Below are positions 1 through 64,000 of a stretch of 64,000 nucleotides of DNA, piece by piece. This stretch comes from Ignavibacteriales bacterium (GTDB lineage Bacteria; Bacteroidota; Ignavibacteria; UBA10030): NCBI GenBank assembly GCA_026390585.1, contig JAPLFP010000201.1:1247-65246 (forward strand), in the 5' to 3' direction. The position numbers were made by a program, and so were the translations under genes. The notes under the pieces were generated by a model. That model had not been told where the DNA came from and made no database searches. It saw nothing but the letters and a program-made list of their open reading frames with translations. The first letter of the stretch is position 1; every line of letters starts with the position of its first letter.

Positions 1-1096
1 CATCGGAACTGTCGTTTCCGGCTGATGCTACCACCAGAGCTCCACGTTGAGTGGCGAAGTCGACGACGTCCTGCTCGGCCTGAGATCCGCCGCGCGACCC
101 CCAGCTGCAGTTGATGACTTTTGCTCCCATCGTCGCGGCGTAGACAATACCCATATCCCCCGCGAGAATGACCTCAGCATAATCATCGGAAGCGACCTTG
201 ACAGGCAAAATCCTGCATTTGTGAGCAAGAGAAGCGATGCCGATGCCGTTGTTGGTGACCGCAGCAGCGATGCCGGCCACGTGAGTTCCATGGGTGCCGT
301 CGTAACTAGTCGGGGCAGGATCGTTGTCCCCTGGCGTGGTCAAGGGATTGTAGGTTGCATAACTGGCTCCGGCAAAATCCCAACCATGCCAATCGTCAAC
401 ATATCCGTTTCCATCATCATCTTTTCCGTTCGACCGCTTATCGCCCGAAGCATCAATACCTGTCTCTCCTGAATTCACCCAGATGTTAGCAGCGAGGTCT
501 GGGTGGGTCCAAGCAACACCACAGTCAACAATGGCGATCACGACGGTTGAGTCCCCTTCCGTGTAATTCCATGCGGTCTGCGCGTTGATTTTCGAAAGTC
601 CCCACTGGGAACCGAGCAACGGATCATTGGGTGTGAAAGCTCCCTCTTTGGAGACACGACTTATGAACCAGGGCTCGGCGTACTGTACCTCTGGTAGCTG
701 GGAAAGCTCCTCTGAAATAGTGAAGGGGTCATTCGGGGATGAGTAGCGCACAGCATAGAGTTGCGAGAGATCGATATCGCCAACCTTTTTCGCGGTGGCT
801 GTTGGGTACAATTGAGCAGTGGAGACACCCATCACACGTGAAAGCACTCGGTCAATGGAAGTAACACCGAAGGCTGTCTTAGAGAGACTTGTGGTCGCCT
901 GGGGCATCATTTTGACAATAACGACACCGGGAAGGTACTCACTGTTGGACCGGTTTTTCAGGACTACCCCCGGCACTCCGTCAAGGGGCAGATGCTTGGT
1001 GACCCGGAGTCCCTTCTGTGCGCCTCCGAAAGCAGCATGAGAAATACCAGACAAAACAACCAACAAGACAACCAACATCTTCACGATCTGTCGCAT
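1..1096 (-). CDS. Subtilisin-like serine protease (peptidase S8), N-terminal ~365 codons; 3' end lies beyond the window start
   Basis: Absent from the ORF track because it runs off the edge. My translation of the minus strand from ATG 1096..1094 gives MRQIVKMLVVLLVVLSGISHAAFGG (signal-like), VVIAIVDCGVAWTHPDL (Asp block), GNGYVDDWHGWDF, HGTHVAGIAAAVTNNGIG (His block) and VVASAGNDSSD (Asn block). AAGGAGG lies on the minus strand at 1100-1106. Track ORFs 28..291(-) and 47..472(+) are shadows of this frame. Confidence 0.85.
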   Translation of the reverse strand, partial: MRQIVKMLVVLLVVLSGISHAAFGGAQKGLRVTKHLPLDGVPGVVLKNRSNSEYLPGVVIVKMMPQATTSLSKTAFGVTSIDRVLSRVMGVSTAQLYPTATAKKVGDIDLSQLYAVRYSSPNDPFTISEELSQLPEVQYAEPWFISRVSKEGAFTPNDPLLGSQWGLSKINAQTAWNYTEGDSTVVIAIVDCGVAWTHPDLAANIWVNSGETGIDASGDKRSNGKDDDGNGYVDDWHGWDFAGASYATYNPLTTPGDNDPAPTSYDGTHGTHVAGIAAAVTNNGIGIASLAHKCRILPVKVASDDYAEVILAGDMGIVYAATMGAKVINCSWGSRGGSQAEQDVVDFATQRGALVVASAGNDSSD

Positions 1097-1385
1097 GATC
1101 CTCCTTCAGGAGTATTCCCTCTATAGAACACTATCTGAGGGGTTCGCGTTTCTGCGTCGAGAAATGTATGGACAAAGGGAAAGGGAAGCAAGAAAAGAAA
1201 GGTTTCTGATGGAACCTAACCTCTTGTCACCTTAACGGTTATGGCGACGACAAGGGGAATTCATTGGGAGGAAACTTCCCGAGCGTGCGGGCGGACGATG
1301 TCAAAGCCATGATGAAGACTGTTTCTCGGAAGAAATCAAAGACGACGTAAACTGCGCGTTGAAGACTGAGAGGGCAAAACGAAAA

Positions 1386-1418
1386 CCCCGGTGATCGCAC
1401 CGGGGCTTTTGCTTTTTT
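1386..1418 (-). terminator. Rho-independent-type hairpin downstream of the receiver gene (looks bidirectional)
   Basis: CCCCGGTG-atcg-CACCGGGG (8 bp stem, 4 nt loop). It is followed on the plus strand by CTTTTGCTTTTTT and on the minus strand by TTTTCGTTTTG. It sits 23 nt past the stop of 1441..1833(-). Confidence 0.6.
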
Positions 1419-1440
1419 GTGAGACGCATTCCCTGTGACA

Positions 1441-1833
1441 TTAGACTTTGAAAGGGGAGCCGATGTAGTGCCTCAACCGTTTCGCCAGAAGTGTTCCGTC
1501 AACAGGTTTGGTCAAGAACTCGCTTGCGCCACAGCCTGCCGCGTCTGAGGAATCAGACTCGCTGTGAAGAGCTGTAACAATAATGACGGGGAGTTTCTTC
1601 GTCTTCACATTGGCCCGGATGCGCCGGCATGTCTCGAACCCGTTCAGGCCCGGCATCATCAAATCGAGCAGGACCATATCCGGAGGTTCTTTGTCAATTT
1701 TGTCGAGAGCCTCCTGTCCGTTCGATGCAACGTCGTAATCGTATCCTGCATTCGTAATGTGTCGCTGAAGTACCGAAACCATGATCGATTCGTCGTCAAC
1801 GATCAAGACCGTCTTGCGCCGTTCGGTAACCAT
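1441..1833 (-). CDS. Single-domain response regulator (CheY-like receiver)
   Basis: VLIVDDES ... PDMVLLDLMMPGLNGFETCRRIR ... LPVIIVTA ... FLTKP: the acidic pocket, phospho-acceptor Asp, Thr and Lys positions typical of REC domains. There is no output domain. Confidence 0.9.
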   Translation of the reverse strand: MVTERRKTVLIVDDESIMVSVLQRHITNAGYDYDVASNGQEALDKIDKEPPDMVLLDLMMPGLNGFETCRRIRANVKTKKLPVIIVTALHSESDSSDAAGCGASEFLTKPVDGTLLAKRLRHYIGSPFKV

Positions 1834-1902
1834 CGTGCCCCCTTTTTGTTGATCATGACTAGGAGCCCGGACGAAAACCCACTATTGGTTCCGCTCTCTG
1901 AA

Positions 1903-2010
1903 TCCCGCTTATGAGCGGAATCCAAGAGCGGGACCACAAAGACAGTAAGGCACAAAGAAAAAGCAGAGAAAAAGGTTTTCACACGCCTTGGTGTCTTCGC
2001 GACTTTCCTG
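1903..2010. repeat. Intergenic REP-like element, copy A (homologous to 20894..20987)
   Basis: The 16-nt core TCCCGCTTATGAGCGG is identical to 20894-20909. It is followed by 8-nt words CACAAAGA/CAGTAAGG/CACAAAGA and a partly complementary right arm CTTGGTGTCTTCGCGACTTTCCTG. Confidence 0.7.
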
Positions 2011-2149
2011 CCCGCCCAAGAGAACTAAGTTGGCAGGCGGGGTGGCACCGCTTCTCGACCGACCCTCAAATACAAAGCTATGAAAGACGAGCTTGAATAA
2101 CAAGGGCCGGTCGCGAACCCTGTCGTGTAGCGTAATCACTGCAAACGTC

Positions 2150-2176
2150 GTCTGACGGGTTGTCAACCCGTCAGAC
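2150..2176. repeat. Perfect 12-bp inverted repeat (3-nt loop) upstream of 2235..2720
   Basis: GTCTGACGGGTT-gtc-AACCCGTCAGAC. There is no T-tract on either side, so it is not an obvious intrinsic terminator. Confidence 0.6.
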
Positions 2177-2234
2177 AATGCTTTGATAATGTGACTATTC
2201 CGGGCTATATTATGACAATTCTGAATGCAGCATA

Positions 2235-2720
2235 ATGTTGCACACAACGAGGATTATGGGCGAGACAAAATCCTCTCTCATCTCGAAACTGAATCCAGCG
2301 GTCCCCCGATATTATCTCTTCGGACTCGCGGGAGCGTTTTGGACGTTTGCCGGTCTGTTGCTCTGTGCACGGGCAATCGTCTGGCTCAACGCTTTTCCCC
2401 TCAGCATCGAACTTGCTCTGGGAACCACAAGCATTGCGATTGCCATCGTTGGTTATCTTTATCTTTTTGTCAAGGTCGTGCAGAAAAACATCGACCGTAT
2501 CGGACAACTTCCGGAGAATGCATGTATGTTTGCTTTCATCGCTTGGCCGGGATATTTCATGATTGCGTTGATGATAACGATCGGCATAACGCTCCGGAAT
2601 ACTTCGATGCCGAAATACCTGCTGGCGGTGCCGTACACTGCGATGGGAGTCATTCTCCTCATCGGCAGTGCAAGGTTCTTCCGTCAATTTGCTGCCTCGA
2701 TGGCTCACCGCAAGAGCTAA
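2235..2720 (+). CDS. Small integral membrane protein, unknown function
   Basis: 161-aa ORF with about four hydrophobic segments (YYLFGLAGAFWTFAGLLLCA, LALGTTSIAIAIVGYLYLFV, FAFIAWPGYFMIALMITIGI, LLAVPYTAMGVILLIG). Overlapping track ORFs in other frames lack such structure. Confidence 0.6.
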   Translation: MLHTTRIMGETKSSLISKLNPAVPRYYLFGLAGAFWTFAGLLLCARAIVWLNAFPLSIELALGTTSIAIAIVGYLYLFVKVVQKNIDRIGQLPENACMFAFIAWPGYFMIALMITIGITLRNTSMPKYLLAVPYTAMGVILLIGSARFFRQFAASMAHRKS

Positions 2721-2799
2721 CCTGCATTTCCTTCGTGCATCAAGAGAGCGTTCTTCATATCTTCTGCCATCACCAGATCATCCGTCACGGTTCATTCAG

Positions 2800-5700
2800 A
2801 TGAAGACTTCGAAATCCCTCGTCGCATTGTCTCTTTTCTTCTCCCTGCTTTCTGGGTGCGGCAGCCTGCGCACGGTCGGCATCAAAACGAAAACGAGCAC
2901 CGCGGAAAAAATAGCCGAATTCAAATCTGATGTCGCAGCAAAGAAGTTTTCGTTTGAACTACCGCCACGCACCCGCATCGACACCGTAAAAGTCGATACG
3001 GAGAAAAAGGTGGTGGAAATTCATTTCAGCGAGCCGTTCTCCTACGTTGCCTATCGCATGGAGAATGTGAAAGAGATTTACCGCCGGATTCAATCATATT
3101 TCGCCGACTCTTTTGAGGGCTACGAGTTTTCGGTGCTCACACTCCGGCGTCCCATTGAACAGCTTGTCCCAAACTATTTTCGTGAGGATCGGTCTGTATA
3201 TGATAGGTCTAGGCTCCCTGTCGCGAAGAAAGAACGGCCGCTTCCGATTGTGCAGAACGTCAGCAAGCCGGTCATGCCGGAAAAGGGGTTATTCAATCGC
3301 AATATTGGGCTCTGGAACAGCCATGGCTGGTACTACAATAGAGAGCTTGACCGATGGGAGTGGCAGCGTCCCCGCATATTCTCGGGGGTTGAAGACCTCA
3401 TTCCCACCTCGTTCGTTCTTCCGTACCTCGTACCGATGCTTGAGAACGCGGGTGCCAATGTCTTTTTGCCCCGCGAACGCGATATCCAGATAAACGAAGC
3501 AATTGTTGATAACAATAGTCCGTCGACGGGCTATTCGGAGCGCGTTTGGGGAAAAGCACGATGGGCGAGCGGATTGAGCCAGGGTTTTGCGATCGGGAAT
3601 CCTCCGTACAATTCCGGTGTCAACCCGTTTCGGCTGGGAACACATCGGATCGTAGAATCGGACACCGTACCGACCGCGTCGGTGTCGTGGGCTCCGCGGA
3701 TCCCTGAAAGCGGTGAATACGCCGTCTACATTTCATACTGTTCATATGACAAGAGCGTTGATGATGCACGCTATACTGTTCACCACCTCGGAGGCACAAC
3801 AAAGTTTGTCGTGAATCAGAACATTGGCGGAGGGACCTGGATCTATCTCGAACATTTGCCTTTGCTGCCGGAAAGAATGTTGAAAGAGGAGGTGTTACGT
3901 TGACGAACAAGAGCCGGACGCGTGGGAGCATCCTCTCGGCAGATGCTGTGCGGTTCGGCGGCGGAATGGGGGTCATCGCCCGCAACGGAAAGACCGGTGG
4001 CAGACCGAAGTATGTGGAGGGGAGCAGATACTACCTTCAGTTTGCCGGGATGCCTGATACGCTCGTCTACAATTTCTCGAAAGACGCAAACGACTATCGC
4101 GATGATTACCAGAGCCGGGCTGAATACCTCAACTATCTTACGGGCGCACCCTGCGGACCAAACGGAAATCGCGACGAAAAAGGTCTTGGCATTCCCATCG
4201 ATCTCTCTATGGCGTTTCACACCGACGCCGGAATATCGAGCAGCGATACCACAATCGGCACCCTTTCCATTTATAGCATCTCGGACGCGAGACGCGGAAC
4301 AGTTTTTCCAGACAGTGTCTCCCGACTGGCGAACCGCGACCTGGCAGATCTCGTTCAAACTCAGATCGTGAATGATGTCCGGGCCAAGTACGACCCCATA
4401 TGGCAGCGCCGACAGCTAAGAAACGCAGACTACGCCGAAGCCGTGCGGCCGAACATGCCCGCGCTTCTCCTCGAACTGCTTTCTCATCAAAACTATCTCG
4501 ACATGAAGTTCTTCCTCGATCCGAGATTCCGATTCGATGTTGCGCGTGCGATCTACAAAGGGATGCTTCGTTTTCTGGCGACCGAATATGCAGTTCCGTA
4601 TGTTGTTCAGCCATTGCCAGTGACGCACTTTGCGGCGGAACTTGATGCGCGTGGCAGCGCAGTGTTGCGATGGAAACCTCGACTGGATCCGCTGGAGCCA
4701 ACTGCCAAACCAACTCGTTATGTCGTCTACAAACGCATCGGAGAAGGCGGTTTCGATAACGGCACGCTGGCTGATTCAGCTGGCATGGTGGTCGCGAATC
4801 TCACGCTCGGCGCAATCTACAGTTTCAAAGTCACAGCTCTTAACGAAGGCGGGGCGAGCTTTCCTTCCGAAATTCTCTCCGTCTGCCGTCAGTCCACGGG
4901 AAGCAAACCTGTGCTTATCGTCAATGGCTTTCACCGGATCTCCGGGCCCGGCGTTGTGGAGTCCAGTTCGTTTGAGGGATTCCTCAGTGCTCTCGATCGC
5001 GGGGTACCGGATCGCTACGATCTCGGTTTCACAGGCGAACAATATGACTTCGACCGGTTGTCGCAGTTCCGTTCCAACGACGGACCGGGACATGGAGCCA
5101 GCTTTGCAGACAACGAAGGCAAGGTCATCGTTGGCAACACATTCGATTATCCTTTCATCCATGGGTCGGCGCTCAAGGCTTGTGGTCTTTCGTTCTCATC
5201 GGTGAGCAGCGATGCATTGATGGACTCAATGGTCGGTCTCAACAACTATCAATTTGTTGACCTCATACTGGGAAAAGAAAAAGAAACGCACTGGCCAAAA
5301 TCGTTTGGGGATTCAGTCAATCAGGTTCAGTTCAGAACAATTCCCACGAAGATGCAACAGATCATCCGAGAATACTGCAATCATGGTGGGAATCTCTTTC
5401 TTTCAGGATCCTATGTCGGGGCAGATCTGTTCTCGCATCCGAAGGAAGATAGCACCAGCATCAAATATGCATGGAAGGTGCTGCATTTTGATTGGTCAAC
5501 TGGCCATGCGTCGCGGTCTGGCGTGGTGTATTCTGCAAACTCCTCACTGCTTCCGCGAAACAAGGAACTCTCTTTTAATGTCAACCTCCGACGTGACATC
5601 TACACTGTTGAATCTCCCGATGCCATTATACCGTCCGGCGGAAGCGAACAACTCTTGCGATATGCGGAGAATCAATTTGGGGCAGCGGTGGGGTATCGCA

Positions 5701-5813
5701 AAAGCTACGGCCTTGTGGTCATGGGATTTCCGTTTGAGACGATTATCGACCCGGCTGTCAGGACAGAACTTATGCGTGGAGTACTGAGGTATCTGAAGAT
5801 TCCAAACAATTGA
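2800..5813 (+). pseudogene. Golvesin-C-like + amidase-like + FN3 lipoprotein (family often auto-annotated as xanthan lyase), split by a 1-nt frameshift near 3848-3852
   Basis: Pieces are 2800..3903 (MKTSKSLVALSLFFSLLSGC lipobox; ARYTVHHLGGTTKFVVNQNIGGGTWIYL) and 3900..5813 (SADAVRFGGGMG; PALLLELLSHQN; FN3-like LRWKP...YSFKVTALNEGG). The frame of piece 2 stays open upstream of its TTG and reads TFAFAAGKNVERGGVTLTNKS. Adding one G after ctcg (3847-3850) joins the two as ...WIYLGTFAFAAGKN... Confidence 0.75.
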
Positions 5814-5921
5814 TTTTAGAAGAATATTCTCTAGATTCATCTGCACAACTCTTCCAGTCTGCCTGTGTCCGCATTCTTTTCGTCCAACGAGTGGGAGCCA
5901 GCTCCTCGATGAACGCATTCC

Positions 5922-6185
5922 ACGCTGGCAGCATCCAGCTGGGGGATGAATGAGATCGGCTTGTACAGTGCACACCTGCTTGGTACGTGTCGGATGGGAA
6001 TCGACCCGAAACGTTCGGTTATCGATGAACATTGTTAGACACACGATGTGAAAGGGTTGTTCGTGATTGACGGAAGCGTCACCCCCACGTCCCTCGGCGT
6101 CAATCCCCAGGTCACAATTCTGGCCATCGCGGAGAAAAGCGCTGAGTGGATTGACAGAAACTTCACAGACATAAAGGCTCGGTGA
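5922..6185 (+). pseudogene. C-terminal fragment of a GMC-family oxidoreductase with an in-frame TAG
   Basis: My translation is ...GMNEIGLYSAHLLGTCRMGIDPKRSVIDEHC*THDVKGLFVIDGSVTPTSLGVNPQVTILAIAEKSAEWIDRNFTDIKAR*. The H..GTCRMG and DGSV.PT..G.NP blocks are the GMC C-terminal signature. TAG is at 6035-6037. No N-terminal FAD-binding part lies upstream. Confidence 0.6.
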
Positions 6186-6321
6186 CGACGGGCTTGACTG
6201 TTGGCGTCTTGTTTACTACGATGGTTGTGTACTCTTTGGCTCAGAGAGCCTCCTCCACACCATGCATTTTGTACTCTCAATTCGGACCCATTGTTCATCA
6301 AACCACTGAAAGGGAATTCTC

Positions 6322-7101
6322 ATGAAGACCACTTTGCATCGATTGATCCAACCCTGCGCTCTCGTGGTTTTGATTGTTGTGGCTTCTTCGGCGCAAGGAC
6401 TTCACTGGAAGACGACAACAACAGCCATGGGCAAAGAGATGCAGAATGAGTTCTTTTTTATGCCGAAGATGGTCAAAACTGTCTCTGAAGATGGCGAGGT
6501 GCTTCTTCTCCGAGTTGATAAGAAAATGATATACACTGTTGATGCGAAGGAGAAGCAATATTCGGAAACGACATTCAATGAAGCTGATACACTGATGGCC
6601 AGAACGGTCAAAAAAATGAATGCTACTTCTGAGAAGATGAAGGAGCAATTCAAGAACATGCCGGAAGCCCAGCGGAAGATGATGGAGCAAATGATGGGTG
6701 GAGCAGAAAGTGAGGTACCGGCTGTCACAAAGAACACCGGCGAGAAAAAGGACATTGCCGGATATAACTGCACCAAGTATATCATTATGCAGGAAGAAAA
6801 GGAGCTGGTGACAGTCTGGGCAACGCAAGATATCAAGGAGTTTGCCGGGATGCGGAAGGACTTCGAGGAATTCTCGAAGCGCATGACGGGACGGATGCCC
6901 GGAATGGCTGCTGCTTCCGCAGAGCTCATGAAGTTACCGGGATTCGCCATGGAAACGCAATTCGGGACGATGATGACCCAGGCTGTAACGAGCATGGAGA
7001 AGAAGACAACCCCGGCTTCGGAATACGAAATCCCGTCTGGATACACAAAGGTGAAGTCAAAGTGGCAGGAAGAACTTGAGAAGGTCGATGAAAAGGAGTA
7101 G
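6322..7101 (+). CDS. Secreted hypothetical protein (possibly DUF4412-like)
   Basis: Signal peptide MKTTLHRLIQPCALVVLIVVASSAQG, with a Met/Lys/Glu-rich central region. The domain call is from memory only. Confidence 0.5.
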   Translation: MKTTLHRLIQPCALVVLIVVASSAQGLHWKTTTTAMGKEMQNEFFFMPKMVKTVSEDGEVLLLRVDKKMIYTVDAKEKQYSETTFNEADTLMARTVKKMNATSEKMKEQFKNMPEAQRKMMEQMMGGAESEVPAVTKNTGEKKDIAGYNCTKYIIMQEEKELVTVWATQDIKEFAGMRKDFEEFSKRMTGRMPGMAAASAELMKLPGFAMETQFGTMMTQAVTSMEKKTTPASEYEIPSGYTKVKSKWQEELEKVDEKE

Positions 7102-7268
7102 CAATGTAATCTTGATGATGAGGCTCTCTCTTGAGCCAATCAGATCGTACGTCTCTTTCGTAAGGCCTTTGACGTTCTTCTGAATAATCATACGTGACAC
7201 TGAGCGGGTACAACACTCCCGCAGAATAGATTCCTGTCGCAACGGTCAGGTGACGATGACCTTACACA

Positions 7269-7320
7269 AGAACCCGCAGCACGTTCTGCACAGATAGCGC
7301 CTGCGGGTTCTTTGTTTTCT
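7269..7320 (+). terminator. Candidate terminator hairpin with T-rich tail
   Basis: AGAACCCGCAG-(21 nt)-CTGCGGGTTCT followed by TTGTTTTCT. The loop is large and the nearest upstream plus-strand stop is at 7101. Confidence 0.35.
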
Positions 7321-7368
7321 GTGTGCTCATGGGGGAAGCACTCATCATAGCCCTGAAAGGAGGCTGCT

Positions 7369-7839
7369 ATGATACTAAAACAACTGGTCGACTTCCTGGA
7401 TACCAACGACGTCAAGTACGTCAACATCACACATTCCACAGCCTTTACAGCTCAGGATGTGGCGGAATCCGCTCACATCTCCGGCAAAGAGATGGCAAAG
7501 ACTGTCATTGTGTGGATGGATGGAGCCATGGCAATGGTTGTATTGCCGGCATTCTCCATGGTGGATTTCAACAAGCTGAAAGGAGCTATCGGGGCCAAGA
7601 GCATCGAGCTCGCCAGCGAATCGGAATTCAAAGACCGCTTCCCTTCCTGCGAAATAGGTGCTATGCCGCCGTTCGGCAACCTCTTTGCTATGAAGGTGGT
7701 GGTCGATGCAATGCTCGCGGAAGACAAAGAATTTGCCTTCAATGCAGGTACGCATCATGAGCTCATAAGAATGTCGTATGCGGATTATGAGCGACTCGTG
7801 AAGCCGACCATGGCGTCGTTCGCATTTCAGAAGAAATAG
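7369..7839 (+). CDS. YbaK/ProX-like aminoacyl-tRNA deacylase domain protein
   Basis: AGGAGG lies 5 nt upstream of the ATG. GKEMAKTVIVWMDG..MVVLPA...VDFNKLK...IGAMPPFGNL is the YbaK/EbsC-type editing-domain pattern. Confidence 0.7.
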   Translation: MILKQLVDFLDTNDVKYVNITHSTAFTAQDVAESAHISGKEMAKTVIVWMDGAMAMVVLPAFSMVDFNKLKGAIGAKSIELASESEFKDRFPSCEIGAMPPFGNLFAMKVVVDAMLAEDKEFAFNAGTHHELIRMSYADYERLVKPTMASFAFQKK

Positions 7840-7900
7840 AATTCCTCATGCCAACACTCTGTCCTCGCCCTCAAACAGGAGGGTGAGAAAGGAACTGCGT

Positions 7901-8494
7901 ATGCGCAAGCTCCACGGGTCTCTGTTACTTGTTTTCGTTCTCTCGTTGAACCTCTCCCATGCTCAACAACAGCCAACAGTACTCATCGCCTATTATAGTG
8001 TGAATGGGCACACGAAATCAATGGCGGACGCTGTCGCAAAAGGCGCACGAGCTGTCAAAAACGTAACTGTAAAAGTCATGACGGTTGGTGAAGTGAAAAA
8101 GGATGATCTCATTAGCGCCGATGCCATCATCGTGGGAAGCCCGGTCCACAATGCCAATGCAACTCCGGAAGTAGTGAAGTTCATTGCCAGCTGGCCGTTC
8201 GCCGGAGCTCCGCTGTTCAACAAGATCGGCGCCGTGTTCGTCACGGCGGGTGGAATCTCTGCCGGCGAAGAGCTAACGCAGATGAACATCCTCCATTCGA
8301 TGCTGCTCTTTGGGATGGTCGTCGTTGGGGGCGAAGATTGGACGTCTGCATTCGGAGCCTCAGCCATAACATCCGAAAAACCTTTTGGTGAAACGCAGAA
8401 GAATGTTGTCGTGGCAGATCAGTTTCTCAAGAAAGCGGAGGGACTAGGCAAACGGGTTGCTGAACTGGCCGTCCGCCTGAAGCACAGTCGCTAG
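7901..8494 (+). CDS. Flavodoxin-fold NAD(P)H:quinone oxidoreductase-like protein (WrbA-like) with signal-like N-terminus
   Basis: VLIAYYSVNGHTKSMADAVAKGA ... IIVGSPVHNANATPEVVKF ... GAVFVTAGG. The track ORF starts at GTG 7883; I prefer ATG 7901 (MRKLHGSLLLVFVLSLNLSHAQ). Confidence 0.7.
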   Translation: MRKLHGSLLLVFVLSLNLSHAQQQPTVLIAYYSVNGHTKSMADAVAKGARAVKNVTVKVMTVGEVKKDDLISADAIIVGSPVHNANATPEVVKFIASWPFAGAPLFNKIGAVFVTAGGISAGEELTQMNILHSMLLFGMVVVGGEDWTSAFGASAITSEKPFGETQKNVVVADQFLKKAEGLGKRVAELAVRLKHSR

Positions 8495-8579
8495 TGTGTT
8501 TTGGCGCGAGAGTTGTTCCTGAGTGAAGTTGATGCACAGGTTCCACTGATTCCCAAAAAAGACAAAGTTGAATTGTCCA

Positions 8580-8855
8580 TCAGCGCGGTGTGTGTGCGAC
8601 CAGCCCGTAAATTCCAACCAATGTGGATTCGTGAAGATTGGGACCTTCGATTTCTTCAAACTCCTTTATGAACTCAGAAAAGAGAATGCGTTTAGGCTTC
8701 GGACTAATCTTCTCTTTGAAATCTGTGAGAAATACGAGTGCTTCACGCTTTCGCTTCGCTTTTGTCGACTTCCAGTGTGTTCGACCTCCGTCTCTGAATA
8801 TAACATACCAGAAACCGTTGGAGCGCTTGAATAGAAAGAGGCTAGTGATATTCAT
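8580..8855 (-). pseudogene. N-terminal remnant of a tyrosine recombinase/phage integrase (catalytic domain missing)
   Basis: MNITSLFLFKRSNGFWYVIFRDGGRTHWKSTKAKRKREALVFLTDFKEKI...LFSEFIKEF matches the arm-binding plus start of the SAM-like N-domain of Bacteroidota-type integrases. The ORF stops after about 90 aa. No R..HxxR..Y catalytic region follows before the neighbouring gene at 8494. Confidence 0.6.
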
Positions 8856-9104
8856 TTTGTCACTCCTTTTTTTTGCGTCCATTAGTGTAGTTGAATAGGT
8901 TACCACGTTCCGTCCATTCGCTACCCAAAGGCTTCACCCGCGTACGATAATCAATTTCGCAGAGGGAGAATCATCCCGATTCTCGTTCTAGGTGTCATCC
9001 GAGAAGATCACTACCGTCCATTCGAACCTGCCCCCGTTAAACATATATGGCTTAAGCAGATGCGTGGTTTTTCACCGTTTTTTCAATATACCGAGTTTCC
9101 GGTA

Positions 9105-9133
9105 TTGACATTGCACCCCTGCCCAGATAGATT
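9105..9133 (+). promoter_or_regulatory. Sigma-70-like promoter candidate for the R-M operon
   Basis: TTGACA (9105-9110), a 17-nt spacer, then TAGATT (9128-9133), about 130 nt upstream of the first ORF of the operon. Confidence 0.35.
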
Positions 9134-9265
9134 CTGAGCAAGTGTGATAGGCTCGCGACTCGCCTGTCTTCATCTCTCGCAAAAATCCATTACATTCGCT
9201 GCAAAGTTTATGTCTGTGACTCATCAGCTCGAAGATAGCCTGACTGTTCCAAATTCTTGAGCGAA

Positions 9266-9451
9266 ATGCCCTCGTACCACATCAGCGAATCAAAAACGCG
9301 ATATAGCATCATCGATCCCCAGGTCAAGAAAGCTGGATGGAATCTCTCCGAGCGTGCGCAGGTCGCATTCGAGATTCTCGTCGCAGAATATGACGGCTCA
9401 GTTTCAGAGAGCTTCGCCGACTACTTCGTCCACAGTACCAAAACACGATGA
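9266..9451 (+). CDS. Truncated HsdR-N-like (restriction-endonuclease N-domain) mini-ORF, stop overlapping the hsdR start
   Basis: SESKTRYSIIDPQVKKAGWNL...FADYFV resembles the sE..tR..ID..L...GW...aDY.l opening of type I R-subunit nuclease domains. It ends before the E-x-K strand. ATGA overlap with hsdR at 9448-9451. The track start is TTG 9257; ATG 9266 is preferred. Confidence 0.5.
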   Translation: MPSYHISESKTRYSIIDPQVKKAGWNLSERAQVAFEILVAEYDGSVSESFADYFVHSTKTR

Positions 9452-12201
9452 ACCAGAACGCTGAGCAAAGAGCCCGTGACAACATCGACAAGCAACTCCA
9501 AGCTTGCGGTTGGGCAGTTCAGGACAAATCGAAAATCAACCTCTCGGCCGCCATTGGCGTTGCAGTGCGAGAGTACATGACCGACGTCGGTCCGGCTGAT
9601 TACATCCTCTTCGTTGACAAGAAACCTGTTGGCGTTATTGAAGCGAAACGCGAGGAAGAAGGAGTGAAGCTGACCTCGCATGAAGACCAATCTTCTGATT
9701 ATGCCACAAGTAAGCTGAAGTTCCTGAAGAATGATCCGCTTCCATATGTGTACGAGAGCACCGGGGAGATAACGCGTTTTACTGATTATCGGGACCCAAA
9801 ACCACGCTCACGGCCGGTGTTCACCTTCCACAAACCCGAGACATTTCGTGAGTGGCTCAAGCAGCCAAAGTCCCTCCGTGGCAGATTGCTTGATCTACCT
9901 CCGTTGCTGACCCAGGGTCTACGCGAGTGCCAAACCAAAGCAAGCAACAATCTTGACGTTTCGTTTAAAGACAATAGGCCGAAAGCGTTGCTTCAAATGG
10001 CAACCGGGTCAGGGAAGACCTACACAGCGATTACAGTCATCTACAGGCTTCTGAAGTTCGCGGGTGCAAAGCGCATTCTGTTTCTCGTGGACACGAAAAA
10101 CCTGGGTGAACAGGCTGAACAGGAATTTATGGCCTATGTACCAAGTGACGACAATCGATTGTTTACAGAGTTATACAATGTGCAACGGTTGAAATCGAGC
10201 TACGTTGCGACCGATTCCCAAGTCTGCATCAGCACGATACAGCGGCTCTATTCCATCCTGCAGGATAAAGAACTTGACGAATCTGCCGAAGAGGAAAATC
10301 CAGCGGAAAGGAATTGGCAGCCGGCAGCACCGATGCCAGTAGTATATAGTAAACACCTGCCGATTGAGTTCTTTGACTTCGTGGTGATCGACGAATGTCA
10401 CCGAAGCATCTACAATCTCTGGAAGCAAGTGTTGGACTATTATGATGCCTTTCTTGTCGGTTTGACGGCGACGCCAGACAATCGGACATTCGGATACTTC
10501 AATCAGAACATCGTGAGCGAGTATTCACATGAAGATGCGGTCGCCGACGGCGTAAACGTCGGATTCAACACATTCTTGATTGAAACGAGCATCACGAAGA
10601 GAGGCGCGGTGGTCTGGAAGGGTGAGTATGTGGATTTTCGCGAAAAGCTCACTCGAAAAAAACGCTGGGAGCAGGTGGATGAGAATGTTGCCTACGCTCC
10701 TCGTGAGCTGGATGATGAAGTCGTAAACCCGAACCAGATCAGGGTTGTCATCAGTGCGTACAGAGACCATCTGCCAGAAATATTCCCGCATAGGACTGAA
10801 GTGCCCAAAACACTCATTTTTGCAAAAAGCGACAGCCACGCAGATGACATCATTCAAATTGTGAGGGAAGAGTTTGCAGAAGGAAACAAGTTCTGCAAGA
10901 AAATCACGTACACCGCGGACGACCCAAAATCCACGCTTGCGCAATTCCGAAACGATTATTATCCCCGCATCGCCGTTACGGTGGACATGATTGCCACCGG
11001 CACCGATGTGCGGCCTCTGGAGTGTCTCATCTTCATGCGCGATGTCAGGAGTCGCAACTACTTTGAACAAATGAAAGGGCGCGGAACCCGGATTATCTCC
11101 TTGGATGATCTCAAGAAGGTGACGCCTTCAGCGCAATACACAAAAGATCATTTCGTTATCGTCGATGCGGTTGGTGTGAGCAAATCGCTCAAAACGGATA
11201 GCTGTCCCCTTGAACGCAAGCCCGGCATATCCCTGAAGGACTTGCTGGCGGCAGTGGCTGTGGGAGCGAGGGATGAAGACCTGTTCTCGACGCTGGCAAA
11301 CAGACTGGTCCGATTGGGAAGGCAGATCACCGAAAAGGAACACGCGCTTTTCATCGAAAAGGCACGTGGTAAGACCATCACAAAGGTGGTGAAGGAACTA
11401 CTGAACGCCTACAACCCCGACACCCTTGAGGAAATCACAGCGAAAATACAGACCGAAAAGTCGGGCGCTTCCCGCGATGAAATCGAGTCTGCTATCCAGA
11501 GCGCGCACTCTGATATCATAGAACAAGCTGCCGTCACTTTTACGGGAGATTTGAACACCTTCATCGAGAATGTGCGCAAGGTACACGAGCAGGTTATTGA
11601 TATTATAAATCCTGACAAGGTGGAATATGCCGGATGGCAGGAACACTCTAAGGAAGACGCATCTGCACTTGTGAAGGATTTTACCACATGGATTGAGGCG
11701 CACAAGAACGAGATTACAGCGCTGCAAATATTCTACGGCCAACCATACCGCAGACGTGAACTGACCTACGCAATGGTGAGGCAGTTGGTGGAGCTCTTAC
11801 GAGCCGACAAGCCCCCTCTTGCCCCGTTGCGTGTCTGGCAGGCGTATGAGCAATTGGAGCAGGTAAACGGCTCGCCCAAGAATGAGTTGATTGCCCTGGT
11901 CTCACTAGTCCGACGTGTATGCGGTATTGATACTGCACTCACTGCATACGACAAGACCGTGGACAGAAACTTCCAGGCATGGGCGTTTAAGAAGCAGGCC
12001 GGAGCTCTGAAGTTTACCGAAGAGCAAATGCAATGGCTGCGGATGATAAAGGACTATGTTGCCACCTCGTTTCATATTGAGAAGGACGATTTTGATCTCA
12101 GTCCATTCAATGCGGAAGGCGGACTTGGCAAGGTGTGGCAACTCTTTGGCGAGCAGACTGAGAGTATCATTCAAGAACTGAACGAAGCGTTGGCGGCGTA
12201 A
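9448..12201 (+). CDS. hsdR: Type I restriction enzyme R subunit (HsdR; EcoAI/EcoEI-like with EcoEI_R_C-type tail)
   Basis: Nuclease N-domain ADYILFVDKKPVGVIEAKRE; helicase motifs QMATGSGKTYTAI, VVIDECHRS, GLTATP, QMKGRGTR; a long helical C-terminal domain. Confidence 0.95.
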   Translation: MNQNAEQRARDNIDKQLQACGWAVQDKSKINLSAAIGVAVREYMTDVGPADYILFVDKKPVGVIEAKREEEGVKLTSHEDQSSDYATSKLKFLKNDPLPYVYESTGEITRFTDYRDPKPRSRPVFTFHKPETFREWLKQPKSLRGRLLDLPPLLTQGLRECQTKASNNLDVSFKDNRPKALLQMATGSGKTYTAITVIYRLLKFAGAKRILFLVDTKNLGEQAEQEFMAYVPSDDNRLFTELYNVQRLKSSYVATDSQVCISTIQRLYSILQDKELDESAEEENPAERNWQPAAPMPVVYSKHLPIEFFDFVVIDECHRSIYNLWKQVLDYYDAFLVGLTATPDNRTFGYFNQNIVSEYSHEDAVADGVNVGFNTFLIETSITKRGAVVWKGEYVDFREKLTRKKRWEQVDENVAYAPRELDDEVVNPNQIRVVISAYRDHLPEIFPHRTEVPKTLIFAKSDSHADDIIQIVREEFAEGNKFCKKITYTADDPKSTLAQFRNDYYPRIAVTVDMIATGTDVRPLECLIFMRDVRSRNYFEQMKGRGTRIISLDDLKKVTPSAQYTKDHFVIVDAVGVSKSLKTDSCPLERKPGISLKDLLAAVAVGARDEDLFSTLANRLVRLGRQITEKEHALFIEKARGKTITKVVKELLNAYNPDTLEEITAKIQTEKSGASRDEIESAIQSAHSDIIEQAAVTFTGDLNTFIENVRKVHEQVIDIINPDKVEYAGWQEHSKEDASALVKDFTTWIEAHKNEITALQIFYGQPYRRRELTYAMVRQLVELLRADKPPLAPLRVWQAYEQLEQVNGSPKNELIALVSLVRRVCGIDTALTAYDKTVDRNFQAWAFKKQAGALKFTEEQMQWLRMIKDYVATSFHIEKDDFDLSPFNAEGGLGKVWQLFGEQTESIIQELNEALAA

Positions 12202-12202
12202 A

Positions 12203-13528
12203 GTGATTAAGAACTCCCATACTCAGAATGGACTTCCTGATGGATGGATAGAATCCAAATTGCGAGATGTGTGCGAAGTCTTAGATAGTCAAAGGTCTCC
12301 TATCAATTCTGAGGAAAGGCAAAAGAGGATTGCTGGAAAATCGCAGAGTGAGCTCTTTCCATACTTTGGAGCGACTGGACAAGTGGGTCATATCGATGAC
12401 TTCTTGCTTGATGGAGAATTCGTTCTTCTTGGGGAAGACGGGGCTCCGTTCTTGGAACCATTTAGAAACAAGGCTTACCTCGTTAAGGGAAGGATCTGGG
12501 TTAACAATCATGCTCATATTTTAAGGGCCTTTGCCTCCAACAAATTCCTCTGTCACTATCTGAATCAAGTCAACTACAGGGATTTTGTTACTGGAACGAC
12601 TCGACTGAAGCTCAATCAGTCGAGGATGAATGAAATACCTGTTCTTGTGCCTCCGCCTCCCGAACAACACCGCATCGTAGAAAAAATCGAAGCCCTCTTC
12701 AGCGAGTTGGATAACGGCATCGAGCAACTCAAGAAAGCACAACAGCAACTGAAAGTTTACCGCCAGGCCGTGCTCAAGTGGGCGTTTGAAGGGAGGCTCA
12801 CGGATGACAATGTTGTGGATGGGGAATTGCCGAGAGGATGGAAGTGGAAACAATTGCAAGAGATTACTTCAAGGCTTGGTGATGGATTACACGGGACTCC
12901 TGTCTATTCGATAAACGGTGGTTATCATTTCATCAATGGCAATAATTTGTCCGAAGGGAAAATTGTATTGAAGGACAATACCAAAAGAGTGTCTTATGCC
13001 GAGTATGAAAAGCATAAAAAGAACCTAAATGACAAAACGATTTTAGTTTCAATAAACGGAACATTGGGAAATACCGCATTTTATGGCGGCGAGAAAATCA
13101 TCCTCGGCAAGAGTGCTTGCTATTTCAATGTCACAAGTGAAGTGGACAAGCACTACCTGAGATATTTACTAACAGGTCAACGATTTCTCAACTATGCTCA
13201 TAGAACAGCGACAGGAAGCACGATAAAAAATGTTTCATTGAAATCAATGAGAGCATTTCAAGTCCCATTGCCCCCAACAACTGAAGAGCAAAGGACAATA
13301 GTTCAGGAGATCGAAAAACGACTTAGTGTATGCGACAAGTTAGAAGAAACCATCACCGAGAGCTTAAAACAAGCAGAAGCCCTGCGCCAGAGCATTTTGA
13401 AGAAAGCGTTCGAAGGAAAACTCGTCCCGCAAGATCCGAAGGATGAACCGGCGAGTGTGTTGTTGGAAAGGGTAAATGGAGAAAAAAGTAGTGGCAAGCC
13501 GGAGAACAAGAAGAGTTCGGTGACATGA
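12203..13528 (+). CDS. hsdS: Type I restriction-modification specificity subunit (HsdS), two TRDs
   Basis: LPDGWIESKLRDVCEV and LPRGWKWKQLQEITS open the two target-recognition domains. The conserved helical spacers are PPPPEQHRIVEKIEALFSELD and PPTTEEQRTIVQEIEKRLSVCD, with WVNNHAHIL also present. GTG start lies 1 nt after the hsdR stop. Confidence 0.95.
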   Translation: MIKNSHTQNGLPDGWIESKLRDVCEVLDSQRSPINSEERQKRIAGKSQSELFPYFGATGQVGHIDDFLLDGEFVLLGEDGAPFLEPFRNKAYLVKGRIWVNNHAHILRAFASNKFLCHYLNQVNYRDFVTGTTRLKLNQSRMNEIPVLVPPPPEQHRIVEKIEALFSELDNGIEQLKKAQQQLKVYRQAVLKWAFEGRLTDDNVVDGELPRGWKWKQLQEITSRLGDGLHGTPVYSINGGYHFINGNNLSEGKIVLKDNTKRVSYAEYEKHKKNLNDKTILVSINGTLGNTAFYGGEKIILGKSACYFNVTSEVDKHYLRYLLTGQRFLNYAHRTATGSTIKNVSLKSMRAFQVPLPPTTEEQRTIVQEIEKRLSVCDKLEETITESLKQAEALRQSILKKAFEGKLVPQDPKDEPASVLLERVNGEKSSGKPENKKSSVT

Positions 13529-14136
13529 GCAAGAAGCAACCACATATTGCGAAACTCAGAATAGCTGTTGTCTCCACGATTTATGGTTTTGAAGACCAGT
13601 TGGAACAGGTATGTTCTACGCTGCAAGGCTATGGCTACGAAGTCTGGAACTCGCATTTCAAGACTCTCCCGGTCGACCCCGCGAAGTCCAATACGGAAAA
13701 CTGCCTCAAGGCGGTGGAAGCTTGCGACCTTCTATTCGGTATCATCCGTCCTGTCTATGGGACGGGAGTCATTGCCCCTCTATCCATCACACACCAGGAA
13801 ATGTTGAAAGCAATAGAACTCAAAAAGCCCAGGTGGTTTATTGCTCATAGGGACATAAGCATAGCCAGGCAATTGTTAAAGCAATATATGTTCGATGCCG
13901 GCAATCAACCCAACCCGGCATTTGTCTATCAACCCACCAAAGTGATAGACGATATTCGAGTCATACACCTCTATAACGATACCATTTTAAACAATGTGCC
14001 GCCGGCTGAGCGCATAGGACATTGGGTAGATGAATATTTCCGCTTAGGAGATATTCTCAAATGTGTTGCAACACAGTTCGAGAATGTTGAGAGAGTGAGG
14101 GGCATTGTGGAACAAATGAAACAGCAAACACCATGA
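13525..14136 (+). CDS. DUF4062-like (TIR/nucleoside-deoxyribosyltransferase-like fold) protein embedded in the R-M operon
   Basis: RIAVVSTIYGFEDQLEQVCSTLQGYGYEVW...NCLKAVEACDLLFGIIRPVYGTG...SITHQEMLKAIELKKPRWF follows the DUF4062 pattern as I recall it. ATGA overlaps occur at both ends (13525-13528 and 14133-14136). Confidence 0.55.
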   Translation: MSKKQPHIAKLRIAVVSTIYGFEDQLEQVCSTLQGYGYEVWNSHFKTLPVDPAKSNTENCLKAVEACDLLFGIIRPVYGTGVIAPLSITHQEMLKAIELKKPRWFIAHRDISIARQLLKQYMFDAGNQPNPAFVYQPTKVIDDIRVIHLYNDTILNNVPPAERIGHWVDEYFRLGDILKCVATQFENVERVRGIVEQMKQQTP

Positions 14137-15632
14137 AGCGAGAACAGTTGATACGGGATCTGATTCGCCAGGGCGAAAGCGAACAGCTCGAACTAAAAGC
14201 GGAGGTTCGCAATGAAGTCATTGCCAAGACTATCTGCGGCTTTCTCAATGGTGAAGGCGGCCAGGTTGTGGTTGGCGTAACGGGTGAGGGCAAAGTCGTT
14301 GGGGTAAAGAATGCAGAAAGGACAGAATCAGAACTGCAGCGCTATTTGATTGACACTATTGTCCCCGAGGCACCTGTCACGGTCTCAACCGAGCAAGTCG
14401 GCGACAAAGACATTCTCCTGGTAAAGGTATGGGGCGGTTCCAGGAAGCCGTATGTGTTTGGCGGTTCCATTTTCTATCGCAGAGGAAGCCAGACCGTTGC
14501 AGCCACTTCAAGAGAGATTTCAGACTTGATTCAGACGCGTCAACAAACCGATGCCCTCTGGGAACGCCAACCCGCGCTGCGGGTTGAAGTCGATGATCTT
14601 GACCTCGAGGAAATCCGTAACACCATTCGCCACATTAATGAGTCCGGTAGAGGCAAGACACTCTCCGACGACATCCCGGAGTTTTTGTCCTATCATGGTT
14701 TGTACCAAAACGGGCACGTGAGCAATGCCGCTGTAGTATTGTTTGGCAAAGAACCGGCGCGTTTTATTCCACAAATCTGCGTTCGGTTCTCAGTTTTCGC
14801 TAGCGGTAAGACGGGCTCTTCGTTCAGCGAAGACCGCGTCCTCGAGGGTAATCTCTTCAAGAACATCGAAGAAATTCAAGACCTTTTTAAGAAGCATATT
14901 GCTTTCAGAAGTAAGTTTGACAAGACCCAATGGCAAAGGACAGACGGCTTTCTCTATCCGATGGATGCACTACGAGAAGGTGTGCTGAATGCGCTGGTGC
15001 ACCGCGATTATTCCAACGTTTCCGGAACAGCTTCTGTCTTTGTTTTTCCGGACAAAATAGAAATAAGCAATTATGGCAGATTGCCTCATGAGATTACGAT
15101 AGCAGATTTGAGGCGGAACCATTATTCGCTGCCTCATAACCCTGATATTGCCCAGATGTGTTTCTTGAAGGGTTATATTGAGAAAATAGGTAGAGGCACG
15201 TTGAAGATTATTGAAGCATGTAAGAGTGCCGGCTTAAAAGAACCTGTTTGGAGCACTGAAGCTTCTTCTATAAAACTCACGTTCTTCAGTAACGTCAAGA
15301 TTGCGCCCCGCAGTAGGCAAGCAGAGGGGGGAATAACCGGGGGGGTAAGCAAGGGAGTGTTAGCCAGTGTTGAGGGAGTAATTGAGGGAGTAACTGAGGG
15401 AGTAAGTGAGGATGTAAAAGACAAAATTAAAGAGATTCTTCTCGTTGTATACAAAAACGAAGGCCTCAGAATTCCGGAAATTGCCCACAAAACTGAGACA
15501 CCAATTAAAAGCGTTGAGAGATATGTCAAACAACTGAGGCTTGCCGCATTGATAGAGTTTAGAGGTGCGCCAAGAACTGGCGGCTATTTTATCACAAAGA
15601 AGGCGGCGGCGAAAATTAGTAAAAGCAAATGA
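14133..15632 (+). CDS. AlbA_2 (Schlafen-like) + HATPase_c_4 (RecG-C-like) + C-terminal wHTH protein
   Basis: ESEQLELKAEV...ICGFLNGEGGQVVVGV...GKVVGV (AlbA_2); NALVHRDYS...IEISNYG...PHNPDIAQMCFLKGYIEKIGRGT (HATPase_c_4-type); C-terminal IPEIAHKTETPIKSVERYVKQLR (wHTH-like). Confidence 0.75.
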   Translation: MKREQLIRDLIRQGESEQLELKAEVRNEVIAKTICGFLNGEGGQVVVGVTGEGKVVGVKNAERTESELQRYLIDTIVPEAPVTVSTEQVGDKDILLVKVWGGSRKPYVFGGSIFYRRGSQTVAATSREISDLIQTRQQTDALWERQPALRVEVDDLDLEEIRNTIRHINESGRGKTLSDDIPEFLSYHGLYQNGHVSNAAVVLFGKEPARFIPQICVRFSVFASGKTGSSFSEDRVLEGNLFKNIEEIQDLFKKHIAFRSKFDKTQWQRTDGFLYPMDALREGVLNALVHRDYSNVSGTASVFVFPDKIEISNYGRLPHEITIADLRRNHYSLPHNPDIAQMCFLKGYIEKIGRGTLKIIEACKSAGLKEPVWSTEASSIKLTFFSNVKIAPRSRQAEGGITGGVSKGVLASVEGVIEGVTEGVSEDVKDKIKEILLVVYKNEGLRIPEIAHKTETPIKSVERYVKQLRLAALIEFRGAPRTGGYFITKKAAAKISKSK

Positions 15633-15837
15633 GGACTGTGTTGGTCGGAACCGGCAGAGGGGAAAAGGGGTCACAAGGGGCTCAAAGGAATCATGCGACG
15701 AAGAAGATGAAAAAGAACAAAGAGTGGACGAAGAAAGCATGATGTCGTCATCGTCCTCCTCCCCGTTATCATCCTCGTCGCCACCATCGTCCTCATCGAC
15801 GGCGGCGGCATCGGCAGCACGGTCGCATTCATAAACA

Positions 15838-17343
15838 ATGGAATACAACTTGGACAACAACAGCGCAAGCATTATTTCTAAAGTCTGGAGTTTCTGTAAC
15901 ACGCTTCGTGATGATGGAGTGGGCTACGGAGATTACCTGGAGCAACTCACGTATCTGCTTTTCCTCAAAATGGCGGATGAGTACTCCAGGCCCCCGTACA
16001 GCAGGCGTCTGCCTGTTCCCAAAGAATACAACTGGGAAAGCCTTGTATCGAAACGTGGCGCTGATCTCGAATTGCATTACACTACCTTACTCAGGGAATT
16101 AGCGCAGCAGAAAGGAATTCTCGGACAGATCTTCACCAAAAGCCAGAACAAGATACAAGACCCGGCAAAGCTCTACAAGCTTATCGACATGATCAACCTG
16201 GAAAGCTGGGTTGTGATGGGGGCCGATGTAAAGGGGGACATCTACGAAGGTCTGCTGGAGAAGAATGCCGAAGACACAAAGAGCGGCGCCGGACAATACT
16301 TCACACCACGGGCGCTCATCAAGGCAATGGTGGAATGCATCCGGCCTGAGCCGATGAAAACCATCGCCGATCCGGCGTGCGGCACAGGTGGTTTCTTTCT
16401 GGCGGCATATGACTACATCGTGAAGAACAACCAACTGGACAAAGCGCAGAACCAGTTTCTGAAATTCACAACCTTCTATGGGAATGAGATTGTGGCAGGA
16501 ACCAGACGGCTTGCGTTGATGAATCTGTTCCTCCATAACATCGGCGATATTGATAGCGACAATTTCATTTCCCCCGCCGATGCACTCATCGCAGATTCCG
16601 GTGTGCGCGCGGATTATGTGCTGGCAAATCCGCCGTTCGGAAAGAAGAGCAGCATGACCTTCACGAACGAGGAAGGGGAACAGGAAAAGGAAGATCTCAC
16701 GTACAATCGTCAGGATTTCTGGGCTACAACGGGCAATAAACAACTCAACTTCGTACAACACATCCGTACAATGCTCAAAACAACCGGTCAGGCAGCGGTT
16801 GTTGTTCCGGACAATGTCTTGTTCGAAGGCGGTGCAGGGGAAACCGTGCGAAAGAAACTGCTCGAAACCACTGACCTTCATACCATCTTGCGCTTGCCAA
16901 CAGGCATCTTCTACGCCAATGGTGTAAAGGCGAACGTAATATTCTTTGATGCGAAGCCAGCTTCCAAAGAGCCCTGGACGAAAGAGATTTGGTATTACGA
17001 TTACCGCACAAACGTTCACCACACGCAGAAAAAGAACCCGATGCGATTGGACGATCTCCGGGATTTCATTGAATGCTATCGTCCTGCCAACAGGCACAAA
17101 CGAAAAGAAACGTTCGACACAAAGACAAATCCCGACGGTCGCTGGAAAAAATTCACGCACGACGAGATCATCAACCGCGATAAAACGAGCCTTGATATCA
17201 CCTGGCTAAAGGACAAGAGCCTTACCGACCTGGATTCCCTGCCCGACCCCGATGTTCTTGCCGGAGATATCATTGAAAATCTCGAGGCTGGTCTGGCGAG
17301 CTTCAGAGCGATTATGGCTTCGATAAATGGGAAGAAATCCTAG
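15838..17343 (+). CDS. hsdM: Type I restriction-modification DNA methyltransferase subunit (HsdM, N6-adenine)
   Basis: HsdM_N-like start WSFCNTLRDDG..YGDYLEQLTYLLFLK; motif I DPACGTGGFF; motif IV LANPPFG. Confidence 0.95.
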   Translation: MEYNLDNNSASIISKVWSFCNTLRDDGVGYGDYLEQLTYLLFLKMADEYSRPPYSRRLPVPKEYNWESLVSKRGADLELHYTTLLRELAQQKGILGQIFTKSQNKIQDPAKLYKLIDMINLESWVVMGADVKGDIYEGLLEKNAEDTKSGAGQYFTPRALIKAMVECIRPEPMKTIADPACGTGGFFLAAYDYIVKNNQLDKAQNQFLKFTTFYGNEIVAGTRRLALMNLFLHNIGDIDSDNFISPADALIADSGVRADYVLANPPFGKKSSMTFTNEEGEQEKEDLTYNRQDFWATTGNKQLNFVQHIRTMLKTTGQAAVVVPDNVLFEGGAGETVRKKLLETTDLHTILRLPTGIFYANGVKANVIFFDAKPASKEPWTKEIWYYDYRTNVHHTQKKNPMRLDDLRDFIECYRPANRHKRKETFDTKTNPDGRWKKFTHDEIINRDKTSLDITWLKDKSLTDLDSLPDPDVLAGDIIENLEAGLASFRAIMASINGKKS

Positions 17344-17556
17344 GTGATGGGGCCGAGTGGGAGGCGTCCTCCGTTGGTTCGTACCCTCTGAACAGAGGGA
17401 AGCGATAAGCTCAAAATCTAAGAGTTCAACGTTGTACCGTTTGCATGGTTTAGTGTAGGCGGACTGCATCCAAGGTGATTGTCCGACCAGCAACAAGCGC
17501 CGAGCCGCGGCCACTGGTCTGTTAGTAGCAGAACCATCCTTAGGAGACGGCAAGAA

Positions 17557-18258
17557 TTGAAGTACGACACCGAATATGAACTTGTCGAAAGATTCATCGG
17601 CGATCTTGCTCAAAGCAATTCTACTACCGATCAGTGGATTCTGCTTCGAGAGATGAAAAGCGATTGGGGAGTCGTGGACCTCCTAGCCATCAGATTCAAC
17701 GGCGAGATGCTCGCGAAGAGACGCAATGAGATTCTTGGGCCCATGATAGTGCCGTTTAGTTCACTCGCGGCTTATGCGATGGTGTTTCTCATTGATCACC
17801 GAACAATGACTATTTCCGACCTGGGGTCCTTTCTGAAAGCCAAAAATGGTCGGTTAAGACAAGTGTTGGACCAGCTCATCGAGCGCAATCTAGTCATTCG
17901 CCATAAGACCGATTCAATTCGAGCTAGGGCGATTTCGACTACATTCATGATCAAGGACATTCTGGCGTTCGAAGCTAAGCTCTCGAAATGGCAAAGTGCG
18001 ATCACTCAAGCAGAACGGCACCTCTGGTTTACCAACAGCTCATTCGTCGTGCTGCCGCATTTGTCTGCAAGCGTCTACGGCAAAGCTCTTGCTGCTTGCA
18101 CTGATCGGGGGGTGGGACTTATTACATCGAATGAGTCGGGTTTGTTCAAAGTGGCAAAGGAGCCGCTCCACAAGGACCGAATTGAAAGCCACTTTGCTTG
18201 GAAAATCAACGAGTCTTTGGTGGATGGGAGCTTAATGAATGCAGCAATCCGTCCTTGA
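17557..18258 (+). CDS. PD-(D/E)xK-like nuclease-fold protein with an inserted winged-helix segment
   Basis: EYELVERF ... GVVDLLAI ... ILAFEAKLSKW ... QAERH has the spacing of an E / D / ExK / Q nuclease core. Between D and ExK lies MTISDLGSFLKAKNGRLRQVLDQLIERNLVIRH (wHTH-like). The track ORF starts at TTG 17479. I prefer in-frame TTG 17557, preceded by AGGAG at 17543-17547. The 3' end overlaps the kinase ORF by 20 nt. Confidence 0.5.
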   Translation: MKYDTEYELVERFIGDLAQSNSTTDQWILLREMKSDWGVVDLLAIRFNGEMLAKRRNEILGPMIVPFSSLAAYAMVFLIDHRTMTISDLGSFLKAKNGRLRQVLDQLIERNLVIRHKTDSIRARAISTTFMIKDILAFEAKLSKWQSAITQAERHLWFTNSSFVVLPHLSASVYGKALAACTDRGVGLITSNESGLFKVAKEPLHKDRIESHFAWKINESLVDGSLMNAAIRP

Positions 18259-19093
18259 TAGGTTGACCGCATCATTGCCGGACCTCAATGTAAGTTCGGA
18301 AATCAAGCGAGGCGGGCAGAAGGTCGTTTTTCGCGCTACCTACAGGGGCAATGTCAAAGCGGTATTCAAAGTGGTTATGCCACAAAGCTCGGAGGAGCGA
18401 GAACGCGCCCTTCGAGAAATTGCTATCACCTCTGAACTAGGCTCACCACTATTTGCGAGAATACACAGTTACGGAGAATTTGAGTATGACGATAACTCCG
18501 TAATCTATGTCATCGAGGAATTGATTCCCGGCAGCAATTTGCGCGACCTGATACAAGCAGCTACTCCCGGTCTGCTCCCGCACGGCGAGGCACGTCGCAT
18601 AATCTCTTCGGTCTTGAATGCATTGGAGATGACCGAGGCTCGCAACCTCGTGCACAGGGACATCAAGCCGGAGAACATAATGGTCACCGAAGACAGAGTT
18701 GTACTTATTGATTTTGGGATTGCTCGGCATCTCGACCTTGCCTCCTTGACCAATACCTGGGCTCCATTCGGCCCCATGACACCAGGCTACGCGCCACCTG
18801 AGCAGGTGAGAAACGAAAAGCGGAGGATATCTATTCGGACAGACTTTTTCTCACTGGCAGTCGTGACCTATGAATTATTGACTGGCTTCAATCCATTCAT
18901 AGCTGGCACCCGAACCGCAGGTGAGGCTATTCAGCGCGTGCTCACGTTCAATCCTCCTCATCTTTCGACATACGGCTACCACGAATCATTTGACCTCTTC
19001 GTAGGTTGCGCGATGTCCAAATACTGCAATCGACGGCCAGCGAATGTCGCGATGGCGAAGGCTCTCTTCGCACAAATCCAATGGGAGGCGTAA
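18239..19093 (+). CDS. Hanks-type Ser/Thr protein kinase, catalytic domain only
   Basis: GGQKVVFRATY (G-loop-like), KAVFKVV (Lys), LVHRDIKPENIMV (HRD), IDFGIAR (DFG), GYAPPE (APE). No TM, FHA, PASTA or TPR extension. Confidence 0.9.
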   Translation: MQQSVLDRLTASLPDLNVSSEIKRGGQKVVFRATYRGNVKAVFKVVMPQSSEERERALREIAITSELGSPLFARIHSYGEFEYDDNSVIYVIEELIPGSNLRDLIQAATPGLLPHGEARRIISSVLNALEMTEARNLVHRDIKPENIMVTEDRVVLIDFGIARHLDLASLTNTWAPFGPMTPGYAPPEQVRNEKRRISIRTDFFSLAVVTYELLTGFNPFIAGTRTAGEAIQRVLTFNPPHLSTYGYHESFDLFVGCAMSKYCNRRPANVAMAKALFAQIQWEA

Positions 19094-19094
19094 T

Positions 19095-20261
19095 ATGTTC
19101 CTACTTCAGCAAGGACACGGAATGCTTGGAAGGATCGAGCAATTCCTGGATGAGCATCCACATTCAGGGCTCATCATCTCACCGCGAATCTGTGAAAGAG
19201 ATCAGTTGGAAAGGTACTTGCCTGGATTCAAAAGAGTGGCGAACGCTCAAATATTTTTCGATCCGCATTTCTATGAGCCTCGAACTGACCTGGTTCGCGT
19301 ACTTTCATATCCGTACTTCGAGAACTACAACTTTCAGACGGCCATTTTCGATAGCCGGCAGTTCTGTGAGGAAGTAGTTTCGTATCAAGTGGACGCGCTA
19401 GACCTGGCAAATATCATCTTGCCAGGCAGGTACTCAAACGCGGTTACCGAAGCCTGGCTGGAAATGCAACGAGCATTCGCGGATGTTGGTGCAGCAGCAA
19501 GGCCCGCGAAAACTGTGTATTCGACTATCGCACTTGGGCCTGATGCGATACTGAACGTAGATAGCTGGAATCAGGTTTTGGATGAGGTGGTGAACTATCC
19601 AGTTGACGGCGTATATTTTGTGTTCGAACATCTGAACAACTCTTATTTCATGGATGAGGAGTTCTTGTACGTAATCCTGAATGGCTTGTTAAGTCTGTCA
19701 CTAGCTGGGAAGAAGATAATAGTTGGCTACGCAAATCAGCAAAGTGTTGCTCTGGCAGCAGCCGGAGTTGATTGGTTTGCATCAGGAAACTATCGCAACG
19801 TGCGCTCCTTCGATCATCAGAACAGCACAGATAGAGACACGGAGCACTTCCATCGTGCTGTTTGGTACTTCGATGGCAATACGTTTGGCGAATACCGAGT
19901 GCCGGCACTAGCCCTTGCGTTTCGGCGCGGGCTTCGCGATCATTTCGGTCCAGAAACTGTTCACAGCGCCGATCTGCTTCGGAGTGAGCGACCAGCCCTG
20001 TGGACTGAACCTGCGGCTTTTGCGCATTATCTTCACCTGATGCATGCTTACTGCGAGGGCTTTCGACACGCCCCGAAAGCGGAGCGTGCTGCCAGAGCTA
20101 TGCAGTTCTTTTCGGAAAGGCAAAATGCCACCGATCGGCTCGCAGAGGCCCATTTTAGTTTTGGCGACCGAGGCTTCAATGTCGCCGTACTTGCGACACT
20201 CGCGGCTTTGGAATCCTTCAACCAGGACAGGGCTCAAGATATTCGTCAGTTGAGTGATTGA
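19095..20261 (+). CDS. Hypothetical 388-aa protein, no motif recognised (alternating beta/alpha pattern)
   Basis: The ATG lies 1 nt after the kinase TAA (the track ORF 19044 extension overlaps the kinase and is rejected). Short hydrophobic strands (LIISPR, IFFDPHFY, IILPG, VYSTIALG, GVYFVFEH, KIIVGYAN, VDWFASG) alternate with helices. Confidence 0.6.
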   Translation: MFLLQQGHGMLGRIEQFLDEHPHSGLIISPRICERDQLERYLPGFKRVANAQIFFDPHFYEPRTDLVRVLSYPYFENYNFQTAIFDSRQFCEEVVSYQVDALDLANIILPGRYSNAVTEAWLEMQRAFADVGAAARPAKTVYSTIALGPDAILNVDSWNQVLDEVVNYPVDGVYFVFEHLNNSYFMDEEFLYVILNGLLSLSLAGKKIIVGYANQQSVALAAAGVDWFASGNYRNVRSFDHQNSTDRDTEHFHRAVWYFDGNTFGEYRVPALALAFRRGLRDHFGPETVHSADLLRSERPALWTEPAAFAHYLHLMHAYCEGFRHAPKAERAARAMQFFSERQNATDRLAEAHFSFGDRGFNVAVLATLAALESFNQDRAQDIRQLSD

Positions 20262-20419
20262 CATTGTTTCCGTATCCTACAACAATGCGGGGAGCAAAAA
20301 AAGGGGAATGAACGCTTGCAGAACGGGGCGTGGAGACGCGGGTCCCGGTAAGTTAGCCTCAAGCTCAGAACATGGATGCCTTATTCGGTGAATTTATTCC
20401 GCACACGTCTTGAGGTAAC

Positions 20420-20848
20420 ATGGAAGACACAAAGGCACAAATCGAAGCTGAAAAATGGATACGGGAGGAATACTTGCCGAAGAAGTATGGGCAATCCTTT
20501 CGGCAGAAGAATCTGGACCTTCAGAGCAGAACTCAATCCAAATTTGATGCCGTCTCTGATGACTGTGAGATAGTGGCCATGATATCCACAAGCGCCGGTT
20601 TCACTTCGAGCGATAAGGTAGCGACTGCTGAATTGATGAGGGTCAGGTCGGACGCGCTGCGGTTTCTCATGCTCGAAGCCACACCTCAAAAACGCCTGAT
20701 GATATTTACCGATCACTCGATGATCGACCTCGTGAAGGACGAAAAGAAGAAAGGTCGATTCCCATCAGAGCTTGAGATCCTGAAAATAAAGCTGCCGACT
20801 GATCTTGCGGCAAGGGTTGCCGAATCCCCAAAAACAGAATCAGAATAA
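20420..20848 (+). CDS. Hypothetical 142-aa protein at the distal end of the island
   Basis: ORF with its ATG about 160 nt after the previous stop. KFDAVSDDCEIVAMISTS ... RLMIFTD is vaguely nuclease-fold-like, but I cannot place catalytic residues. Confidence 0.45.
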   Translation: MEDTKAQIEAEKWIREEYLPKKYGQSFRQKNLDLQSRTQSKFDAVSDDCEIVAMISTSAGFTSSDKVATAELMRVRSDALRFLMLEATPQKRLMIFTDHSMIDLVKDEKKKGRFPSELEILKIKLPTDLAARVAESPKTESE

Positions 20849-20893
20849 TTAGATGCTATCTCAAAAACACTCTCGCAAAGCCCCGCTCCTGGG

Positions 20894-20987
20894 TCCCGCT
20901 TATGAGCGGGATCCCAAAAGGCGGGATCGCAAAGTCGCAAAGAAATTTATAAAAGGGTTGTTCTTGGCGAGCTTTGCGCCTTTGCGA
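20894..20987. repeat. Intergenic REP-like element, copy B (homologous to 1903..2010)
   Basis: TCCCGCTTATGAGCGG core, then CGCAAAGT CGCAAAGA, about 30 nt, then CTTTGCGC CTTTGCGA (complementary word doublets). Confidence 0.7.
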
Positions 20988-21333
20988 GAAGAATTCTCAA
21001 GCCATACGACATTTTTGAGATGGGTTCTAGAAGCCATTCCCGATAACAACTACAATGAGGTCGTTTTCCGTTTCATGCTCTCGCGTAGTTGGTAGCTCTC
21101 TTTTCAATTCAGTCAACGCCCCCCAGTTGCCACAGAAATTCTTCTTGCTGCGAATTCAATCTCAAAATGAGAACACGTTATGAGGGCTTGTGTGAACGGA
21201 CTCATTTCAAGCTTACTTTCCCAAGAGTCGTCTCAAGCGCGGAGGAGCCGCTGTGGGTACTTGCACTTCCCAATAAGATAGAGTACTATAACAATCAATT
21301 CAGGATGCACGTTTTCTTTTTGAGGAAATTGAA

Positions 21334-21726
21334 ATGGCAGACCAGCCAAATACCGCCTACGGTGTGACGGGCGTAAAAAGATACTACTCAATTGGTGACA
21401 CCATCGCCCGGATGGGCGAACCCGCGGATGGGTGGTATATTCTCCTCACAGGCAAGATCGGCGTGTTCAAACGGGATTTCACCGTCGCTGAAATTGATAA
21501 ACGTGGAACCGTGTTTGGTGAACTGGGATGCATCCTTCACAGGCCGCGAACGGCAACCCTCCAGGCGCTGGAACCATCGTCGGTGTTGTTTGTGCAGATG
21601 GATATTGACGAAGTTGTCGAAAAACATCCTGAATTCGCGAAAAGAATCCTGGTAGATCTTGCCGATCGTCTTACAAAAACCACCGAATCCTGGTGGTCGG
21701 TTGCGGCAGAACCTGTGGAAAAGTAA
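21334..21726 (+). CDS. Stand-alone cyclic-nucleotide-binding (Crp-type effector) domain protein
   Basis: GDTIARMGEPADGWYILLTGKIGVF ... GTVFGELGCILHRPRTATLQAL: beta-roll with the FGE...R.A phosphate-binding cassette. Confidence 0.8.
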   Translation: MADQPNTAYGVTGVKRYYSIGDTIARMGEPADGWYILLTGKIGVFKRDFTVAEIDKRGTVFGELGCILHRPRTATLQALEPSSVLFVQMDIDEVVEKHPEFAKRILVDLADRLTKTTESWWSVAAEPVEK

Positions 21727-21795
21727 TCCTTTCTTCGAACGAACCCCCCACTAATTCAAAGCCCCTGGCCCAGTTTTTGGGCAGCCTGCATTCCT

Positions 21796-22251
21796 ATGGA
21801 TAAATCAGCAAAACAATTTGACGAAGAGTTGCACGATTTCCTTCAAGGCGCCGGTGCGACGTACCCTCCGAACTGCTTCATTGCGATGAAAGCGGAAATG
21901 ATTCACTATGAATCACGCACTTCGCTGACGGTGAAATTTCCGGTTCTCGATGAAAGTCTAAACCCCTTGCGAACGATGCAGGGAGGATTCATCGTCGCTG
22001 CGTTTGACAACGTGTTCGGCCCTCTGAGTTATGCTGCCGCTCGGTGCCCCTGCGTCACCATGAACCTGAACGCACAATTTATCCGCCCAATTCTTGCTGG
22101 CGACTGGCTGACGATCACCGCAAAAGTGGTCTCGCGGGGAAATCAAATCCTGTACATGACTGCGGAAGCGTTCAATGGAAAAAACAAACTGATCGCGACC
22201 GGCAGCGCGAATGCGATGATGCTGAAATCCGGGCCGAAGGCATCATCCTGA
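21796..22251 (+). CDS. PaaI/4HBT-family hotdog thioesterase
   Basis: NPLRTMQGGFIVAAFDNVFG ... NLNAQFIRP ... LTITAKVVSRGNQILYMTAEAFN. Confidence 0.75.
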   Translation: MDKSAKQFDEELHDFLQGAGATYPPNCFIAMKAEMIHYESRTSLTVKFPVLDESLNPLRTMQGGFIVAAFDNVFGPLSYAAARCPCVTMNLNAQFIRPILAGDWLTITAKVVSRGNQILYMTAEAFNGKNKLIATGSANAMMLKSGPKASS

Positions 22252-22264
22252 TGGTGACTCAACG

Positions 22265-23653
22265 ATGATGTTTGACGATAAACGGGCGGTGTTGGTGGCA
22301 TCGACCACCGCGGCGTTTCTGACGCCGCTGATGGCTTCCTCTGTCAGTGTTGCACTCCCTTCGATCGGCCGGGAATTTGCGATGGATGCACTCTCCGTCA
22401 GTTGGGTGGCAACCTCCGCCGTTCTCGCCGCAGCAATGTTTCTTGTTCCCTTCGGAAGGCTCGCCGACATCTACGGTCGAAAAAGGATCTTCAACTACGG
22501 TGTCATCACGTTCACCATCTTCTCGTTTCTCAGCGGCATTGCGCCCACCGGAGCCACTTTGATTGCGTCGCGCTTGATGCAGGGAATGGGCGCGGCAATG
22601 ATTTTTGGCACCAGCGTCGCGCTGCTGACATTAGCGTATCCACCAGCCGACCGCGGACGCGTTCTGGGCATCAATGTAGCAGGAACCTACACCGGACTTT
22701 CTCTCGGACCGTTCATCGGGGGTTTTCTTACACAACACTTCGGTTGGAGAAGTATCTTCTTCCTCAATGCGATTCTTGGACTGCTTATTATCGTGCTGGT
22801 CATGTGGCGGCTGAAGAGTGAATGGGCAGAAGCGGGTGGCGAAAAGTTTGATATCTTCGGATCGCTCCTCTATATGGCCTCATTGACAGCCCTGATGATC
22901 GGTTTCTCGAAGCTTCCGGGGAGCCTTGGAGTCTGGGGAGTTTGCGCAGGTCTTGGCAGTCTTCTTGGATTCGTTCTGTGGGAAAAAAGAACCCCGAAAC
23001 CACTCCTCGACATCAAACTTTTTGCCCGTAATCCGGTCTTCACCTTTTCGAATATCGCAGCGCTCATCAACTACTCCGCTACGTCGGCAGTCACATTTCT
23101 GGTGAGTTTCTACCTTCAGTATATCAAAGCCCTCAGTCCGCAGACTGCAGGTCTGATTCTCGTCGCACAGCCTATCATGATGGCGCTCTTTTCTCCACTG
23201 GCGGGCCGCCTCTCCGATTCTGTGGAGCCGAGAGTCGTTGCGTCGATCGGCATGTCGATTATTGCCGTGGGGTTGGGATTGCTCGCGATGGTGGGGAGAG
23301 AGACATCCACGGTGTTGGTGACGATCTATCTTCTTCTGCTTGGGTTTGGATTTGCGCTGTTTTCTTCTCCGAATACGAACGCCATCATGAGCTCGGTGGA
23401 GAAAAAACTCTACGGTGTCGCATCGGCGATGTTCGGAACGATGCGATTGACGGGGCAAATGTTGAGCATGGGAATCGTAATGCTCATTTTCGCAGTTGCC
23501 ATCGGTAACGTTCAGATTACGCCGGAATATTATCCGATGTTCCTGCAAAGCATGCAAATCTCATTTGTCGTCTTCTCTGCCTTGTGTGTCTTCGGAGTCT
23601 TCGCCTCCCTCGCCAGAGGAAAGGTGCGGGAAGACAGACAATCGACCCAGTGA
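22265..23653 (+). CDS. MFS transporter (14-TMS DHA2/EmrB-like)
   Basis: GRLADIYGRKRIF (MFS motif A-like), LIASRLMQGMGAAMI, about 14 hydrophobic segments over 462 aa. Confidence 0.85.
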   Translation: MMFDDKRAVLVASTTAAFLTPLMASSVSVALPSIGREFAMDALSVSWVATSAVLAAAMFLVPFGRLADIYGRKRIFNYGVITFTIFSFLSGIAPTGATLIASRLMQGMGAAMIFGTSVALLTLAYPPADRGRVLGINVAGTYTGLSLGPFIGGFLTQHFGWRSIFFLNAILGLLIIVLVMWRLKSEWAEAGGEKFDIFGSLLYMASLTALMIGFSKLPGSLGVWGVCAGLGSLLGFVLWEKRTPKPLLDIKLFARNPVFTFSNIAALINYSATSAVTFLVSFYLQYIKALSPQTAGLILVAQPIMMALFSPLAGRLSDSVEPRVVASIGMSIIAVGLGLLAMVGRETSTVLVTIYLLLLGFGFALFSSPNTNAIMSSVEKKLYGVASAMFGTMRLTGQMLSMGIVMLIFAVAIGNVQITPEYYPMFLQSMQISFVVFSALCVFGVFASLARGKVREDRQSTQ

Positions 23654-23676
23654 GCGTTGAACAACACGAGGTCATT

Positions 23677-25329
23677 ATGAAACAGTTTGCCCGCTTTTCC
23701 CTTTCCGCAATCGTTATCCTTGTCTTCGTCTTTTCCGCGCCCGCGCAGTATGCAAAAGTCTCCAGCGGTTCAAAGATCATGATCTCGGCACATCCCCTGG
23801 CTGCGAAAGCCGGTATGGAGGTCTACAAAAAAGGGGGCAATGTCGTCGATGTTGCGGTTGCGGTGGCGTATGCTCTTGGCGTGGTTGAACCGCACGGCTC
23901 CGGCATTGGCGGAGAGGGGATGATGCTCATCTATGATGCAAAGCAGAAGAAATCCACCATCGTCGACTTCAAAGGGATCTCGCCTCAGGCCGCTTCCTAT
24001 CGTACACTCGACCTCGAAAAGAAATCCGAATGGGCACGATCGGCAAAAGGCGCGGCTATTCCTGGCGCCGTTGCTGGCCTTGAATTTGCGCGCGAGAAAT
24101 TTGGGAAGCTGGATAGAGCAACGGTTCTCCAACCTGCCATTGACTACGCGATCAAAGGGTTTGGAGTCGACAGCACGCTTGCGCTCAATCTGGAATCGTA
24201 TCACAGGATCCTGGAAAAGGATCCTTACACGAAAACCATCTACTATCCGGGCGGCATGGTTCCGAAGGTCGGCGCTATTCTCAAAAATCCCGACTATGGC
24301 AAAACACTCAGCCACATTCAGGCAGGAGGGGTTGACGCGTTCTATAAGGGAGATATCGCTGACCGCGTTGTGCGCGACATGCAGAGACGCGGCGGATTCT
24401 TTACGAAAGAAGACCTGCTGGCTTACAAGCCCATCATCCGGGAAGCGCTCATCGGGAATTATCGCGGGTACGATATCATCACAACTCCACCCCCATGTGG
24501 CGGGATGTTGCTTGTTGAAGCATTGAATATCCTCAAACATTTTGATCTGAAAGAGTGTCGCAAGAACGATGAGTACAACCTGCACCTGTTCGCCGAGGTA
24601 TTCAAACTGGTGTTCAAAGACGAGCAGACCTATAACGGGGATCCTGAGTTTAACAAGATTCCAGTGAGCCAGGTGATGTCGGGCGAATTCGCGTTTCGGA
24701 GATTTCTCAAGATCGACCTCGCTCATACAATCCCGGCCCAGCAAATCGAAGCCGGCACGATAGACGACAAGAACACCACACAGTTGTGCGTCATGGATGT
24801 GGATGGCAACACGGTGTCGTTGACGATCACCCTCAGCAGTCTATTCGGTACGGGTCAAACCGTTGAAGGAGGGGGTTTCATTCTGAACAACGAGATGCAG
24901 AACTTCAATGCCGATCCGAAACATCCCAACAATCTTCAGCCACACAAGCGTGTCGTTACCAGTCTCGTACCGACGATCATCGCCAAAGACGGGCGACCGG
25001 TGTATGTGATCGGTACTCCGGGGGGTGATCTCATCATTTCGACAATCGCTCAAGTCATCGTCAATTTGATCGACTTTGAGATGCCGCTGCGTGAAGCGAT
25101 CTATGCCCCGAGAATGTTCAGCATTTTCACGCAACCGGAGCTGGAAATCGAGGGACGCCACAGGGAGACGAGCTATCGTTTGCTAGGAACATTGGGGCAC
25201 GATGTAAAGCGCTACGAAGGGATTCGCGCCTACTTTGGTGCAGTGCAATCAATCATGTTCGACGCTCGGTCGAACAAACTCATTGGGTGCAGTGATCCGC
25301 GGCGGAGCGGGGCAGCCATCGGAGAGTAA
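23677..25329 (+). CDS. ggt: Gamma-glutamyltransferase
   Basis: Signal peptide MKQFARFSLSAIVILVFVFSAPAQ; GGNVVDVAVAVAYALGVVEPHGSGIGG; autoprocessing/nucleophile region TTQLCVMDVDGNTVSLTITLSSLFGTG; GTPGGDLI. The track start 23584 overlaps the MFS gene and is rejected. Confidence 0.9.
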   Translation: MKQFARFSLSAIVILVFVFSAPAQYAKVSSGSKIMISAHPLAAKAGMEVYKKGGNVVDVAVAVAYALGVVEPHGSGIGGEGMMLIYDAKQKKSTIVDFKGISPQAASYRTLDLEKKSEWARSAKGAAIPGAVAGLEFAREKFGKLDRATVLQPAIDYAIKGFGVDSTLALNLESYHRILEKDPYTKTIYYPGGMVPKVGAILKNPDYGKTLSHIQAGGVDAFYKGDIADRVVRDMQRRGGFFTKEDLLAYKPIIREALIGNYRGYDIITTPPPCGGMLLVEALNILKHFDLKECRKNDEYNLHLFAEVFKLVFKDEQTYNGDPEFNKIPVSQVMSGEFAFRRFLKIDLAHTIPAQQIEAGTIDDKNTTQLCVMDVDGNTVSLTITLSSLFGTGQTVEGGGFILNNEMQNFNADPKHPNNLQPHKRVVTSLVPTIIAKDGRPVYVIGTPGGDLIISTIAQVIVNLIDFEMPLREAIYAPRMFSIFTQPELEIEGRHRETSYRLLGTLGHDVKRYEGIRAYFGAVQSIMFDARSNKLIGCSDPRRSGAAIGE

Positions 25330-25500
25330 AGCGCAAAATCTGTCCGCCCGCGATCAAACAGAAAAACTGCACTCAAGAGGAAAAATCAAAGAAAACGCTG
25401 GTTTCGTCCGGCACCTTTTCCTTGTTTCAAGAAACAAAAAGTTCTTTCTTTCGTTTATCCACGTCAACTTCTAGAGATTCGGTTGAAAAACCCGGCCCTT

Positions 25501-25584
25501 GCCACAAGAGCACGAAGGCACCAAGGAAAAGATTTCAATTCTTCCGTTTCTTCTGATGGTTTGTGTCCTCGTGTCTTCGTGGCA
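25501..25584. repeat. Word-doublet imperfect palindrome (copy C)
   Basis: CACAAGAG CACGAAGG CACCAAGG ... CCTCGTGT CTTCGTGG. Outer GCCAC/GTGGC pair; about 15 of 21 arm positions are complementary. Confidence 0.55.
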
Positions 25585-25669
25585 CAACTTTTCGACCACG
25601 TCTCAAGCGTCAGTAAATTCGCCATCGCCGTGATGGCAGCATTCATCTCACCACCCCCACGGAGACTCT

Positions 25670-27514
25670 ATGCGTAAACTGCTCGCATCATTCATTGTGT
25701 TGTTTCTCTTCGTCGCTCTCGCCGGTTCGGCGTCTGGTCAGGGAATTCCGTCGAAGTATCATTCGTTCGACGAAATGACTAAAGCCATCAAGAATCTTGC
25801 ATCGAGCTACAGCGATATTGTCCGGATGGAATCCATTGGAAAAACTATCAAAGGGCGTGACATCTGGGTCATCACACTGCACAAGGGCGATCCCGATCAG
25901 GCACATGCCATGCTCGTCGTTGGCGGCACAGAGGCGATTCAGATTGCTGGAAGCGAAATGGCACTCCGCTTCGCCGAGCATCTGGCCGCACACTACGGCA
26001 AGGTTGACAGTGTCACAAAGCTCCTGCAAACGACCACCGTGTATGTCATTCCCCGTGTGAGTCCGGATGCAACGGAGGCATATTTTGAGAAACCAGTCCA
26101 TGAAAGCGCAACGAACTATCGCCCAACCGACGATGATCATGACGGTCTTGTGGATGAAGACGACGTTGAGGATCTCAATAATGACGGTGTCATCACAATG
26201 ATACGCATCAAGGATCCACGCGGCGAGTGGATGGTGTACCCTGAAGACTCCCGACTGATGAAGAAGACCGATCCGGCGAAAGGGGAGCGGGGTTCCTACC
26301 TGGTCTATTCTGAAGGAATCGACAACGACAAAGATGAGCAGTGGAACGAAGATGCCGCGGGGGGAGTCGATTTCAATCACAACTTTCCCTTCAACTATCA
26401 ATTCTTCTCACCAAATGCTGGTGTTCATCAGGTCTCAGAGAATGAAACACGCGCAATTGCCGACTTCATATTCTCGAAGCAGAATATCGGCGTTGTTTTC
26501 TCGTTCTCATCCAACGACAACCTGACAACTCCATGGCGCAGCGAACCAAGACGCGCTGCCGCAGCAACCGAAACGCCATCAGCGCCACCTACAGGAGCCA
26601 GAGGGGGAGGCGGTGGATCCGGCTTCATGAGGTCGTCGATGATGGATGAAGCGGCAAGGGGTCCGGTGACTTCCGTCGTTGAAGAAGATCAGCCATACTA
26701 TGAGTACATGAGCAAGCAGTTTCTGGACATCACGAAGCTTACGGGCGCGCCCGAGACGAAGAAAGGTGTGGGAGCTTTTTCGGAGTGGGTGTACTATCAC
26801 ACCGGTCGCTGGTCATTTTCTGCGCGTCCCTGGTGGGCAACAGACCGTGCTCCGAGACGTGACACAGCTTCAGGAGATGCAGCACGTCGCATGCGTCCCT
26901 CCATGGGAGGACGAACACCGCAGAGTACTGCTGAACAACAACCTGATGAGTATGCAGAACAACTCAAAGCGCTCAAATGGTATGACGCGAGCGGCTACAA
27001 GGACATCGCAGTCCCATGGACAAAAATCAAACACCCCGATTTTCCCGATCGCGAGGTTGAGGTCGGTGGCCCGAAACCGTATGTCCTGACCAATCCCCCC
27101 GCCGATAGTCTGAATGCATTCGCTCAACCGTATATGAAGTTCCTTACCTATCTTGCGGGACAACTTCCGGCAATATCGTTGAATAATGTCAAAGTGGAGA
27201 AGGTCAACGAAAACGTCTTTCGCCTGACGCTCGATGTTATGAACAATGGATACCTTCCGACGAACAGCAGTTTGGGTGCGCGAGTGCGGTGGCCCCGAAA
27301 CGTCTATTTGACCCTCAGTCTTGCGAAAGATCAATCGTTGGCAAGCGGTAGAGCGAAGCAACCATTGAGTCCAATCAAAGGGAATGGTAACTCTCAAAGG
27401 ATGAGCTGGCTTATTGTCGGGCGTGCTGGTTCGACCGTTTCGGTGACGGCTGAATGTCCGATTGCGGGGAAAGCCACCGAAACGATTACCTTGCGGGAAG
27501 GAGGCCGGCAATGA
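25670..27514 (+). CDS. M14 carboxypeptidase-like protein lacking the zinc ligands (predicted pseudo-peptidase)
   Basis: YHSFDEMTKAIKNL...IGKTIKGRDIWVITL is the M14 N-terminal pattern. Aligned to the downstream paralogue, DGNIHSNEIQGAE becomes GGTEAIQIAGSE (His to Glu, Glu to Gln). SFHNNGG becomes SFSSNDN (His to Ser). An Asp-rich Ca-binding-like DDDHDGLVDEDDVEDLNNDG is present. Confidence 0.75.
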   Translation: MRKLLASFIVLFLFVALAGSASGQGIPSKYHSFDEMTKAIKNLASSYSDIVRMESIGKTIKGRDIWVITLHKGDPDQAHAMLVVGGTEAIQIAGSEMALRFAEHLAAHYGKVDSVTKLLQTTTVYVIPRVSPDATEAYFEKPVHESATNYRPTDDDHDGLVDEDDVEDLNNDGVITMIRIKDPRGEWMVYPEDSRLMKKTDPAKGERGSYLVYSEGIDNDKDEQWNEDAAGGVDFNHNFPFNYQFFSPNAGVHQVSENETRAIADFIFSKQNIGVVFSFSSNDNLTTPWRSEPRRAAAATETPSAPPTGARGGGGGSGFMRSSMMDEAARGPVTSVVEEDQPYYEYMSKQFLDITKLTGAPETKKGVGAFSEWVYYHTGRWSFSARPWWATDRAPRRDTASGDAARRMRPSMGGRTPQSTAEQQPDEYAEQLKALKWYDASGYKDIAVPWTKIKHPDFPDREVEVGGPKPYVLTNPPADSLNAFAQPYMKFLTYLAGQLPAISLNNVKVEKVNENVFRLTLDVMNNGYLPTNSSLGARVRWPRNVYLTLSLAKDQSLASGRAKQPLSPIKGNGNSQRMSWLIVGRAGSTVSVTAECPIAGKATETITLREGGRQ

Positions 27515-29292
27515 AAACAATGACGATGAACCGATTGGCAGCAGTCATGTTCGTGCTGTCTGCCGCTCTTGTCTTGGCTCTTCCGGCGTCCGCGCAGGAA
27601 AAAAGGGAAATGACAACGAGCGCGTTAAAGGCTATGGGCGCGCCCAACAATCCGAAAGTCGAAGTTGCATGGAATCGGTACTACGACGGCGAAGAACTTG
27701 CCCAAATCATGCATCGGATAGAAAAGGCCTATCCAAAGCTGGCCAAGGTGAGCAGTATTGGCAAGTCGTACAAGGGAAAAGAGATGTGGCTCATCACGGT
27801 CTCAAACCTTGAGAATGGCGATCCGGACAAGAAGCCGGCAATGTATGTCGATGGAAATATTCACTCGAACGAAATCCAGGGAGCGGAAGTTGCATTGTAC
27901 ACCGCATGGTATGTAACAGAGATGTATGGCTCCAACGAGTGGATTCACAAGCTTCTCGACGAGAAAACCCTCTATATTATCCCAACGATCAATCCCGATG
28001 CCCGCGATCACTTCATCTATGAGCCGAATAATCCGAATTCACCGCGGAGTGGACTTGTTCCCCGCGATGACGACGGCGACGGACAGATCGATGAGGATAC
28101 CTTCGATGACCTCGATGGTGATGGCAACATTACGCAAATGCGGATTAAGGATCCCAATGGACGATGGATTGCCGATCCGGATGATCCGCGCATGATGGTT
28201 CTGGCAAAGCCCGATCAGCGAGGCGAGTACACGCTTTTGGGAAACGAAGGGATCGACAATGACGGCGACGGACTTGTCAACGAAGACGGACCGGGTTCCT
28301 ATGATCCCAACCGCGATTGGGCATGGAACTGGGCACCCCGGTACGTTCAAAGCGGTGCCGACCACTATCCGTTCACATTCCCGGAGAATCGCGCGATATC
28401 CGAATTCGTACTGGCACATCAGAATATTGCGGCGGCGCAGTCGTTCCACAATAACGGCGGAATGATCTTGCGAGGCCCGGGTACGCAAGGCGATCTGCGG
28501 ACGTATAGCCCGCAGGACATCCAAACGTACGATTTTCTCGGCAAGCTAGGAGAAGAGCAGCTTCCCGGCTATCGATATATCGTTATCTATAAAGATCTCT
28601 ACACGGTGTTCGGGGGTGAGATAGACTGGTTCTATGGAGCTCGCGGAATCACCACATTCTCCAATGAACTCTGGACGAACTTTGACTACTTCCGCCGGCA
28701 AAAAGCGGGGGAAGAAGAAAATCCAAGAGATAGAAGTCAACTCTACCGGTTCGACAAAATCCTTCTGTTCGAGGAAGGCATCGTCCCCTGGAAGAAATTC
28801 AACCATCCGCAATTCGGTGAAATTGAGATCGGCGGATTCAAGAAGGCGTGGACGCGTACCGCCCCCTCGTTCATGATGGAGGACATGTTGCATCGCAACA
28901 TGGCATTCACCCTCTTCGACCTGTACCATACGCCGAAAGTGCAGATCGATAGTGTCTACACGAAATCACTCTCTGGAGGTCTGACGGAGGTCTCCGCCGT
29001 CGTGAGAAACACGAGGGTGATCCCGACGCACACCTATCAGGATAGCAGAAACAAGATCACCCGGCCGGATTGGCTGACCCTCGAAGGAGGCAAGGTGGTC
29101 TCAGGTTCGATTCTGCAGAACCGGTTCTTCGGCATTGCTCAAGAACAGAAGCGCCATCCGGAGCGTATCGATGTGGAGAACATTCCCGGCATGGGGGCTG
29201 TGTATGTGCGTTGGATCGTCCAGGGAAAAGGACCCTTCACGATCACCGTCGACTCCGAAAAAGGGGGAAGGGATTCTGAGAAAGTGCGATAG
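27511..29292 (+). CDS. M14-family zinc carboxypeptidase (ligands intact)
   Basis: ATGA overlap with the upstream paralogue. Signal peptide MKTMTMNRLAAVMFVLSAALVLALPASAQE; HSNE zinc motif in VDGNIHSNEIQGAEVAL; third ligand in AAQSFHNNGG; DDDGDGQIDEDTFDDLDGDG repeats. Confidence 0.85.
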   Translation: MKTMTMNRLAAVMFVLSAALVLALPASAQEKREMTTSALKAMGAPNNPKVEVAWNRYYDGEELAQIMHRIEKAYPKLAKVSSIGKSYKGKEMWLITVSNLENGDPDKKPAMYVDGNIHSNEIQGAEVALYTAWYVTEMYGSNEWIHKLLDEKTLYIIPTINPDARDHFIYEPNNPNSPRSGLVPRDDDGDGQIDEDTFDDLDGDGNITQMRIKDPNGRWIADPDDPRMMVLAKPDQRGEYTLLGNEGIDNDGDGLVNEDGPGSYDPNRDWAWNWAPRYVQSGADHYPFTFPENRAISEFVLAHQNIAAAQSFHNNGGMILRGPGTQGDLRTYSPQDIQTYDFLGKLGEEQLPGYRYIVIYKDLYTVFGGEIDWFYGARGITTFSNELWTNFDYFRRQKAGEEENPRDRSQLYRFDKILLFEEGIVPWKKFNHPQFGEIEIGGFKKAWTRTAPSFMMEDMLHRNMAFTLFDLYHTPKVQIDSVYTKSLSGGLTEVSAVVRNTRVIPTHTYQDSRNKITRPDWLTLEGGKVVSGSILQNRFFGIAQEQKRHPERIDVENIPGMGAVYVRWIVQGKGPFTITVDSEKGGRDSEKVR

Positions 29293-29375
29293 GCGAAACT
29301 CACCTGTCATTTTGAACAATCGCGACTGGAAACAGTATCTCAAAAACGTTTGGAGTGCTTCTATGACCAGATTTT

Positions 29376-29447
29376 CTTGGCGTTTCTTTGCGTCCTCTGC
29401 GGTTAGATTCAAACCGCAAAGTCCGCAGAGGGGCGCCAAGAGGTTTT
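29376..29447 (+). repeat. Word-doublet palindrome (copy D), probably doubling as a terminator
   Basis: CTTGGCGTTTCTTTGCGTCCTCTGCGG-(11 nt)-CCGCAAAGTCCGCAGAGGGGCGCCAAG followed by AGGTTTTT. It lies 84 nt after the stop at 29292. Confidence 0.55.
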
Positions 29448-29498
29448 TGAGGCATGTTTAATCCTATACGCCATGATCACTATTCATCTGGAGATATC

Positions 29499-31775
29499 AT
29501 GAAACAGAAGCTTCTTGTCAGGTACCTGGCCCTCTCGTTCTTCATTGTTTTCCTTGCCGTACTGTCGTCGGCACAACAGAAGAAGAGGCTGACGTTTGAT
29601 CAGATCAACCGCGGCGCGGAGCCACAGCTTTTCGTACCGTTGCCGAACATCAGCAGCTGGGAAGACGATTCACACTACCTGGAAATGAGGCGGAAGGAGG
29701 GTGAACCAAAACCAAAATGGTACTCCGTCGATGCCAAATCGGGGAAAGAGAAGGAAGTTCCGGCAAAGACGCCTGATCTCAGCGAGTTCAAGGATCTGGT
29801 GGGGGCCGACATCAATGTGAATTTCCCTGCTGCAGCGAACCAGAGCCGTACAAGAATGATTTATGTGAAAGAGAACGACCTTTGCTTCCTGAACACAGAA
29901 AAGAAAGAGTTCAAGCGACTGACGGAGTCGAAGGCAGATGAAAAGAACCCCACGCTTTCTCCTGACGGCAACTACGTTGCGTTTACCCGTGACAACAATC
30001 TCTTTGCTATCGATCTGAACACGGGGAAGGAGACCCAGTTCACGAACGACGGGGCGAAGTTCATTTACAACGGCTATGCATCGTGGGTGTATATGGAAGA
30101 GATTCTTGGCCGGGCTACACGCTACAAAGCGTTCTGGTGGTCTCCGGACAGCAAGATGCTGGCGTTCATGCGCTTCGATGACTCGAAGGTTCCGGTGTTC
30201 CCCCTGTACAATTCTGAGGGGGCTCACGGATTCCTTGAACACACACCGTATCCGAAACCCGGAGATCCAAATCCGGAAGTGCGCATCGGTATTGTTCCCG
30301 CCGCAGGAGGAGATGTTGTTTGGGCAGACTTCAATGAGAAAAATGATCAATACTTCGGCACGCCGCTTTGGACGCCCGACAGCAAAGAACTTTGGATTCA
30401 GTGGTTGAATCGCGGGCAGGACGACTACAAAGTCTACGGTACCGACCCGCGAACGGGGAAGAAGCGACTGGTGTATGCCGAGCAACAGTCGTCGTGGATT
30501 GACCTCGATCTGGATGGACGCATTGATTTCCTGAAGAATAACAAGGGCTTCATCATCAAGAGTGATAAAGATGGATGGATGCATCTCTACTACTACGGGA
30601 TGGACGGAAAGCTGAAGAACCGCATTACGGAAGGCAAGTGGCAGGTCGGCAACATCCTGCTGGTTGACGAGGAAGACGGCGTCGTGTTCTTCACTGGGAA
30701 GAAAGAAGCATCGACCCGCACCGACCTCTACCGGGTTAAGCTGAACGGAAACCTGACGCGACTGACATTCGGCGACTTCACGCACAACGTCAACCTTTCG
30801 CCGAAAGGAAGCTACTTCATTACGTCATATTCCAATGTCTCAACTCCGACGAAGATGACCGTCTGCAATGAAAAAGGGAAGGTGCTCCGGGAGCTTGGCG
30901 ACATCCGCGGAAAGGAATTTGAGAATTACGAGCTTGCGAAGACAGAGCTTGTTTACATCATAACGCCGGACGGATACAAACTTCCTGCGACGATTGTGCT
31001 GCCGCTCGATCTTGATCCGAACAAAAAGTATCCTGTGCTCATCAGCGTCTATGGCGGCCCAAACATGGGCACGGCCTCCGACGGCTGGAAGGGCATCGGC
31101 GCTCAATGGTGGGCGCTGGAAGGCATGATCACCGTCTCAGTGGACCATCGCGGCTCTGGTCATTTCGGTAAAGAGGGCGTGGCGCTTATGCACCGCAATC
31201 TCGGGAAGTGGGAAATGAACGACTACATTGAATGCGTGAAGTGGCTTCGAACAAAACTGTATGTGGATGCGAAAAAGATCGCCATCACCGGCAGCAGTTA
31301 TGGTGGTTATGTGACAGCGATGGCACTCACTGCAGGAGCAGACTATTTCACGCACGGTATAGCTGTCTCTTCACCGACAGACTGGCGCCTCTATGATACG
31401 CATTACACAGAGCGCTATATGGATACACCGGCGGAAAATCCTGAAGGGTACAAAGCCGGCTCCGCCATGACGTACGCGGACAAGCTCAAAGGAGTGCTTC
31501 GTATCGTTCACGGGACGATGGACGACAACGTTCATATGCAGAACAGCATTCAACTAGTCGACAAGCTTGAAGATCTCGGCAAGCACTTTGAGCTTATGAT
31601 CTATCCTGGCGGCAGGCACAGTTGGGGAGGCGCGAAGGGGGTGCATTCGCGCGTAGAGACAGCCCGGTTCTATTATCAGCATTTGCTAGAGAAACCGTTC
31701 CCTGAAGAGCAGTATGCAAAGTTGTACCAAATGGGTGCATTCGGCGGACCCGGTGGTGCTCGGCGTCCGCGGTAG
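29499..31775 (+). CDS. Dipeptidyl-peptidase IV-type prolyl peptidase (S9B)
   Basis: Signal-like MKQKLLVRYLALSFFIVFLAVLSSAQQ; DPPIV_N-type beta-propeller region (YNGYASWVYMEEI, FWWSPDSK); triad context ITGSSYGGY, HGTMDDNVH, GGRHSW. Confidence 0.9.
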   Translation: MKQKLLVRYLALSFFIVFLAVLSSAQQKKRLTFDQINRGAEPQLFVPLPNISSWEDDSHYLEMRRKEGEPKPKWYSVDAKSGKEKEVPAKTPDLSEFKDLVGADINVNFPAAANQSRTRMIYVKENDLCFLNTEKKEFKRLTESKADEKNPTLSPDGNYVAFTRDNNLFAIDLNTGKETQFTNDGAKFIYNGYASWVYMEEILGRATRYKAFWWSPDSKMLAFMRFDDSKVPVFPLYNSEGAHGFLEHTPYPKPGDPNPEVRIGIVPAAGGDVVWADFNEKNDQYFGTPLWTPDSKELWIQWLNRGQDDYKVYGTDPRTGKKRLVYAEQQSSWIDLDLDGRIDFLKNNKGFIIKSDKDGWMHLYYYGMDGKLKNRITEGKWQVGNILLVDEEDGVVFFTGKKEASTRTDLYRVKLNGNLTRLTFGDFTHNVNLSPKGSYFITSYSNVSTPTKMTVCNEKGKVLRELGDIRGKEFENYELAKTELVYIITPDGYKLPATIVLPLDLDPNKKYPVLISVYGGPNMGTASDGWKGIGAQWWALEGMITVSVDHRGSGHFGKEGVALMHRNLGKWEMNDYIECVKWLRTKLYVDAKKIAITGSSYGGYVTAMALTAGADYFTHGIAVSSPTDWRLYDTHYTERYMDTPAENPEGYKAGSAMTYADKLKGVLRIVHGTMDDNVHMQNSIQLVDKLEDLGKHFELMIYPGGRHSWGGAKGVHSRVETARFYYQHLLEKPFPEEQYAKLYQMGAFGGPGGARRPR

Positions 31776-31800
31776 CACGGAGTGAATCTCGATCTTATAG

Positions 31801-31840
31801 CCGCGGGATTTGCGTTCTTGAATCCCGCGGCTTTCTTGCA
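31801..31840 (+). terminator. Intrinsic terminator after the DPP-IV gene
   Basis: CCGCGGGATT-(10 nt)-AATCCCGCGG, a perfect 10-bp stem, followed by CTTTCTTGC. Confidence 0.65.
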
Positions 31841-31915
31841 GAGGCCTGATACAATTGAATAAGCTTTGTAGGACAGGTTGTCAACCTGTCCTACAGCGTT
31901 CTCTTCTCAAAAACC

Positions 31916-32797
31916 ATGATACAACCAGAAATTCATGTGATAGCTCAGCGTGCTCGCCGCATCGTAGAAACACTTGCCGGCGAGTACCCCTCGCGCCATG
32001 GCAGCAATCCGACGGTTCTCAACGGTGCAGCATCGTTCATTGAGCAGGAATTCATTTCGCTGGGATACCAGGTGCAATCACAGTGGTACGAGAGTGACGG
32101 TTTGCAGGTTCGCAACATCGTGGTCGAGAAACCTGGGCAACATCCCGCAGATCCAAGCATCGTGATCGGTGCTCATTACGATACCGTTGTCGGTACGCCG
32201 GGGGCTGATGATAACGGGACTGGCATTGCAGGACTAATCGAGCTCTCCCGCCTTCTGAAAGAGCACAGGAACAAACGGACGATCAGATTTGTAGCCTTTC
32301 CGCACGAAGAGCCCCCATATTTCTTCACCCACCGCATGGGAAGCAGGCAGTATGCCAGGAACCTCAAGGAGAGCGGCGAGAGAGTTTTCGCAATGCTTGC
32401 GCTGGAAATGATTGGGTATGCGGGGGAAGGGTATAGACAACTCTATCCGGTTCCGTTGATGCGAATCCTCGGCCGGTATCCAAAAGATGGAAACTTCATC
32501 GCGCTTGTCAGCAACCTCAAAAGCACGCCCCTCCTGTCGATGGTTCGCAAGGCAATGCGGCAGCGGGGTTCGGTTGGTGTCGAAAGCCTGAGTGCCCCAG
32601 GCTTCATTCCGCCTCTTTTTCTCTCAGATCACTCCTCATTCTGGAAATACGGTTTCCCAGCATTGATGATCACGGACACCGCATTCCTCCGCAATCCGCA
32701 CTATCACTCTTCAACAGACACGGCTGACACGCTGAACTACGAGTTCTTGGCGAAAGTCGTCGACACGGTCGCCGCCGCCGTGCTTGCACTCAACTGA
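31916..32797 (+). CDS. M28-family metallopeptidase
   Basis: IVIGAHYDTVVGTPGADDNGTGIAGLIELSRLL ... FVAFPHEE ... LSDHSSFW (metal-ligand blocks of M28). Confidence 0.85.
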   Translation: MIQPEIHVIAQRARRIVETLAGEYPSRHGSNPTVLNGAASFIEQEFISLGYQVQSQWYESDGLQVRNIVVEKPGQHPADPSIVIGAHYDTVVGTPGADDNGTGIAGLIELSRLLKEHRNKRTIRFVAFPHEEPPYFFTHRMGSRQYARNLKESGERVFAMLALEMIGYAGEGYRQLYPVPLMRILGRYPKDGNFIALVSNLKSTPLLSMVRKAMRQRGSVGVESLSAPGFIPPLFLSDHSSFWKYGFPALMITDTAFLRNPHYHSSTDTADTLNYEFLAKVVDTVAAAVLALN

Positions 32798-32836
32798 AGA
32801 ACGAGCCCCATGCAGTTGGATCGCCGCAGAAGATCT

Positions 32837-33358
32837 TCAGCATGAAGTTCTGTAGTAGAGTTCAAGGTCGTACCGCTGCTCTGTCAGCATGCATCCCCAG
32901 ATTTCATGCGTGTTCTCCTCAACGAGCTGAAATCCAGTCTTCCGATAGACTTGCGCCGCTGCGAGAAGCGAACTGACAGTCCACAGGAAAACCCTCTTAT
33001 ACCCTCTCTCATGGCAGAAAGCAATGGACTCTTCAACGAGCCGCGTGCCGAGCCCCTTGCCGCGAAGAGAAGGATGAAGGAGGTACCACCGGAGTTGCGC
33101 CTCAGTCTCGTTATGCCTGACGATGGCGAGCGAACCCATCAGTATTCCGTCTGAGTCGACTAGCCAAATTCGTTCACGCTCGGTGTGATGGAGAACAAAA
33201 TCGGCAAGAGGTTTCGCTACGTACACTTCAAAGGTGTGATCAAAACCGTATTCCTGAGAATAAAGAAGGCCATGCAGTTCGATCAGCCTGCCTACATCTC
33301 CTGATTTGAATTCATGTCTGATGCGTATTTCGTGAGAAGAATGCGGAGGAGTGTTCAT
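32837..33358 (-). CDS. GNAT-family N-acetyltransferase
   Basis: LLHPSLRGKGLGTRLVEESIAFCHERGYKRVFLWT (acetyl-CoA binding R/Q-x-x-G-x-G/A motif). Confidence 0.85.
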   Translation of the reverse strand: MNTPPHSSHEIRIRHEFKSGDVGRLIELHGLLYSQEYGFDHTFEVYVAKPLADFVLHHTERERIWLVDSDGILMGSLAIVRHNETEAQLRWYLLHPSLRGKGLGTRLVEESIAFCHERGYKRVFLWTVSSLLAAAQVYRKTGFQLVEENTHEIWGCMLTEQRYDLELYYRTSC

Positions 33359-33425
33359 CTTCTGACCCCACGATCAATTGCTCAACTTTCTGCGAGTCTG
33401 GGGGGCTTCTCATTGAACCCGTGTC

Positions 33426-34997
33426 TCAAATGTAGAACCGTTCTCCCGGCCACAGCTTCTGGAATGTCGTCTTCATTCCCTTGCAGAGGAAAATGAGACG
33501 GCCGTTCTCGAAGGGCATGGCGTACTTGGCATATGTCGTGCCGCCAAGTTCCACGTGCGCGTAGCGTCGATTCAAATCGTTGAGATTGTCCTGAAGTGTT
33601 CTGCTCCCCCCAACAATGATGGCGATGTTCCCGGTTCGCTTGCCCGGGCCCCACATCCAGTAGCTATTGTGCCCGCACTGCGCATTGGGAAGTCCATATC
33701 GTTTGCCGAAGAAATCGATGGCCCCCGCCTCGCCGTAGTTTCGCACGAAGATGAAACACTCCGCCTGCTCCTCAGGCGTGAGTCTTTTGTAGATGGTGGC
33801 CACCGTTGCGACAAATTCCTCCCAGCCGAACTGATCGGCGTAGTACTGGGGGAGTTCGGCAACAGAAGTCCGTTCCTCGGCGTGGGGGGCCAACCCCAGG
33901 AGCTTCTCATACTCCACAAATTGTCCCGCAGGAAGGACTGGTAGAGCGAACGGGAGAGCAATTACTGCGTAAACGATCAACGATGTCATGTAGGCCCGTC
34001 TCGCCCATCTCCAGGGATGATTCTGGAACCACCGCTCAAACGCCACGGCGCCGCCAGCAAGAAACAGTGGATATATTGCGGCGAGATAGTAGACCTTCGC
34101 ATTACCCGCGACCATGACGACGAAGACTGCAGGATACATCCATGCCAAGGGTCGCAACCGTTCATCCCGAGAGAAGAAGAAAAACGCTATCCCTGAAAGC
34201 CACAGTGGAGCGTTGAAGACATTCATCTCCATGAGCTGTCCCGTGAAGAAGGCAATCACCCCGAGATTGACGTTTTTGTTTTCACTTGCGTTGCGCATGA
34301 ATTCCAGAGAGGGGAAACCATTGGAAACCTCCCAGAGGACATGCGGGAGAAACAGCACACCTGCAATCGTCGCACCGATCCAGAACCATTTCGTCGCTAA
34401 CTGCTTTCGTTGGTGTGTCAGCAGGAGTCCGGCCACGATCCCGACGACCATAAAGCCCATGGAGTACTTGTTCAATAGTCCGAGCCCCGCGACGCAACCA
34501 AAGAGGATCCAAAGCTTCGGTCGATCATCGCTCAAGATGACGAGGACGACATATCCGGCAAGAGTCCAGAACAAGACGTCAAACGGATTCATGGAGAAAA
34601 ACTTACCTTGCCCGATGAGAACAGGGGCAGCCACGACCGAGAGTGCGGCCAGCGCCTGAGCGAACGACCCGCCCCCCAGTTTGCGTGTCATCAATGCAGC
34701 GAGATACACAACGGCTGCACCCGCGAGGGCAGGGAGAAATCGGATAGCATACAGTGAGTCGCCGAGCAAATGCCGTGTGACCCAGAGAATTGCTGCACAG
34801 AGTGGAGGCTGATCAACGTACCCAAACGCAAGATGATCGCTGCACGCGATGTAGTAGAGTTCATCCCTGAAGTAGTTGTAGCTACCGTGAAATGTGATAT
34901 GGAGTGCTAGCTGAAAGGCAGCCAACAGGAAGGGAATTGTCAGATCGCGAGGAAAGGTCTTCCTTGAAAGCGCTTGAGGAGGCATGGAGTTCACCAC
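33426..34997 (-). CDS. Glycosyltransferase family 39 (ArnT/PMT-like) membrane protein
   Basis: RDELYYIACSDHLAFGYVDQPPL near the N-terminus, about 11 hydrophobic segments, and a C-terminal soluble domain. Confidence 0.8.
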   Translation of the reverse strand: MVNSMPPQALSRKTFPRDLTIPFLLAAFQLALHITFHGSYNYFRDELYYIACSDHLAFGYVDQPPLCAAILWVTRHLLGDSLYAIRFLPALAGAAVVYLAALMTRKLGGGSFAQALAALSVVAAPVLIGQGKFFSMNPFDVLFWTLAGYVVLVILSDDRPKLWILFGCVAGLGLLNKYSMGFMVVGIVAGLLLTHQRKQLATKWFWIGATIAGVLFLPHVLWEVSNGFPSLEFMRNASENKNVNLGVIAFFTGQLMEMNVFNAPLWLSGIAFFFFSRDERLRPLAWMYPAVFVVMVAGNAKVYYLAAIYPLFLAGGAVAFERWFQNHPWRWARRAYMTSLIVYAVIALPFALPVLPAGQFVEYEKLLGLAPHAEERTSVAELPQYYADQFGWEEFVATVATIYKRLTPEEQAECFIFVRNYGEAGAIDFFGKRYGLPNAQCGHNSYWMWGPGKRTGNIAIIVGGSRTLQDNLNDLNRRYAHVELGGTTYAKYAMPFENGRLIFLCKGMKTTFQKLWPGERFYI

Positions 34998-35036
34998 AAT
35001 TGTCTGTCCAAATGATAAATCGCAATGCCTTTTGGG

Positions 35037-35717
35037 CTACGTGCTGCCGCCGGAGTTCGTCCGGGCAAGTTGAACAATATCCAAATTCTCCAAAACCTTC
35101 TTTGAGTAGCCGACCCGGACCGCCTGAATCATCGCAAGGCCTACTTCCTCCAGTGTGCAGACATTCTTTGGCGAGAGGAATTTCCAGATCGGATAAGAAT
35201 ATCCAACCACTTTGAAAATCGTCTTCACATTCTTCTGGCCCTTGATCGGTTTCATCAATCCAGGTCGGAATGCATACACCGATTTGAACGGCAGTTTTGC
35301 AAGATCGTTTTCCGTTCTCCCTTTGACCCGCGCCCACATCAAGCGGCCTTGTTCGGTGCTATCGGTTCCTGTCCCTGACACATAGCAGAATGTCATTCCT
35401 TGATTGAGTTTCGACAATGTCGTTGCCGCCTGCATTGTGAGATCATATGTAATGCGTGTGTATTCGGTTTCTTTCATTCCAACGGAAGAGACGCCGAGGC
35501 AAAAGAAACACGCGTCATACCCACGAAGCTTGTTTTCAATGTCCGAGTAGTCGAAGAAATTCTGATGAAGAATCTCGCTCAATTTGGGATGTTTGACATT
35601 GCAGGGCCTTCGTCCAATGACCAACACAGACTCAACGTTTGGATGTTTGAGAGATTCAAGAAGGACCCCTTCACCGACCATGCCTGTGGCTCCAAAGAGT
35701 ATTGCTCGAATCTTCAT
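35037..35717 (-). CDS. NAD(P)H-binding (atypical SDR/HTATIP2-like) protein
   Basis: MKIRAILFGATGMVGEGVL Rossmann GxxGxxG motif; 226 aa. Confidence 0.75.
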   Translation of the reverse strand: MKIRAILFGATGMVGEGVLLESLKHPNVESVLVIGRRPCNVKHPKLSEILHQNFFDYSDIENKLRGYDACFFCLGVSSVGMKETEYTRITYDLTMQAATTLSKLNQGMTFCYVSGTGTDSTEQGRLMWARVKGRTENDLAKLPFKSVYAFRPGLMKPIKGQKNVKTIFKVVGYSYPIWKFLSPKNVCTLEEVGLAMIQAVRVGYSKKVLENLDIVQLARTNSGGST

Positions 35718-35727
35718 CTTGCACTCC

Positions 35728-36849
35728 TCAAAACGCCTCTGTTATTGTGATGTAGACTCCCGACGAATTGCTCCCGGCACCATAATCCAAGCGCAGATTG
35801 ATCCTCTCCTCAGGACTCCAGGCAAATCGCAACCCAACGCCACCGGCGAACCAAAATCGATCCATCGCGAATCCGCTGACTTGATCGGCCACCTGGGCGA
35901 TGCCGGCAAACCCAACGATACCAAACCTCCACCACACAGGAATGCGGTACTCCGCCTGGAGTGACACTGCATTCTTATCGCGATAGCGTCCGTCGAAATA
36001 GCCGCGCAGGAGATTCTGCCCGCCAAACTTCGCGTAACTCTGAAAAGGCGCTGAGCCATTGATGAATTCTCCAGACCCCTGCAAGGCAACAACATGATCG
36101 GAAAACATCCTGAAGAAATTGCGCGTATCGATCTGAATGTCGTCGTAGCTGTAGTCGCTGCCGAACGCACTCCGATAGAACAACGCCGTGAATTGGTAGA
36201 AACTCCCCGACTGAGTGGCAAAAGTGTTGTCTCTCGAATCCCAGTTTGCCACGATGCCCATGCCCGCCAAGCTCCCCCCCCTACTGCCGGGAAGGATGCC
36301 AGTCGCAAGAACACCCCCTGGTGCCGTCTCTCGCATTGAGGTGTTCTCGTACCGCACCACCGGTCCGATGTTAACATGCGAGGAGAGATTCCCGTAGAGA
36401 ACAGCTTTCAGACGAAACGTCTGGGGCGTACAAGTTTCCTCGCTGCTCTCAAGTGTGTTGTTTCCGACGCCGAAGAACTTGTTCGGAAATTTCTGAAAGA
36501 GGAGATCGGTGAGCAGGCGGTATCGGCCGTTTTCGAAGTACTGGTCGCCGGCGATCTCAGCAACGAACTGCTTCTGTTGCGTATAGATGATGTCTGCGGT
36601 CAAACTCGAAGCCCGTGGCGAGGACGAATCCCGGTAAAAATAGAGCGCAGCTGCTCCTCCGGCGATTCCGGTTTCCGGTGTATAGAACACAATGGGTAGC
36701 GGATAAATACCTGATTGAGATGTGCGACTGGAATCGTTATCTATCGTGTGGGCCTGTCGTGCTACAAGGGGTCCCTGCAAGATGAAACCAGCCAAGAGGA
36801 CAACAGAAGATGAAACCCTGATGGTCTTTTCGAGAGCGTTCATGAGCAA
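35728..36849 (-). CDS. Omp85/surface-antigen (D15)-like outer-membrane beta-barrel protein
   Basis: Signal-like N-terminus, alternating beta-strand pattern throughout, and a C-terminal aromatic residue (..GVYITITEAF). Confidence 0.65.
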   Translation of the reverse strand: MLMNALEKTIRVSSSVVLLAGFILQGPLVARQAHTIDNDSSRTSQSGIYPLPIVFYTPETGIAGGAAALYFYRDSSSPRASSLTADIIYTQQKQFVAEIAGDQYFENGRYRLLTDLLFQKFPNKFFGVGNNTLESSEETCTPQTFRLKAVLYGNLSSHVNIGPVVRYENTSMRETAPGGVLATGILPGSRGGSLAGMGIVANWDSRDNTFATQSGSFYQFTALFYRSAFGSDYSYDDIQIDTRNFFRMFSDHVVALQGSGEFINGSAPFQSYAKFGGQNLLRGYFDGRYRDKNAVSLQAEYRIPVWWRFGIVGFAGIAQVADQVSGFAMDRFWFAGGVGLRFAWSPEERINLRLDYGAGSNSSGVYITITEAF

Positions 36850-36962
36850 CGACGAGATTGTCGGTTAATGCAGCACGGGAAGGAACACTCGTGAGAGTGG
36901 TCCGCGCTCAATATAGAGAGAAGGGGAGAAAAATGCGAGAAGTCGGATGGCTATCGCGGTTG

Positions 36963-38597
36963 CTAATCCATATCGCTGATCTGGAATTCCTTGTCCGTCG
37001 GTCGGATGGCATCGTGCATTCGTCGCAGGGCGAAGTAGGCATCCTGGCTTCCACGTTGAGCGGAGCTGCGATACAGACGGACCGCTTCCGAAGTCTTCTT
37101 GATCACGCCGATACCTGTTTCATAGCAATACCCCAGAGCAACCTGCGCCAGGACAGAACCTTTTTGCGATGCCTGCTCCAGTTCTGCAATTGCGGCGCTA
37201 AGTTTTTTAGGATCTTTCTCGGTTCGTACAGCCAACGTAGCAATTCTGATGTTTGCTTCGTGGCTGCCCAACTTTCCTGCCCGGGTCCAGAGCGCCAGTG
37301 CTTCACGACGATCCTCCTGTACCCAGCGTCCGGAGTAGTAGCAGAGGCCAAGTTCGATCAGGCCCTGGACATGATTCGCCGCCGACGCTTTGATGAGAAA
37401 CTCCAACGCCTGCTTCTCCGTGATGAATCCTTCTTTCTGCGTCATAAGATAGTCGATTTTGAGCGCTGAGAGCGCAGCCCACGCAACTTCTGCTTCGGTG
37501 TCGTGGCGAGCGGTGCGGGATTTCAATTCCTCGAAAAACCCTGGCTGCTCCATCAACCGGGCAAGGAGCCGCGGTGCTCGCGGTGATGACATTCGGCTGG
37601 CCCGGATGTAGTACATCGCGGCAGTCACCAGATCTTTGCTCACTCCAATGCCGCGTTCATAGCTGCGGGCAAGGATCGTCAGCGCCTCCGGGCTACCTTC
37701 TTCTGAAGCCTCACGAATCACTCTCATGCCAGCGGTATCGAGCTCTAGAGTTTTCGTTTGTTCCTTCGTCAAACCGAGAGCACGCTTCAGTTGCGGAGCA
37801 GCTTCGCGGAGCGCATCTTTGAGAAGCGTCGCGTCGGATGTTGTCGTCGTGTCTGCCGGCCCGGCATCGAAGAAGACAAAACCGAGGGTCTGCTTCACAG
37901 CCGACTTTTTGGAAGAACTTGTATCGGTCTGAGCCTTCTGTTCCTTTGGTGTCACGCCAAGTCCGCGTGCCTCAAAGTCCGCGAGGGCTTCCTTTGCGGG
38001 AGCGTACCCAGCGTCAACTGCTTTCTTGATCCACTTATATGCTTCTTCCCAGTTACGGGGAACGACGAGGTTTTCGGTGAGGAACATGCTCAGGATGTAC
38101 TGGGACTCACCCATTCCGTGCTGGGCTGCGGCGAGAAAGAGCTTATAGGCATCAAAGGGATTCCACGGAATGCCCCACCCATTGAATTCAATGATGCCAA
38201 GATTGTATTGAGCGTCAGCGGAATTCTGTTCGGCCGCACGCCTGATCCAAAATGCACCTTTGAGCGTGTCGGCCTCGACACCTTCGCCGAGGAGATACCG
38301 AAGACCGAGTTCATGTTGAGCCCCAACGTCCCCTGCATATGCTTTTCGCTCGAGGCTGAAGATATGCATCAGGTTGTAATCAATGTCGGATCGCTTCAAC
38401 TGAGCAGAAGGGGAAGGAGGACGGTAGCTCTTGTAGACGGGGCTGTCCGATTGTTGCTGTGCCAGTAATGTAATCGGAACCGCCACAAGAAAAGGAACAA
38501 GAAACACACCGAGTCTGAATTGAATAGATCGAACCCGATGCAAAACCAATGGGCAAGTGGACAGGAATGATGAGGGGGAAGGCGATTCAGCTGTCAC
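36963..38597 (-). CDS. Sel1-repeat (TPR-like) protein
   Basis: Many Sel1 units, for example GDVGAQHELGLRYLLGEGVEAD, NSADAQYNLGIIEFNGWGIPWN, GMGESQYILSMFL, GSVLAQVALGYCYETGIGV. GTG start shares one base with the upstream TAG. Confidence 0.85.
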   Translation of the reverse strand: MTAESPSPSSFLSTCPLVLHRVRSIQFRLGVFLVPFLVAVPITLLAQQQSDSPVYKSYRPPSPSAQLKRSDIDYNLMHIFSLERKAYAGDVGAQHELGLRYLLGEGVEADTLKGAFWIRRAAEQNSADAQYNLGIIEFNGWGIPWNPFDAYKLFLAAAQHGMGESQYILSMFLTENLVVPRNWEEAYKWIKKAVDAGYAPAKEALADFEARGLGVTPKEQKAQTDTSSSKKSAVKQTLGFVFFDAGPADTTTTSDATLLKDALREAAPQLKRALGLTKEQTKTLELDTAGMRVIREASEEGSPEALTILARSYERGIGVSKDLVTAAMYYIRASRMSSPRAPRLLARLMEQPGFFEELKSRTARHDTEAEVAWAALSALKIDYLMTQKEGFITEKQALEFLIKASAANHVQGLIELGLCYYSGRWVQEDRREALALWTRAGKLGSHEANIRIATLAVRTEKDPKKLSAAIAELEQASQKGSVLAQVALGYCYETGIGVIKKTSEAVRLYRSSAQRGSQDAYFALRRMHDAIRPTDKEFQISDMD

Positions 38598-39292
38598 TAG
38601 ATCGGTTCCATCAGGAGCTGTGAGTTTCCGGTCAGGTCTGTGACCTGTCTCAGGATACCTCGATTCACTTTCTCAATCCACATCGTCGTCTTTGTACCGT
38701 TGATCTTCGTCTCGACGACCCACGCATCGGGTTGGCCGGAGAGTTTCTCGTCGCGGAGAACATTGACCGTGACGCTCGATTCACCCTTGACATCATTCAG
38801 ATAGACCGGCATGGTTTCCTGGTATCCAGTATGGAGCAACGCTCCGCGGACCAAGAGATCATAGAATCCGGAATAGAACACAGGTTTGCTGAGCGGTACA
38901 TCGACACTTGCTGAACTATCCTTTCCGCTAACCCGGGAACCCGTGAAACTCAGTTGGACTGCTTTTTTGGCTTTCACCCCGGAATAGTATATCGGCGCGT
39001 ACGTGCTCGCGTCTGCAATGGAAGTGTCGATCAGCGAACCATCACTGTACGACTGAACGCGGATGATCACTTTCTTTCCGTTCAAAGTCGTCGTTCGGAG
39101 CTCATCTTTCATCTGGGCAAACGATGGCATTGTGCGCCCCGCAACGATGAGGGAGAGCTTGTAGTTCACCGAAAACGACGTAAAAATGACATTGTTGACG
39201 TACTTTGAGCCGGGGTAGATACGCTGAGCCTCCGCCGTGGTTCCGGCGAGCAAGACGGTCACGACCAAAAACAGTTTTGTTGACATACGCAT
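38597..39292 (-). CDS. Secreted hypothetical protein
   Basis: Signal peptide MRMSTKLFLVVTVLLAGTTAEAQ; beta-rich; no motif recognised. Confidence 0.55.
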   Translation of the reverse strand: MRMSTKLFLVVTVLLAGTTAEAQRIYPGSKYVNNVIFTSFSVNYKLSLIVAGRTMPSFAQMKDELRTTTLNGKKVIIRVQSYSDGSLIDTSIADASTYAPIYYSGVKAKKAVQLSFTGSRVSGKDSSASVDVPLSKPVFYSGFYDLLVRGALLHTGYQETMPVYLNDVKGESSVTVNVLRDEKLSGQPDAWVVETKINGTKTTMWIEKVNRGILRQVTDLTGNSQLLMEPI

Positions 39293-39517
39293 GAGATCTC
39301 CCTCGATAAATGGTCAACTATCACAAGATATTGTTCTTCGGGTCAAGTTTCAAGGATCAAGGTCACATCGAGGACGACGCACTCCTTACTTAGATGTCTT
39401 CGAAGGACAAATAGTTCCTGCATTCCGCACGAGGGCACCAACTTATACGGATTCTCTGATCTGCTTCGCTCGATCATAAAGTACGAACCAGAGCTGGGTG
39501 CAATGAGGAGTGGGCCG

Positions 39518-40177
39518 CTATGAATGTGCAGCAGAGACCTGGGAAAAAAAGGCAGCGAGCTTTGCTTCGTCGAGACTGCCATTGGTACGCACGCCACTGC
39601 ACAGGTCAACAGCGTACGGTCGAACGAATCGAATGGCTTCAGCAACATTCTCAGGTCGGAGACCCCCAGCGAGATAGACGGGGACGGTCACCTGTTCGCG
39701 AATCGCTCTGCTCAGTTTCCAATCATGAACGCGGCCCGTACCGCCGAGTTCTTTCACTGGAAGTTTGGGATTGCCGGAATCGAGCAGAATCGCGTCAACG
39801 AAAGGAGCAACAACATTGGCTTCCTCTACCGACTCCTGGCCTGTGACGTGTATGACTTGGACGACAGTGATGCCAGGAAGTGCAGCACGCAGTGCGGGGT
39901 ACACACTCAACGGAACGGTGTTGACAAGCTGAAGCGTGTTCGCTTTGGTTTTTTGCTGTTGCTTGATAATGGCAGCGTCGTCGCGCTGGCTGGTTAACAA
40001 GAATGTCGCAATGCCGGAAGGAATAAACGGGATGATCGCTGCAATCTGATTTTCGGAGATGGGGCCTGGTCCACTGGGCATCGTGGATACAAATCCGAGC
40101 GCAGAAGCACCGTAGCGAAGTGCCAGCCGGGCTTCCTCTCTGCTCTTGATGCAACAGATCTTTACTCTTGTCGTCAC
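39518..40177 (-). CDS. trpF: Phosphoribosylanthranilate isomerase
   Basis: VKICCIKSREEARLALRYGASALGFV ... VQVIHV ... ILLDSG ... GGTGRVHDW ... LAGGLRPENV. Confidence 0.85.
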   Translation of the reverse strand: MTTRVKICCIKSREEARLALRYGASALGFVSTMPSGPGPISENQIAAIIPFIPSGIATFLLTSQRDDAAIIKQQQKTKANTLQLVNTVPLSVYPALRAALPGITVVQVIHVTGQESVEEANVVAPFVDAILLDSGNPKLPVKELGGTGRVHDWKLSRAIREQVTVPVYLAGGLRPENVAEAIRFVRPYAVDLCSGVRTNGSLDEAKLAAFFSQVSAAHS

Positions 40178-40237
40178 CGTCTAATGTCTTTCGTCTAACG
40201 TCTATCGTCTCTCATTTCTCGTTTTCCGTCTCCCGCT
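40175..40237. repeat. Tandem heptamer array (about 9 units, NNCGTCT-like)
   Basis: ACCGTCT AATGTCT TTCGTCT AACGTCT ATCGTCT CTCATTT CTCGTTT TCCGTCT CCCGCTT. It spans the trpF start, the 34-nt spacer and the last codons of the EamA gene. Confidence 0.65.
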
Positions 40238-41180
40238 TCCTTTCTTCCTTCCACTCTTTCAATGTCTCCAATACCTGTGAGCTCTTCTTCGTGCCGAGCG
40301 TTGTAATGGCAGCCACTGCAGCGATGATGAGAGCGGCAGCGATCAGCACTCGTCCGCTCAACGTTTCGCCAGCAACAAGCCAGCCAATGATGACCGCCAC
40401 AATGGGATTCACGTACGCATAGGTTGAAGCCCGAGCTGGAGTCGTTGAGCGGAGCAACCAAACATATGATGAGAACCCGATGATTGATCCGAAAACGATC
40501 AGATAGCCGACTGCTAACAACGATCGGGTCGTGATATCTGCGGGATGGAACAAGCTCCATTCCCCGATGACAGCGCTGACGACCAGCAAACCCACTCCGC
40601 CAATCAGCATCTCCATGCCGTTCGCGAGCGCGGGTGAGGAAGGGAGTTTTGCTCGCCGGGAATAGAGGGATCCGACCGCCCAACAAATGGAAGATCCCAG
40701 CAGCACAAGCGCCCCAAGGATGTTGATGCTCATCCCGCCGACAAGATTTGCCGGATCGATCAAGACAACGACGCCGAACGTGCCAAGAAACAAGCCGAGG
40801 AAGACACCGGCAGTGGGTTTGACGCCCCCCTGCATCCACTCCAGGAGAATGAACCACAGCGGGCTGACCGCGACAAGCAAAGCTGCAACGCCCGACGGAA
40901 TGAGCTGCTCGGACCAGCTGAGACCGCCATTGCCGACGAGCAAGAGCATGAGTCCGATAATCGCGGTCGATTTCCAGTGGGCGAAGGTTGGTCGCTCGTG
41001 TCCGCGAAACACACCCCAAAGATACAACAAACTGCCCGCAATGATGAACCGGATGCCCGCCATCAACAAAGGCGGAATTGTCTCAATGGCGAAGCGGATG
41101 CCGAGATACGTCGAGCCCCAGATGAGATACACTGATGCGAACGCTGCGAGGAGCTTCATCTGTGAAGGGGGTGGTTGCAT
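40212..41180 (-). CDS. EamA/DMT-family transporter
   Basis: Ten hydrophobic segments in two EamA halves; FASVYLIWGSTYLGIRF near the N-terminus. Confidence 0.85.
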   Translation of the reverse strand: MQPPPSQMKLLAAFASVYLIWGSTYLGIRFAIETIPPLLMAGIRFIIAGSLLYLWGVFRGHERPTFAHWKSTAIIGLMLLLVGNGGLSWSEQLIPSGVAALLVAVSPLWFILLEWMQGGVKPTAGVFLGLFLGTFGVVVLIDPANLVGGMSINILGALVLLGSSICWAVGSLYSRRAKLPSSPALANGMEMLIGGVGLLVVSAVIGEWSLFHPADITTRSLLAVGYLIVFGSIIGFSSYVWLLRSTTPARASTYAYVNPIVAVIIGWLVAGETLSGRVLIAAALIIAAVAAITTLGTKKSSQVLETLKEWKEERKRETENEK

Positions 41181-41247
41181 GTGCTAGTGCCACTTATAGT
41201 AAGAGATCTTGTGGTGCTGCCGTGTCTTCGGCCTATTGAGAAAGGCA

Positions 41248-41538
41248 CTATCGACGGGTGGAGGAGCGATCTTTCCAATTCCACCACTTCAGCAGTTCGG
41301 GGGCGTGGCGGGTGTGGGAAGCATAATAGACTGCTCCGCGGAATACATAGAGCAGACAAGGGTCGATTCGCGTGCCGACCTGAGTACAACGTTTCTCATA
41401 GAGTTTCTCGGGATCTCTTCCTTTGAGATCAGCCATGCGATGAATCCCCAACTCCCAAAGGTCCTGGGCGATGCTCTTTCCGACGCCCGGAATCTCCTGT
41501 AGCTGCTTGAGTGCAAGCCGCTTCATTTCTTCGTTCAT
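41248..41538 (-). CDS. Helix-hairpin-helix domain protein (Cdd1 / pathogenicity-locus family)
   Basis: LQEIPGVGKSIAQDLWELGI...DLKGRDPEKLYE...DPCLLYVFRGAVYYA...LLKWWNWK. Confidence 0.65.
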   Translation of the reverse strand: MNEEMKRLALKQLQEIPGVGKSIAQDLWELGIHRMADLKGRDPEKLYEKRCTQVGTRIDPCLLYVFRGAVYYASHTRHAPELLKWWNWKDRSSTRR

Positions 41539-41560
41539 TCAAATCTCCTTTCGAGAACTT

Positions 41561-42736
41561 CTACTTTTTCAAAAGAAGCGTATCGATCGGAATTCCTTTG
41601 TCATTGTAGACCATCATGTTGAAAGAAGTCGGAGTCACATCAATGATGCCATAGCTGTAATCATGGGCAGCTTTTACAACGTACGGAGCACCGCCAAGAT
41701 CATAGAGGGGCGCGCCGGCGGACCCCAACACCATGTGATGAATACCCTTAACCAGATTGTGTTGAAAGAAATGAGAGTGTCCGTTCATGATAACATCGAC
41801 GTGGTTCGGCTCAAAGATCTTTTCCGACATCGTTATCATCTTGCTGTCCTCACCGTGCCCGCCGGCGCAGTAAGCCGGTCTATGATACATGACAATCTTC
41901 CATCGCTTTGATGCGGACGACAAATCGCTCCGAGCATAGAGGTATTGCGGACTTCCCTCACTGTAATCGACCTCATTGTTCAGGACGAGAACGTGCATGT
42001 CTCCGTAGTCGAATGAATAGTATTCCTGGGTGCCTGACGGAGATGCCGGAGCCTGTGTGAACGCCTTGGTGTTGGGCGACCATTTCTCGTGGTTGCCAGA
42101 CGTGTTGAAGAACGGAACGCGCTCGATCAAAGCGCGTTCATTCGGGCGAAAGAACTGGTCCTTGAATGCGGAGTAGCTTGAGTTGATGCAAAGATCGCCA
42201 CCATAAAGAGACATGACGGGATTCGCGTCAGCGATGCGTTTTGAGATGGCATCATGGATTTCACCCCCCCAACTACGAGTGGCCATCCACGCGAAGAGAA
42301 AACCGGTTCCCGGAATGGATACGGTCATAAAGTTCGGATACTTGGCCAAACGACAATCGGCCATCCAGGCAAAACGAAAACTGGTCCCCGGATTTGGTGC
42401 AGTCCGGAAGTTTGCATCCTCCGAAGTTGCACCTGCGAGCACGGCCCGGTAGTGGTACACGGTGTTGGGAGAGAGCCCGCCGAGTTTTACGTTGTGGACG
42501 AAGGTGTGCTCTGTCGTCTGCTCGATCGACTCGGTTCTCGCCCGAGAACCATAGGAGGTTGTCACCCCATATTCGACAGAAAGGGTGTCGGCTGAAGAGC
42601 TCTCGACAAGAATATAGATGCTTTTTGTCGTCACGGCCTGCAAATACGGCGTCATGACCAACGTGTGTGACTGGGCAAATACGGAGGCAAGTACCGCGGT
42701 AGACATGAGAAAGGAAAGAACCAATACTCTGCGCAT
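41561..42736 (-). CDS. Purple-acid-phosphatase-like metallophosphoesterase with an internal 26-aa duplication
   Basis: Signal peptide; N-terminal PAP FN3-like domain (YHYRA); GGDLCIN, TSGNHEKW and GHSHFF metallophosphoesterase blocks. PGTSFRFAWMAD is repeated as PGTGFLFAWMAT. Confidence 0.8.
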   Translation of the reverse strand: MRRVLVLSFLMSTAVLASVFAQSHTLVMTPYLQAVTTKSIYILVESSSADTLSVEYGVTTSYGSRARTESIEQTTEHTFVHNVKLGGLSPNTVYHYRAVLAGATSEDANFRTAPNPGTSFRFAWMADCRLAKYPNFMTVSIPGTGFLFAWMATRSWGGEIHDAISKRIADANPVMSLYGGDLCINSSYSAFKDQFFRPNERALIERVPFFNTSGNHEKWSPNTKAFTQAPASPSGTQEYYSFDYGDMHVLVLNNEVDYSEGSPQYLYARSDLSSASKRWKIVMYHRPAYCAGGHGEDSKMITMSEKIFEPNHVDVIMNGHSHFFQHNLVKGIHHMVLGSAGAPLYDLGGAPYVVKAAHDYSYGIIDVTPTSFNMMVYNDKGIPIDTLLLKK

Positions 42737-42767
42737 GATGTACCTTCTATCAGTGAAAAGAAACCTG

Positions 42768-43340
42768 TTAGCGTGAGAGTTGCGTGCGGCGAAAACAAGG
42801 GGTGATGTGGTCGTTCACCATTCCCACAGCCTGCATGAATGCATAACAAATGGTGGATCCCACAAATCGAAAACCGCGGAGCTTCAGATCTTTGCTCATG
42901 GCATCGGATTCAGGAGTCTTTGGAGGGATATCTTTCAATGACCCCCTTCGATTTGTTCTTGGCTTGCCGCCTATGAATTGCCAAATATACGAATCAAAGC
43001 TGCCAAATTCCCTCTGAATCTCGAGAAATGCCTTCGCGTTGCTGATCGTCGCCTCGATCTTGAGGCGATTGCGAACAATTCCAGCGTTCGTAAGCAACTC
43101 GCGTTTCTTCCGTGCGTCGTAGCCCGCAATTTTTCTGGCGTCGAACCGATCGAATGCCTTTCGATAGTTCTCCCGTTTCTTCAGAATGGTGATCCAACTC
43201 AATCCTGCCTGAGCTCCCTCAAGGATCAACATTTCAAAAAGCTCACGGTCATCATGAACAGGAACGCCCCATTCCTCATCATGGTACTGAGTGTAGAGCG
43301 GATCGGAAACTGACCAGCCACATCGTATCAACTTCTTCAT
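42768..43340 (-). CDS. tag: DNA-3-methyladenine glycosylase I
   Basis: RCGWSVSDPLYTQYHDEEWGVPVHDDRELFEMLILEGAQAGLSWITILKKRENYRKAF. Confidence 0.9.
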   Translation of the reverse strand: MKKLIRCGWSVSDPLYTQYHDEEWGVPVHDDRELFEMLILEGAQAGLSWITILKKRENYRKAFDRFDARKIAGYDARKKRELLTNAGIVRNRLKIEATISNAKAFLEIQREFGSFDSYIWQFIGGKPRTNRRGSLKDIPPKTPESDAMSKDLKLRGFRFVGSTICYAFMQAVGMVNDHITPCFRRTQLSR

Positions 43341-43984
43341 ACGAGGCTGTCGTGATCGTTTTCTGGAGGGGGTTGGCCTTCCGGAGGCAGGAATGTTTTT
43401 GTCCGGGCGTGCAGTCCGGGCGGCATGGGTCTTGGTGGGGGAGCAGGCCAGAACAATTCACGTACGTCGTGAATGATGAAGTAAATCGTCATGCCGATTG
43501 CTGTGAGAAAACAGAGGACTCCAAAGACTACGACAACCGAAGCGATGTCTCCCGCCGAATCGATGTTTCCCATTTGTGTGCACAGCCATCGCCAGTCGTG
43601 TAACGCGTGCCTTGAGATGAGCGTCAGTTGTGTTTTCGGTGCATCATCAATGTAGACGGAGACGTTCATCATGTTGTGGCCGAGCCAATACGGTGTGAGC
43701 ATGAGCGAGCGAAGTCCGCTAGTTCTCAGGAAGACAAGGATGGTTGCCGTCGGCAGGATGAATTGCATGAGTGAGCCGCCAAGGAAGTAAATGAACTGAC
43801 CGAAAACCCGGAAGACACCGTGCCCGCCTTCGTGTATGAACAGATCAATCATGTCGAGAAGCCGTACAAAGATCGGCATCTCAAATCGTCCATGAGGCGT
43901 CAGATAGTCAGTCGACATGTAAAGAGAATAGTAGCAGAGTACGAAAAGGAGAAAGCATTCCAGAGCAATCAGGGCTTTTTTCAT
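43337..43984 (-). CDS. Polytopic membrane protein with an HExxH motif (putative intramembrane metalloprotease-like)
   Basis: LFIHEGGHGVFRVFG lies within or next to a hydrophobic segment, with 5-6 TM segments in total. ATGA overlap with tag. The track ORF begins at TTG 44029; ATG 43984 (MKKALIALECF) is preferred. Confidence 0.5.
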   Translation of the reverse strand: MKKALIALECFLLFVLCYYSLYMSTDYLTPHGRFEMPIFVRLLDMIDLFIHEGGHGVFRVFGQFIYFLGGSLMQFILPTATILVFLRTSGLRSLMLTPYWLGHNMMNVSVYIDDAPKTQLTLISRHALHDWRWLCTQMGNIDSAGDIASVVVVFGVLCFLTAIGMTIYFIIHDVRELFWPAPPPRPMPPGLHARTKTFLPPEGQPPPENDHDSLV

Positions 43985-44187
43985 ATGAGGCGCTTTTTCG
44001 TTGCGGATTTTGCTCGAGAACAGTGACAAATAATGCTGAGAATGTAGAGAACAATGGAGAGTAAGTCAATTCGCATGTGTGGGAATGGCAACTTTCTGAG
44101 AATTCCGACATCTCTCTGGTAGCAGGTTGACCGTGATACTGGAAGTGTTAACTTAGTCAGACCGGAACAATCGAAGAACCGAGCATC

Positions 44188-44745
44188 GTGCAGACTCTCA
44201 CGGACGAACAACTCGTAGAACGTATCAAGGTCGATGAAGTGCGCGGATTTGCGCACCTGTATCATCGGTACAAGCATCGTGTTTATGCGTACTGCTACAG
44301 GCTTTTGCGTCACCCTCAGAATGCCGAGGATGCGACACAGGAAACGTTCCTCAAGATCCATCGGTCGTTTCAGCAGCTTGAAAATCCGGCATCTCTGCAA
44401 ACCTGGATCTTCTCTATTGCGCGCAATGAAGCATTTACAATTCTTCGCCGGGTGAAACCGGTGGAAGAGCTCGAGAAAGCGGAGAACGAAGTCTGGGAGG
44501 AAGAGGGTCCGCTGGAACGGATTGTCGAGCGGGAGAGAGCGGAGGTTGTCCAACGCTGTCTGAGTCTTCTGAAACCCGCTTATCGTGAGGTGTTGATCCT
44601 CAGAGAGTACGAACACCTCTCGTATTCTGAGATTGCGAGAGTCACGGGTGCAAGTGAAAGTGCCGTAAAATCGGCTCTTTTCAAGGCGAGAAAAGCGATG
44701 GGGGTGAAATTGGATTCAATGATGAATGAAAGGGATGAGCGATGA
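44188..44745 (+). CDS. ECF-type RNA polymerase sigma factor (cassette 1)
   Basis: Region 2: EDATQETFLKIH, WIFSIARNEAF. Region 4: YREVLILREYEHLSYSEIARVTGASESAVKSALFKARKAM. GTG start. Confidence 0.9.
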   Translation: MQTLTDEQLVERIKVDEVRGFAHLYHRYKHRVYAYCYRLLRHPQNAEDATQETFLKIHRSFQQLENPASLQTWIFSIARNEAFTILRRVKPVEELEKAENEVWEEEGPLERIVERERAEVVQRCLSLLKPAYREVLILREYEHLSYSEIARVTGASESAVKSALFKARKAMGVKLDSMMNERDER

Positions 44746-45158
44746 CGTGCGAAACGTATGAAGAGCAGATAAGCGCTTTGATCGATCATGAGCTCAAGGA
44801 TGAAGAGACGGAAGTGCTTTTCGCGCATCTGAGCACATGCCGACGATGCAGGCACTCTCTGCAATCCGTCTTGGATTTGCGATCTGACTTCGGCGAACAA
44901 GTTCCGCCGATGGCACCGAAGGAGCTGGATGAGAAGGTGCTGCAGAGCGAAACGAGGCCAAAGCTGTATGCTGGCGATCGCAAGCCGATGACACTCCAGG
45001 TGTGGAAGCGAAGGATTTCAATTCCAATGCCGGTCGCGGCCGCCATGGCTATAGTTCTCGTCGCTGGTACCATCGTGTTGACGTCATTGTGGACGAGTCC
45101 GCAGACGATCTATGTGACAACACTGCCGACAGTGGAAGTCAGGGGAAACTTCCCTTAG
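44742..45158 (+). CDS. Anti-sigma factor (zf-HC2 type), single TM, very short ectodomain
   Basis: H-x3-C-x2-C: FAHLSTCRRCRHSL; TM PVAAAMAIVLVAGTIVLTSLW; only about 25 residues after the TM. Start overlaps the sigma stop. Confidence 0.85.
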   Translation: MTCETYEEQISALIDHELKDEETEVLFAHLSTCRRCRHSLQSVLDLRSDFGEQVPPMAPKELDEKVLQSETRPKLYAGDRKPMTLQVWKRRISIPMPVAAAMAIVLVAGTIVLTSLWTSPQTIYVTTLPTVEVRGNFP

Positions 45159-45189
45159 CCAAGCACACAAATTCATTAAGGAGGAACGT

Positions 45190-46137
45190 ATGAAACGATA
45201 TATTCCAGTAATCACAACTATAGCCTTGCTGTTGATCCCGGTTCTCATCTTTACTCAGGAGTCAACAAAGTCGCCCGGTCGGGAGACGCAAAAGATCACC
45301 ATTGTCTCAAGCCGAGGCGACACTGTGGTGCCGCGCGAGATTGAGCTCTCTTCATTGAAACCGTCGCAAAAAGTCAAAGTGTTTTCAAAGCAGGGAGACT
45401 CGATGGTCTTGGGTGAGATAGAAGTTGTCGCGAACTCACCCAGTGTTCAGGACAAGCAATCTAAGAAAGAACCACCTCAGGATTATGTCCCTTACGACAA
45501 AGCTCCCGAGGCGACAAAGCAAGTGCAGCCCAAATACCCTGACGCTGCTCTCAAAGACAGCGCCGAAGGAACAGTGTGGACGAAGGTTTGGATAGACGAA
45601 TCGGGAAATGTCGCGAAGGCGGAGCTCCAAAAGAGCGATGCTATAATTTTCAACCAAGCCGCGCTTGACGCAGTAAAGCAATGGACGTTCAAGCCCGCAA
45701 TGAAGGACGGTAAGGCAATCGCGACATGGGTATCAATTCCATTCCGCTTCAAGATTTCGAAAAGTGGCGAACTTACTGACTACTCGCGGCTGGGAATATC
45801 TCCACTCATCGTGTCTGTAGGACCGCGCACAGGGTACCGCGTGGTGCACCAGCACCCCTATCTCATCGGGCAATCTCCGACCGTATCAAATGACTGGTAT
45901 CCCGAATCCGCGCTGAAGGACAAATTCGAAGGCATTGTGATTCTAAAGCTGAGCGTGAATCTGTATGGAAGAGTAGAACGGGTCGAGATTGAAAGCCACG
46001 CACGTGAGGATTTGGACAGTGCTGCCGTTCAGTTAGCCCGAACGTGGACATTCACACCGGGACAAGCCTACGGAATGCCGGAGAAGACAGTGATACGTGT
46101 ACCCATCGCCTTCTCTTTGGGTCGGCCGCAGAAGTAG
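45190..46137 (+). CDS. Protein with two TonB C-terminal-type domains
   Basis: N-terminal TM/signal. First TonB_C domain: VQPKYPDAALKDSAEGTVWTKVWIDESGNV...WTFKPAMKDGKAI..WVSIPFRF. Second: YPESALKDKFEGIVILKLSVNLYGRV...WTFTPG. Confidence 0.8.
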   Translation: MKRYIPVITTIALLLIPVLIFTQESTKSPGRETQKITIVSSRGDTVVPREIELSSLKPSQKVKVFSKQGDSMVLGEIEVVANSPSVQDKQSKKEPPQDYVPYDKAPEATKQVQPKYPDAALKDSAEGTVWTKVWIDESGNVAKAELQKSDAIIFNQAALDAVKQWTFKPAMKDGKAIATWVSIPFRFKISKSGELTDYSRLGISPLIVSVGPRTGYRVVHQHPYLIGQSPTVSNDWYPESALKDKFEGIVILKLSVNLYGRVERVEIESHAREDLDSAAVQLARTWTFTPGQAYGMPEKTVIRVPIAFSLGRPQK

Positions 46138-46171
46138 AAGGCATAAAGAAAGTTTCCGCGGTTACTTGAAA

Positions 46172-46210
46172 ACCCGCCGGTCTTTCACGCCGGCGGGTTT
46201 CGTGTTTTTC
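46172..46210 (+). terminator. Intrinsic terminator after the TonB_C gene
   Basis: ACCCGCCGG-(9 nt)-CCGGCGGGT followed by TTCGTGTTTTT. Confidence 0.7.
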
Positions 46211-46287
46211 CCCCTTTGAGTGTCACCCTGGCAGGTACGTAAGCTTTCAGGAGGGCGCCCCCTTTCAAATTCCCCACATTCTCACTC

Positions 46288-46315
46288 TTGACAATCTCGT
46301 GATTTTCTTTATATT
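46288..46315 (+). promoter_or_regulatory. Sigma-70-like promoter candidate for glnB-amtB
   Basis: TTGACA (46288-46293), a 16-nt spacer, then TATATT (46310-46315), about 80 nt upstream of the glnB ATG. Confidence 0.4.
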
Positions 46316-46372
46316 GTTAGGTGATGTCAGTGCTAGCCTTACTTTATTCTGTATTCATCACGTTATAGCTAA

Positions 46373-46732
<360 letters not shown>

Positions 46733-46737
46733 AAAGG

Positions 46738-46812
46738 CAGAATACAGAATACAGAGCCTTGCCCTCGCCGTTCTGACTCCTGACTTCTAACTTCTAACTC
46801 CTGTCTTCCTTC
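46738..46812. repeat. Tandem heptamer words in the glnB-amtB spacer
   Basis: CAGAATA CAGAATA CAGAG, about 16 nt, then CTGACTC CTGACTT CTAACTT CTAACTC CTGTCTT. Confidence 0.6.
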
Positions 46813-46850
46813 AACAGAACTATCCACGCCCACCAACATGGAGAACATAC

Positions 46851-48077
46851 TTGAAAATCGACACCGGCGATACAACGTGGCTTCTTATTTCAACGGCTCT
46901 CGTCATGCTCATGACACCGGGACTTGCATTGTTCTACGGCGGCATGGTGCGCAGGAAGAACGTCCTTGGAACCATCATGCAGAGCTTCATCGCTCTCGGC
47001 GTCGTCACCATTCAATGGGTGCTGTTTGGGTACAGCCTGGCCTTCGGACCCGACATTGGTCACGTCATCGGTAATCTGCAATGGGCTGGCTTGAATGGCG
47101 TGGGGCTTGAACCGAATCCCGACTATGCAGCAACGGTGCCGCATCAGGCGTTCATGGTTTTTCAGATGATGTTCGCCGTTATCACGCCTGCACTCATCAC
47201 GGGAGCGTTTGCCGAACGATTCAAGTTCAGCACCTATGTTGTCTTCGTGCTCGCGTGGTCTACGCTTGTCTATGCGCCAATAGCCCATTGGGTGTGGGGA
47301 ATTGGGGGGTGGATCCATAATCTTGGCGCCCTCGACTTTGCCGGTGGTCTGGTTGTCCACATCAGCTCAGGAGTCTCAGCCCTTGCGGCAGCGCTCATCG
47401 TCGGAAAACGAAAAGGCCACGGACACGATCACATGCCTCCTCATAACATGACGATGACTCTCCTCGGCGCATCAATTCTGTGGTTCGGTTGGTTCGGCTT
47501 CAATGGCGGAAGTGCGGCAGCATCGGGAGCGCTTGCAACGTCCGCCTTCGTCACGACGCATATTGCGGCCGCGGCTGCCGCCCTCTCATGGCTTTTTGTG
47601 GAATGGTCTCAACACGGCAAACCGACAATCCTCGGCGCTGCCTCGGGGTGTGTTGCCGGCCTCGTGGCAATTACTCCGGCTTCGGGCTTCGTTGGTCCGC
47701 TCTCTTCACTGGTCATCGGCCTCAGCGCCGGAGCACTCTGCTACTATGGCGTGAATTTCAAACACAAGTTTGGGTTCGATGACTCCCTCGATGCGGTCGG
47801 TGTGCACGGTGTGGGAGGAACATTCGGCGCTCTTGCGACCGGTCTGTTTGCATCGAAAGCAGTCAATGCCGCCGGAGCAGACGGCTTGTTCTTTGGCAAC
47901 GCGTCGTTGCTCGGGATCCAGGCAATCAGTATTGTTGCCGCTGCCGCGTATGCTTTTGTCGTGACGTGGGCAGTTCTTTGGGTGCTTCGACAGACGATGG
48001 GATTGCGTGTAGATGTCGAACAGGAGGTCGAAGGACTCGACCTCAGCCAACATGGCGAAAGCGGTTACATCTCTTGA
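46851..48077 (+). CDS. amtB: Ammonium transporter
   Basis: DTGDTTWLLISTALVMLMTPGLALFYGGMVRRKNV ... LDFAGGLVVHISSG ... DDSLDAVGVHGVGG. TTG start as in the track. Confidence 0.9.
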   Translation: MKIDTGDTTWLLISTALVMLMTPGLALFYGGMVRRKNVLGTIMQSFIALGVVTIQWVLFGYSLAFGPDIGHVIGNLQWAGLNGVGLEPNPDYAATVPHQAFMVFQMMFAVITPALITGAFAERFKFSTYVVFVLAWSTLVYAPIAHWVWGIGGWIHNLGALDFAGGLVVHISSGVSALAAALIVGKRKGHGHDHMPPHNMTMTLLGASILWFGWFGFNGGSAAASGALATSAFVTTHIAAAAAALSWLFVEWSQHGKPTILGAASGCVAGLVAITPASGFVGPLSSLVIGLSAGALCYYGVNFKHKFGFDDSLDAVGVHGVGGTFGALATGLFASKAVNAAGADGLFFGNASLLGIQAISIVAAAAYAFVVTWAVLWVLRQTMGLRVDVEQEVEGLDLSQHGESGYIS

Positions 48078-48320
48078 CCAACTATTTGAAAACACCCCCG
48101 AAATGGCCTCGTTCAAAGCTGTTTTAAGGGCGCCCCTATGGTGGTGCGACACGGCTGCCTTGGGCCTGAACGGATGACCGGTTGACTCTTTCGGCGCATT
48201 CCTGCAAATTGAATCCAGTCTCCTTAGGCTTGTTAGACCGGCACCGTTAACGTTTCGATATCCCCAAACTGACAAGTTCCCCCCAATATCCATAGATGCA
48301 GCCCTGAGTGCTGCGAGCAA

Positions 48321-48971
48321 ATGGAAGATCAATCGAAATCATCTCTGACGATCACGCTCTGGTGGGTTCTCACCGGAGTTCTGATTGTCTCCGCCGCTTT
48401 CATCGTTGGATCGAAGTGGGGACTCTGGACAGCGATTGATGCGTCCGGAATTGTCGCCGGCCTCTATCTCATTGCTTTGACCCTCTATGTTGTTCGCAAA
48501 CCGCTTGGTTGGCGGACACGTCTCTTGGCCTATCTCGTTGTGGGATTTGGTCTGGGAGCTGTGGCATTCTTGTGGTATCGATCGCAAGCCACAGCGGGGC
48601 AACAAGCGACACTCCGACGTCAGCAATACGCGGAGCAGACTCGAGGGAACATGGTCTCGATCATGACGGAGCGTCTTCGTCAATCAATGCAGGAATACTA
48701 CCGCCACGAGCCCAAGGCTCAGGGATCGCTGCGGGAGATCTTCGTCCGTCAAAACCCGGTTCTGAAAGAAGGAAAGAAAGAAGACTTTGACTTCATCGGA
48801 AAATGGAGCCTCAAGATGCAGCCACAGGCGATGGACAGTGTTGTCCTCGTGGCGCAGTCGGACTACAAGGGTAGGAATCCGGACTTCAAGAATCAGGACG
48901 GTACCGTTGGTCGTGTTCAGGAAAAAACGATTTTGACGAGAAAGGGCATCGTTCGTGTCTCAGAAAACTGA
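48321..48971 (+). CDS. Module 1, protein A: 3-TM protein with a C-terminal soluble domain (paralogue of 51633..52310)
   Basis: TMs LTITLWWVLTGVLIVSAAFIVG, GIVAGLYLIALTLYVV, LLAYLVVGFGLGAVAFLWY. The C-terminal KGRNPDFKNQDGTVGRVQEKTILTRKGIVRVSEN aligns with KGRDPQFKNRNGQVGMMQEKSILTEKGITYVSEN of A2. Confidence 0.75.
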   Translation: MEDQSKSSLTITLWWVLTGVLIVSAAFIVGSKWGLWTAIDASGIVAGLYLIALTLYVVRKPLGWRTRLLAYLVVGFGLGAVAFLWYRSQATAGQQATLRRQQYAEQTRGNMVSIMTERLRQSMQEYYRHEPKAQGSLREIFVRQNPVLKEGKKEDFDFIGKWSLKMQPQAMDSVVLVAQSDYKGRNPDFKNQDGTVGRVQEKTILTRKGIVRVSEN

Positions 48972-49767
48972 GCCGACAGACAACACGGGCGGGAAGCAGC
49001 AGCATCTCATTCCAACCGCACTTCTTGTTCAACTCTGCCTGATTGCATTGGTCGCGCTGACGTTGATGATTGTGCTTGAGCGGGTTGTGATGGCGGGAGC
49101 AAGGATGCGTACGGAGCTACAAATCGATTCACCACTTGTCTATCCCTGGATCACTGTGGGTAACACCACACTGACGGCTGCCCTCAGAGGGTTCGAAGGG
49201 AGAATTCCCGGGATCTTGTCTGTGAAGATCTATCTGTTGGCAGGAATGCTGATTGTGTTCGTCATGTGTCCGACGTTCTTTCTGTTTGGCTGGCGTAGAC
49301 GTCGTTTGGCACGAATGAGCGGATCGTTTGCACCCATCCGATCGCTACGGGATGTATCATCCATTGGCTATGCATTTAGCGGCGTTGTTGTGTTCTTTGT
49401 TGTGGTAACCATCGGACCGCTGACAGCAATACAAATGACTCAGTCAGCGTCGCGATGCGAGTCGGACGCAGCACGACTTCTCCGCTATGAAACAACCACC
49501 GAGCTGAATTTCATTTTGGACAATATCCTTCAATACCGGCTTCTGCCGAAAGAAGTTGGCGGTGGGAACGGATCATATATAGGCTACGTCATACCGGAAA
49601 ATCTTGCGAGAACCGACAAGGCAGAGTACACTGCGACGGTGAAGGCCGACAAAGTGATCGTGAAAGCCGAGTCAGCGAACTGTGCTACGAATACGATAAC
49701 GGCGACTCTTGATGCTCATGGCTCCGCGAGACCAATGGACTTCGAAGGCAATTGGGGGTATGGGTGA
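48955..49767 (+). CDS. Module 1, protein B: 3-TM protein with a pilin-like C-terminal domain (paralogue of 52294..53061)
   Basis: GTG start inside the last 17 nt of A1. Shared blocks with B2: MSQKT, CPTFFLFGWRRRRL / CPTVFFLEWRRRRL, LQYRLLPKEVGGGNGSYIGYVIPE / AQYNILPRQLGGGERSFEGFAVPE. Confidence 0.7.
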   Translation: MSQKTEPTDNTGGKQQHLIPTALLVQLCLIALVALTLMIVLERVVMAGARMRTELQIDSPLVYPWITVGNTTLTAALRGFEGRIPGILSVKIYLLAGMLIVFVMCPTFFLFGWRRRRLARMSGSFAPIRSLRDVSSIGYAFSGVVVFFVVVTIGPLTAIQMTQSASRCESDAARLLRYETTTELNFILDNILQYRLLPKEVGGGNGSYIGYVIPENLARTDKAEYTATVKADKVIVKAESANCATNTITATLDAHGSARPMDFEGNWGYG

Positions 49768-49890
49768 TGACAAACCTGAGCGCCGGGTGCGCTTCCCTCA
49801 CACTTCATCGGTACTCTGAACAGATATTCGAACAACACGGTGCTCCATTGTTTGAAGGAACCTCATTTGAAAGACGGTAGCTTGAAGGAA

Positions 49891-50295
49891 ATGGTCAATG
49901 TCGACGCTCGGTTGACCATCGCGGCGTTCTGCCTCCTGGTCATTCTGCAGCTTTTTCCAACCTACTTCTTGTTCGGTATGCGTTCCGTGCCGTACTACGA
50001 TGGCTCTGTGTACTTGATCTGGGTCGGAGTTGGCAGCGCGCTCGTGAGCGGGTTCATCAGCAAGAGAGCCGGGAGACTTGCGTTGTTGGAGTGTGTAGTT
50101 GCCACGGCGCTGTACTGCCTCGTGATCTTCCTGATCTATGGTGGTCACGGTCGGGGATATGCTCTTCGCGGGGGTGTGGGATCAGGGAATGTGCTCATTT
50201 TTCTTGTCTTCCTCCTTTGTATCCTTGGCTCGATTGCTGGACGGGTCATGGGATTGCGCGAAGAGAACAAAGTATCGACACTGACCCCTGAATAG
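49891..50295 (+). CDS. Module 1, protein C: small 4-TM protein (paralogue of 53098..53529)
   Basis: Four hydrophobic segments; same size and topology as C2, with a basic C-terminal tail. The track ORF begins at GTG 49840. ATG 49891 aligns better with C2, but the start is uncertain. Confidence 0.55.
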   Translation: MVNVDARLTIAAFCLLVILQLFPTYFLFGMRSVPYYDGSVYLIWVGVGSALVSGFISKRAGRLALLECVVATALYCLVIFLIYGGHGRGYALRGGVGSGNVLIFLVFLLCILGSIAGRVMGLREENKVSTLTPE

Positions 50296-50533
50296 TGTTG
50301 CAAGAGCATCAGTCTGAAGTCTTACCTCATATCATCTCATTTCGTAACTGAGGTTCTCAGCGCAATGGGCATGTGAAAATCGGTCGCACCCATTTGCCAA
50401 CCTGCGAAATCCCATCAAATTCCTGAATCAAACTCAGCTGACTTCAAAGAGCCCTGTCCGCTCAGCAACTTTTTGCTTCTTTGTGGGTCTTATGGCAAAT
50501 TAGGGCAGCGGTCAAGACCACAAGGGCCCCCCA

Positions 50534-51073
50534 TTGGAATTCCAGACTGAGGAACAGCTTGTAGAGAGCGTGCGGCGCGGCGACACAGACGCGTTCGAAG
50601 AACTCTACCATCGTTACAAGCGTCATATCTTCACGTTCTGTTTGAAGCTGACAGGTGATCGCTCCCTCGCCGAAGACGCTACGCACGATACGTTCCTCAA
50701 GATGTATCAGAACGTGGGGACATTGACTGATACCAGTGTCTTTCGGTCCTGGCTTTTCACCATAGCGCGCAATGAAGTCTTCAAAATGCTCCGTAAGCAT
50801 CACCGAAACGGAACAGTGGACGCAGAATCTGTCTGGACAGACGAAACTCCGCTCACCTTCGCACAGACGAATGAAACGAAAGCCATCGTGATGGCTTGCA
50901 TTGATTCTCTCAAAGTGGAATATCGAGAAGTGTTGCTTCTGCGCGAATATGAGCAGCATACATATGAGGAAATTGCCGCGATCACGGGGAGCACAGAGAG
51001 TTCGGTAAAATCAAGATTGTTTAAAGCGCGGAAAGCGCTGGCTGAGAAACTAAAACCGTATTTCAAATTGTGA
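50534..51073 (+). CDS. ECF-type RNA polymerase sigma factor (cassette 2)
   Basis: EDATHDTFLKMY, WLFTIARNEVF, YREVLLLREYEQHTYEEIAAITGSTESSVKSRLFKARKAL. Paralogue of 44188 and 57115. TTG start. Confidence 0.9.
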   Translation: MEFQTEEQLVESVRRGDTDAFEELYHRYKRHIFTFCLKLTGDRSLAEDATHDTFLKMYQNVGTLTDTSVFRSWLFTIARNEVFKMLRKHHRNGTVDAESVWTDETPLTFAQTNETKAIVMACIDSLKVEYREVLLLREYEQHTYEEIAAITGSTESSVKSRLFKARKALAEKLKPYFKL

Positions 51074-51180
51074 CTCCATTCTGATCCTTCTGCGGGAGGG
51101 TAGATAACATCCCTCCCCCTCACAGGGGCAGGTCAGGAGGGAGTCTGATGTAAGTCATCAATGTGTAGGAGCGCTACCCC

Positions 51181-51603
51181 ATGAACCACGAAAACTTTCA
51201 ACAGCGCATCAGCCTCTATGTTGACAATGCGCTGAGCGACACAGACACGGCGACACTCTTTGCTCACCTTTCACGATGCGCCGAGTGCCGGGAGTTCATG
51301 AGATTGACGTTGGGCGTCCATGCATATATAGCGGAAGAGGAGCTGGCTGAAGTCCCGCTCTCTCTCGACCGACGCGTCCTCGCAAGCGTAGCAATGGCAT
51401 CAGATCAGCCAGAACGAAGACCATGGTATGCGCCGATGTGGTTCACCAGGATCTCGATTCCTTTGCCGGCAGCGGCCTCGATATTATTTTTGATTATCGT
51501 TGGCAGCCTGTTGTTTTCACCGATCCTTGCTCAGGAACCACAACATCAAACTGAAATCCCGGCGTCCTTGATCTCAAGAATTCCCGCTTCGCTTCAGAGA
51601 TAG
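51181..51603 (+). CDS. Anti-sigma factor (zf-HC2), single TM, short ectodomain (cassette 2)
   Basis: FAHLSRCAECREFM; TM LPAAASILFLIIVGSLLF; about 30 residues beyond the TM. Confidence 0.85.
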   Translation: MNHENFQQRISLYVDNALSDTDTATLFAHLSRCAECREFMRLTLGVHAYIAEEELAEVPLSLDRRVLASVAMASDQPERRPWYAPMWFTRISIPLPAAASILFLIIVGSLLFSPILAQEPQHQTEIPASLISRIPASLQR

Positions 51604-51632
51604 CCGAAGTTGAAGAGATAGGAGCTCTCGTT

Positions 51633-52310
51633 ATGGAGAAAAACACAGTGACTATCGAAATCAAACAGGAAGTTTCGATCACACTTCTCTGGATTGTAGC
51701 TGGGGTGATCTTTGTTTCTCTGGTTTTTTTGCTTGCGCCTTCTTCAATGGAACTCTGGCCATCGCTCAACGCAGCTGGAATTGCAGGTGCGGTGTATCTC
51801 ATTGCGATGCTGACCTATGCGCTCCGCAAGCCGCTGGAGATGAGGGTCAGGGTCTGGATTGGCGTTGCGGCTATCGTCGTTCTTGCGCTCGGAGCGTTCA
51901 CATGGGTGGGGATGCAGGCTCAGACCGAATTCCAGGCCGACATGATGATGAAAATCAGGGGCGTCATCGGCAGAAATGTCATGCGACGCTATGTGTCGGA
52001 GGTGCCCCTCAAAACTCTGGACGAGTTCTATCAACAGCGTGGCCCAAATAAGTCATCGTTGGCGGATATCTTCTGCAAAGAGAACCCGGGAGCGGTAGTA
52101 GGAGCAAATATTCACAGGCCCGAATGGGAGGGCGATTGGTGGCAAGTTGTCGTCACGAAACTCGAGCCGGCGACGATCGAGCTTCTTTCACAGGAAACAT
52201 ATGTGAAAGGGCGGGATCCGCAGTTCAAGAACCGCAATGGCCAGGTTGGAATGATGCAGGAAAAATCCATTCTGACAGAGAAAGGAATCACGTATGTCTC
52301 AGAAAACTGA
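51633..52310 (+). CDS. Module 2, protein A (paralogue of 48321..48971)
   Basis: Same 3-TM plus soluble-domain layout; ends ...EKGITYVSEN. Confidence 0.75.
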   Translation: MEKNTVTIEIKQEVSITLLWIVAGVIFVSLVFLLAPSSMELWPSLNAAGIAGAVYLIAMLTYALRKPLEMRVRVWIGVAAIVVLALGAFTWVGMQAQTEFQADMMMKIRGVIGRNVMRRYVSEVPLKTLDEFYQQRGPNKSSLADIFCKENPGAVVGANIHRPEWEGDWWQVVVTKLEPATIELLSQETYVKGRDPQFKNRNGQVGMMQEKSILTEKGITYVSEN

Positions 52311-53061
52311 TTCTCCGGATTTTGCCTCCGGATTCATATGGCAAATTGTCCTCCTGACAGTCGTTGTGCTTTGCTTTGCCGTCTATGTACGCAGTCAGGA
52401 GCATTCGATGAGTAGACTGGGTGTTTCGTCGCCGACCACAATCTTCCCATGGATGATCGGGGGAAAGCAGACGATTGGAAACGGTCTTCGGGCATTCGGT
52501 GGCAAGCCGCCGGAGCCCCCGCCAATCGATGATAAGGTCCGAGCACTTGGCCCTGTCTTGGTCAGTATGGTTCTCTGTCCGACAGTCTTCTTTCTTGAGT
52601 GGCGGCGGCGACGGTTAATGAAAGAAAGGCCTTTCCAAAAAACGCCATTGAGAATATCCGGCATCTTCTATGCTCTCTGTGGATTGGTGGTCGTGTTAGT
52701 GGCGGTAGCGGTCGGACCGATAGCATATTTCGGAGAGAGTGCGCGGGCAAACACTCGGCACGCTCATGCCATTCAAAGCAATAGAGACGTTATCGATAAC
52801 GAGCTGTACTTCCTCGCTGTCGATGCAGCACAGTACAACATTCTTCCGAGGCAACTCGGTGGTGGTGAGCGAAGCTTTGAAGGGTTTGCGGTTCCGGAGA
52901 CGAAAGCAAAAACAGAAGAGGCGTCATATTCAGTGACGGTGACAAAGAGCATGGTTTCATTTCGCGCTACATCTACAAGATATCCTTCTTCCACCGTTCA
53001 AGTGAACGTTGACAGCCTCGGACATATACGTGATTGGAGATATGAAGGTGAGTTCCAATAA
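52294..53061 (+). CDS. Module 2, protein B (paralogue of 48955..49767)
   Basis: The ATG lies inside the last 17 nt of A2; see B1 for the shared blocks. Confidence 0.75.
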   Translation: MSQKTDSPDFASGFIWQIVLLTVVVLCFAVYVRSQEHSMSRLGVSSPTTIFPWMIGGKQTIGNGLRAFGGKPPEPPPIDDKVRALGPVLVSMVLCPTVFFLEWRRRRLMKERPFQKTPLRISGIFYALCGLVVVLVAVAVGPIAYFGESARANTRHAHAIQSNRDVIDNELYFLAVDAAQYNILPRQLGGGERSFEGFAVPETKAKTEEASYSVTVTKSMVSFRATSTRYPSSTVQVNVDSLGHIRDWRYEGEFQ

Positions 53062-53097
53062 TTGCTCTTCACGGTGAGAGGCTACCAGGAGAAAACA

Positions 53098-53529
53098 ATG
53101 AACGACACACAGACATTACGTTTGACGAAGATTGACTGGCGATGGCTGGTCGTCACGTACTGCTTTCTCGTCCTCTTCCATCTCTTGCCCACCCTTCTTG
53201 AATTGAGCTTGTGGCAATTGTTTCTCTCCCACGGGATTTGGCAATTTGTTGCTTGGACTGCATTCGGCGTCGCTGTGGTTGGTGGATATGTAGGGTACAG
53301 ATCGCACGGCACCAACATTCTGGAGCCGGGCATTGCGTCAATGCTTTATGTGGCGACGCTGATTGTTCTATTGTCAAAAGTCCGCGACGTCCAGGCTTCA
53401 GGGTACCGGCTGATTGGATTGCTGGTCGCGCTTCATCTCATTGTGTTTCTGGTTGGCTGTTTTGGCGCAGCGGTCGGGAACTGGTTGAAGACACGAAGGG
53501 AACGAGAAAAAGAAGTCGGCGACAGTTAG
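53098..53529 (+). CDS. Module 2, protein C (small 4-TM protein)
   Basis: AGGAGA lies 7 nt upstream of ATG 53098 (the track ORF starts at 53062). Four hydrophobic segments and a basic tail KTRREREKE. Confidence 0.6.
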   Translation: MNDTQTLRLTKIDWRWLVVTYCFLVLFHLLPTLLELSLWQLFLSHGIWQFVAWTAFGVAVVGGYVGYRSHGTNILEPGIASMLYVATLIVLLSKVRDVQASGYRLIGLLVALHLIVFLVGCFGAAVGNWLKTRREREKEVGDS

Positions 53530-53735
53530 CAACCCGCGAGATCCTCGCGTAACAAAACCCTCATATTCACAGCGTTTCTTGATAGTGGGCCGAAAAGTTG
53601 TCGCCCGTCATTGCACTTCAACGCGAAATAAGTACATTAAAAATGTTGTATCATGAGCACCAGTCCACTCCCGGACAACCTCAGTTCATAGAAAAAGTCG
53701 GCTCAATCGCGATTCCACAATTCGAAGGACCATGC

Positions 53736-55376
53736 ATGCGTATTCTTGCCCTCGTTGTTACCATTCTTTGTGCAAGCGCTCTTTATGCTCAAGAGGTGAC
53801 AGTCATTTCAGGGAAACTTCTCGGCTATGACAAGAAACCGATGTTGATGGCTCACGCTCACCTGCTGAAGACTTCCAGCCCCAAGCCTCTCGCCCAAGTT
53901 CGCGCGAAGAACGATGGATCCTTTGAGATTACAACGAAGGAGACCGGACTGCTTGTTGTGGAATTCACCGGTGTCAGCCACCGGGCGCTTGACGTTCCTT
54001 TCCTTGTTGAGAAGCCGCTCAAGATCGAACTCTCTGTCAGCCTGTCAGCCTATTCGTACGCCGACGAGATGAAGGACGTGAAGATTATGACAGACATGAC
54101 TGACTATGCCTTTGACAAGGCGCAACCGATGCAGAAACAAAGCGACGGCACGTACGCGATCGAACTTCAGACGACCAAGGACAAGGTCACTTATCAGGTC
54201 CTCGGTGCCGAGAAGACCGGCCGCAGTATCAATGGGACGCAATCGGACGCCTTTGAGTATGATGATGCCGGTGATTATCGCTCAATTGTGGCGGCGAAGG
54301 AGGGTAAAGTGAAGATCGTGTTCGATCCGTCGAAAACTCTTCGCTCGACGGCGGAAGGGGAAGTGAAATTTTCGGATCCTACCGCAACGGTCGCCAAGCT
54401 CGCGGGCATACAGATGGAAATTGGCAAGCGTGCCGCAGTCATATCAACTGCGATGGACGCATTCATCAAGGCAGGGAATAACTGGAAGAACTTCACCTAC
54501 GACTGGTCCGCAGATCAGGCTTCTATTGTGTCGCGACTGAAAACAGAGAAAGATCCTATTATACACCAGGCGTTGTTGATGGACTATGTCGACACCAAGA
54601 GCAAGTTCGCGGCCAAGGCCGACCCCGCCATGGGGGCGCGGATGTTGAAAGAGGTTCCGCCGGACTCGAAACTCTGGATGATGCCCACGCTGCCGTTCAT
54701 GAAAGCGGCATGGGATCTCTGTGGCGATGAGAACGCGTTCAAAGAGTACCTCACGAGGTTCCTTGACAAGAATCCTGACATGTCGCTGAAGTCGAACATG
54801 CTCATGAGTAATCTGATGAACGCAAAGATGACGAACGACGAAAAGACCCTTAAATTGTATTATGATGTGGCAGTGAAGTTTTTCGGTGACTCACCGATAG
54901 GAAAGAGTGTGAAGGAGCGCTTCTCGCCGGTCATCAACATCGCCGTTGGAAAAGCAGTACCGGCTTTTAAGGTGAAATCACTTGAGGATACAACAAAATT
55001 CTTCACGAACAACACCTTCAAGGGAAGAGTGTACATGATTGATTTTTGGGCCACCTGGTGCGGACCGTGTGTTGGTGAGATGGAAAATCTTCACAAGGCA
55101 TATGGAAAGTTCAAATCGAAGAACTTCCAGATCCTGAGCCTCTCGCTCGACAAGAAACCGGAAGATGTCGCCAAATTCCGGGCCGACAAGTGGAAGATGC
55201 CATGGCTTCATACGTTCGTTACCGAAGACACGTCGCTCACGAATTCTTTCGAAGTTATAGGGATTCCCAGACCGTTGTTGGTCGACGGAAACGGGAAAAT
55301 CATTGCCATGGAGACAGAGCTGCGCGGTGAGCAGCTTGAAAAAACGCTGGCCAAGTTCCTTGGTGAGCCGAAATAG
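53736..55376 (+). CDS. Secreted TlpA/redoxin-like thiol:disulfide oxidoreductase with N-terminal beta-sandwich and helical domains
   Basis: Signal peptide MRILALVVTILCASALYAQE; C-terminal thioredoxin fold VYMIDFWATWCGPCVGEMENL ... FEVIGIPRPLLVDGNGKII. Confidence 0.8.
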   Translation: MRILALVVTILCASALYAQEVTVISGKLLGYDKKPMLMAHAHLLKTSSPKPLAQVRAKNDGSFEITTKETGLLVVEFTGVSHRALDVPFLVEKPLKIELSVSLSAYSYADEMKDVKIMTDMTDYAFDKAQPMQKQSDGTYAIELQTTKDKVTYQVLGAEKTGRSINGTQSDAFEYDDAGDYRSIVAAKEGKVKIVFDPSKTLRSTAEGEVKFSDPTATVAKLAGIQMEIGKRAAVISTAMDAFIKAGNNWKNFTYDWSADQASIVSRLKTEKDPIIHQALLMDYVDTKSKFAAKADPAMGARMLKEVPPDSKLWMMPTLPFMKAAWDLCGDENAFKEYLTRFLDKNPDMSLKSNMLMSNLMNAKMTNDEKTLKLYYDVAVKFFGDSPIGKSVKERFSPVINIAVGKAVPAFKVKSLEDTTKFFTNNTFKGRVYMIDFWATWCGPCVGEMENLHKAYGKFKSKNFQILSLSLDKKPEDVAKFRADKWKMPWLHTFVTEDTSLTNSFEVIGIPRPLLVDGNGKIIAMETELRGEQLEKTLAKFLGEPK

Positions 55377-55483
55377 CAGAATCGTCACAAGACGGTTTGG
55401 GTTAACGTGGAGGGTGATTTCTCAGGTGGTCGACGATTCAGCAAAACCGTGTGGGAAAAGAATTGACTGGATCGAGGTAGGAT

Positions 55484-55870
55484 ATGGGACAAACACAACT
55501 TCTCCTTGTTATTCTGGGTATCATTCTTGTCGGTGTAGCGATTTTTGTCGGCATACAGATGTTCCAGCACAATTCTGTCGACGACGTGCGAAATTCGGTC
55601 ATGACGGACCTCAACAGTTATGCTGCGCGAGCGTTGGCGTACTATGGAAAACCTACGACGCAAGGGGGAGGCAACAAGAGTTTTGATGGCGTCACGATGA
55701 GCATGATCTTTCCCAGCTCGGAGAATGTCAACGGGCGTTACTACATTGAGAGTGCTGAAGGTGACAACTGTGTAATTGTTGGCGTCGGGAATGCGGTCGC
55801 CGGAGAGGATTCCGTCCGAATTCGGATTCGTGTCACACCGGACCGGAATACTATCGAAATTATTAACTAG
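55484..55870 (+). CDS. Stand-alone pilin-like protein related to the C-terminal half of the B proteins
   Basis: N-terminal hydrophobic helix LLLVILGIILVGVAIFVGIQMF, then an amphipathic helix (VRNSVMTDLNSYAARALAYYG), then PTTQGGGNKSFDGV matching the B-protein LP...GGG..S(F/Y).G block. There is no canonical G/FTLIE prepilin cleavage motif. Confidence 0.55.
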   Translation: MGQTQLLLVILGIILVGVAIFVGIQMFQHNSVDDVRNSVMTDLNSYAARALAYYGKPTTQGGGNKSFDGVTMSMIFPSSENVNGRYYIESAEGDNCVIVGVGNAVAGEDSVRIRIRVTPDRNTIEIIN

Positions 55871-55903
55871 AATCTCAAGAATCACCATTTCAAAGAAGAA
55901 CTG

Positions 55904-56010
55904 TCACGCAAAGTCGCAAAGACGCAGAGCAAATCTAGAAACTAGAACTTTTGCTGCTCTGCGCCTGCCTGCCGCAGTGAGATCTCCATGGCGGGCAGGT
56001 TTCTGCGTGA
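55904..56010. repeat. Word-doublet nested palindrome (copy E)
   Basis: TCACGCA AAGT CGCAAAGA CGCAGAGC ... GCTGCTCTGCG ... CCTGCCTGCC-(16 nt)-GGCGGGCAGG ... TGCGTGA. It shares the CGCAAAGTCGCAAAGA word pair with copy B (20927-20942). Confidence 0.6.
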
Positions 56011-56204
56011 GACTATTTTCTTTCCCAGAGTGTTTTTGAGATAGGATTTTAGAAGTCCAGAGCTAACGAGTCCTTCTCCTCAGTTTCCCATCAAAGCACC
56101 AATAGCTCGTGGAGGTACGACGGGCCTTCTCCAGATGTTATGCATCACCGTTCTCAGCTCACTCGCCCCGATCCCCCAAGAGTCCACTTAGCAACAGAAA
56201 AACG

Positions 56205-56956
56205 ATGTTGATCACTAAACAAACCAGCCGGTTGTTTCTGTGGGTTACGGTTCTCTGGCTTGCATTGCCTCCTTCGGGACTCCTCGGCCAGGGAATGCCC
56301 CGCGCCATCGTTCGAGGTCAAGTCGTTGACGACTCAACTGGTGCCGTGATCCCCTTGGCAAATGTGTTTGTGGTCAGCTCAAAGATCGGCACCAGCTTTC
56401 GGTGACCGCACGAGAACCGCTGAAGGTTGAGAACAAAGCTCTTGGCTATCTCTTTCAGTGTGTGTTGATGTATAGCACGGTAGGAACAGGCACCTTTCAA
56501 TTCACCGCGTTCGTAGGATTTGAAGGGCTCAAGACGACAAATGACAAAGAAGCGAAAGAGTGGGAGAGCAGCCGTCGAAAAGCATACTATGGTTCGAAAA
56601 GGCATTTCCTGGAGTCCCTGATCAGGAAACGATCGAAAGAAGAGGGCTTCACTGCGAATCTGATCGGATTTTCCGGGCAACGAGAAGCATTGCACAAACC
56701 GGTCGAGTTGGAAGTGAATCCGGACACACTGGTGAGTCCCAGTGATTCGCCATATGAGAGGAAACTCAGCTTCATGGGTTACTTGCAGGTTGTCTATTCC
56801 CGCGATGGCGTACTACATATCTCTCTTCTCGAATTGCAGGGACTTGTAGCCGTTATCTACACGAATGGACTGAATCCGCCTGGCATTTGGACACATGGTT
56901 ATTGGTCATTGCAGAGGGCAGCGGAGATGCTGCCGGTTGATTATGAACCGGAGTAG
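56205..56956 (+). pseudogene. CarboxypepD_reg-like domain protein, disrupted (frame change and probably an internal deletion near 56395-56405)
   Basis: Piece 1 (56205..56405): signal-like MLITKQTSRLFLWVTVLWLAL, then VRGQVVDDSTGAVIPLANVFVVSSKIGTS, then stop. Piece 2 (56402..56956, different frame): EPLKVENKALGYLF...RRKAYYGSKRHFLESLIRKRSKEEGF, as in full-length family members. The rest of the beta-sandwich between the two blocks is absent. Confidence 0.55.
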
Positions 56957-56985
56957 GCGTCCCCCCGCAAACCTGGTAAAATCCC

Positions 56986-57010
56986 GGAATCTTCCTGAGC
57001 TTGCACCGTA
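56986..57010 (+). promoter_or_regulatory. ECF-type promoter candidate upstream of sigma cassette 3
   Basis: GGAAT (56986-56990), a 16-nt spacer, then CGTA (57007-57010). This resembles the GAAC/GGAAT-N16-CGT architecture of many ECF autoregulated promoters. Confidence 0.25.
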
Positions 57011-57114
57011 GATTTCGGGATTCTTCCTGCGCTTCCCCCAGCGAGCAAGTTTTACCCTCTTTTCGCATCTTACCTCTTGTAGATACAGTTGTAGCCATCC
57101 GCACCGTGATCTCA

Positions 57115-57678
57115 ATGCACTCTCCTGAAGACAGTGAATTGCTAAGCCAGATCCGTTCCGGCAACGAACGGGCCTTTACGGATCTCTATAACAAGCACCG
57201 GAGAAGACTGCTGGCGTATTGTTTCCGTTTGCTGCAGGACCGGGTCGCGGCGGAAGATGTGGTGCAAGTGGCATTTCAGAAGGCATATGAATCACTCAGC
57301 TCACTCAACAAACCCGAGCTATTTTTCTACTGGCTGTATAGTATTGCACGCAATGAAGTCTATAGCGTGGTTCGCAGAACACGAAAAAACGGCACAATTT
57401 CTTCCATCGACGATGAGAAAGACATCTGGGACGAAGAGACACCGCACGAGCTCGTGTTGAAGAATGAATTGGCAGAACTTGTGCAATATCATCTCAATCA
57501 TTTGAAACTGGAGTATCGAGAAGTCTTGATATTACGGCAGTATGACAAACTATCGTACGCAGAGATCGCAGCCATAACGGGTGACACCATCAGCTCGGTT
57601 GAGTCGAGACTTTTCAAGGCACGTAAAGCGTTAGCAAAGAAGCTTGCGCCATATTTTAACGAAGAGGAGAAATCATGA
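57115..57678 (+). CDS. ECF-type RNA polymerase sigma factor (cassette 3)
   Basis: EDVVQVAFQKAY, WLYSIARNEVY, YREVLILRQYDKLSYAEIAAITGDTISSVESRLFKARKAL. The track start 57001 is rejected in favour of ATG 57115, by alignment with the paralogues. Confidence 0.9.
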   Translation: MHSPEDSELLSQIRSGNERAFTDLYNKHRRRLLAYCFRLLQDRVAAEDVVQVAFQKAYESLSSLNKPELFFYWLYSIARNEVYSVVRRTRKNGTISSIDDEKDIWDEETPHELVLKNELAELVQYHLNHLKLEYREVLILRQYDKLSYAEIAAITGDTISSVESRLFKARKALAKKLAPYFNEEEKS

Positions 57679-58058
57679 ATTGCGTGGAATACCAACAAAT
57701 GATCAGCAGGCTTGTCGATCTCGAGTTGAAGGCGGCGGCGAGTACGGAGCTGTTTGAGCATCTTGGAAAGTGCGCTGAGTGCCGGGAGTTTCTTGATACG
57801 ATGATGAAGCTAACTGCAGAACTCGATAAGGTTGGAATGCCGCTGGAGCATTCCGAATCGATAAGCGACAAGCGTTTCTATGTCGGCGACCGAATGTCCG
57901 CTCCTCGGATGGCTGGGCCACGGTCTTTTCGTTCTCGCATCTCAACGTTTGCGTTGCTTATCATGCTTACGCTTTTCATCGGGCTACTCTTTTCGGTGAA
58001 CATCAGTGCACAGAGAACACAAGAGCCAATTCCTCAAGAACTGGTTCAACCACGCTGA
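57675..58058 (+). CDS. Anti-sigma factor (zf-HC2), single TM, short ectodomain (cassette 3)
   Basis: FEHLGKCAECREFL; TM FALLIMLTLFIGLLFSV; about 22 residues after the TM. ATGA overlap with the sigma gene. Confidence 0.85.
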   Translation: MNCVEYQQMISRLVDLELKAAASTELFEHLGKCAECREFLDTMMKLTAELDKVGMPLEHSESISDKRFYVGDRMSAPRMAGPRSFRSRISTFALLIMLTLFIGLLFSVNISAQRTQEPIPQELVQPR

Positions 58059-58090
58059 CATTTGTTGTAGAAACTTCTGGAGACGAAACA

Positions 58091-59626
58091 ATGGACAAGA
58101 AATCTGATAAATCCTCGAGAGAACTTTTGATGTATTTTGTTCTCGCTCTGATGTTTGGCTTGTTGAGCATTCCAGCCGGCAGGATGATCACTCTCACTTA
58201 TTTTCAATCCCCCGGCCATGTGATACTAAATCTGCGCTGGGTGTTCTGGTTGTGCACTACGCTCTCGATTCTCTGCATACTGCCCCTGTTTAGAGCATTC
58301 TTCTTCGTTCTTCACCAGCGCGGCTCTTTACCAAAATCCGTCGACTGGTTATTTACAGATGAAGTCGAACAAAGAATTGAAAATGCTATGGAACGCCTGC
58401 GATCAAAAGTATTCAGTGCTATCGGTCGCCTCGTGATCGCAGGGGCGAGCATCCTTGTCGTTGTCATGCTGTTGTTCCGAACCGGTGCGATCCACAATGA
58501 TGAGATTGACAGCAATCTCTACGCGCTTGCTCACTCTCTGAAGGGCAAGTATCGACAAGAGGCAAAGTTCAGCAACGTTTCAGTGTTAGATTTTATTCGC
58601 CCACATTACGGCGAATATCTCCCCGACTGTCTCAAGCTCGTTCGGGATCTCAAAGAGGCAGGTGCTAAAGTTGTGCTGCTGCGACTCTCGCCCGAAACTA
58701 CGACTCCTCCGGTCGACCCGAAGGAGGGGCTAAGATTAATAAGAGAACTCGAGAACACGGGCATTGTCGTATTTGGCACACCTTATGGACGTGATTTCCG
58801 TTACGCGGATTCGGCGGGCGAAATAAGATTCTCCAAGGGAACGTTTACCGTCTCAGGGCACAACATGGAGGAGTCGATTGATCTTTGTCGATTCAAGCCG
58901 TCGGGAATGGAAAGAGAATACACTGACCCTCTGCGCGATGTAACATTAGAGATCATTCGCAAATACAAGGGGTATTCAGATCATCTCTCACCCGAGCGTG
59001 GCGCAGACCAAATCAGATTTGGTGATTTCACCATACCAGTGACCAACGACGGCTGGATGTTCTCGCGAGACAAGGGCTTCCCCACCGGTCGCACATTGGT
59101 CTATGTGGACAACAAAGGCGATTGGGTGTATTGGCGTCAACAAGGGTCCATGTGGACCTCCCCTGAGGTGAAAAAGGCGGGGTTAGCAGTGTCGACGCCA
59201 CCATTGGGAGCAATGAAACTCCTAGACGCGGAAGTGCAGGGAAAAATCGTCCTTCTGGCCGAGAGTTTCGGCGAGCGCAACATTTTAGGCTCCAGCACCC
59301 GCGCCTACGCCTCGGCTATTGAGAACATTTTGGCCGGAACAATAACCACGAAATCAGAAACAGGCTATCTTTGGTTGTCTGTGGTCTGTGTGGTAATTGC
59401 AGGCTTCATCGCTTATCGCTTTCGAATGGTCGCTGCCATTCTCTTGATGTCTGTCTTGGCTGTTTGCACACTTCTGTTTGGATCCTACCTCTACGACAGT
59501 CAGAATATCCTTCTCGATATTTTTTATCCGCTCATCTCTCTGGCAATGGCAATGGTGGCGTTTCCGGCTATTGCGTTGGGGCGGAGGGGACAGGAGAACG
59601 AGGTTTTGAAAGAGGTGGTTAAATAG
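58091..59626 (+). CDS. CHASE2-like membrane sensor protein without an output domain
   Basis: N-terminal TMs, an extracytoplasmic region of about 300 aa (NVSVLDFIRPHYGEYLPDCLKLVRDLKEAGAKVVLLRL resembles the start of CHASE2), three C-terminal TMs, then the protein ends. Confidence 0.45.
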   Translation: MDKKSDKSSRELLMYFVLALMFGLLSIPAGRMITLTYFQSPGHVILNLRWVFWLCTTLSILCILPLFRAFFFVLHQRGSLPKSVDWLFTDEVEQRIENAMERLRSKVFSAIGRLVIAGASILVVVMLLFRTGAIHNDEIDSNLYALAHSLKGKYRQEAKFSNVSVLDFIRPHYGEYLPDCLKLVRDLKEAGAKVVLLRLSPETTTPPVDPKEGLRLIRELENTGIVVFGTPYGRDFRYADSAGEIRFSKGTFTVSGHNMEESIDLCRFKPSGMEREYTDPLRDVTLEIIRKYKGYSDHLSPERGADQIRFGDFTIPVTNDGWMFSRDKGFPTGRTLVYVDNKGDWVYWRQQGSMWTSPEVKKAGLAVSTPPLGAMKLLDAEVQGKIVLLAESFGERNILGSSTRAYASAIENILAGTITTKSETGYLWLSVVCVVIAGFIAYRFRMVAAILLMSVLAVCTLLFGSYLYDSQNILLDIFYPLISLAMAMVAFPAIALGRRGQENEVLKEVVK

Positions 59627-59725
59627 GCTCAAGATTTAGTACGTAAGTCGCACAACAGGAGTCGGGCCATCGGCGCAGTCGGGCTTCTGGAGTTAATCAG
59701 CACGATGGGTCTTCATGTGAAACCG

Positions 59726-59745
59726 CTCCCCCTTTTTAGGGGGAG
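59726..59745. repeat. Perfect GC-rich hairpin 3' of the DUF559 gene
   Basis: CTCCCCCT-tttt-AGGGGGAG. Confidence 0.6.
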
Positions 59746-59756
59746 GCAGGAGGAGG

Positions 59757-60143
59757 TCAGCACACGGCGTTTCGCTTCAACGTAGCTTCGACCTTCTCGA
59801 AGATCATTCGCACCACCCCCTCGCTGTTTGTCAGCACATCTGCATTAATAAACCGCAGAACCTCCAAACCGTCACTTCGCAAATCTGCATCTCGTATCTT
59901 GTCCCGCCGTCTTCCCTCGGGTGTGTAGTGCTGAGAACCATCCACTTCGATGACAAGCTTCGCCTTTACACAATAGAAATCCAGAATATAGAGGTCGTAA
60001 GGGACCTGCCTTCTGAATTTGACTCCAAGCTGGTTGTTGCGAAGCAAGGACCAGAGTTTTCGCTCTGCGTCGGTCATGTTGTGGCGCAGTTCTCTGGACT
60101 TTGAGATCAACGATCTTGTGTATCGAGGGAGGTGTTTTTGCAT
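59757..60143 (-). CDS. DUF559 (Vsr-like PD-(D/E)xK) endonuclease-domain protein
   Basis: SRELRHNMTDAERKLWSLLRNNQLGVKFRRQVPYDLYILDFYCVKAKLVIEVDGSQH...RDADLRSDGLEVLRF. Confidence 0.85.
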   Translation of the reverse strand: MQKHLPRYTRSLISKSRELRHNMTDAERKLWSLLRNNQLGVKFRRQVPYDLYILDFYCVKAKLVIEVDGSQHYTPEGRRRDKIRDADLRSDGLEVLRFINADVLTNSEGVVRMIFEKVEATLKRNAVC

Positions 60144-60186
60144 GTGTGCTCGGAGTGGTGCTGGGTGCCAATGAACCTCACCCTGT

Positions 60187-60207
60187 CCCTCTCCTAAGAG
60201 GAGAGGG
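60187..60207. repeat. Perfect hairpin 5' of the DUF559 gene
   Basis: CCCTCTCCT-aag-AGGAGAGGG. Confidence 0.6.
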
Positions 60208-60344
60208 TAAGATAGTTCAAGTTTTGATGCTAAGTAAATCGATTTGCACTACGGTCTGGTCGCACAACAACAGGGCAAATTGTGTGTAACGTAGGCAACC
60301 TTCCTTCCCCTCCTAGGCGAAGGACAAGATGGGGTCAGCAACCG

Positions 60345-63300
60345 CTACTGCTTCTGCATCTCCAGCTTCTGCAGGGCGTCGAAATACTTGCGGATGAGCT
60401 CCTGGTAGTCTTTGGAGTATCCGTGTTCGAGGGATTTGAGGAGGTCTTCCAGAAGTTTGTTTTTTCCCTCAAGCAATGAGGGATCAAGATCGCCGGGGCC
60501 GCGGCGGGCGACCTGCGTGCCTGTTGTGGCTTTTCGTTTTTTCTCGTAGTCGCGCTCGCGCATGGACTTCGAGGCGTCGAGTAATCGCGAGAGGATCCGT
60601 TCCTGTTTGCGGAGAGTTTCCGGATTGACGTTGTTCTGTGCGAGGTTCTGAACCACCTCTCTCATTTCATCAGCGATCTTGTCGAGATCGCCGAGCATCT
60701 TCTTCTGCTCGCCGCTTGCCTGCGCTTCTTTGTTCAATTGCTCCAGAGATTTGCGCACAGCTTCTTGCTCGACAGCCAGGCGCGCTGCATCCGCTGCCTG
60801 CTGCATGCTCTGTGTCTGCATGTTAATGGATTGCTGCTGACCTGCCATCATCTGAAGCTGCTGCATGAGTCCGCCCATTCCAGATCCGCCCGACTGTTGC
60901 ATCATGTTTTGCATGGCACTCTGAAGCTGGGTGGCGGTTTTGTTCAGCGAACTCATCGATTGGCCCTCTTCCTGCGATGCGCCGTAACCGTTCCGTCCTT
61001 CAAGAGCCTCAAGGGAACTCTGCATATGTGCCATTGCTTCGCCGATGGAGCGTCCAATTTCCGGAGTTACGGCGAAGGATCGCTTCGAAAGTTCACCTAA
61101 CCCGCGAATGACATTCTGCATGTCCTGCATCGCTCGCATTTGATCCTGCGCGTTCTGGCGTAATTGCGGCGAGTTGGTCGGTGCTGCCTGTGCCTGCTGC
61201 TTCAGGCTCTCTTCGCGCTTTGACAGCTCCAGCATATCGTTTGTCGCCCGGCGAAGTGCATTCAACGTCTGCTGCATCTGCTTCTGCAGCATCTCTTGCT
61301 GAATTGATTGCAGTTCATTTGCTTGCTCATGGAGCTCTTGCTCAACCTGCTGCTGTGTTTGCTGCGCTTGCGACAGCTGCCCGGACTGCATTTGTTTGCC
61401 GGCCTGGTTCATCTTTTGCCCAAGTTGCTTTTCTTGCATCTGGGCGTTCAGCTTCTGCATTCGATCCGCAGGCATCTCGGTAAAGAACTCTTCCATGCGC
61501 TTCTGGACATCGGACGTTTCCCGCTCGAGCTGGTGTTGTTTCTCGACCAGATCGTTCTGCTTCTTTGCGAGCTCGCCTCTTTTCTGCTCGTCGTTTGCGG
61601 CCTTGGATGTTTCTTGGGAAAGGTCTTTCTGTGTCTGCTCGAGTTCCTGTGCCCGCTTACGTGCCTCGTCAATTTTCTGTTCTATTTGAATCCGTTTCAG
61701 CAGTTCAATCGTGCGCTCGATGCTTTGACGGAATTGGTCCTCGGAGAATGTTAGTTTCTGCATCGCCTGCTGAAGCTGCTCCTTGTTCAGGTTCTGCATC
61801 GCCTGCTGCATTTGCTTCAGTGCCTGCTGAAGCTCGGCGGAGTTCAACTGCTCGAACATCTGCTGAAGTTCCTGGTACTTCTCCATTGTCTCCTTGGAGA
61901 GTACCTTCTGCTGGTCCATTTTCTGGACCATCTCACTGAGCTTGTTCTGAACGTTGTCCAGTTTCTTTTGGAGCTCCTGATACTTCTTCGACATCTCCTC
62001 CAACTTCTTCTGCTGCTGCCAATCCATCTCCTTGTTCTTCTTCATATCCTGGTTGACGGACTCGATTTTCTCCTTCAACTGTTTGGCATCCTGGAGCGCC
62101 TGCTTCATATCGTCGAGCGACGCCTCATGCCCTTTGTCGACCTCCGCAAAGACCTCTTCGAGAGAAGGAAGACGGATCAGAAATGTCTGACTCTTTCCTG
62201 ACTTGGGTCCGCGCACAGCGTCATTATCAAATACCTCTGCGTAGTATTCGATGACGTCCTCCGGAACGAGATGTAGAGGCGTCAGATCCCATGTATACGG
62301 CAACTCGAGTTCTGTTGAAATACCCGATGGGAGAGCGATGGAAACGAATCGTGGGGATTCCCAGGGCTTCTCATAGCGGGAATGGACCATGCGATACCCA
62401 ATCCGAAGGGCCGATATTCCAAAATCGTCTTTGGCTTGTATCAAGAGACGGAGAAACGGATCGCCGGTAAGGTCGGTATTGCGTCCGGGTTGAAGGAGCG
62501 CGACCGTCGGAGATTCATCAGGAATGATCTTCAGTTGATAGCGAATAGGATCGGCGTTCGCAAGGTTTTCTGTATCGTTGACATGGATATGGTAGTCCGT
62601 CTCGGTCTCGAGTCGGAAAGACGCAGAGAACTTCTGATTGTTGATAGCCAACGAGAGCGGTGCACCCGTGCCGAAGACGACCGTTCCTCCGCGGAGGTCC
62701 TTGCTGGCGATACCGGAAAGAGTAATTTTCGTTCCGGCAAGGGCTGTGACATCGCCGATGAATTCGTCCTGGACCTTCGGCGGCAACTTCGTATATCCGG
62801 GGTAATCAAGTCGCACCTGGAACGAACGGAAGACAGGCCGGTCAACGACGGTGAGCTTGTATCGCTGACTTTCTGCGTTGGAAATCGTAGCATAGTACTC
62901 CGTTGTGCCGCGAATATTCTGAAATGTGGTCCTGTACACTCCTGCAGAATCCGGTCGAAGCTCAGCATGCTCGAAGGTCTTCGTTCCCTCCAGTCGCCAG
63001 AATAAGCCAAGAGCATGCCGATGTGTGGCTTCTGGGAGGAGGTGAACGGTCTGGACGCGAACGGCAATCTGGATCGTCTGCCCTTTGATGACCTCGCTGT
63101 TTCCCGGCGTCACTTCAAGAGCAAATTCCGCGGGGGAGACGAATTCCCTGTTGTAGTGGATGATTCGAAACAGCGAGTCCACGAATTGTCCCGGAGAGGC
63201 AAAGACAAGGAGAAGCGAGCCGAAAAAGCTCACGGCGAAGAGTTTCACGGAGCGCAGGACAGGTGAAGTATTGATCGAAGCGGTGAAATCGAGGTCGCGG

Positions 63301-63734
63301 ATATTGTCAGCGAGATCCTGAAATGAAGCATCGACAAGCTCGGGGGAGTACAAGGACTTCCCGGCAACGATTTCCTGATGCAACTGGAGAAGGTTCAGCA
63401 ATCGGTCGTGAATCTGGGGGAACGAGGCTCCAACAATTGTTGCGAGCTCAAAATCATCTGCTGACCGGAGCACGCCGAGGGCCTTCAGAACAGGACGGCC
63501 AACATACCACAGGAATAACAAACCAGTGAGTGCGAAAATGAAGAAGAAGACTGCTGTTCGACCTGAGCTGTCAAGTCTGAATCCAAGCTCGAGAAGCGTC
63601 GCAGCGACAAGCGCAAGGATGACGATCGTGCAGAACGAAAGGATGTTGGCGCGAAGCTCAACAGAGTGCTGGCGCTTTCGTGTGGCGGAGAGACGGTGGA
63701 GAATGTCGGTTAATATGTTAGAGGATGATGGCAA
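60345..63734 (-). CDS. DUF4175-like membrane protein with a very long Gln/Lys/Glu-rich coiled coil
   Basis: Two N-terminal TMs (ILSFCTIVILALVAATLLEL, VFFFIFALTGLLFLWYV), ATIVGASFPQIHDRLLNLLQL (the DUF4175 signature as I recall it), a beta-rich middle, and about 500 aa of heptad-like QQ/KE-rich sequence. TTG start. Confidence 0.7.
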   Translation of the reverse strand: MPSSSNILTDILHRLSATRKRQHSVELRANILSFCTIVILALVAATLLELGFRLDSSGRTAVFFFIFALTGLLFLWYVGRPVLKALGVLRSADDFELATIVGASFPQIHDRLLNLLQLHQEIVAGKSLYSPELVDASFQDLADNIRDLDFTASINTSPVLRSVKLFAVSFFGSLLLVFASPGQFVDSLFRIIHYNREFVSPAEFALEVTPGNSEVIKGQTIQIAVRVQTVHLLPEATHRHALGLFWRLEGTKTFEHAELRPDSAGVYRTTFQNIRGTTEYYATISNAESQRYKLTVVDRPVFRSFQVRLDYPGYTKLPPKVQDEFIGDVTALAGTKITLSGIASKDLRGGTVVFGTGAPLSLAINNQKFSASFRLETETDYHIHVNDTENLANADPIRYQLKIIPDESPTVALLQPGRNTDLTGDPFLRLLIQAKDDFGISALRIGYRMVHSRYEKPWESPRFVSIALPSGISTELELPYTWDLTPLHLVPEDVIEYYAEVFDNDAVRGPKSGKSQTFLIRLPSLEEVFAEVDKGHEASLDDMKQALQDAKQLKEKIESVNQDMKKNKEMDWQQQKKLEEMSKKYQELQKKLDNVQNKLSEMVQKMDQQKVLSKETMEKYQELQQMFEQLNSAELQQALKQMQQAMQNLNKEQLQQAMQKLTFSEDQFRQSIERTIELLKRIQIEQKIDEARKRAQELEQTQKDLSQETSKAANDEQKRGELAKKQNDLVEKQHQLERETSDVQKRMEEFFTEMPADRMQKLNAQMQEKQLGQKMNQAGKQMQSGQLSQAQQTQQQVEQELHEQANELQSIQQEMLQKQMQQTLNALRRATNDMLELSKREESLKQQAQAAPTNSPQLRQNAQDQMRAMQDMQNVIRGLGELSKRSFAVTPEIGRSIGEAMAHMQSSLEALEGRNGYGASQEEGQSMSSLNKTATQLQSAMQNMMQQSGGSGMGGLMQQLQMMAGQQQSINMQTQSMQQAADAARLAVEQEAVRKSLEQLNKEAQASGEQKKMLGDLDKIADEMREVVQNLAQNNVNPETLRKQERILSRLLDASKSMRERDYEKKRKATTGTQVARRGPGDLDPSLLEGKNKLLEDLLKSLEHGYSKDYQELIRKYFDALQKLEMQKQ

Positions 63735-63749
63735 GTGTCGGGCAAAATT

Positions 63750-63892
63750 CTAAATCCTAAACCTCAAATCTCAAACAAACTCCAAACTCGAAATTCGAAA
63801 CAAAGTGTTGGTCCGAAGTTTTGAATTCGGATTTCGACATTAGTGCTTCGTATTTCATTTGATATTTCGATATTCGTATTTCGAATTTCAAG
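63750..63892. repeat. About 145-nt imperfect palindrome built from heptamer word doublets
   Basis: Left arm: CTAAATC CTAAACC TCAAATC TCAAACA AACTCCA AACTCGA AATTCGA. Right arm: ...GAATTCG GATTTCG ... TCGATAT TCGTATT TCGAATT (complementary vocabulary). Confidence 0.6.
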
Positions 63893-63915
63893 ACAGTGCT
63901 TTCAAACCGAGGCCT

Positions 63916-64000
63916 TTAGTGACTCAACGCCCACACCACAATGTTCGTTCCGAAGCGAAGCGCTTCCTGGCGAACGGATTCAGGGTCGCCATGCACTTCT
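63916..64000 (-). CDS. C-terminal end of a DUF4159-like protein (5' part beyond the window)
   Basis: My minus-strand translation is ...EVHGDPESVRQEALRFGTNIVVWALSH*, with the stop at 63918..63916. The ending resembles the ..G.NI..YAL.H tail of DUF4159 proteins, which commonly neighbour DUF4175. Confidence 0.45.
   Translation of the reverse strand, partial: EVHGDPESVRQEALRFGTNIVVWALSH

Follow-up and report, generated by a model that had tools for sequence, protein, structure and literature searches.

The genes A, B and C of an Ignavibacteriales bacterium constitute one genuine unit, a self-contained, horizontally mobile and rare cassette, which we infer with moderate confidence to be an uncharacterised anti-phage or anti-plasmid system, organised as an operon for three predicted enzymes. 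The cassette is supported by the coupling of its genes, the conservation of their catalytic residues, their co-inheritance and an accessory distribution that is island-like and plasmid-borne. The window analysed here is a 64,000-nucleotide stretch of one contig, and all three genes lie on its forward strand.

Organisation and distribution of the cassette

Gene A (17557–18258, + strand) encodes a predicted PD-(D/E)xK nuclease of 233 aa with an inserted MarR-like winged helix-turn-helix (wHTH), gene B (18239–19093, +) a 284-aa stand-alone catalytic domain of a Hanks-type Ser/Thr protein kinase, and gene C (19095–20261, +) a 388-aa protein whose family carries no annotation and whose model is a TIM barrel ending in a helical bundle. 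Although the longest open reading frame of gene A opens at TTG 17479, its start is likely TTG 17557, since AGGAG precedes it at 17543 and the alignments of homologues begin at this TTG; the 233-aa product is present in a public collection. Gene A ends with TGA at 18256–18258 and gene B begins with ATG at 18239, preceded by GGGAG 8 nt upstream, giving an A/B overlap of exactly 20 nt (18239–18258, +). This is the arrangement expected for translational coupling, and orthologous loci show overlaps of the same kind, of 23 nt (L001) and 8 nt (L002). At the B/C junction (19091–19097, +), the sequence reads TAA (19091–19093), a single base and the ATG of gene C at 19095, with GGGAGG just upstream of this ATG; the homologue alignment supports 19095, rather than 19044, as the probable start of gene C. 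The B/C junction is the most conserved in the cassette, the two genes being adjacent and codirectional in all arrangements seen, with a spacer of 1–3 nt or an overlap of 4 nt in L001, L002, L004, L025, L026 and L028 and a spacer of 11 nt in L029. The tight packing described in the original prediction was reproduced in all its elements, namely the open reading frames, the 20-nt overlap and the ATG at 19095.

Co-occurrence of the three genes in unrelated genomes, which the original prediction had proposed to look for, was found: the trio recurs in approximately 30 loci of unrelated bacteria and archaea. Of 30 loci, 29 have gene B next to gene C and 28 contain gene A. The same families are kept in three arrangements, A-B-C, B-C-A (L028) and B-C with a convergent A (L033). 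The invariant gene pair is B-C, not A-B; the earlier description of the block had missed this. Hosts span about 10 bacterial phyla, DPANN archaea and one haloarchaeal plasmid. Genes A and C matched the identical three of 72,556 plasmids, the carriers being Bacillus and haloarchaeal plasmids, and no copy of the cassette was detected among GenBank phages and IMG/VR. Gene C of the window shares 53%–59% identity with relatives in Dehalococcoidia, Ignavibacteria, Calditrichia and two archaeal MAGs (an unclassified archaeon and an Aenigmatarchaeota archaeon). A genome scan covering representatives of 185,579 species located the cassette in only 20 loci, a lower bound because the scan used two peptide patterns; the word-index homologue searches were insensitive, so that genomic context was sampled for approximately 30 of about 1000 family clusters. 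Decayed copies also occur, including a fragment of C alone (L019) and split kinases (L022 and L027). The catalytic residues of the A, B and C proteins are kept down to approximately 20% identity, and no conserved flanking genes surround the cassette across related loci.

In the window, the cassette is located directly downstream of hsdM, as originally reported, behind a type I restriction-modification (R-M) operon that contains DUF4062 and Schlafen-AlbA_2 inserts. Elsewhere, its neighbours include type I hsdS and hsdR immediately upstream (L020), a type II methyltransferase (L005), a type IIG R-M system (L024), a type ISP R-M system with an ABC ATPase resembling HEC-04/PtuA (L001), a GajB-like helicase (L023), three tyrosine recombinases with a DUF4365 protein and a STAND-type NTPase (L002), and an adjoining open reading frame in which a DNA-methyltransferase-like motif was recognised by eye only (L033). 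Among 105 neighbouring open reading frames, Resolvase was matched five times, Recombinase three times and Phage_integrase twice. Several loci have metabolic or housekeeping surroundings (L026, beside ruvABC; L025; L027), and a location within an island is frequent without being universal. As for the borders of the block in the window, a 142-aa open reading frame does follow, beginning 158 nt past gene C, but the related loci contain no homologue of it, and it is placed outside the cassette. The 25-mer labelled "REP-like" occurs once within the window, and the 108-aa "integrase remnant" proposed to open the island matched nothing in Pfam, PADLOC or a plasmid tblastn search; neither label was confirmed. 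Overall, the original defence reading holds as regards a recurrent, unnamed trio with R-M, defence and recombinase neighbours, but not as regards these side labels and the membership of the 142-aa open reading frame.

Predicted products of the three genes

Gene A contains the motif set E32, D41, E139-x-K141 and Q151, split by the MarR-like winged helix. In an alignment of 28 family members, with identity down to 17%, no variation was seen at E139, K141 or Q151, and conservation reaches at least 90% at E32, G38 and D41. The AlphaFold2 model (pLDDT 90.5) has the topology alpha-beta-beta-[insert]-beta-alpha-beta and places D41 on beta2, E139-x-K141 on beta3 and the winged helix between these strands. 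Among family members, the insert matches the MarR/wHTH Pfam families HTH_24 (2e-5) and MarR_2 (6e-5); the PDB profile search returned 2eth (4e-4), and Foldseek likewise pointed to MarR/wHTH proteins. Known nuclease families were absent from the profile and fold matches, and profile searches placed gene A outside every curated family and PADLOC defence model. From its motifs and predicted topology, gene A is predicted to encode a DNA-binding PD-(D/E)xK nuclease; the motif reading first proposed, of such a core interrupted by a winged helix, is confirmed. The E...D...ExK signature is common to Mrr-like type IV and Hjc-type enzymes, and the modelled alpha-beta-beta-beta-alpha-beta core with a wHTH is shared with winged-helix PD-(D/E)xK restriction nucleases. 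In the latter, however, the wHTH is appended, whereas in gene A it is located inside the core, between beta2 and beta3. Unlike known restriction endonucleases, gene A has no nuclease-family profile or fold match and always has a kinase gene and a TIM-barrel gene as partners.

Gene B matches Pfam Pkinase (4.6e-32, residues 19–267). Across 19 orthologues, K44, E60, HRDIKPxN (139–146) and DFG (158–160) are invariant, as are T171, PE (187–188), D202 and R266, and the domain search detected no sensor, anchor or further domain, in agreement with the complete Hanks kinase first described. In PADLOC, gene B matched PD-T4-6 (1e-47 and 2e-43) and mad6 (2e-40), with the kinase domain alone covered, and its NCBIfam scores for MAD6 (94 vs. 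a cut-off of 460), PglW (35 vs. 990) and PknB were all far under the cut-offs. We argue that the PD-T4-6 match reflects generic kinase similarity and is non-specific. PADLOC, as the only detecting tool, called PD-T4-6 in 99.7% of B. cereus-group assemblies, and the calls in each analysed S. thermophilus genome correspond to a full-length protein in which kinase-associated binding modules come after the kinase domain (PMC11811056 and PMC11514479). These near-universal calls are the reason why the models are deemed non-specific.

Gene C yielded no matches in Pfam, PADLOC, NCBIfam, PHROGs or PDB sequences. Its family comprised 74 clusters by word search and 976 clusters at 50% identity by a full profile search (E ≤ 1e-3), nearly all of approximately 390–400 aa; a Pfam domain was found in none of 32 sampled members. 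The AlphaFold2 model (pLDDT 92.4, pTM 0.92) is confidently a (beta/alpha)8 TIM barrel, after which a helical bundle spans about residues 305–384. The original prediction could name no motif in this protein, which agrees with the lack of a family match but overlooked a conserved TIM-barrel enzyme fold. Each of the eight barrel strands carries conserved polar residues at its C-terminal end, and the conserved positions include Q5, S29/P30/R31, D56-P-Q-F-Y60, P110, D150, G172/Y174, G211-Y-x-N-Q-Q216 and G231-N-x-R-N-x-R237. The top Foldseek matches in the PDB were the archaeosine tRNA-guanine transglycosylases (TGTs) 1j2b and 1iq8 (E 1.6e-4, TM 0.50, ca. 385 columns, rmsd 6–7 Å), compared with TM ca. 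0.35 for other TIM barrels. As a candidate TGT homologue, gene C received no support from profile comparison (hhalign probability < 1%).

Like the model of gene C, the TGT superfamily (bacterial TGT, archaeosine TGT, DpdA and Cap10) has a TIM barrel that is extended at the C terminus, and some of its members, including DpdA, act in defence. This brings in an alternative that is unlikely but carries some weight: C, as a divergent transglycosylase-like enzyme, would mark self, A would cut unmarked DNA, and B would tune the balance. The marking could be a base exchange or removal in host DNA, or a nucleobase-protein conjugation as by Cap10 in type IV CBASS. Consistent with this possibility, the archaeosine TGT matches are full length and are the best among solved structures, a viral "queuine tRNA-ribosyltransferase" model is within the BFVD list of C, a D-x-x-aromatic-Y motif follows beta3, and hhalign twice paired "AFxHYL" of C with the TGT motif "AYLHHL". 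In addition, A is modelled like a sequence-reading restriction enzyme (wHTH and PD-(D/E)xK core), the cassette repeatedly adjoins DNA methyltransferases or R-M genes, and Cap10 is a transglycosylase-family enzyme acting in defence (bioRxiv 10.1101/2025.04.06.647259). However, none of 33 C family members matched Pfam TGT, the hhalign probability was < 1% against a six-sequence bacterial TGT profile, and the Cys/His cluster through which TGTs bind zinc is missing from C, whose alignment contains no conserved Cys. A solved structure of DNA-guanine transglycosylase (7ui4, DpdA) is in the PDB library but fell outside the top 50 fold matches, the cassette has no linked genes for 7-deazaguanine (preQ0/queuosine) synthesis, and a protein kinase would be superfluous in classical R-M.

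Comparison with known systems and further explanations

The cassette has in common with the kinase-based anti-phage systems Stk2, PD-T4-6, PglW of BREX type 2/Pgl, MAD6 of MADS and TerY-P a Hanks-type Ser/Thr kinase with intact motifs, which is the presumed sensor or switch in each, and accessory or defence-island settings. The likeness of gene B to PADLOC PD-T4-6/mad6 and NCBIfam MAD6/PglW is a kinase-domain match, and B is the catalytic domain alone, whereas PglW, MAD6 and PASTA kinases carry extra domains. None of these systems contains gene A or gene C, the obligate partners of B, and PADLOC matched neither gene: they carry neither the vWA nor the PP2C domains of TerY-P and are not of the PglX/PglZ type of BREX type 2/Pgl, and although HsdM and HsdS of the window match the mad2/mad5 models of MADS, type I R-M models score far better. 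The claim that the combination corresponds to no named system stands, with A and C outside curated families and PADLOC models. At the PADLOC HMM level, the kinase would be labelled PD-T4-6.

There is a small probability that the cassette is a toxin-antitoxin-like addiction module for mobile-element maintenance, in which a nuclease or kinase toxin restrained by the other products would stabilise plasmids and integrative elements. Its occurrence on plasmids and beside serine and tyrosine recombinases, its patchy distribution and its truncated or split copies are in line with this role, and the kinase toxins HipA and HipA-like DS-6 work likewise (PMC13092281). Nevertheless, three enzymes of 233–388 aa with conserved active sites are far beyond typical toxin-antitoxin complexity, and the trio has no conserved companion gene resembling a small, labile antitoxin. 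This explanation also overlaps with the defence reading, because many toxin-antitoxin modules double as abortive-infection defences.

A smaller probability attaches to a DNA-sensing system with a metabolic effector, in which A would sense DNA, B would relay the signal, and C, a TIM-barrel hydrolase or lyase, would deplete or alter an essential metabolite or nucleotide, resulting in abortive infection. Defence systems commonly use effectors that deplete metabolites, the pairing of B with C is invariant, and the fully conserved barrel-top polar residues and Arg/Asn-rich beta7-beta8 of C suggest phosphate or nucleotide binding. Yet A keeps all nuclease catalytic residues, which a pure sensor would not need, and fold searches found C to be unlike known NADases, nucleosidases and deaminases.

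A housekeeping signalling or metabolic operon located beside R-M genes by happenstance, as the core metabolic genes around some loci might suggest, is already unlikely, and very much so, in view of the extremely sparse cassette, close C relatives across domains (53%–59% identity), plasmid carriage, adjoining recombinases, pseudogenised copies and non-conserved flanking genes. Scarcely credible, and already contradicted by synteny, is a single-gene PD-T4-6-like or Stk2-like role of B with A and C as unrelated neighbours: the PADLOC PD-T4-6 models cover nearly the whole of B (1e-47 and 2e-43) but are non-specific, and A and C travel with the kinase clade in 28–29 of 30 loci, in three arrangements and in two domains of life.

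A proposed kinase-gated nuclease

Within the anti-phage or anti-plasmid reading, we prefer a scheme in which the cassette would act as a kinase-gated nuclease, with gene C as a co-sensor or co-effector. RNase L and Ire1, from eukaryotic immunity and stress responses, have a kinase or pseudokinase module that gates a nuclease. This general logic is an analogy only: their modules are fused in one polypeptide, with a KEN-domain RNase as the nuclease, whereas those of the cassette are separate genes, and neither has homology to A or C. Because gene B lacks a sensor domain, its input would have to come from a partner protein, for which gene C, its invariant and translationally coupled neighbour, may be the best candidate. 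Both the direction of signalling and the substrates are given here as we infer them. The conserved barrel-top pocket of C would bind or convert a small molecule, nucleobase or nucleic-acid feature arising upon infection, and the activated kinase would phosphorylate A, and possibly also C or host targets. Phosphorylation would license winged-helix-guided DNA cleavage by A, which may destroy the DNA of the invader or abort the infection.

Organisation and co-occurrence of the cassette

All four ORFs of the original prediction were present in the window where it had placed them. Three of these, A (17557–18258), B (18239–19093) and C (19095–20261), are tightly packed and encode a predicted nuclease, a Hanks kinase and a TIM-barrel protein, respectively (together, the cassette or trio). 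The longest ORF of A opens at TTG 17479; the likely start is TTG 17557, which has AGGAG upstream, corresponds to the N-terminus of the A homologues and gives a 233-aa product already present in a public collection. Gene A ends with TGA at 18256–18258 and overlaps B, which starts at ATG 18239 with GGGAG 8 nt 5′ of it, by exactly 20 nt. The TAA stop of B (19091–19093) is followed after one base by the ATG of C at 19095; both junctions agree with the translational packing originally described. The homologue alignment begins at this Met and supports it, rather than the upstream ATG at 19044, as the start of C. Promoter and terminator scans around the operon gave counts no better than those in shuffled sequence.

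Homologous loci (numbered L001–L033) were collected from other genomes and plasmids. A scan of one genome per species yielded 20 loci, and more were added by exact-protein look-ups and plasmid searches. B lay immediately 5′ of C in 29 of about 30 loci, including the window, and A was present in 28 of about 30; in L007 the contig ends before A could show. The single exception to B–C adjacency was a Wukongibacter locus (L019, 10001–10948), where a remnant comprising the last ~310 codons of C was found with no trace of A or B. The usual order was A-B-C. Two distant family branches keep all three genes in other arrangements, namely B-C-A (L028, 708–3538) and B-C with a convergent A (L033, 2–2202). 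These three arrangements indicate that the three families stay together through rearrangement and that B–C is an invariant, translationally coupled pair. Furthermore, A and C matched the same three of 72,556 plasmids, two from Bacillus and one from the haloarchaeon Natribaculum. The co-occurrence of the trio in unrelated genomes that the original prediction had proposed as a check was thus observed, with an order that varies. A, B and C are co-inherited, their catalytic residues are conserved, the B–C coupling is invariable, and the distribution is accessory and horizontally transferred.

The fourth ORF, D (142 aa, 20420–20848), begins 158 nt after C and was rejected as a further component. 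It had no homologue in 29 trio loci, and its relatives occur in an unrelated Azospirillum-plasmid setting, which places D outside the unit. These relatives, hypothetical proteins on two Azospirillum plasmids with 34% identity to D, have small unknown genes around them, and a Fic protein and a PIN/Phd toxin–antitoxin pair are encoded nearby. A promoter-like TTGACA-17-AACAAT at 20258–20286 precedes D, which is an independent gene.

The bacterial hosts of the cassette included Dehalococcoidia, Ktedonobacterales, Ignavibacteria, Calditrichia, Bacillus, Exiguobacterium, Cohnella, Clostridia, Pirellulales, Limnoglobus, Deltaproteobacteria and the myxobacterium Citreicoccus. Among archaea, it was found in Aenigmatarchaeota, one unclassified archaeon and the haloarchaeal plasmid. 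The window C was 53%–59% identical to copies in other phyla and archaea. In RefSeq, the Bacillus mycoides copy is annotated as hypothetical, serine/threonine-protein kinase and hypothetical. A phage origin of the cassette was rejected, with no match in GenBank phages or IMG/VR. Decayed copies exist. In two MAG loci, L022 (6918–7809) and L027 (9144–10004), the kinase is split into two ORFs, which may reflect real pseudogenisation or an assembly error.

Predicted properties of the three proteins

Profile checks proposed in the original prediction were run and left A, C and D without a family in Pfam, NCBIfam (June 2026), PADLOC 2.0, PHROGs or PDB sequence and profile searches, apart from a winged helix-turn-helix (wHTH) in A; neither A nor C fell within a PADLOC defence model. 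In an alignment of 28 members of the A family, reaching down to 17% identity, E139, K141 and Q151 were invariant and E32, G38 and D41 were at least 90% conserved. These residues compose a PD-(D/E)xK signature, with the acidic D41 on beta2, E139-A-K141 on beta3 and E32 upstream. The AlphaFold2 model of A (pLDDT 90.5) predicts a helix at 6–20, strands at 26–35, 38–47 (D41) and 132–140 (E139-A-K141), a helix at 145–155 (Q151) and a strand at 161–166, that is, the alpha-beta-beta-beta-alpha-beta order of a PD-(D/E)xK core, whose catalytic residues fall on beta2 and beta3 as expected. Between these two strands, the model places an insert of ~80 residues (49–129). This insert is a MarR-type winged helix, on the basis of Pfam matches among family members (MarR, MarR_2, HTH_24 and TrmB; down to 2e-5), a PDB profile match to 2eth at 4e-4 and Foldseek matches to MarR family proteins. 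Profile and Foldseek searches with A returned only such wHTH/MarR matches and no nuclease at E < 1e-3; the split core of A may defeat searches of this kind. What supports A as a nuclease is therefore the conservation of its motifs together with the predicted topology.

Protein B consists of a complete Hanks kinase domain of 284 aa and nothing else. It matched Pfam Pkinase (PF00069; E 4.6e-32) over residues 19–267, scoring 111.9 bits where the curated cut-off is 31.7. In 19 orthologues, K44, E60, H139-R-D-I-K-P-x-N146, D158-F-G, P187-E, D202 and R266 were invariant, as was Thr171 in the activation loop. Both the Pfam score and the catalytic motifs place B among the Hanks-type Ser/Thr kinases.

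Protein C (388 aa) was modelled with high confidence (pLDDT 92.4, pTM 0.92) as a (beta/alpha)8 barrel followed by a helical bundle from about residue 305. In the alignments and the model, conserved residues lie at the C-terminal ends of all eight barrel strands: Q5/G7, S29-P-R31, D56-P-Q-F-Y60, P110/Y113/N115, G148/D150, G172/Y174, G211-Y-x-N-Q-Q216 and G231-N-x-R-N-x-R237. The active site of a TIM barrel usually sits at this end of the strands, and C is therefore probably an enzyme. The family is large. A word-index search found 74 clusters, a second such search with a broad alignment added nothing new, and a profile search of 1.84 billion representatives recovered 976 clusters at 50% identity with E ≤ 1e-3, including 166 at ≤ 1e-30. 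Members are nearly all ~390–400 aa long, and none of 32 sampled contained a Pfam domain.

The top PDB fold matches of C in Foldseek were the archaeosine tRNA-guanine transglycosylases (TGTs) 1j2b and 1iq8 (E 1.6e-4 and 8.5e-4; TM 0.50–0.51; rmsd 6.4–7.1 Å), with generic TIM barrels close behind in E-value. The alignment to archaeosine TGT spans ~385 columns, and other TIM barrels reached a TM of ~0.35. Membership of C in the TGT family was nevertheless rejected, given no Pfam hit, hhalign probabilities below 1% and no zinc site. Pfam TGT (PF01702) did not match any of 33 proteins (the window C and the 32 family members), and hhalign gave a probability of 0.3% with E. coli Tgt and of no more than 0.6% with a profile built from six TGT sequences. 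No conserved Cys that could belong to the zinc-ligand CxCxxC...H cluster occurred in a 42-sequence C alignment. No Asp of C could be equated with the TGT catalytic pair: D56 is the only one kept across the wider family, with D150 and D260 kept in the close family. The DNA transglycosylase DpdA (7ui4), which is present in the PDB library, was absent from the top 50 fold matches of C. In low-stringency hhalign comparisons (<1%), the conserved C residues 305–313 'EPxAFxHYL' paired twice with E. coli Tgt 312–326 'SRAYLHHL', a region beside the zinc site in TGTs; this pairing is an unexplained hint and not evidence. The label 'transglycosylase-like' is kept for C solely as a lead from the predicted structure. 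It is of some interest because Cap10, a TGT-family enzyme, conjugates deazaguanine to protein in type IV CBASS (bioRxiv 10.1101/2025.04.06.647259).

Genomic neighbourhoods

A gap of 214 nt separates the cassette from hsdM upstream of it, in line with its predicted position directly behind a type I restriction-modification (R-M) operon. This operon (9448–17343) encodes REase_I, Specificity_I and MTase_I, the last of these matching at 6e-193. Between hsdS and hsdM are a DUF4062 gene (13525–14136; Pfam 3.9e-12) and a 499-aa gene (14133–15632) with SLFN_AlbA_2, HATPase_c_4 and a C-terminal wHTH, the latter gene matching PADLOC pAgo-associated models at 1e-15. Both show 4-nt start/stop overlaps with their neighbours and resemble accessory defence genes lodged within the R-M operon. 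The Schlafen/AlbA_2-like gene contains 3–4 copies of a 12-nt tandem repeat, TGAGGGAGTAAn, at 15371–15417, encoding repeated EGV(I/T/S).

Two other elements of the predicted island gained no support. The 'integrase remnant', a 108-aa ORF on the minus strand (8580–8906), had no match in Pfam, PADLOC or plasmid tblastn searches, and the 25-mer of the 'REP-like' element (20964–20988) occurs once in the 64-kb window. The intergenic region at 20850–21029 is palindrome-rich and includes GGGTCCCGCTTATGAGCGGGATCCC; its outer inverted arms lie at 20850–20867 and 21012–21029. The window contains neither a tRNA gene nor flanking direct repeats clear enough to define an island.

In other genomes, the surroundings of the trio varied. 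In L020, type I hsdS and hsdR lie immediately 5′ of the trio, and this system belongs to another family than that of the window. A shared type I system travelling with the trio was rejected, as the window HsdR, HsdS and HsdM had no homologues in the other loci. Further neighbours included a type II methyltransferase (L005), a type IIG R-M system (L024), a type ISP enzyme with an ABC ATPase matching HEC-04, PtuA and AriA models (L001), a GajB-like helicase (L023), a pair of dynamin-like GTPases (L025) and an adjoining ORF in which a DNA-methyltransferase-like motif was read by eye (L033). In the Bacillus cereus locus L002 (682–5671, 12020–17188), the trio is carried as cargo within an element that starts with three tyrosine recombinases in succession, beside a truncated gene for a Y-family polymerase. 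The same element encodes a DUF4365 protein and a STAND-type NTPase of 1541 aa. Across 17 loci with 105 neighbouring ORFs, the commonest Pfam family was Resolvase (five), followed by ABC_tran, Recombinase and BPD_transp_1 (three each) and then Phage_integrase, N6_N4_Mtase, ResIII and AAA_21 (two each). Some loci lie among ordinary genes, such as L026 beside ruvABC. The overall picture is that of a mobile accessory cassette, often but not always in defence or mobile-element islands. In keeping with an operational definition of anti-phage defence systems, the trio is a conserved multigene unit, patchily distributed, horizontally transferred and located near defence or mobile genes, with enrichment judged qualitatively.

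Comparison with named systems and candidate function

The composition of the cassette matches no named system, and two of its three proteins belong to unannotated families. In PADLOC, B matched PD-T4-6 models (PDLC04053, 1.1e-47; PDLC04042, 2.3e-43) and mad6 (2e-40), all covering the kinase domain only. PADLOC alone calls PD-T4-6 in 99.7% of assemblies of the B. cereus group. Each S. thermophilus genome analysed also receives such a call, on a protein whose kinase domain precedes kinase-associated binding modules (PMC11811056, PMC11514479). These near-universal calls in published surveys indicate that the PD-T4-6 models are non-specific. Identification of B as PD-T4-6 was therefore rejected on two grounds, namely the generic nature of these models and the fact that the gene never occurs by itself. 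Whereas PD-T4-6 is a stand-alone single gene, kinases of the B clade have A and C beside them in 28–29 of 30 loci across the three arrangements.

None of Stk2, PD-T4-6, BREX/Pgl, MADS and TerY-P has counterparts of A or C. For MADS, B scored 94.3 bits on NF047741 against a cut-off of 460, and A and C matched no mad model. The window HsdM and HsdS matched mad2 (1.4e-57) and mad5 (4.9e-39), but the type I R-M models fit far better (6.3e-193 and 2.2e-72); a few neighbours in other loci matched mad3 and mad8 models. For BREX type 2/Pgl, B scored 34.8 bits on NF033442 (PglW) against a cut-off of 990; the PglW model has ~1391 positions compared with the 284 aa of B, and the cassette lacks PglX- or PglZ-type genes. 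B also fell far below the NCBIfam equivalog cut-off for PknB. TerY-P includes a vWA protein (TerY) and PP2C, whereas A and C contained neither domain in Pfam or PADLOC. Stk2 has a single-gene organisation, unlike B, and no Stk2 model was among the best 25 of 35 PADLOC matches. Full-text searches, including DefensePredictor, language-model papers and RefSeq accessions, did not find a description of the trio.

The feature put forward in the original prediction is thus real, and its reading as an uncharacterised defence system stands as a candidate. On balance, we lean towards a conflict or defence module. Lacking a sensor domain, B would have to receive its input in trans. As the constant neighbour of B with a conserved pocket, C is the best candidate for its sensor or co-enzyme and would supply this input. 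By phosphorylation, B would then gate A and perhaps also C or proteins of the host. A combines a putative sequence-reading wHTH with a complete predicted nuclease active site and is the best candidate for the effector of the cassette.

Other readings of the same genes are less well placed. A modification–restriction logic, in which C would mark DNA or protein, is unlikely. An addiction or toxin–antitoxin-like module, which the mobile distribution would also suit, appears a little less likely. Much the same tentative standing is given to a more specific proposal of an immune module of a hitherto unknown kind, in which the bare kinase and a remodelled, zinc-less transglycosylase-like TIM barrel would form an obligate pair that writes or reads a chemical mark controlling a restriction-type nuclease. 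The mark might lie in nucleic acid, as a base exchanged or excised, or on a protein, as a modification that is phospho-dependent or uses a nucleobase. Slightly less likely is a reversal of roles with A as the sensor and C as a metabolic effector. A housekeeping operon, as the occasional location among ordinary genes might suggest, is very improbable given the patchy distribution, and a kinase-only system with A and C as unrelated neighbours is the least credible in view of their persistent association.

If the defence reading is correct, the cassette would extend the limited range of kinase-based immune modules with a new composition and would be among the few of them common to bacteria and archaea, DPANN and haloarchaea included. 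Present annotation pipelines would overlook the system or wrongly call its kinase PD-T4-6. The cassette also introduces two unannotated families, a putative PD-(D/E)xK nuclease with an internal winged helix and a TIM-barrel family of ~1000 clusters at 50% identity, and C may carry a new activity on nucleic acids, nucleotides or proteins. The bare B, always coupled to C, offers a compact model for the trans regulation of a eukaryote-like kinase. Should the chemical-mark proposal prove true, self/non-self discrimination in bacteria and archaea alike would link protein phosphorylation to a new chemistry of the TIM barrel.

Follow-up and report, generated by a model that had tools for sequence, protein, structure and literature searches.

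A three-gene membrane module (A, B and C) occurs twice in a stretch of DNA from an Ignavibacteriales bacterium, and the second copy lies within a putative five-gene operon headed by an ECF sigma factor and its anti-sigma factor. The duplicated pattern is real and conserved; the function that we propose for the module is hypothetical. We give about an even chance to the reading in which A-B(-C) is a periplasm-facing inner-membrane complex that is under ECF control in this clade, mainly as an output of the sigma factor. The window analysed is 64,000 nt long (GCA_026390585.1, JAPLFP010000201.1, positions 1,247-65,246, forward strand). All coordinates refer to this window and all features described are on the + strand.

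All six A, B and C open reading frames are present in the 64-kb window at the coordinates given by the original prediction, and the gene-for-gene paralogy that it claimed was borne out by BLASTP. A1 (48321..48971) and A2 (51633..52310) are 37% identical over 221 columns (E=3e-38), and B1 (48955..49767) and B2 (52294..53061) are 31% identical over 271 columns (E=4e-35). C1 (49891..50295) and C2 (53098..53529) are 25% identical over 144 columns (E=2e-4), a pair that is weak taken alone. A C-family profile of nine sequences recovers the two C copies at 5e-60 and 1e-47, values that are partly circular because both copies are inside the profile. Independent support for the family comes from a match of this profile (E=3.7e-10) to the C genes of three distant loci (L017-L019), which had been left out of it. 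The predicted starts of the C genes, 49891 and 53098, agree with the orthologue alignments, and the motifs quoted for A (QEK(T/S)ILT(R/E)KGI..VSEN) and B (MSQKT, WRRRRL and LP..GGG..S(F/Y).G) were all found. The identity had been put by eye at about a third. The duplication was said to be old, and it is: in neighbour-joining trees (without bootstrap) the type-1 clade lies outside the entire type-2 clade.

By hydropathy and K+R count, A and B each have three transmembrane (TM) helices, with a basic loop after TM2, which reads WRRRRL in B1. The AF2 model of A2 (mean pLDDT 81) has a helix at residues 70-134 followed by four strands, and that of B2 (pLDDT >90 in the head) has a helix at residues 120-183, also followed by four strands. 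Based on these models and the positive-inside charge counts, both proteins are predicted to share a plan of a cytoplasmic N-terminus, a two-helix hairpin, a TM3 that continues into a periplasmic stalk helix of ~40 residues, and a four-stranded beta head, which in B carries a GGG loop. The possibility that A and B are distant paralogues was rejected, as a profile-profile comparison found no relation (probability 0.7%) and the architecture alone is common to both. Orthologues of A1 (P0155-P0161) are 77-86% identical to it and one in L014 is 50% identical; the 112 homologues of A2 are all annotated as hypothetical proteins.

Exactly 17 nt are shared by the A and B genes in both window copies and at each of 12 junctions, even where protein identity falls to ~23%. 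This overlap, ATGTCTCAGAAAACTGA, codes both for the VSEN-stop of A and for the MSQKT of B, and a Shine-Dalgarno-like AAAGG/GGAGG sequence lies 5' of it within the codons of A. Adjacent A and B genes with this overlap, a WRxR loop after TM2 of B and the LP..GGG..S[FY].G signature define the module in both window copies, and the same definition holds for all 12 junctions in other loci. The C proteins, identified by BLASTP, orthologue alignment and the C profile, carry a membrane Glu (in LLEC in C1 and ILEPG in C2) that is invariant in the alignment of the family. They were predicted to be small four-TM proteins with basic tails. The basic tails were confirmed by K+R counts, as were the four helices of C1 by hydropathy; the same scan resolves three helices in C2, for which four can be read off the family alignment.

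Copy 2 is directly 3' of a sigma/anti-sigma pair, as originally described. Sigma 2 (50534..51073, 179 aa) matches Sigma70_r2 (PF04542, 4.7e-16) and Sigma70_r4_2 (PF08281, 4.6e-17) and scores 96.5 bits against TIGR02937 (cut-off 42.9); its best NCBIfam scores against individual sigma factors are to the SigM and SigY models, under cut-off. With regions sigma-2 and sigma-4 only in ~180 aa, it is an ECF (group 4) sigma-70 factor. The adjoining gene (51181..51603) encodes a protein with an N-terminal zf-HC2 domain (PF13490, 1.8e-8; FAHLSRCAECR) and a single TM helix at residues 98-116, and is a class I ZAS (HxxxCxxC) anti-sigma factor. Only ~24 residues follow the helix, in agreement with the claim that this protein has almost no ectodomain. 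The TM segment, RISIPLPAAASI.FL, is proline-rich and very conserved. The window holds three paralogous sigma/anti-sigma cassettes, each with a different downstream envelope protein, an arrangement also compatible with a sensor role.

The putative promoter of the five-gene operon (50465..50490, GCAACTTT-N14-GTCT) was located by motif scan and conservation. It reads GCAAC-N17-GTCTTA and is sigmaE-like. The motif has only three matches in the 64-kb window, each 5' of a sigma gene, and it is kept in 10 related upstream regions, including those of both units in L004; the upstream region of L009 has a variant like the promoter of the third sigma gene (sig3). The AAC in the -35 element, the short -10 element and the spacing of ~16-17 nt are those expected of an autoregulatory ECF group 4 promoter. 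The intergenic gaps of copy 2 are 29, -17 and 36 nt, and no terminator-like sites were found between its genes. The claim that an ECF sigma/anti-sigma pair heads copy 2 is confirmed, and a conserved, putatively autoregulatory promoter precedes the pair.

Copy 1 appears to lie outside recognisable ECF control. No ECF promoter was found upstream of it at <=1 mismatch. A promoter-like element, TTGACTCTTTCGGCGCATTCCTGCAAATTGAA, is located at 48182..48213 and can be read as TTGACT-N17-CAAATT. The window, L015 and L014 all keep it 5' of A1; it is unique in the window and had matches in 0 of 100 shuffles. It is sigma70-like at 8 of 12 positions and does not belong to the ECF motif type, and its assignment as a promoter is by resemblance to the consensus. 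The suggestion, made by eye, that the element derives from the ECF promoter was rejected, as the spacing argues against it. The heptamer GCAAATT is common to the two. An Rfam search of 43000-58500 at E<=1 returned no RNA family, and hence no known leader or riboswitch.

Eleven distinct loci from related MAGs repeat the order sigma/anti-sigma/A/B/C. Co-conservation of A, B and C had been set beforehand as a test of the module, and it holds in these loci. A genome scan gave a total of only 9 loci, as it relied on a single peptide pattern. Type-1 copies lack a sigma gene in the window, L015 and L014; A-B-C is found without one in L014 and the P0200 locus, and A-B alone in L021. C is missing from L020 and L021. 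Lineages further off have A-B-C or A-B but no accompanying sigma factor; the sigma linkage of the module is specific to this clade. One locus, L004, has two complete five-gene units, the first of which groups with type 1 in the B tree. For this reason the duplicated unit was probably the whole five-gene sigma/anti-sigma/A/B/C set. The paralogy of the A-B-C trio therefore stands, but in this clade it is five genes that are conserved as a unit, not the three originally described.

The original prediction recognised no family for A, B or C, and this was borne out. Pfam, NCBIfam, PADLOC and PHROGs gave no fitting family for the window proteins, Pfam gave nothing consistent for 66 members of the A, B and C families, and profile searches against PDB sequences gave no match. 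The matches that do occur are sporadic, sub-threshold and TM-driven, and none recurs across family members. Foldseek of the A2 and B2 models against the PDB returned nothing at E<=0.001. In the literature, the ECF reclassification paper (PMC7826278) includes neither Ignavibacteria nor a matching gene context, and a search found no paper connecting ECF sigma factors with Ignavibacteria.

The head of B is not an orphan but a member of a large unnamed family of extracytoplasmic domains, comprising 856 clusters at 50% identity. Elsewhere it is found in small one-TM proteins, in secreted tandem-repeat proteins and in cargo of the type IX secretion system (T9SS, Por_Secre_tail), and its occurrence in signal-peptide repeat proteins and T9SS cargo argues that it is extracytoplasmic. 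A stand-alone member, p128 (55484..55870), is encoded in the window. It has one N-terminal TM helix and a B-head-related domain, matches the B profile at E=7e-10 among the window ORFs and the GGGNxSFxG motif at E ~1e-3 (BLASTP), and is of the same type as P0276, P0298 and P0310. The gene neighbourhood of P0276 was uninformative.

In the reading that we favour, A, B and C would be subunits of an inner-membrane complex facing the periplasm. A physical complex is suggested by gene linkage and overlap alone. A and B would be translationally coupled to give a heteromer of ~1:1, and C would be a facultative third subunit. The amount of copy 2 would be proportional to sigma activity, and copy 1 would be a paralogue with separate and probably constitutive expression. 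In its own right the module would serve envelope maintenance or binding, and this clade would have recruited it to be what the ECF sigma factor mainly drives; the complex may also feed back on the anti-sigma factor. The original prediction had offered two options, that the complex sends a signal to the sigma factor or makes up its regulon. Both are compatible with the co-conservation, the lack of a characterised family and the position of copy 2 in an operon that has a putatively autoregulatory promoter of ECF type, and sequence cannot choose between them. The ECF link itself holds for copy 2 but not for copy 1, which has no ECF promoter, nor for the lineages without sigma.

It is possible, if rather doubtful, that A-B-C is instead a sensor or co-anti-sigma factor that shields the TM helix and stub tail of the anti-sigma factor from a site-2 (RseP-type) protease. 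A periplasmic cue at the A and B heads would then release the anti-sigma factor for cleavage and free the sigma factor. An anti-sigma factor without an ectodomain needs some partner to supply its input. The ~24 residues outside the membrane, the proline-rich and very conserved TM helix, and the tight linkage of anti-sigma, A, B and C, invariant in 11 loci, suit such a role, as do the paralogous cassettes of the window with other downstream envelope proteins (TonB_C; a 511-aa polytopic protein). RseP cleaves substrates whose periplasmic parts are truncated, and SigM requires YhdL plus YhdK, both of which count for a sensor. However, four contexts have the module with no sigma/anti-sigma pair beside it, L021 has A-B alone, and no ECF promoter was found for copy 1. 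Anti-sigma 1, which is not directly followed by A-B-C, shares the RISIP(L/M)P motif. The full version is in our view improbable. In it, A-B-C would be a signalling device not recognised before, a heteromeric complex with periplasmic heads that keeps the site-2 protease off the ectodomain-less ZAS anti-sigma factor until an envelope cue makes it let go. If true, it would be a novel input mechanism for ECF sigma factors, and the B head would be a new extracytoplasmic binding domain that is also present in surface proteins of the T9SS and in anchored, pilin-like proteins of the FCB group.

The order of one helix and four strands in the heads fits that of pilins, and the best Foldseek matches of B, all weak, include PilA (E=0.36), PilX (0.51) and FimU (1.9); one-TM stand-alone versions such as p128 and P0276 also occur. 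We nevertheless consider it very unlikely that the A and B heads are pseudopilin- or PilN/PilO-like parts of a surface fibre or secretion apparatus. None of the Foldseek matches reaches significance and A has no pilin among its own, the class III signal peptide (G|F/M-x-x-x-E) is not in A or B, the pilin-like helix is TM3 and not the N-terminus, and the stand-alone relatives start MGQQQLLLIILG, without Glu5. Genes for an ATPase, secretin or prepilin peptidase are absent from the neighbourhood, and the head also occurs in soluble tandem repeats. The invariant membrane Glu of C could instead point to an ExbBD/TolQR-like ion-coupled transporter or motor formed with A and B, perhaps for the double TonB_C protein encoded in the same cluster; such a gene also lies directly 5' of type 1 in L014. 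This we also regard as very unlikely. Pfam and NCBIfam show no likeness of A, B, C or the 66 family members to ExbB, ExbD, TolQ, TolR or MotA, C is missing from two loci, between the TonB_C gene and the module lies a strong terminator, and the majority of type-2 units are not beside such a gene.

The sigM-yhdL-yhdK and sigY-yxlCDEFG operons of Bacillus subtilis encode an ECF sigma factor, an anti-sigma factor and extra small membrane proteins. The window operon likewise appears to be autoregulated, with polytopic proteins co-transcribed after the pair, a likeness of gene order and regulation. Pfam and NCBIfam gave A, B and C no sequence likeness to YhdK or YxlD/E. Unlike in those operons, two of the three proteins have sizeable periplasmic heads and the module also occurs without sigma. 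The promoter of sigma 2 (GCAACTT, GTCTTA) resembles the GGAACTT-N16-TCTGA type of Escherichia coli sigmaE (RpoE), and the anti-sigma factor, like RseA, is single-pass and encoded beside its sigma factor. It differs from RseA in its ZAS type and its ~24-residue tail in place of the RseA periplasmic domain, and RseB and RseC are absent. Type IV pilins and pseudopilins (PilA, PilX, FimU) likewise have a hydrophobic helix leading into a long helix packed on a four-stranded sheet; the B matches at E>=0.36, the third-TM position of the helix, the missing class III signal peptide and the soluble tandem repeats set the module apart. PilN/PilO and GspL/GspM are paired membrane proteins encoded by adjacent, often overlapping genes, in which a TM helix is combined with a coiled stalk and a small periplasmic domain of alpha/beta type. 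They resemble A/B in gene adjacency and layout by analogy only, as A and B have three TM helices and not one, no sequence or Foldseek match, and no pilus or secretion genes nearby.

Among the alternative sigma factors of bacteria the ECF class is the largest, and to our knowledge neither input nor output is known for most ECF groups. Operons that combine a sigma factor, its anti-sigma factor and membrane proteins are already familiar, and the practical value of this one is moderate. The five-gene unit would provide a natural experiment, in which only one of two paralogues is under ECF control, in little-studied uncultured Ignavibacteria-like Bacteroidota. It also exposes two unnamed families that could be registered and tested, the A-B pair, whose genes overlap by a fixed 17 nt, and the GGG-loop head domain.

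The window contains two copies of a three-gene membrane module, A1-B1-C1 (copy 1, type 1) and A2-B2-C2 (copy 2, type 2), which the original prediction described as gene-for-gene paralogues. All six ORFs are present as described, among them A1 (48321-48971), B1 (48955-49767), A2 (51633-52310) and B2 (52294-53061), and every motif quoted in that prediction was found. In pairwise comparisons A1 and A2 align over their whole length with 37% identity (E=3e-38) and B1 and B2 share 31% identity (E=4e-35). The 25% identity of C1 and C2 (E=2e-4) is weak by itself. A C-family profile of nine sequences recovers C1 and C2 at 5e-60 and 1e-47, a partly circular result because both were included in it. The C genes of L017-L019, three distant loci, were outside the profile and match it at E=3.7e-10, which provides independent support for the kinship of C1 and C2. 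The trios are thus paralogous gene for gene. No third copy of A, B or C was found among the window ORFs.

The failure of the original prediction to recognise a family for A, B or C was borne out. Nothing above threshold was returned for any of the six window proteins by Pfam-A, NCBIfam, PADLOC or PHROGs. Pfam gave no consistent match over 66 family members, profile searches of PDB sequences were empty, and Foldseek against the PDB identified no match at E <= 0.001 for the A or B model. Neither the yhdK-/yxl-type families nor any other curated family includes A, B or C, and the finding contains two unnamed protein families. Word-indexed searches identified 112 A2-type, 41 B2-type and 9 A1-type homologues, all hypothetical proteins from metagenomes and from MAGs of uncultured 'Ignavibacteriales', 'Ignavibacteriae' or 'Bacteroidota'.

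A2 and B2 were modelled by AlphaFold2 with family alignments (mean pLDDT 81 for A2; 71 for B2, but above 90 across residues 150-255). In both models two N-terminal helices are followed by one 64-65-residue helix, which comprises TM3 and a stalk (A2 70-134, B2 120-183), and then by four beta strands. No kinship between A and B was detectable (hhalign probability 0.7%). The loop after TM2 is rich in K and R (4 of 10 residues in A1; 8 of 20 in B2, whose loop includes the WRRRRL motif). By the positive-inside rule this loop is cytoplasmic and the A and B heads are therefore periplasmic. The C proteins have four TM helices, basic cytoplasmic loops, a basic tail and an invariant Glu within TM3 (ILEPG, LLEC, IAEI), in agreement with their description as 4-TM proteins with basic tails. 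The hydropathy scan resolves all four helices in C1; in C2 it resolves three and the fourth is read from the alignment.

The C-terminal head of B, which carries the GGG-loop motif, extends beyond the B proteins. Searched exhaustively with HMMER, the B profile matched 856 clusters (at 50% identity) with E <= 1e-3, 95 of them with E <= 1e-30. The best 150 matches are mostly full-length B-type proteins, 240-285 aa long. The final 100-115 positions of the profile recur outside full-length B proteins in three other settings. These are proteins of 118-139 aa with the domain behind a single N-terminal TM helix (e.g. P0276, with MGQQQLLLIILGVIIVG...), signal-peptide proteins with two to five tandem copies (P0163, P0184, P0220, P0233), and large proteins (1400-2300 aa) in which the domain accompanies SdrD_B, CarboxypepD_reg and Por_Secre_tail (T9SS) domains. 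No Pfam model covers the head domain in any of these settings. Because the domain occurs in secreted, T9SS and one-TM proteins, the extracytoplasmic location of the B head is independently supported. A modular role of the head, probably in binding, is supported likewise. Among the window ORFs the one-TM type is represented by p128 (55484-55870; E=7e-10). This 128-aa protein, one N-terminal TM helix plus the B-head-related domain, belongs to a large MGQQQLLL...-type set of small proteins without a family name. It is kept just after a TlpA/ResA-like thioredoxin gene (window 53598-55376) in loci L005, L007 and L014.

An overlap of exactly 17 nt links the A and B genes in each window copy and at ten further loci, and it persists down to approximately 23% protein identity. 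Within the typical overlap, ATGTCTCAGAAAACTGA, the A frame ends in ...VSEN-stop and the B frame begins with MSQKT. The strong conservation of the A C-terminus and the B N-terminus is explained by this shared coding. An AAAGG/GGAGG sequence lies approximately 10 nt upstream of the overlap, within the LTEKGI codons of A. The arrangement points to translational coupling of A and B, presumably with matched stoichiometry.

Window proteins were mapped onto the fetched loci, which fall into four contexts. The order sigma, anti-sigma, A, B, C is found at 11 distinct loci (window copy 2, L001, L003, both units of L004, L007, L008, L009, L010, L011 and L012); the contigs of L005 and L006 end just upstream of the anti-sigma gene. 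A-B-C without sigma is found in window copy 1, in L015, whose layout is as in the window, in L014 and in the distant P0200 locus. A-B without C is present in L021, an 82 kb contig without the sigma gene, and in L020, where the upstream side is cut. The remaining A-B-C loci (L017-L019, L024) are on short contigs with the upstream side outside the contig. The three genes are therefore co-conserved, on which the original prediction had been staked. Six loci (L001, L003, L007, L008, L010, L011) are syntenic with the window; in these amtB leads directly into sigma 2 and copy 1 is absent. In L014 the order is sigma 1, anti-sigma 1, TonB_C, terminator, A1-B1-C1, thioredoxin and p128. This otherwise syntenic locus has no glnB-amtB pair and no type-2 unit. 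In NJ trees (no bootstrap) the type-1 clade lies outside the entire type-2 clade, consistent with the old duplication that was proposed, and in the B tree it adjoins the first, sigma-headed unit of L004. The simplest history would be an old duplication of the five-gene unit followed by loss of sigma and anti-sigma from type 1 in this lineage. The amtB gene is broken into two ORFs in L003 (7411-8638) and L015 (4954-6193), and L003 has further breaks in its sigma 2, B and thioredoxin genes; these are likely assembly frameshift errors.

Copy 2 is headed by a sigma/anti-sigma pair, as claimed. Sigma 2 is an ECF sigma factor with Sigma70_r2 and r4_2. Anti-sigma 2 has a zf-HC2 domain (HxxxCxxC), a single TM helix and approximately 24 residues beyond it, in agreement with an almost absent ectodomain. 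On domain content these genes are ordinary ECF and ZAS family members. The sequence AGCAACTTTTTGCTTCT-N6-GGGTCTTATGGCAAATT, which lies upstream of sigma 2 in the window, is kept in nine further upstream regions, both L004 units included, while L009 has a sig3-like promoter variant in place of the common form. The form GCAASTTT-N14-RTCT, an architecture that fits sigmaE-type ECF promoters, has exactly three window matches (44088, 50465, 57045), each preceding one of three paralogous sigma genes. This count is not significant by itself (16 of 100 shuffles reach three), so the promoter argument rests on placement and cross-genome conservation. The three cassettes (44088-45158, 50465-51603, 57045-58058) share this GCAA(C/G)TTT-N14-RTCT form and are followed by a double TonB_C protein (45190-46137), by A2B2C2 and by a polytopic protein of 511 aa without a Pfam match (58091-59626), respectively. 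The mechanical ORF of sigma 3 (57001-57678) opens with a TTG that precedes the gene's own ECF promoter (57045-57070); translation probably begins at a GTG (57106) or an ATG (57115).

No ECF-type site is present upstream of copy 1. A 32-nt element (48182-48213), unique in the window and conserved in L015 and L014, can be read there as TTGACT-N17-CAAATT. The organism does appear to use canonical sigma70 promoters, such as the one predicted upstream of glnB (TTGACA-16-TATATT), after a 12-bp terminator stem (46170-46200). The genes of copy 2 are separated by 29, -17 and 36 nt with no terminator-like site between them. The heptamer GCAAATT follows the sigma 2 promoter -10 element in nearly all orthologues (window 50491-50505) and also closes the copy-1 element (48204-48213); a common start site, an operator or coincidence might account for it.

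The original prediction held that the module either signals to the sigma factor or is its regulon. We favour the second role, at about even probability: A-B(-C) would be an envelope module that faces the periplasm and stands on its own, and in this clade it would have come under ECF control and become the sigma factor's main output. This reading is preferred because the module persists without sigma in several lineages and copy 1 has a putative non-ECF promoter. A and B would assemble into a heteromer, joined facultatively by C; copy 2 would be co-transcribed with sigma 2 and autoregulated by it, and copy 1 would be expressed independently. The main rival, possible but clearly less probable, is that ABC senses for or shields the anti-sigma, whose minimal ectodomain and very conserved, proline-rich TM helix suit such a partner; a helix of this kind would be typical of substrates of a site-2 protease (RseP). 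Three paralogous cassettes, each with a different downstream envelope protein, fit this too. However, the RISIP(L/M)P motif also occurs in anti-sigma 1, whose gene is not directly followed by ABC.

There are two minor rivals. A pilin or platform-like role is suggested by the best Foldseek matches of B, which include the type IV pilins PilA (0.36), PilX (0.51) and FimU (1.9), all non-significant. However, A has no pilin match, so the resemblance is a topology lead and not membership, and this role, like an ExbBD-like one, is without sequence support. The unit as a whole resembles operons of the sigM-yhdL-yhdK or sigY-yxlC-G type, where extra membrane proteins also follow the anti-sigma gene; A, B and C are not in those protein families. 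The general pattern of sigma, anti-sigma and membrane proteins is familiar and the function of the module is hypothetical, but the module is real and conserved and offers a useful internal contrast between an ECF-wired and an independent copy.

The sigma 1 cassette and copy 1 are separated by glnB (P-II, 46388-46732) and amtB (46851-48077), which make up a unit by themselves (46170-48077); ahead of them lie a strong terminator (46170-46200) and a sigma70 promoter close to consensus (46288-46315). A CarboxypepD_reg-like gene (56109-56956) has a broken reading frame. Its 350-355 aa orthologues match it over residues 21-56 (frame at 56289-56396) and 158-351 (another frame, 56381-56956), with approximately 100 residues missing; it is a pseudogene or an assembly error. 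Downstream on the minus strand are a DUF559-like small protein (59757-60143) and a 1129-aa Gln/Glu-rich coiled-coil membrane protein (60345-63734). A similar giant gene adjoins a DUF4159 gene in L003 and L023.
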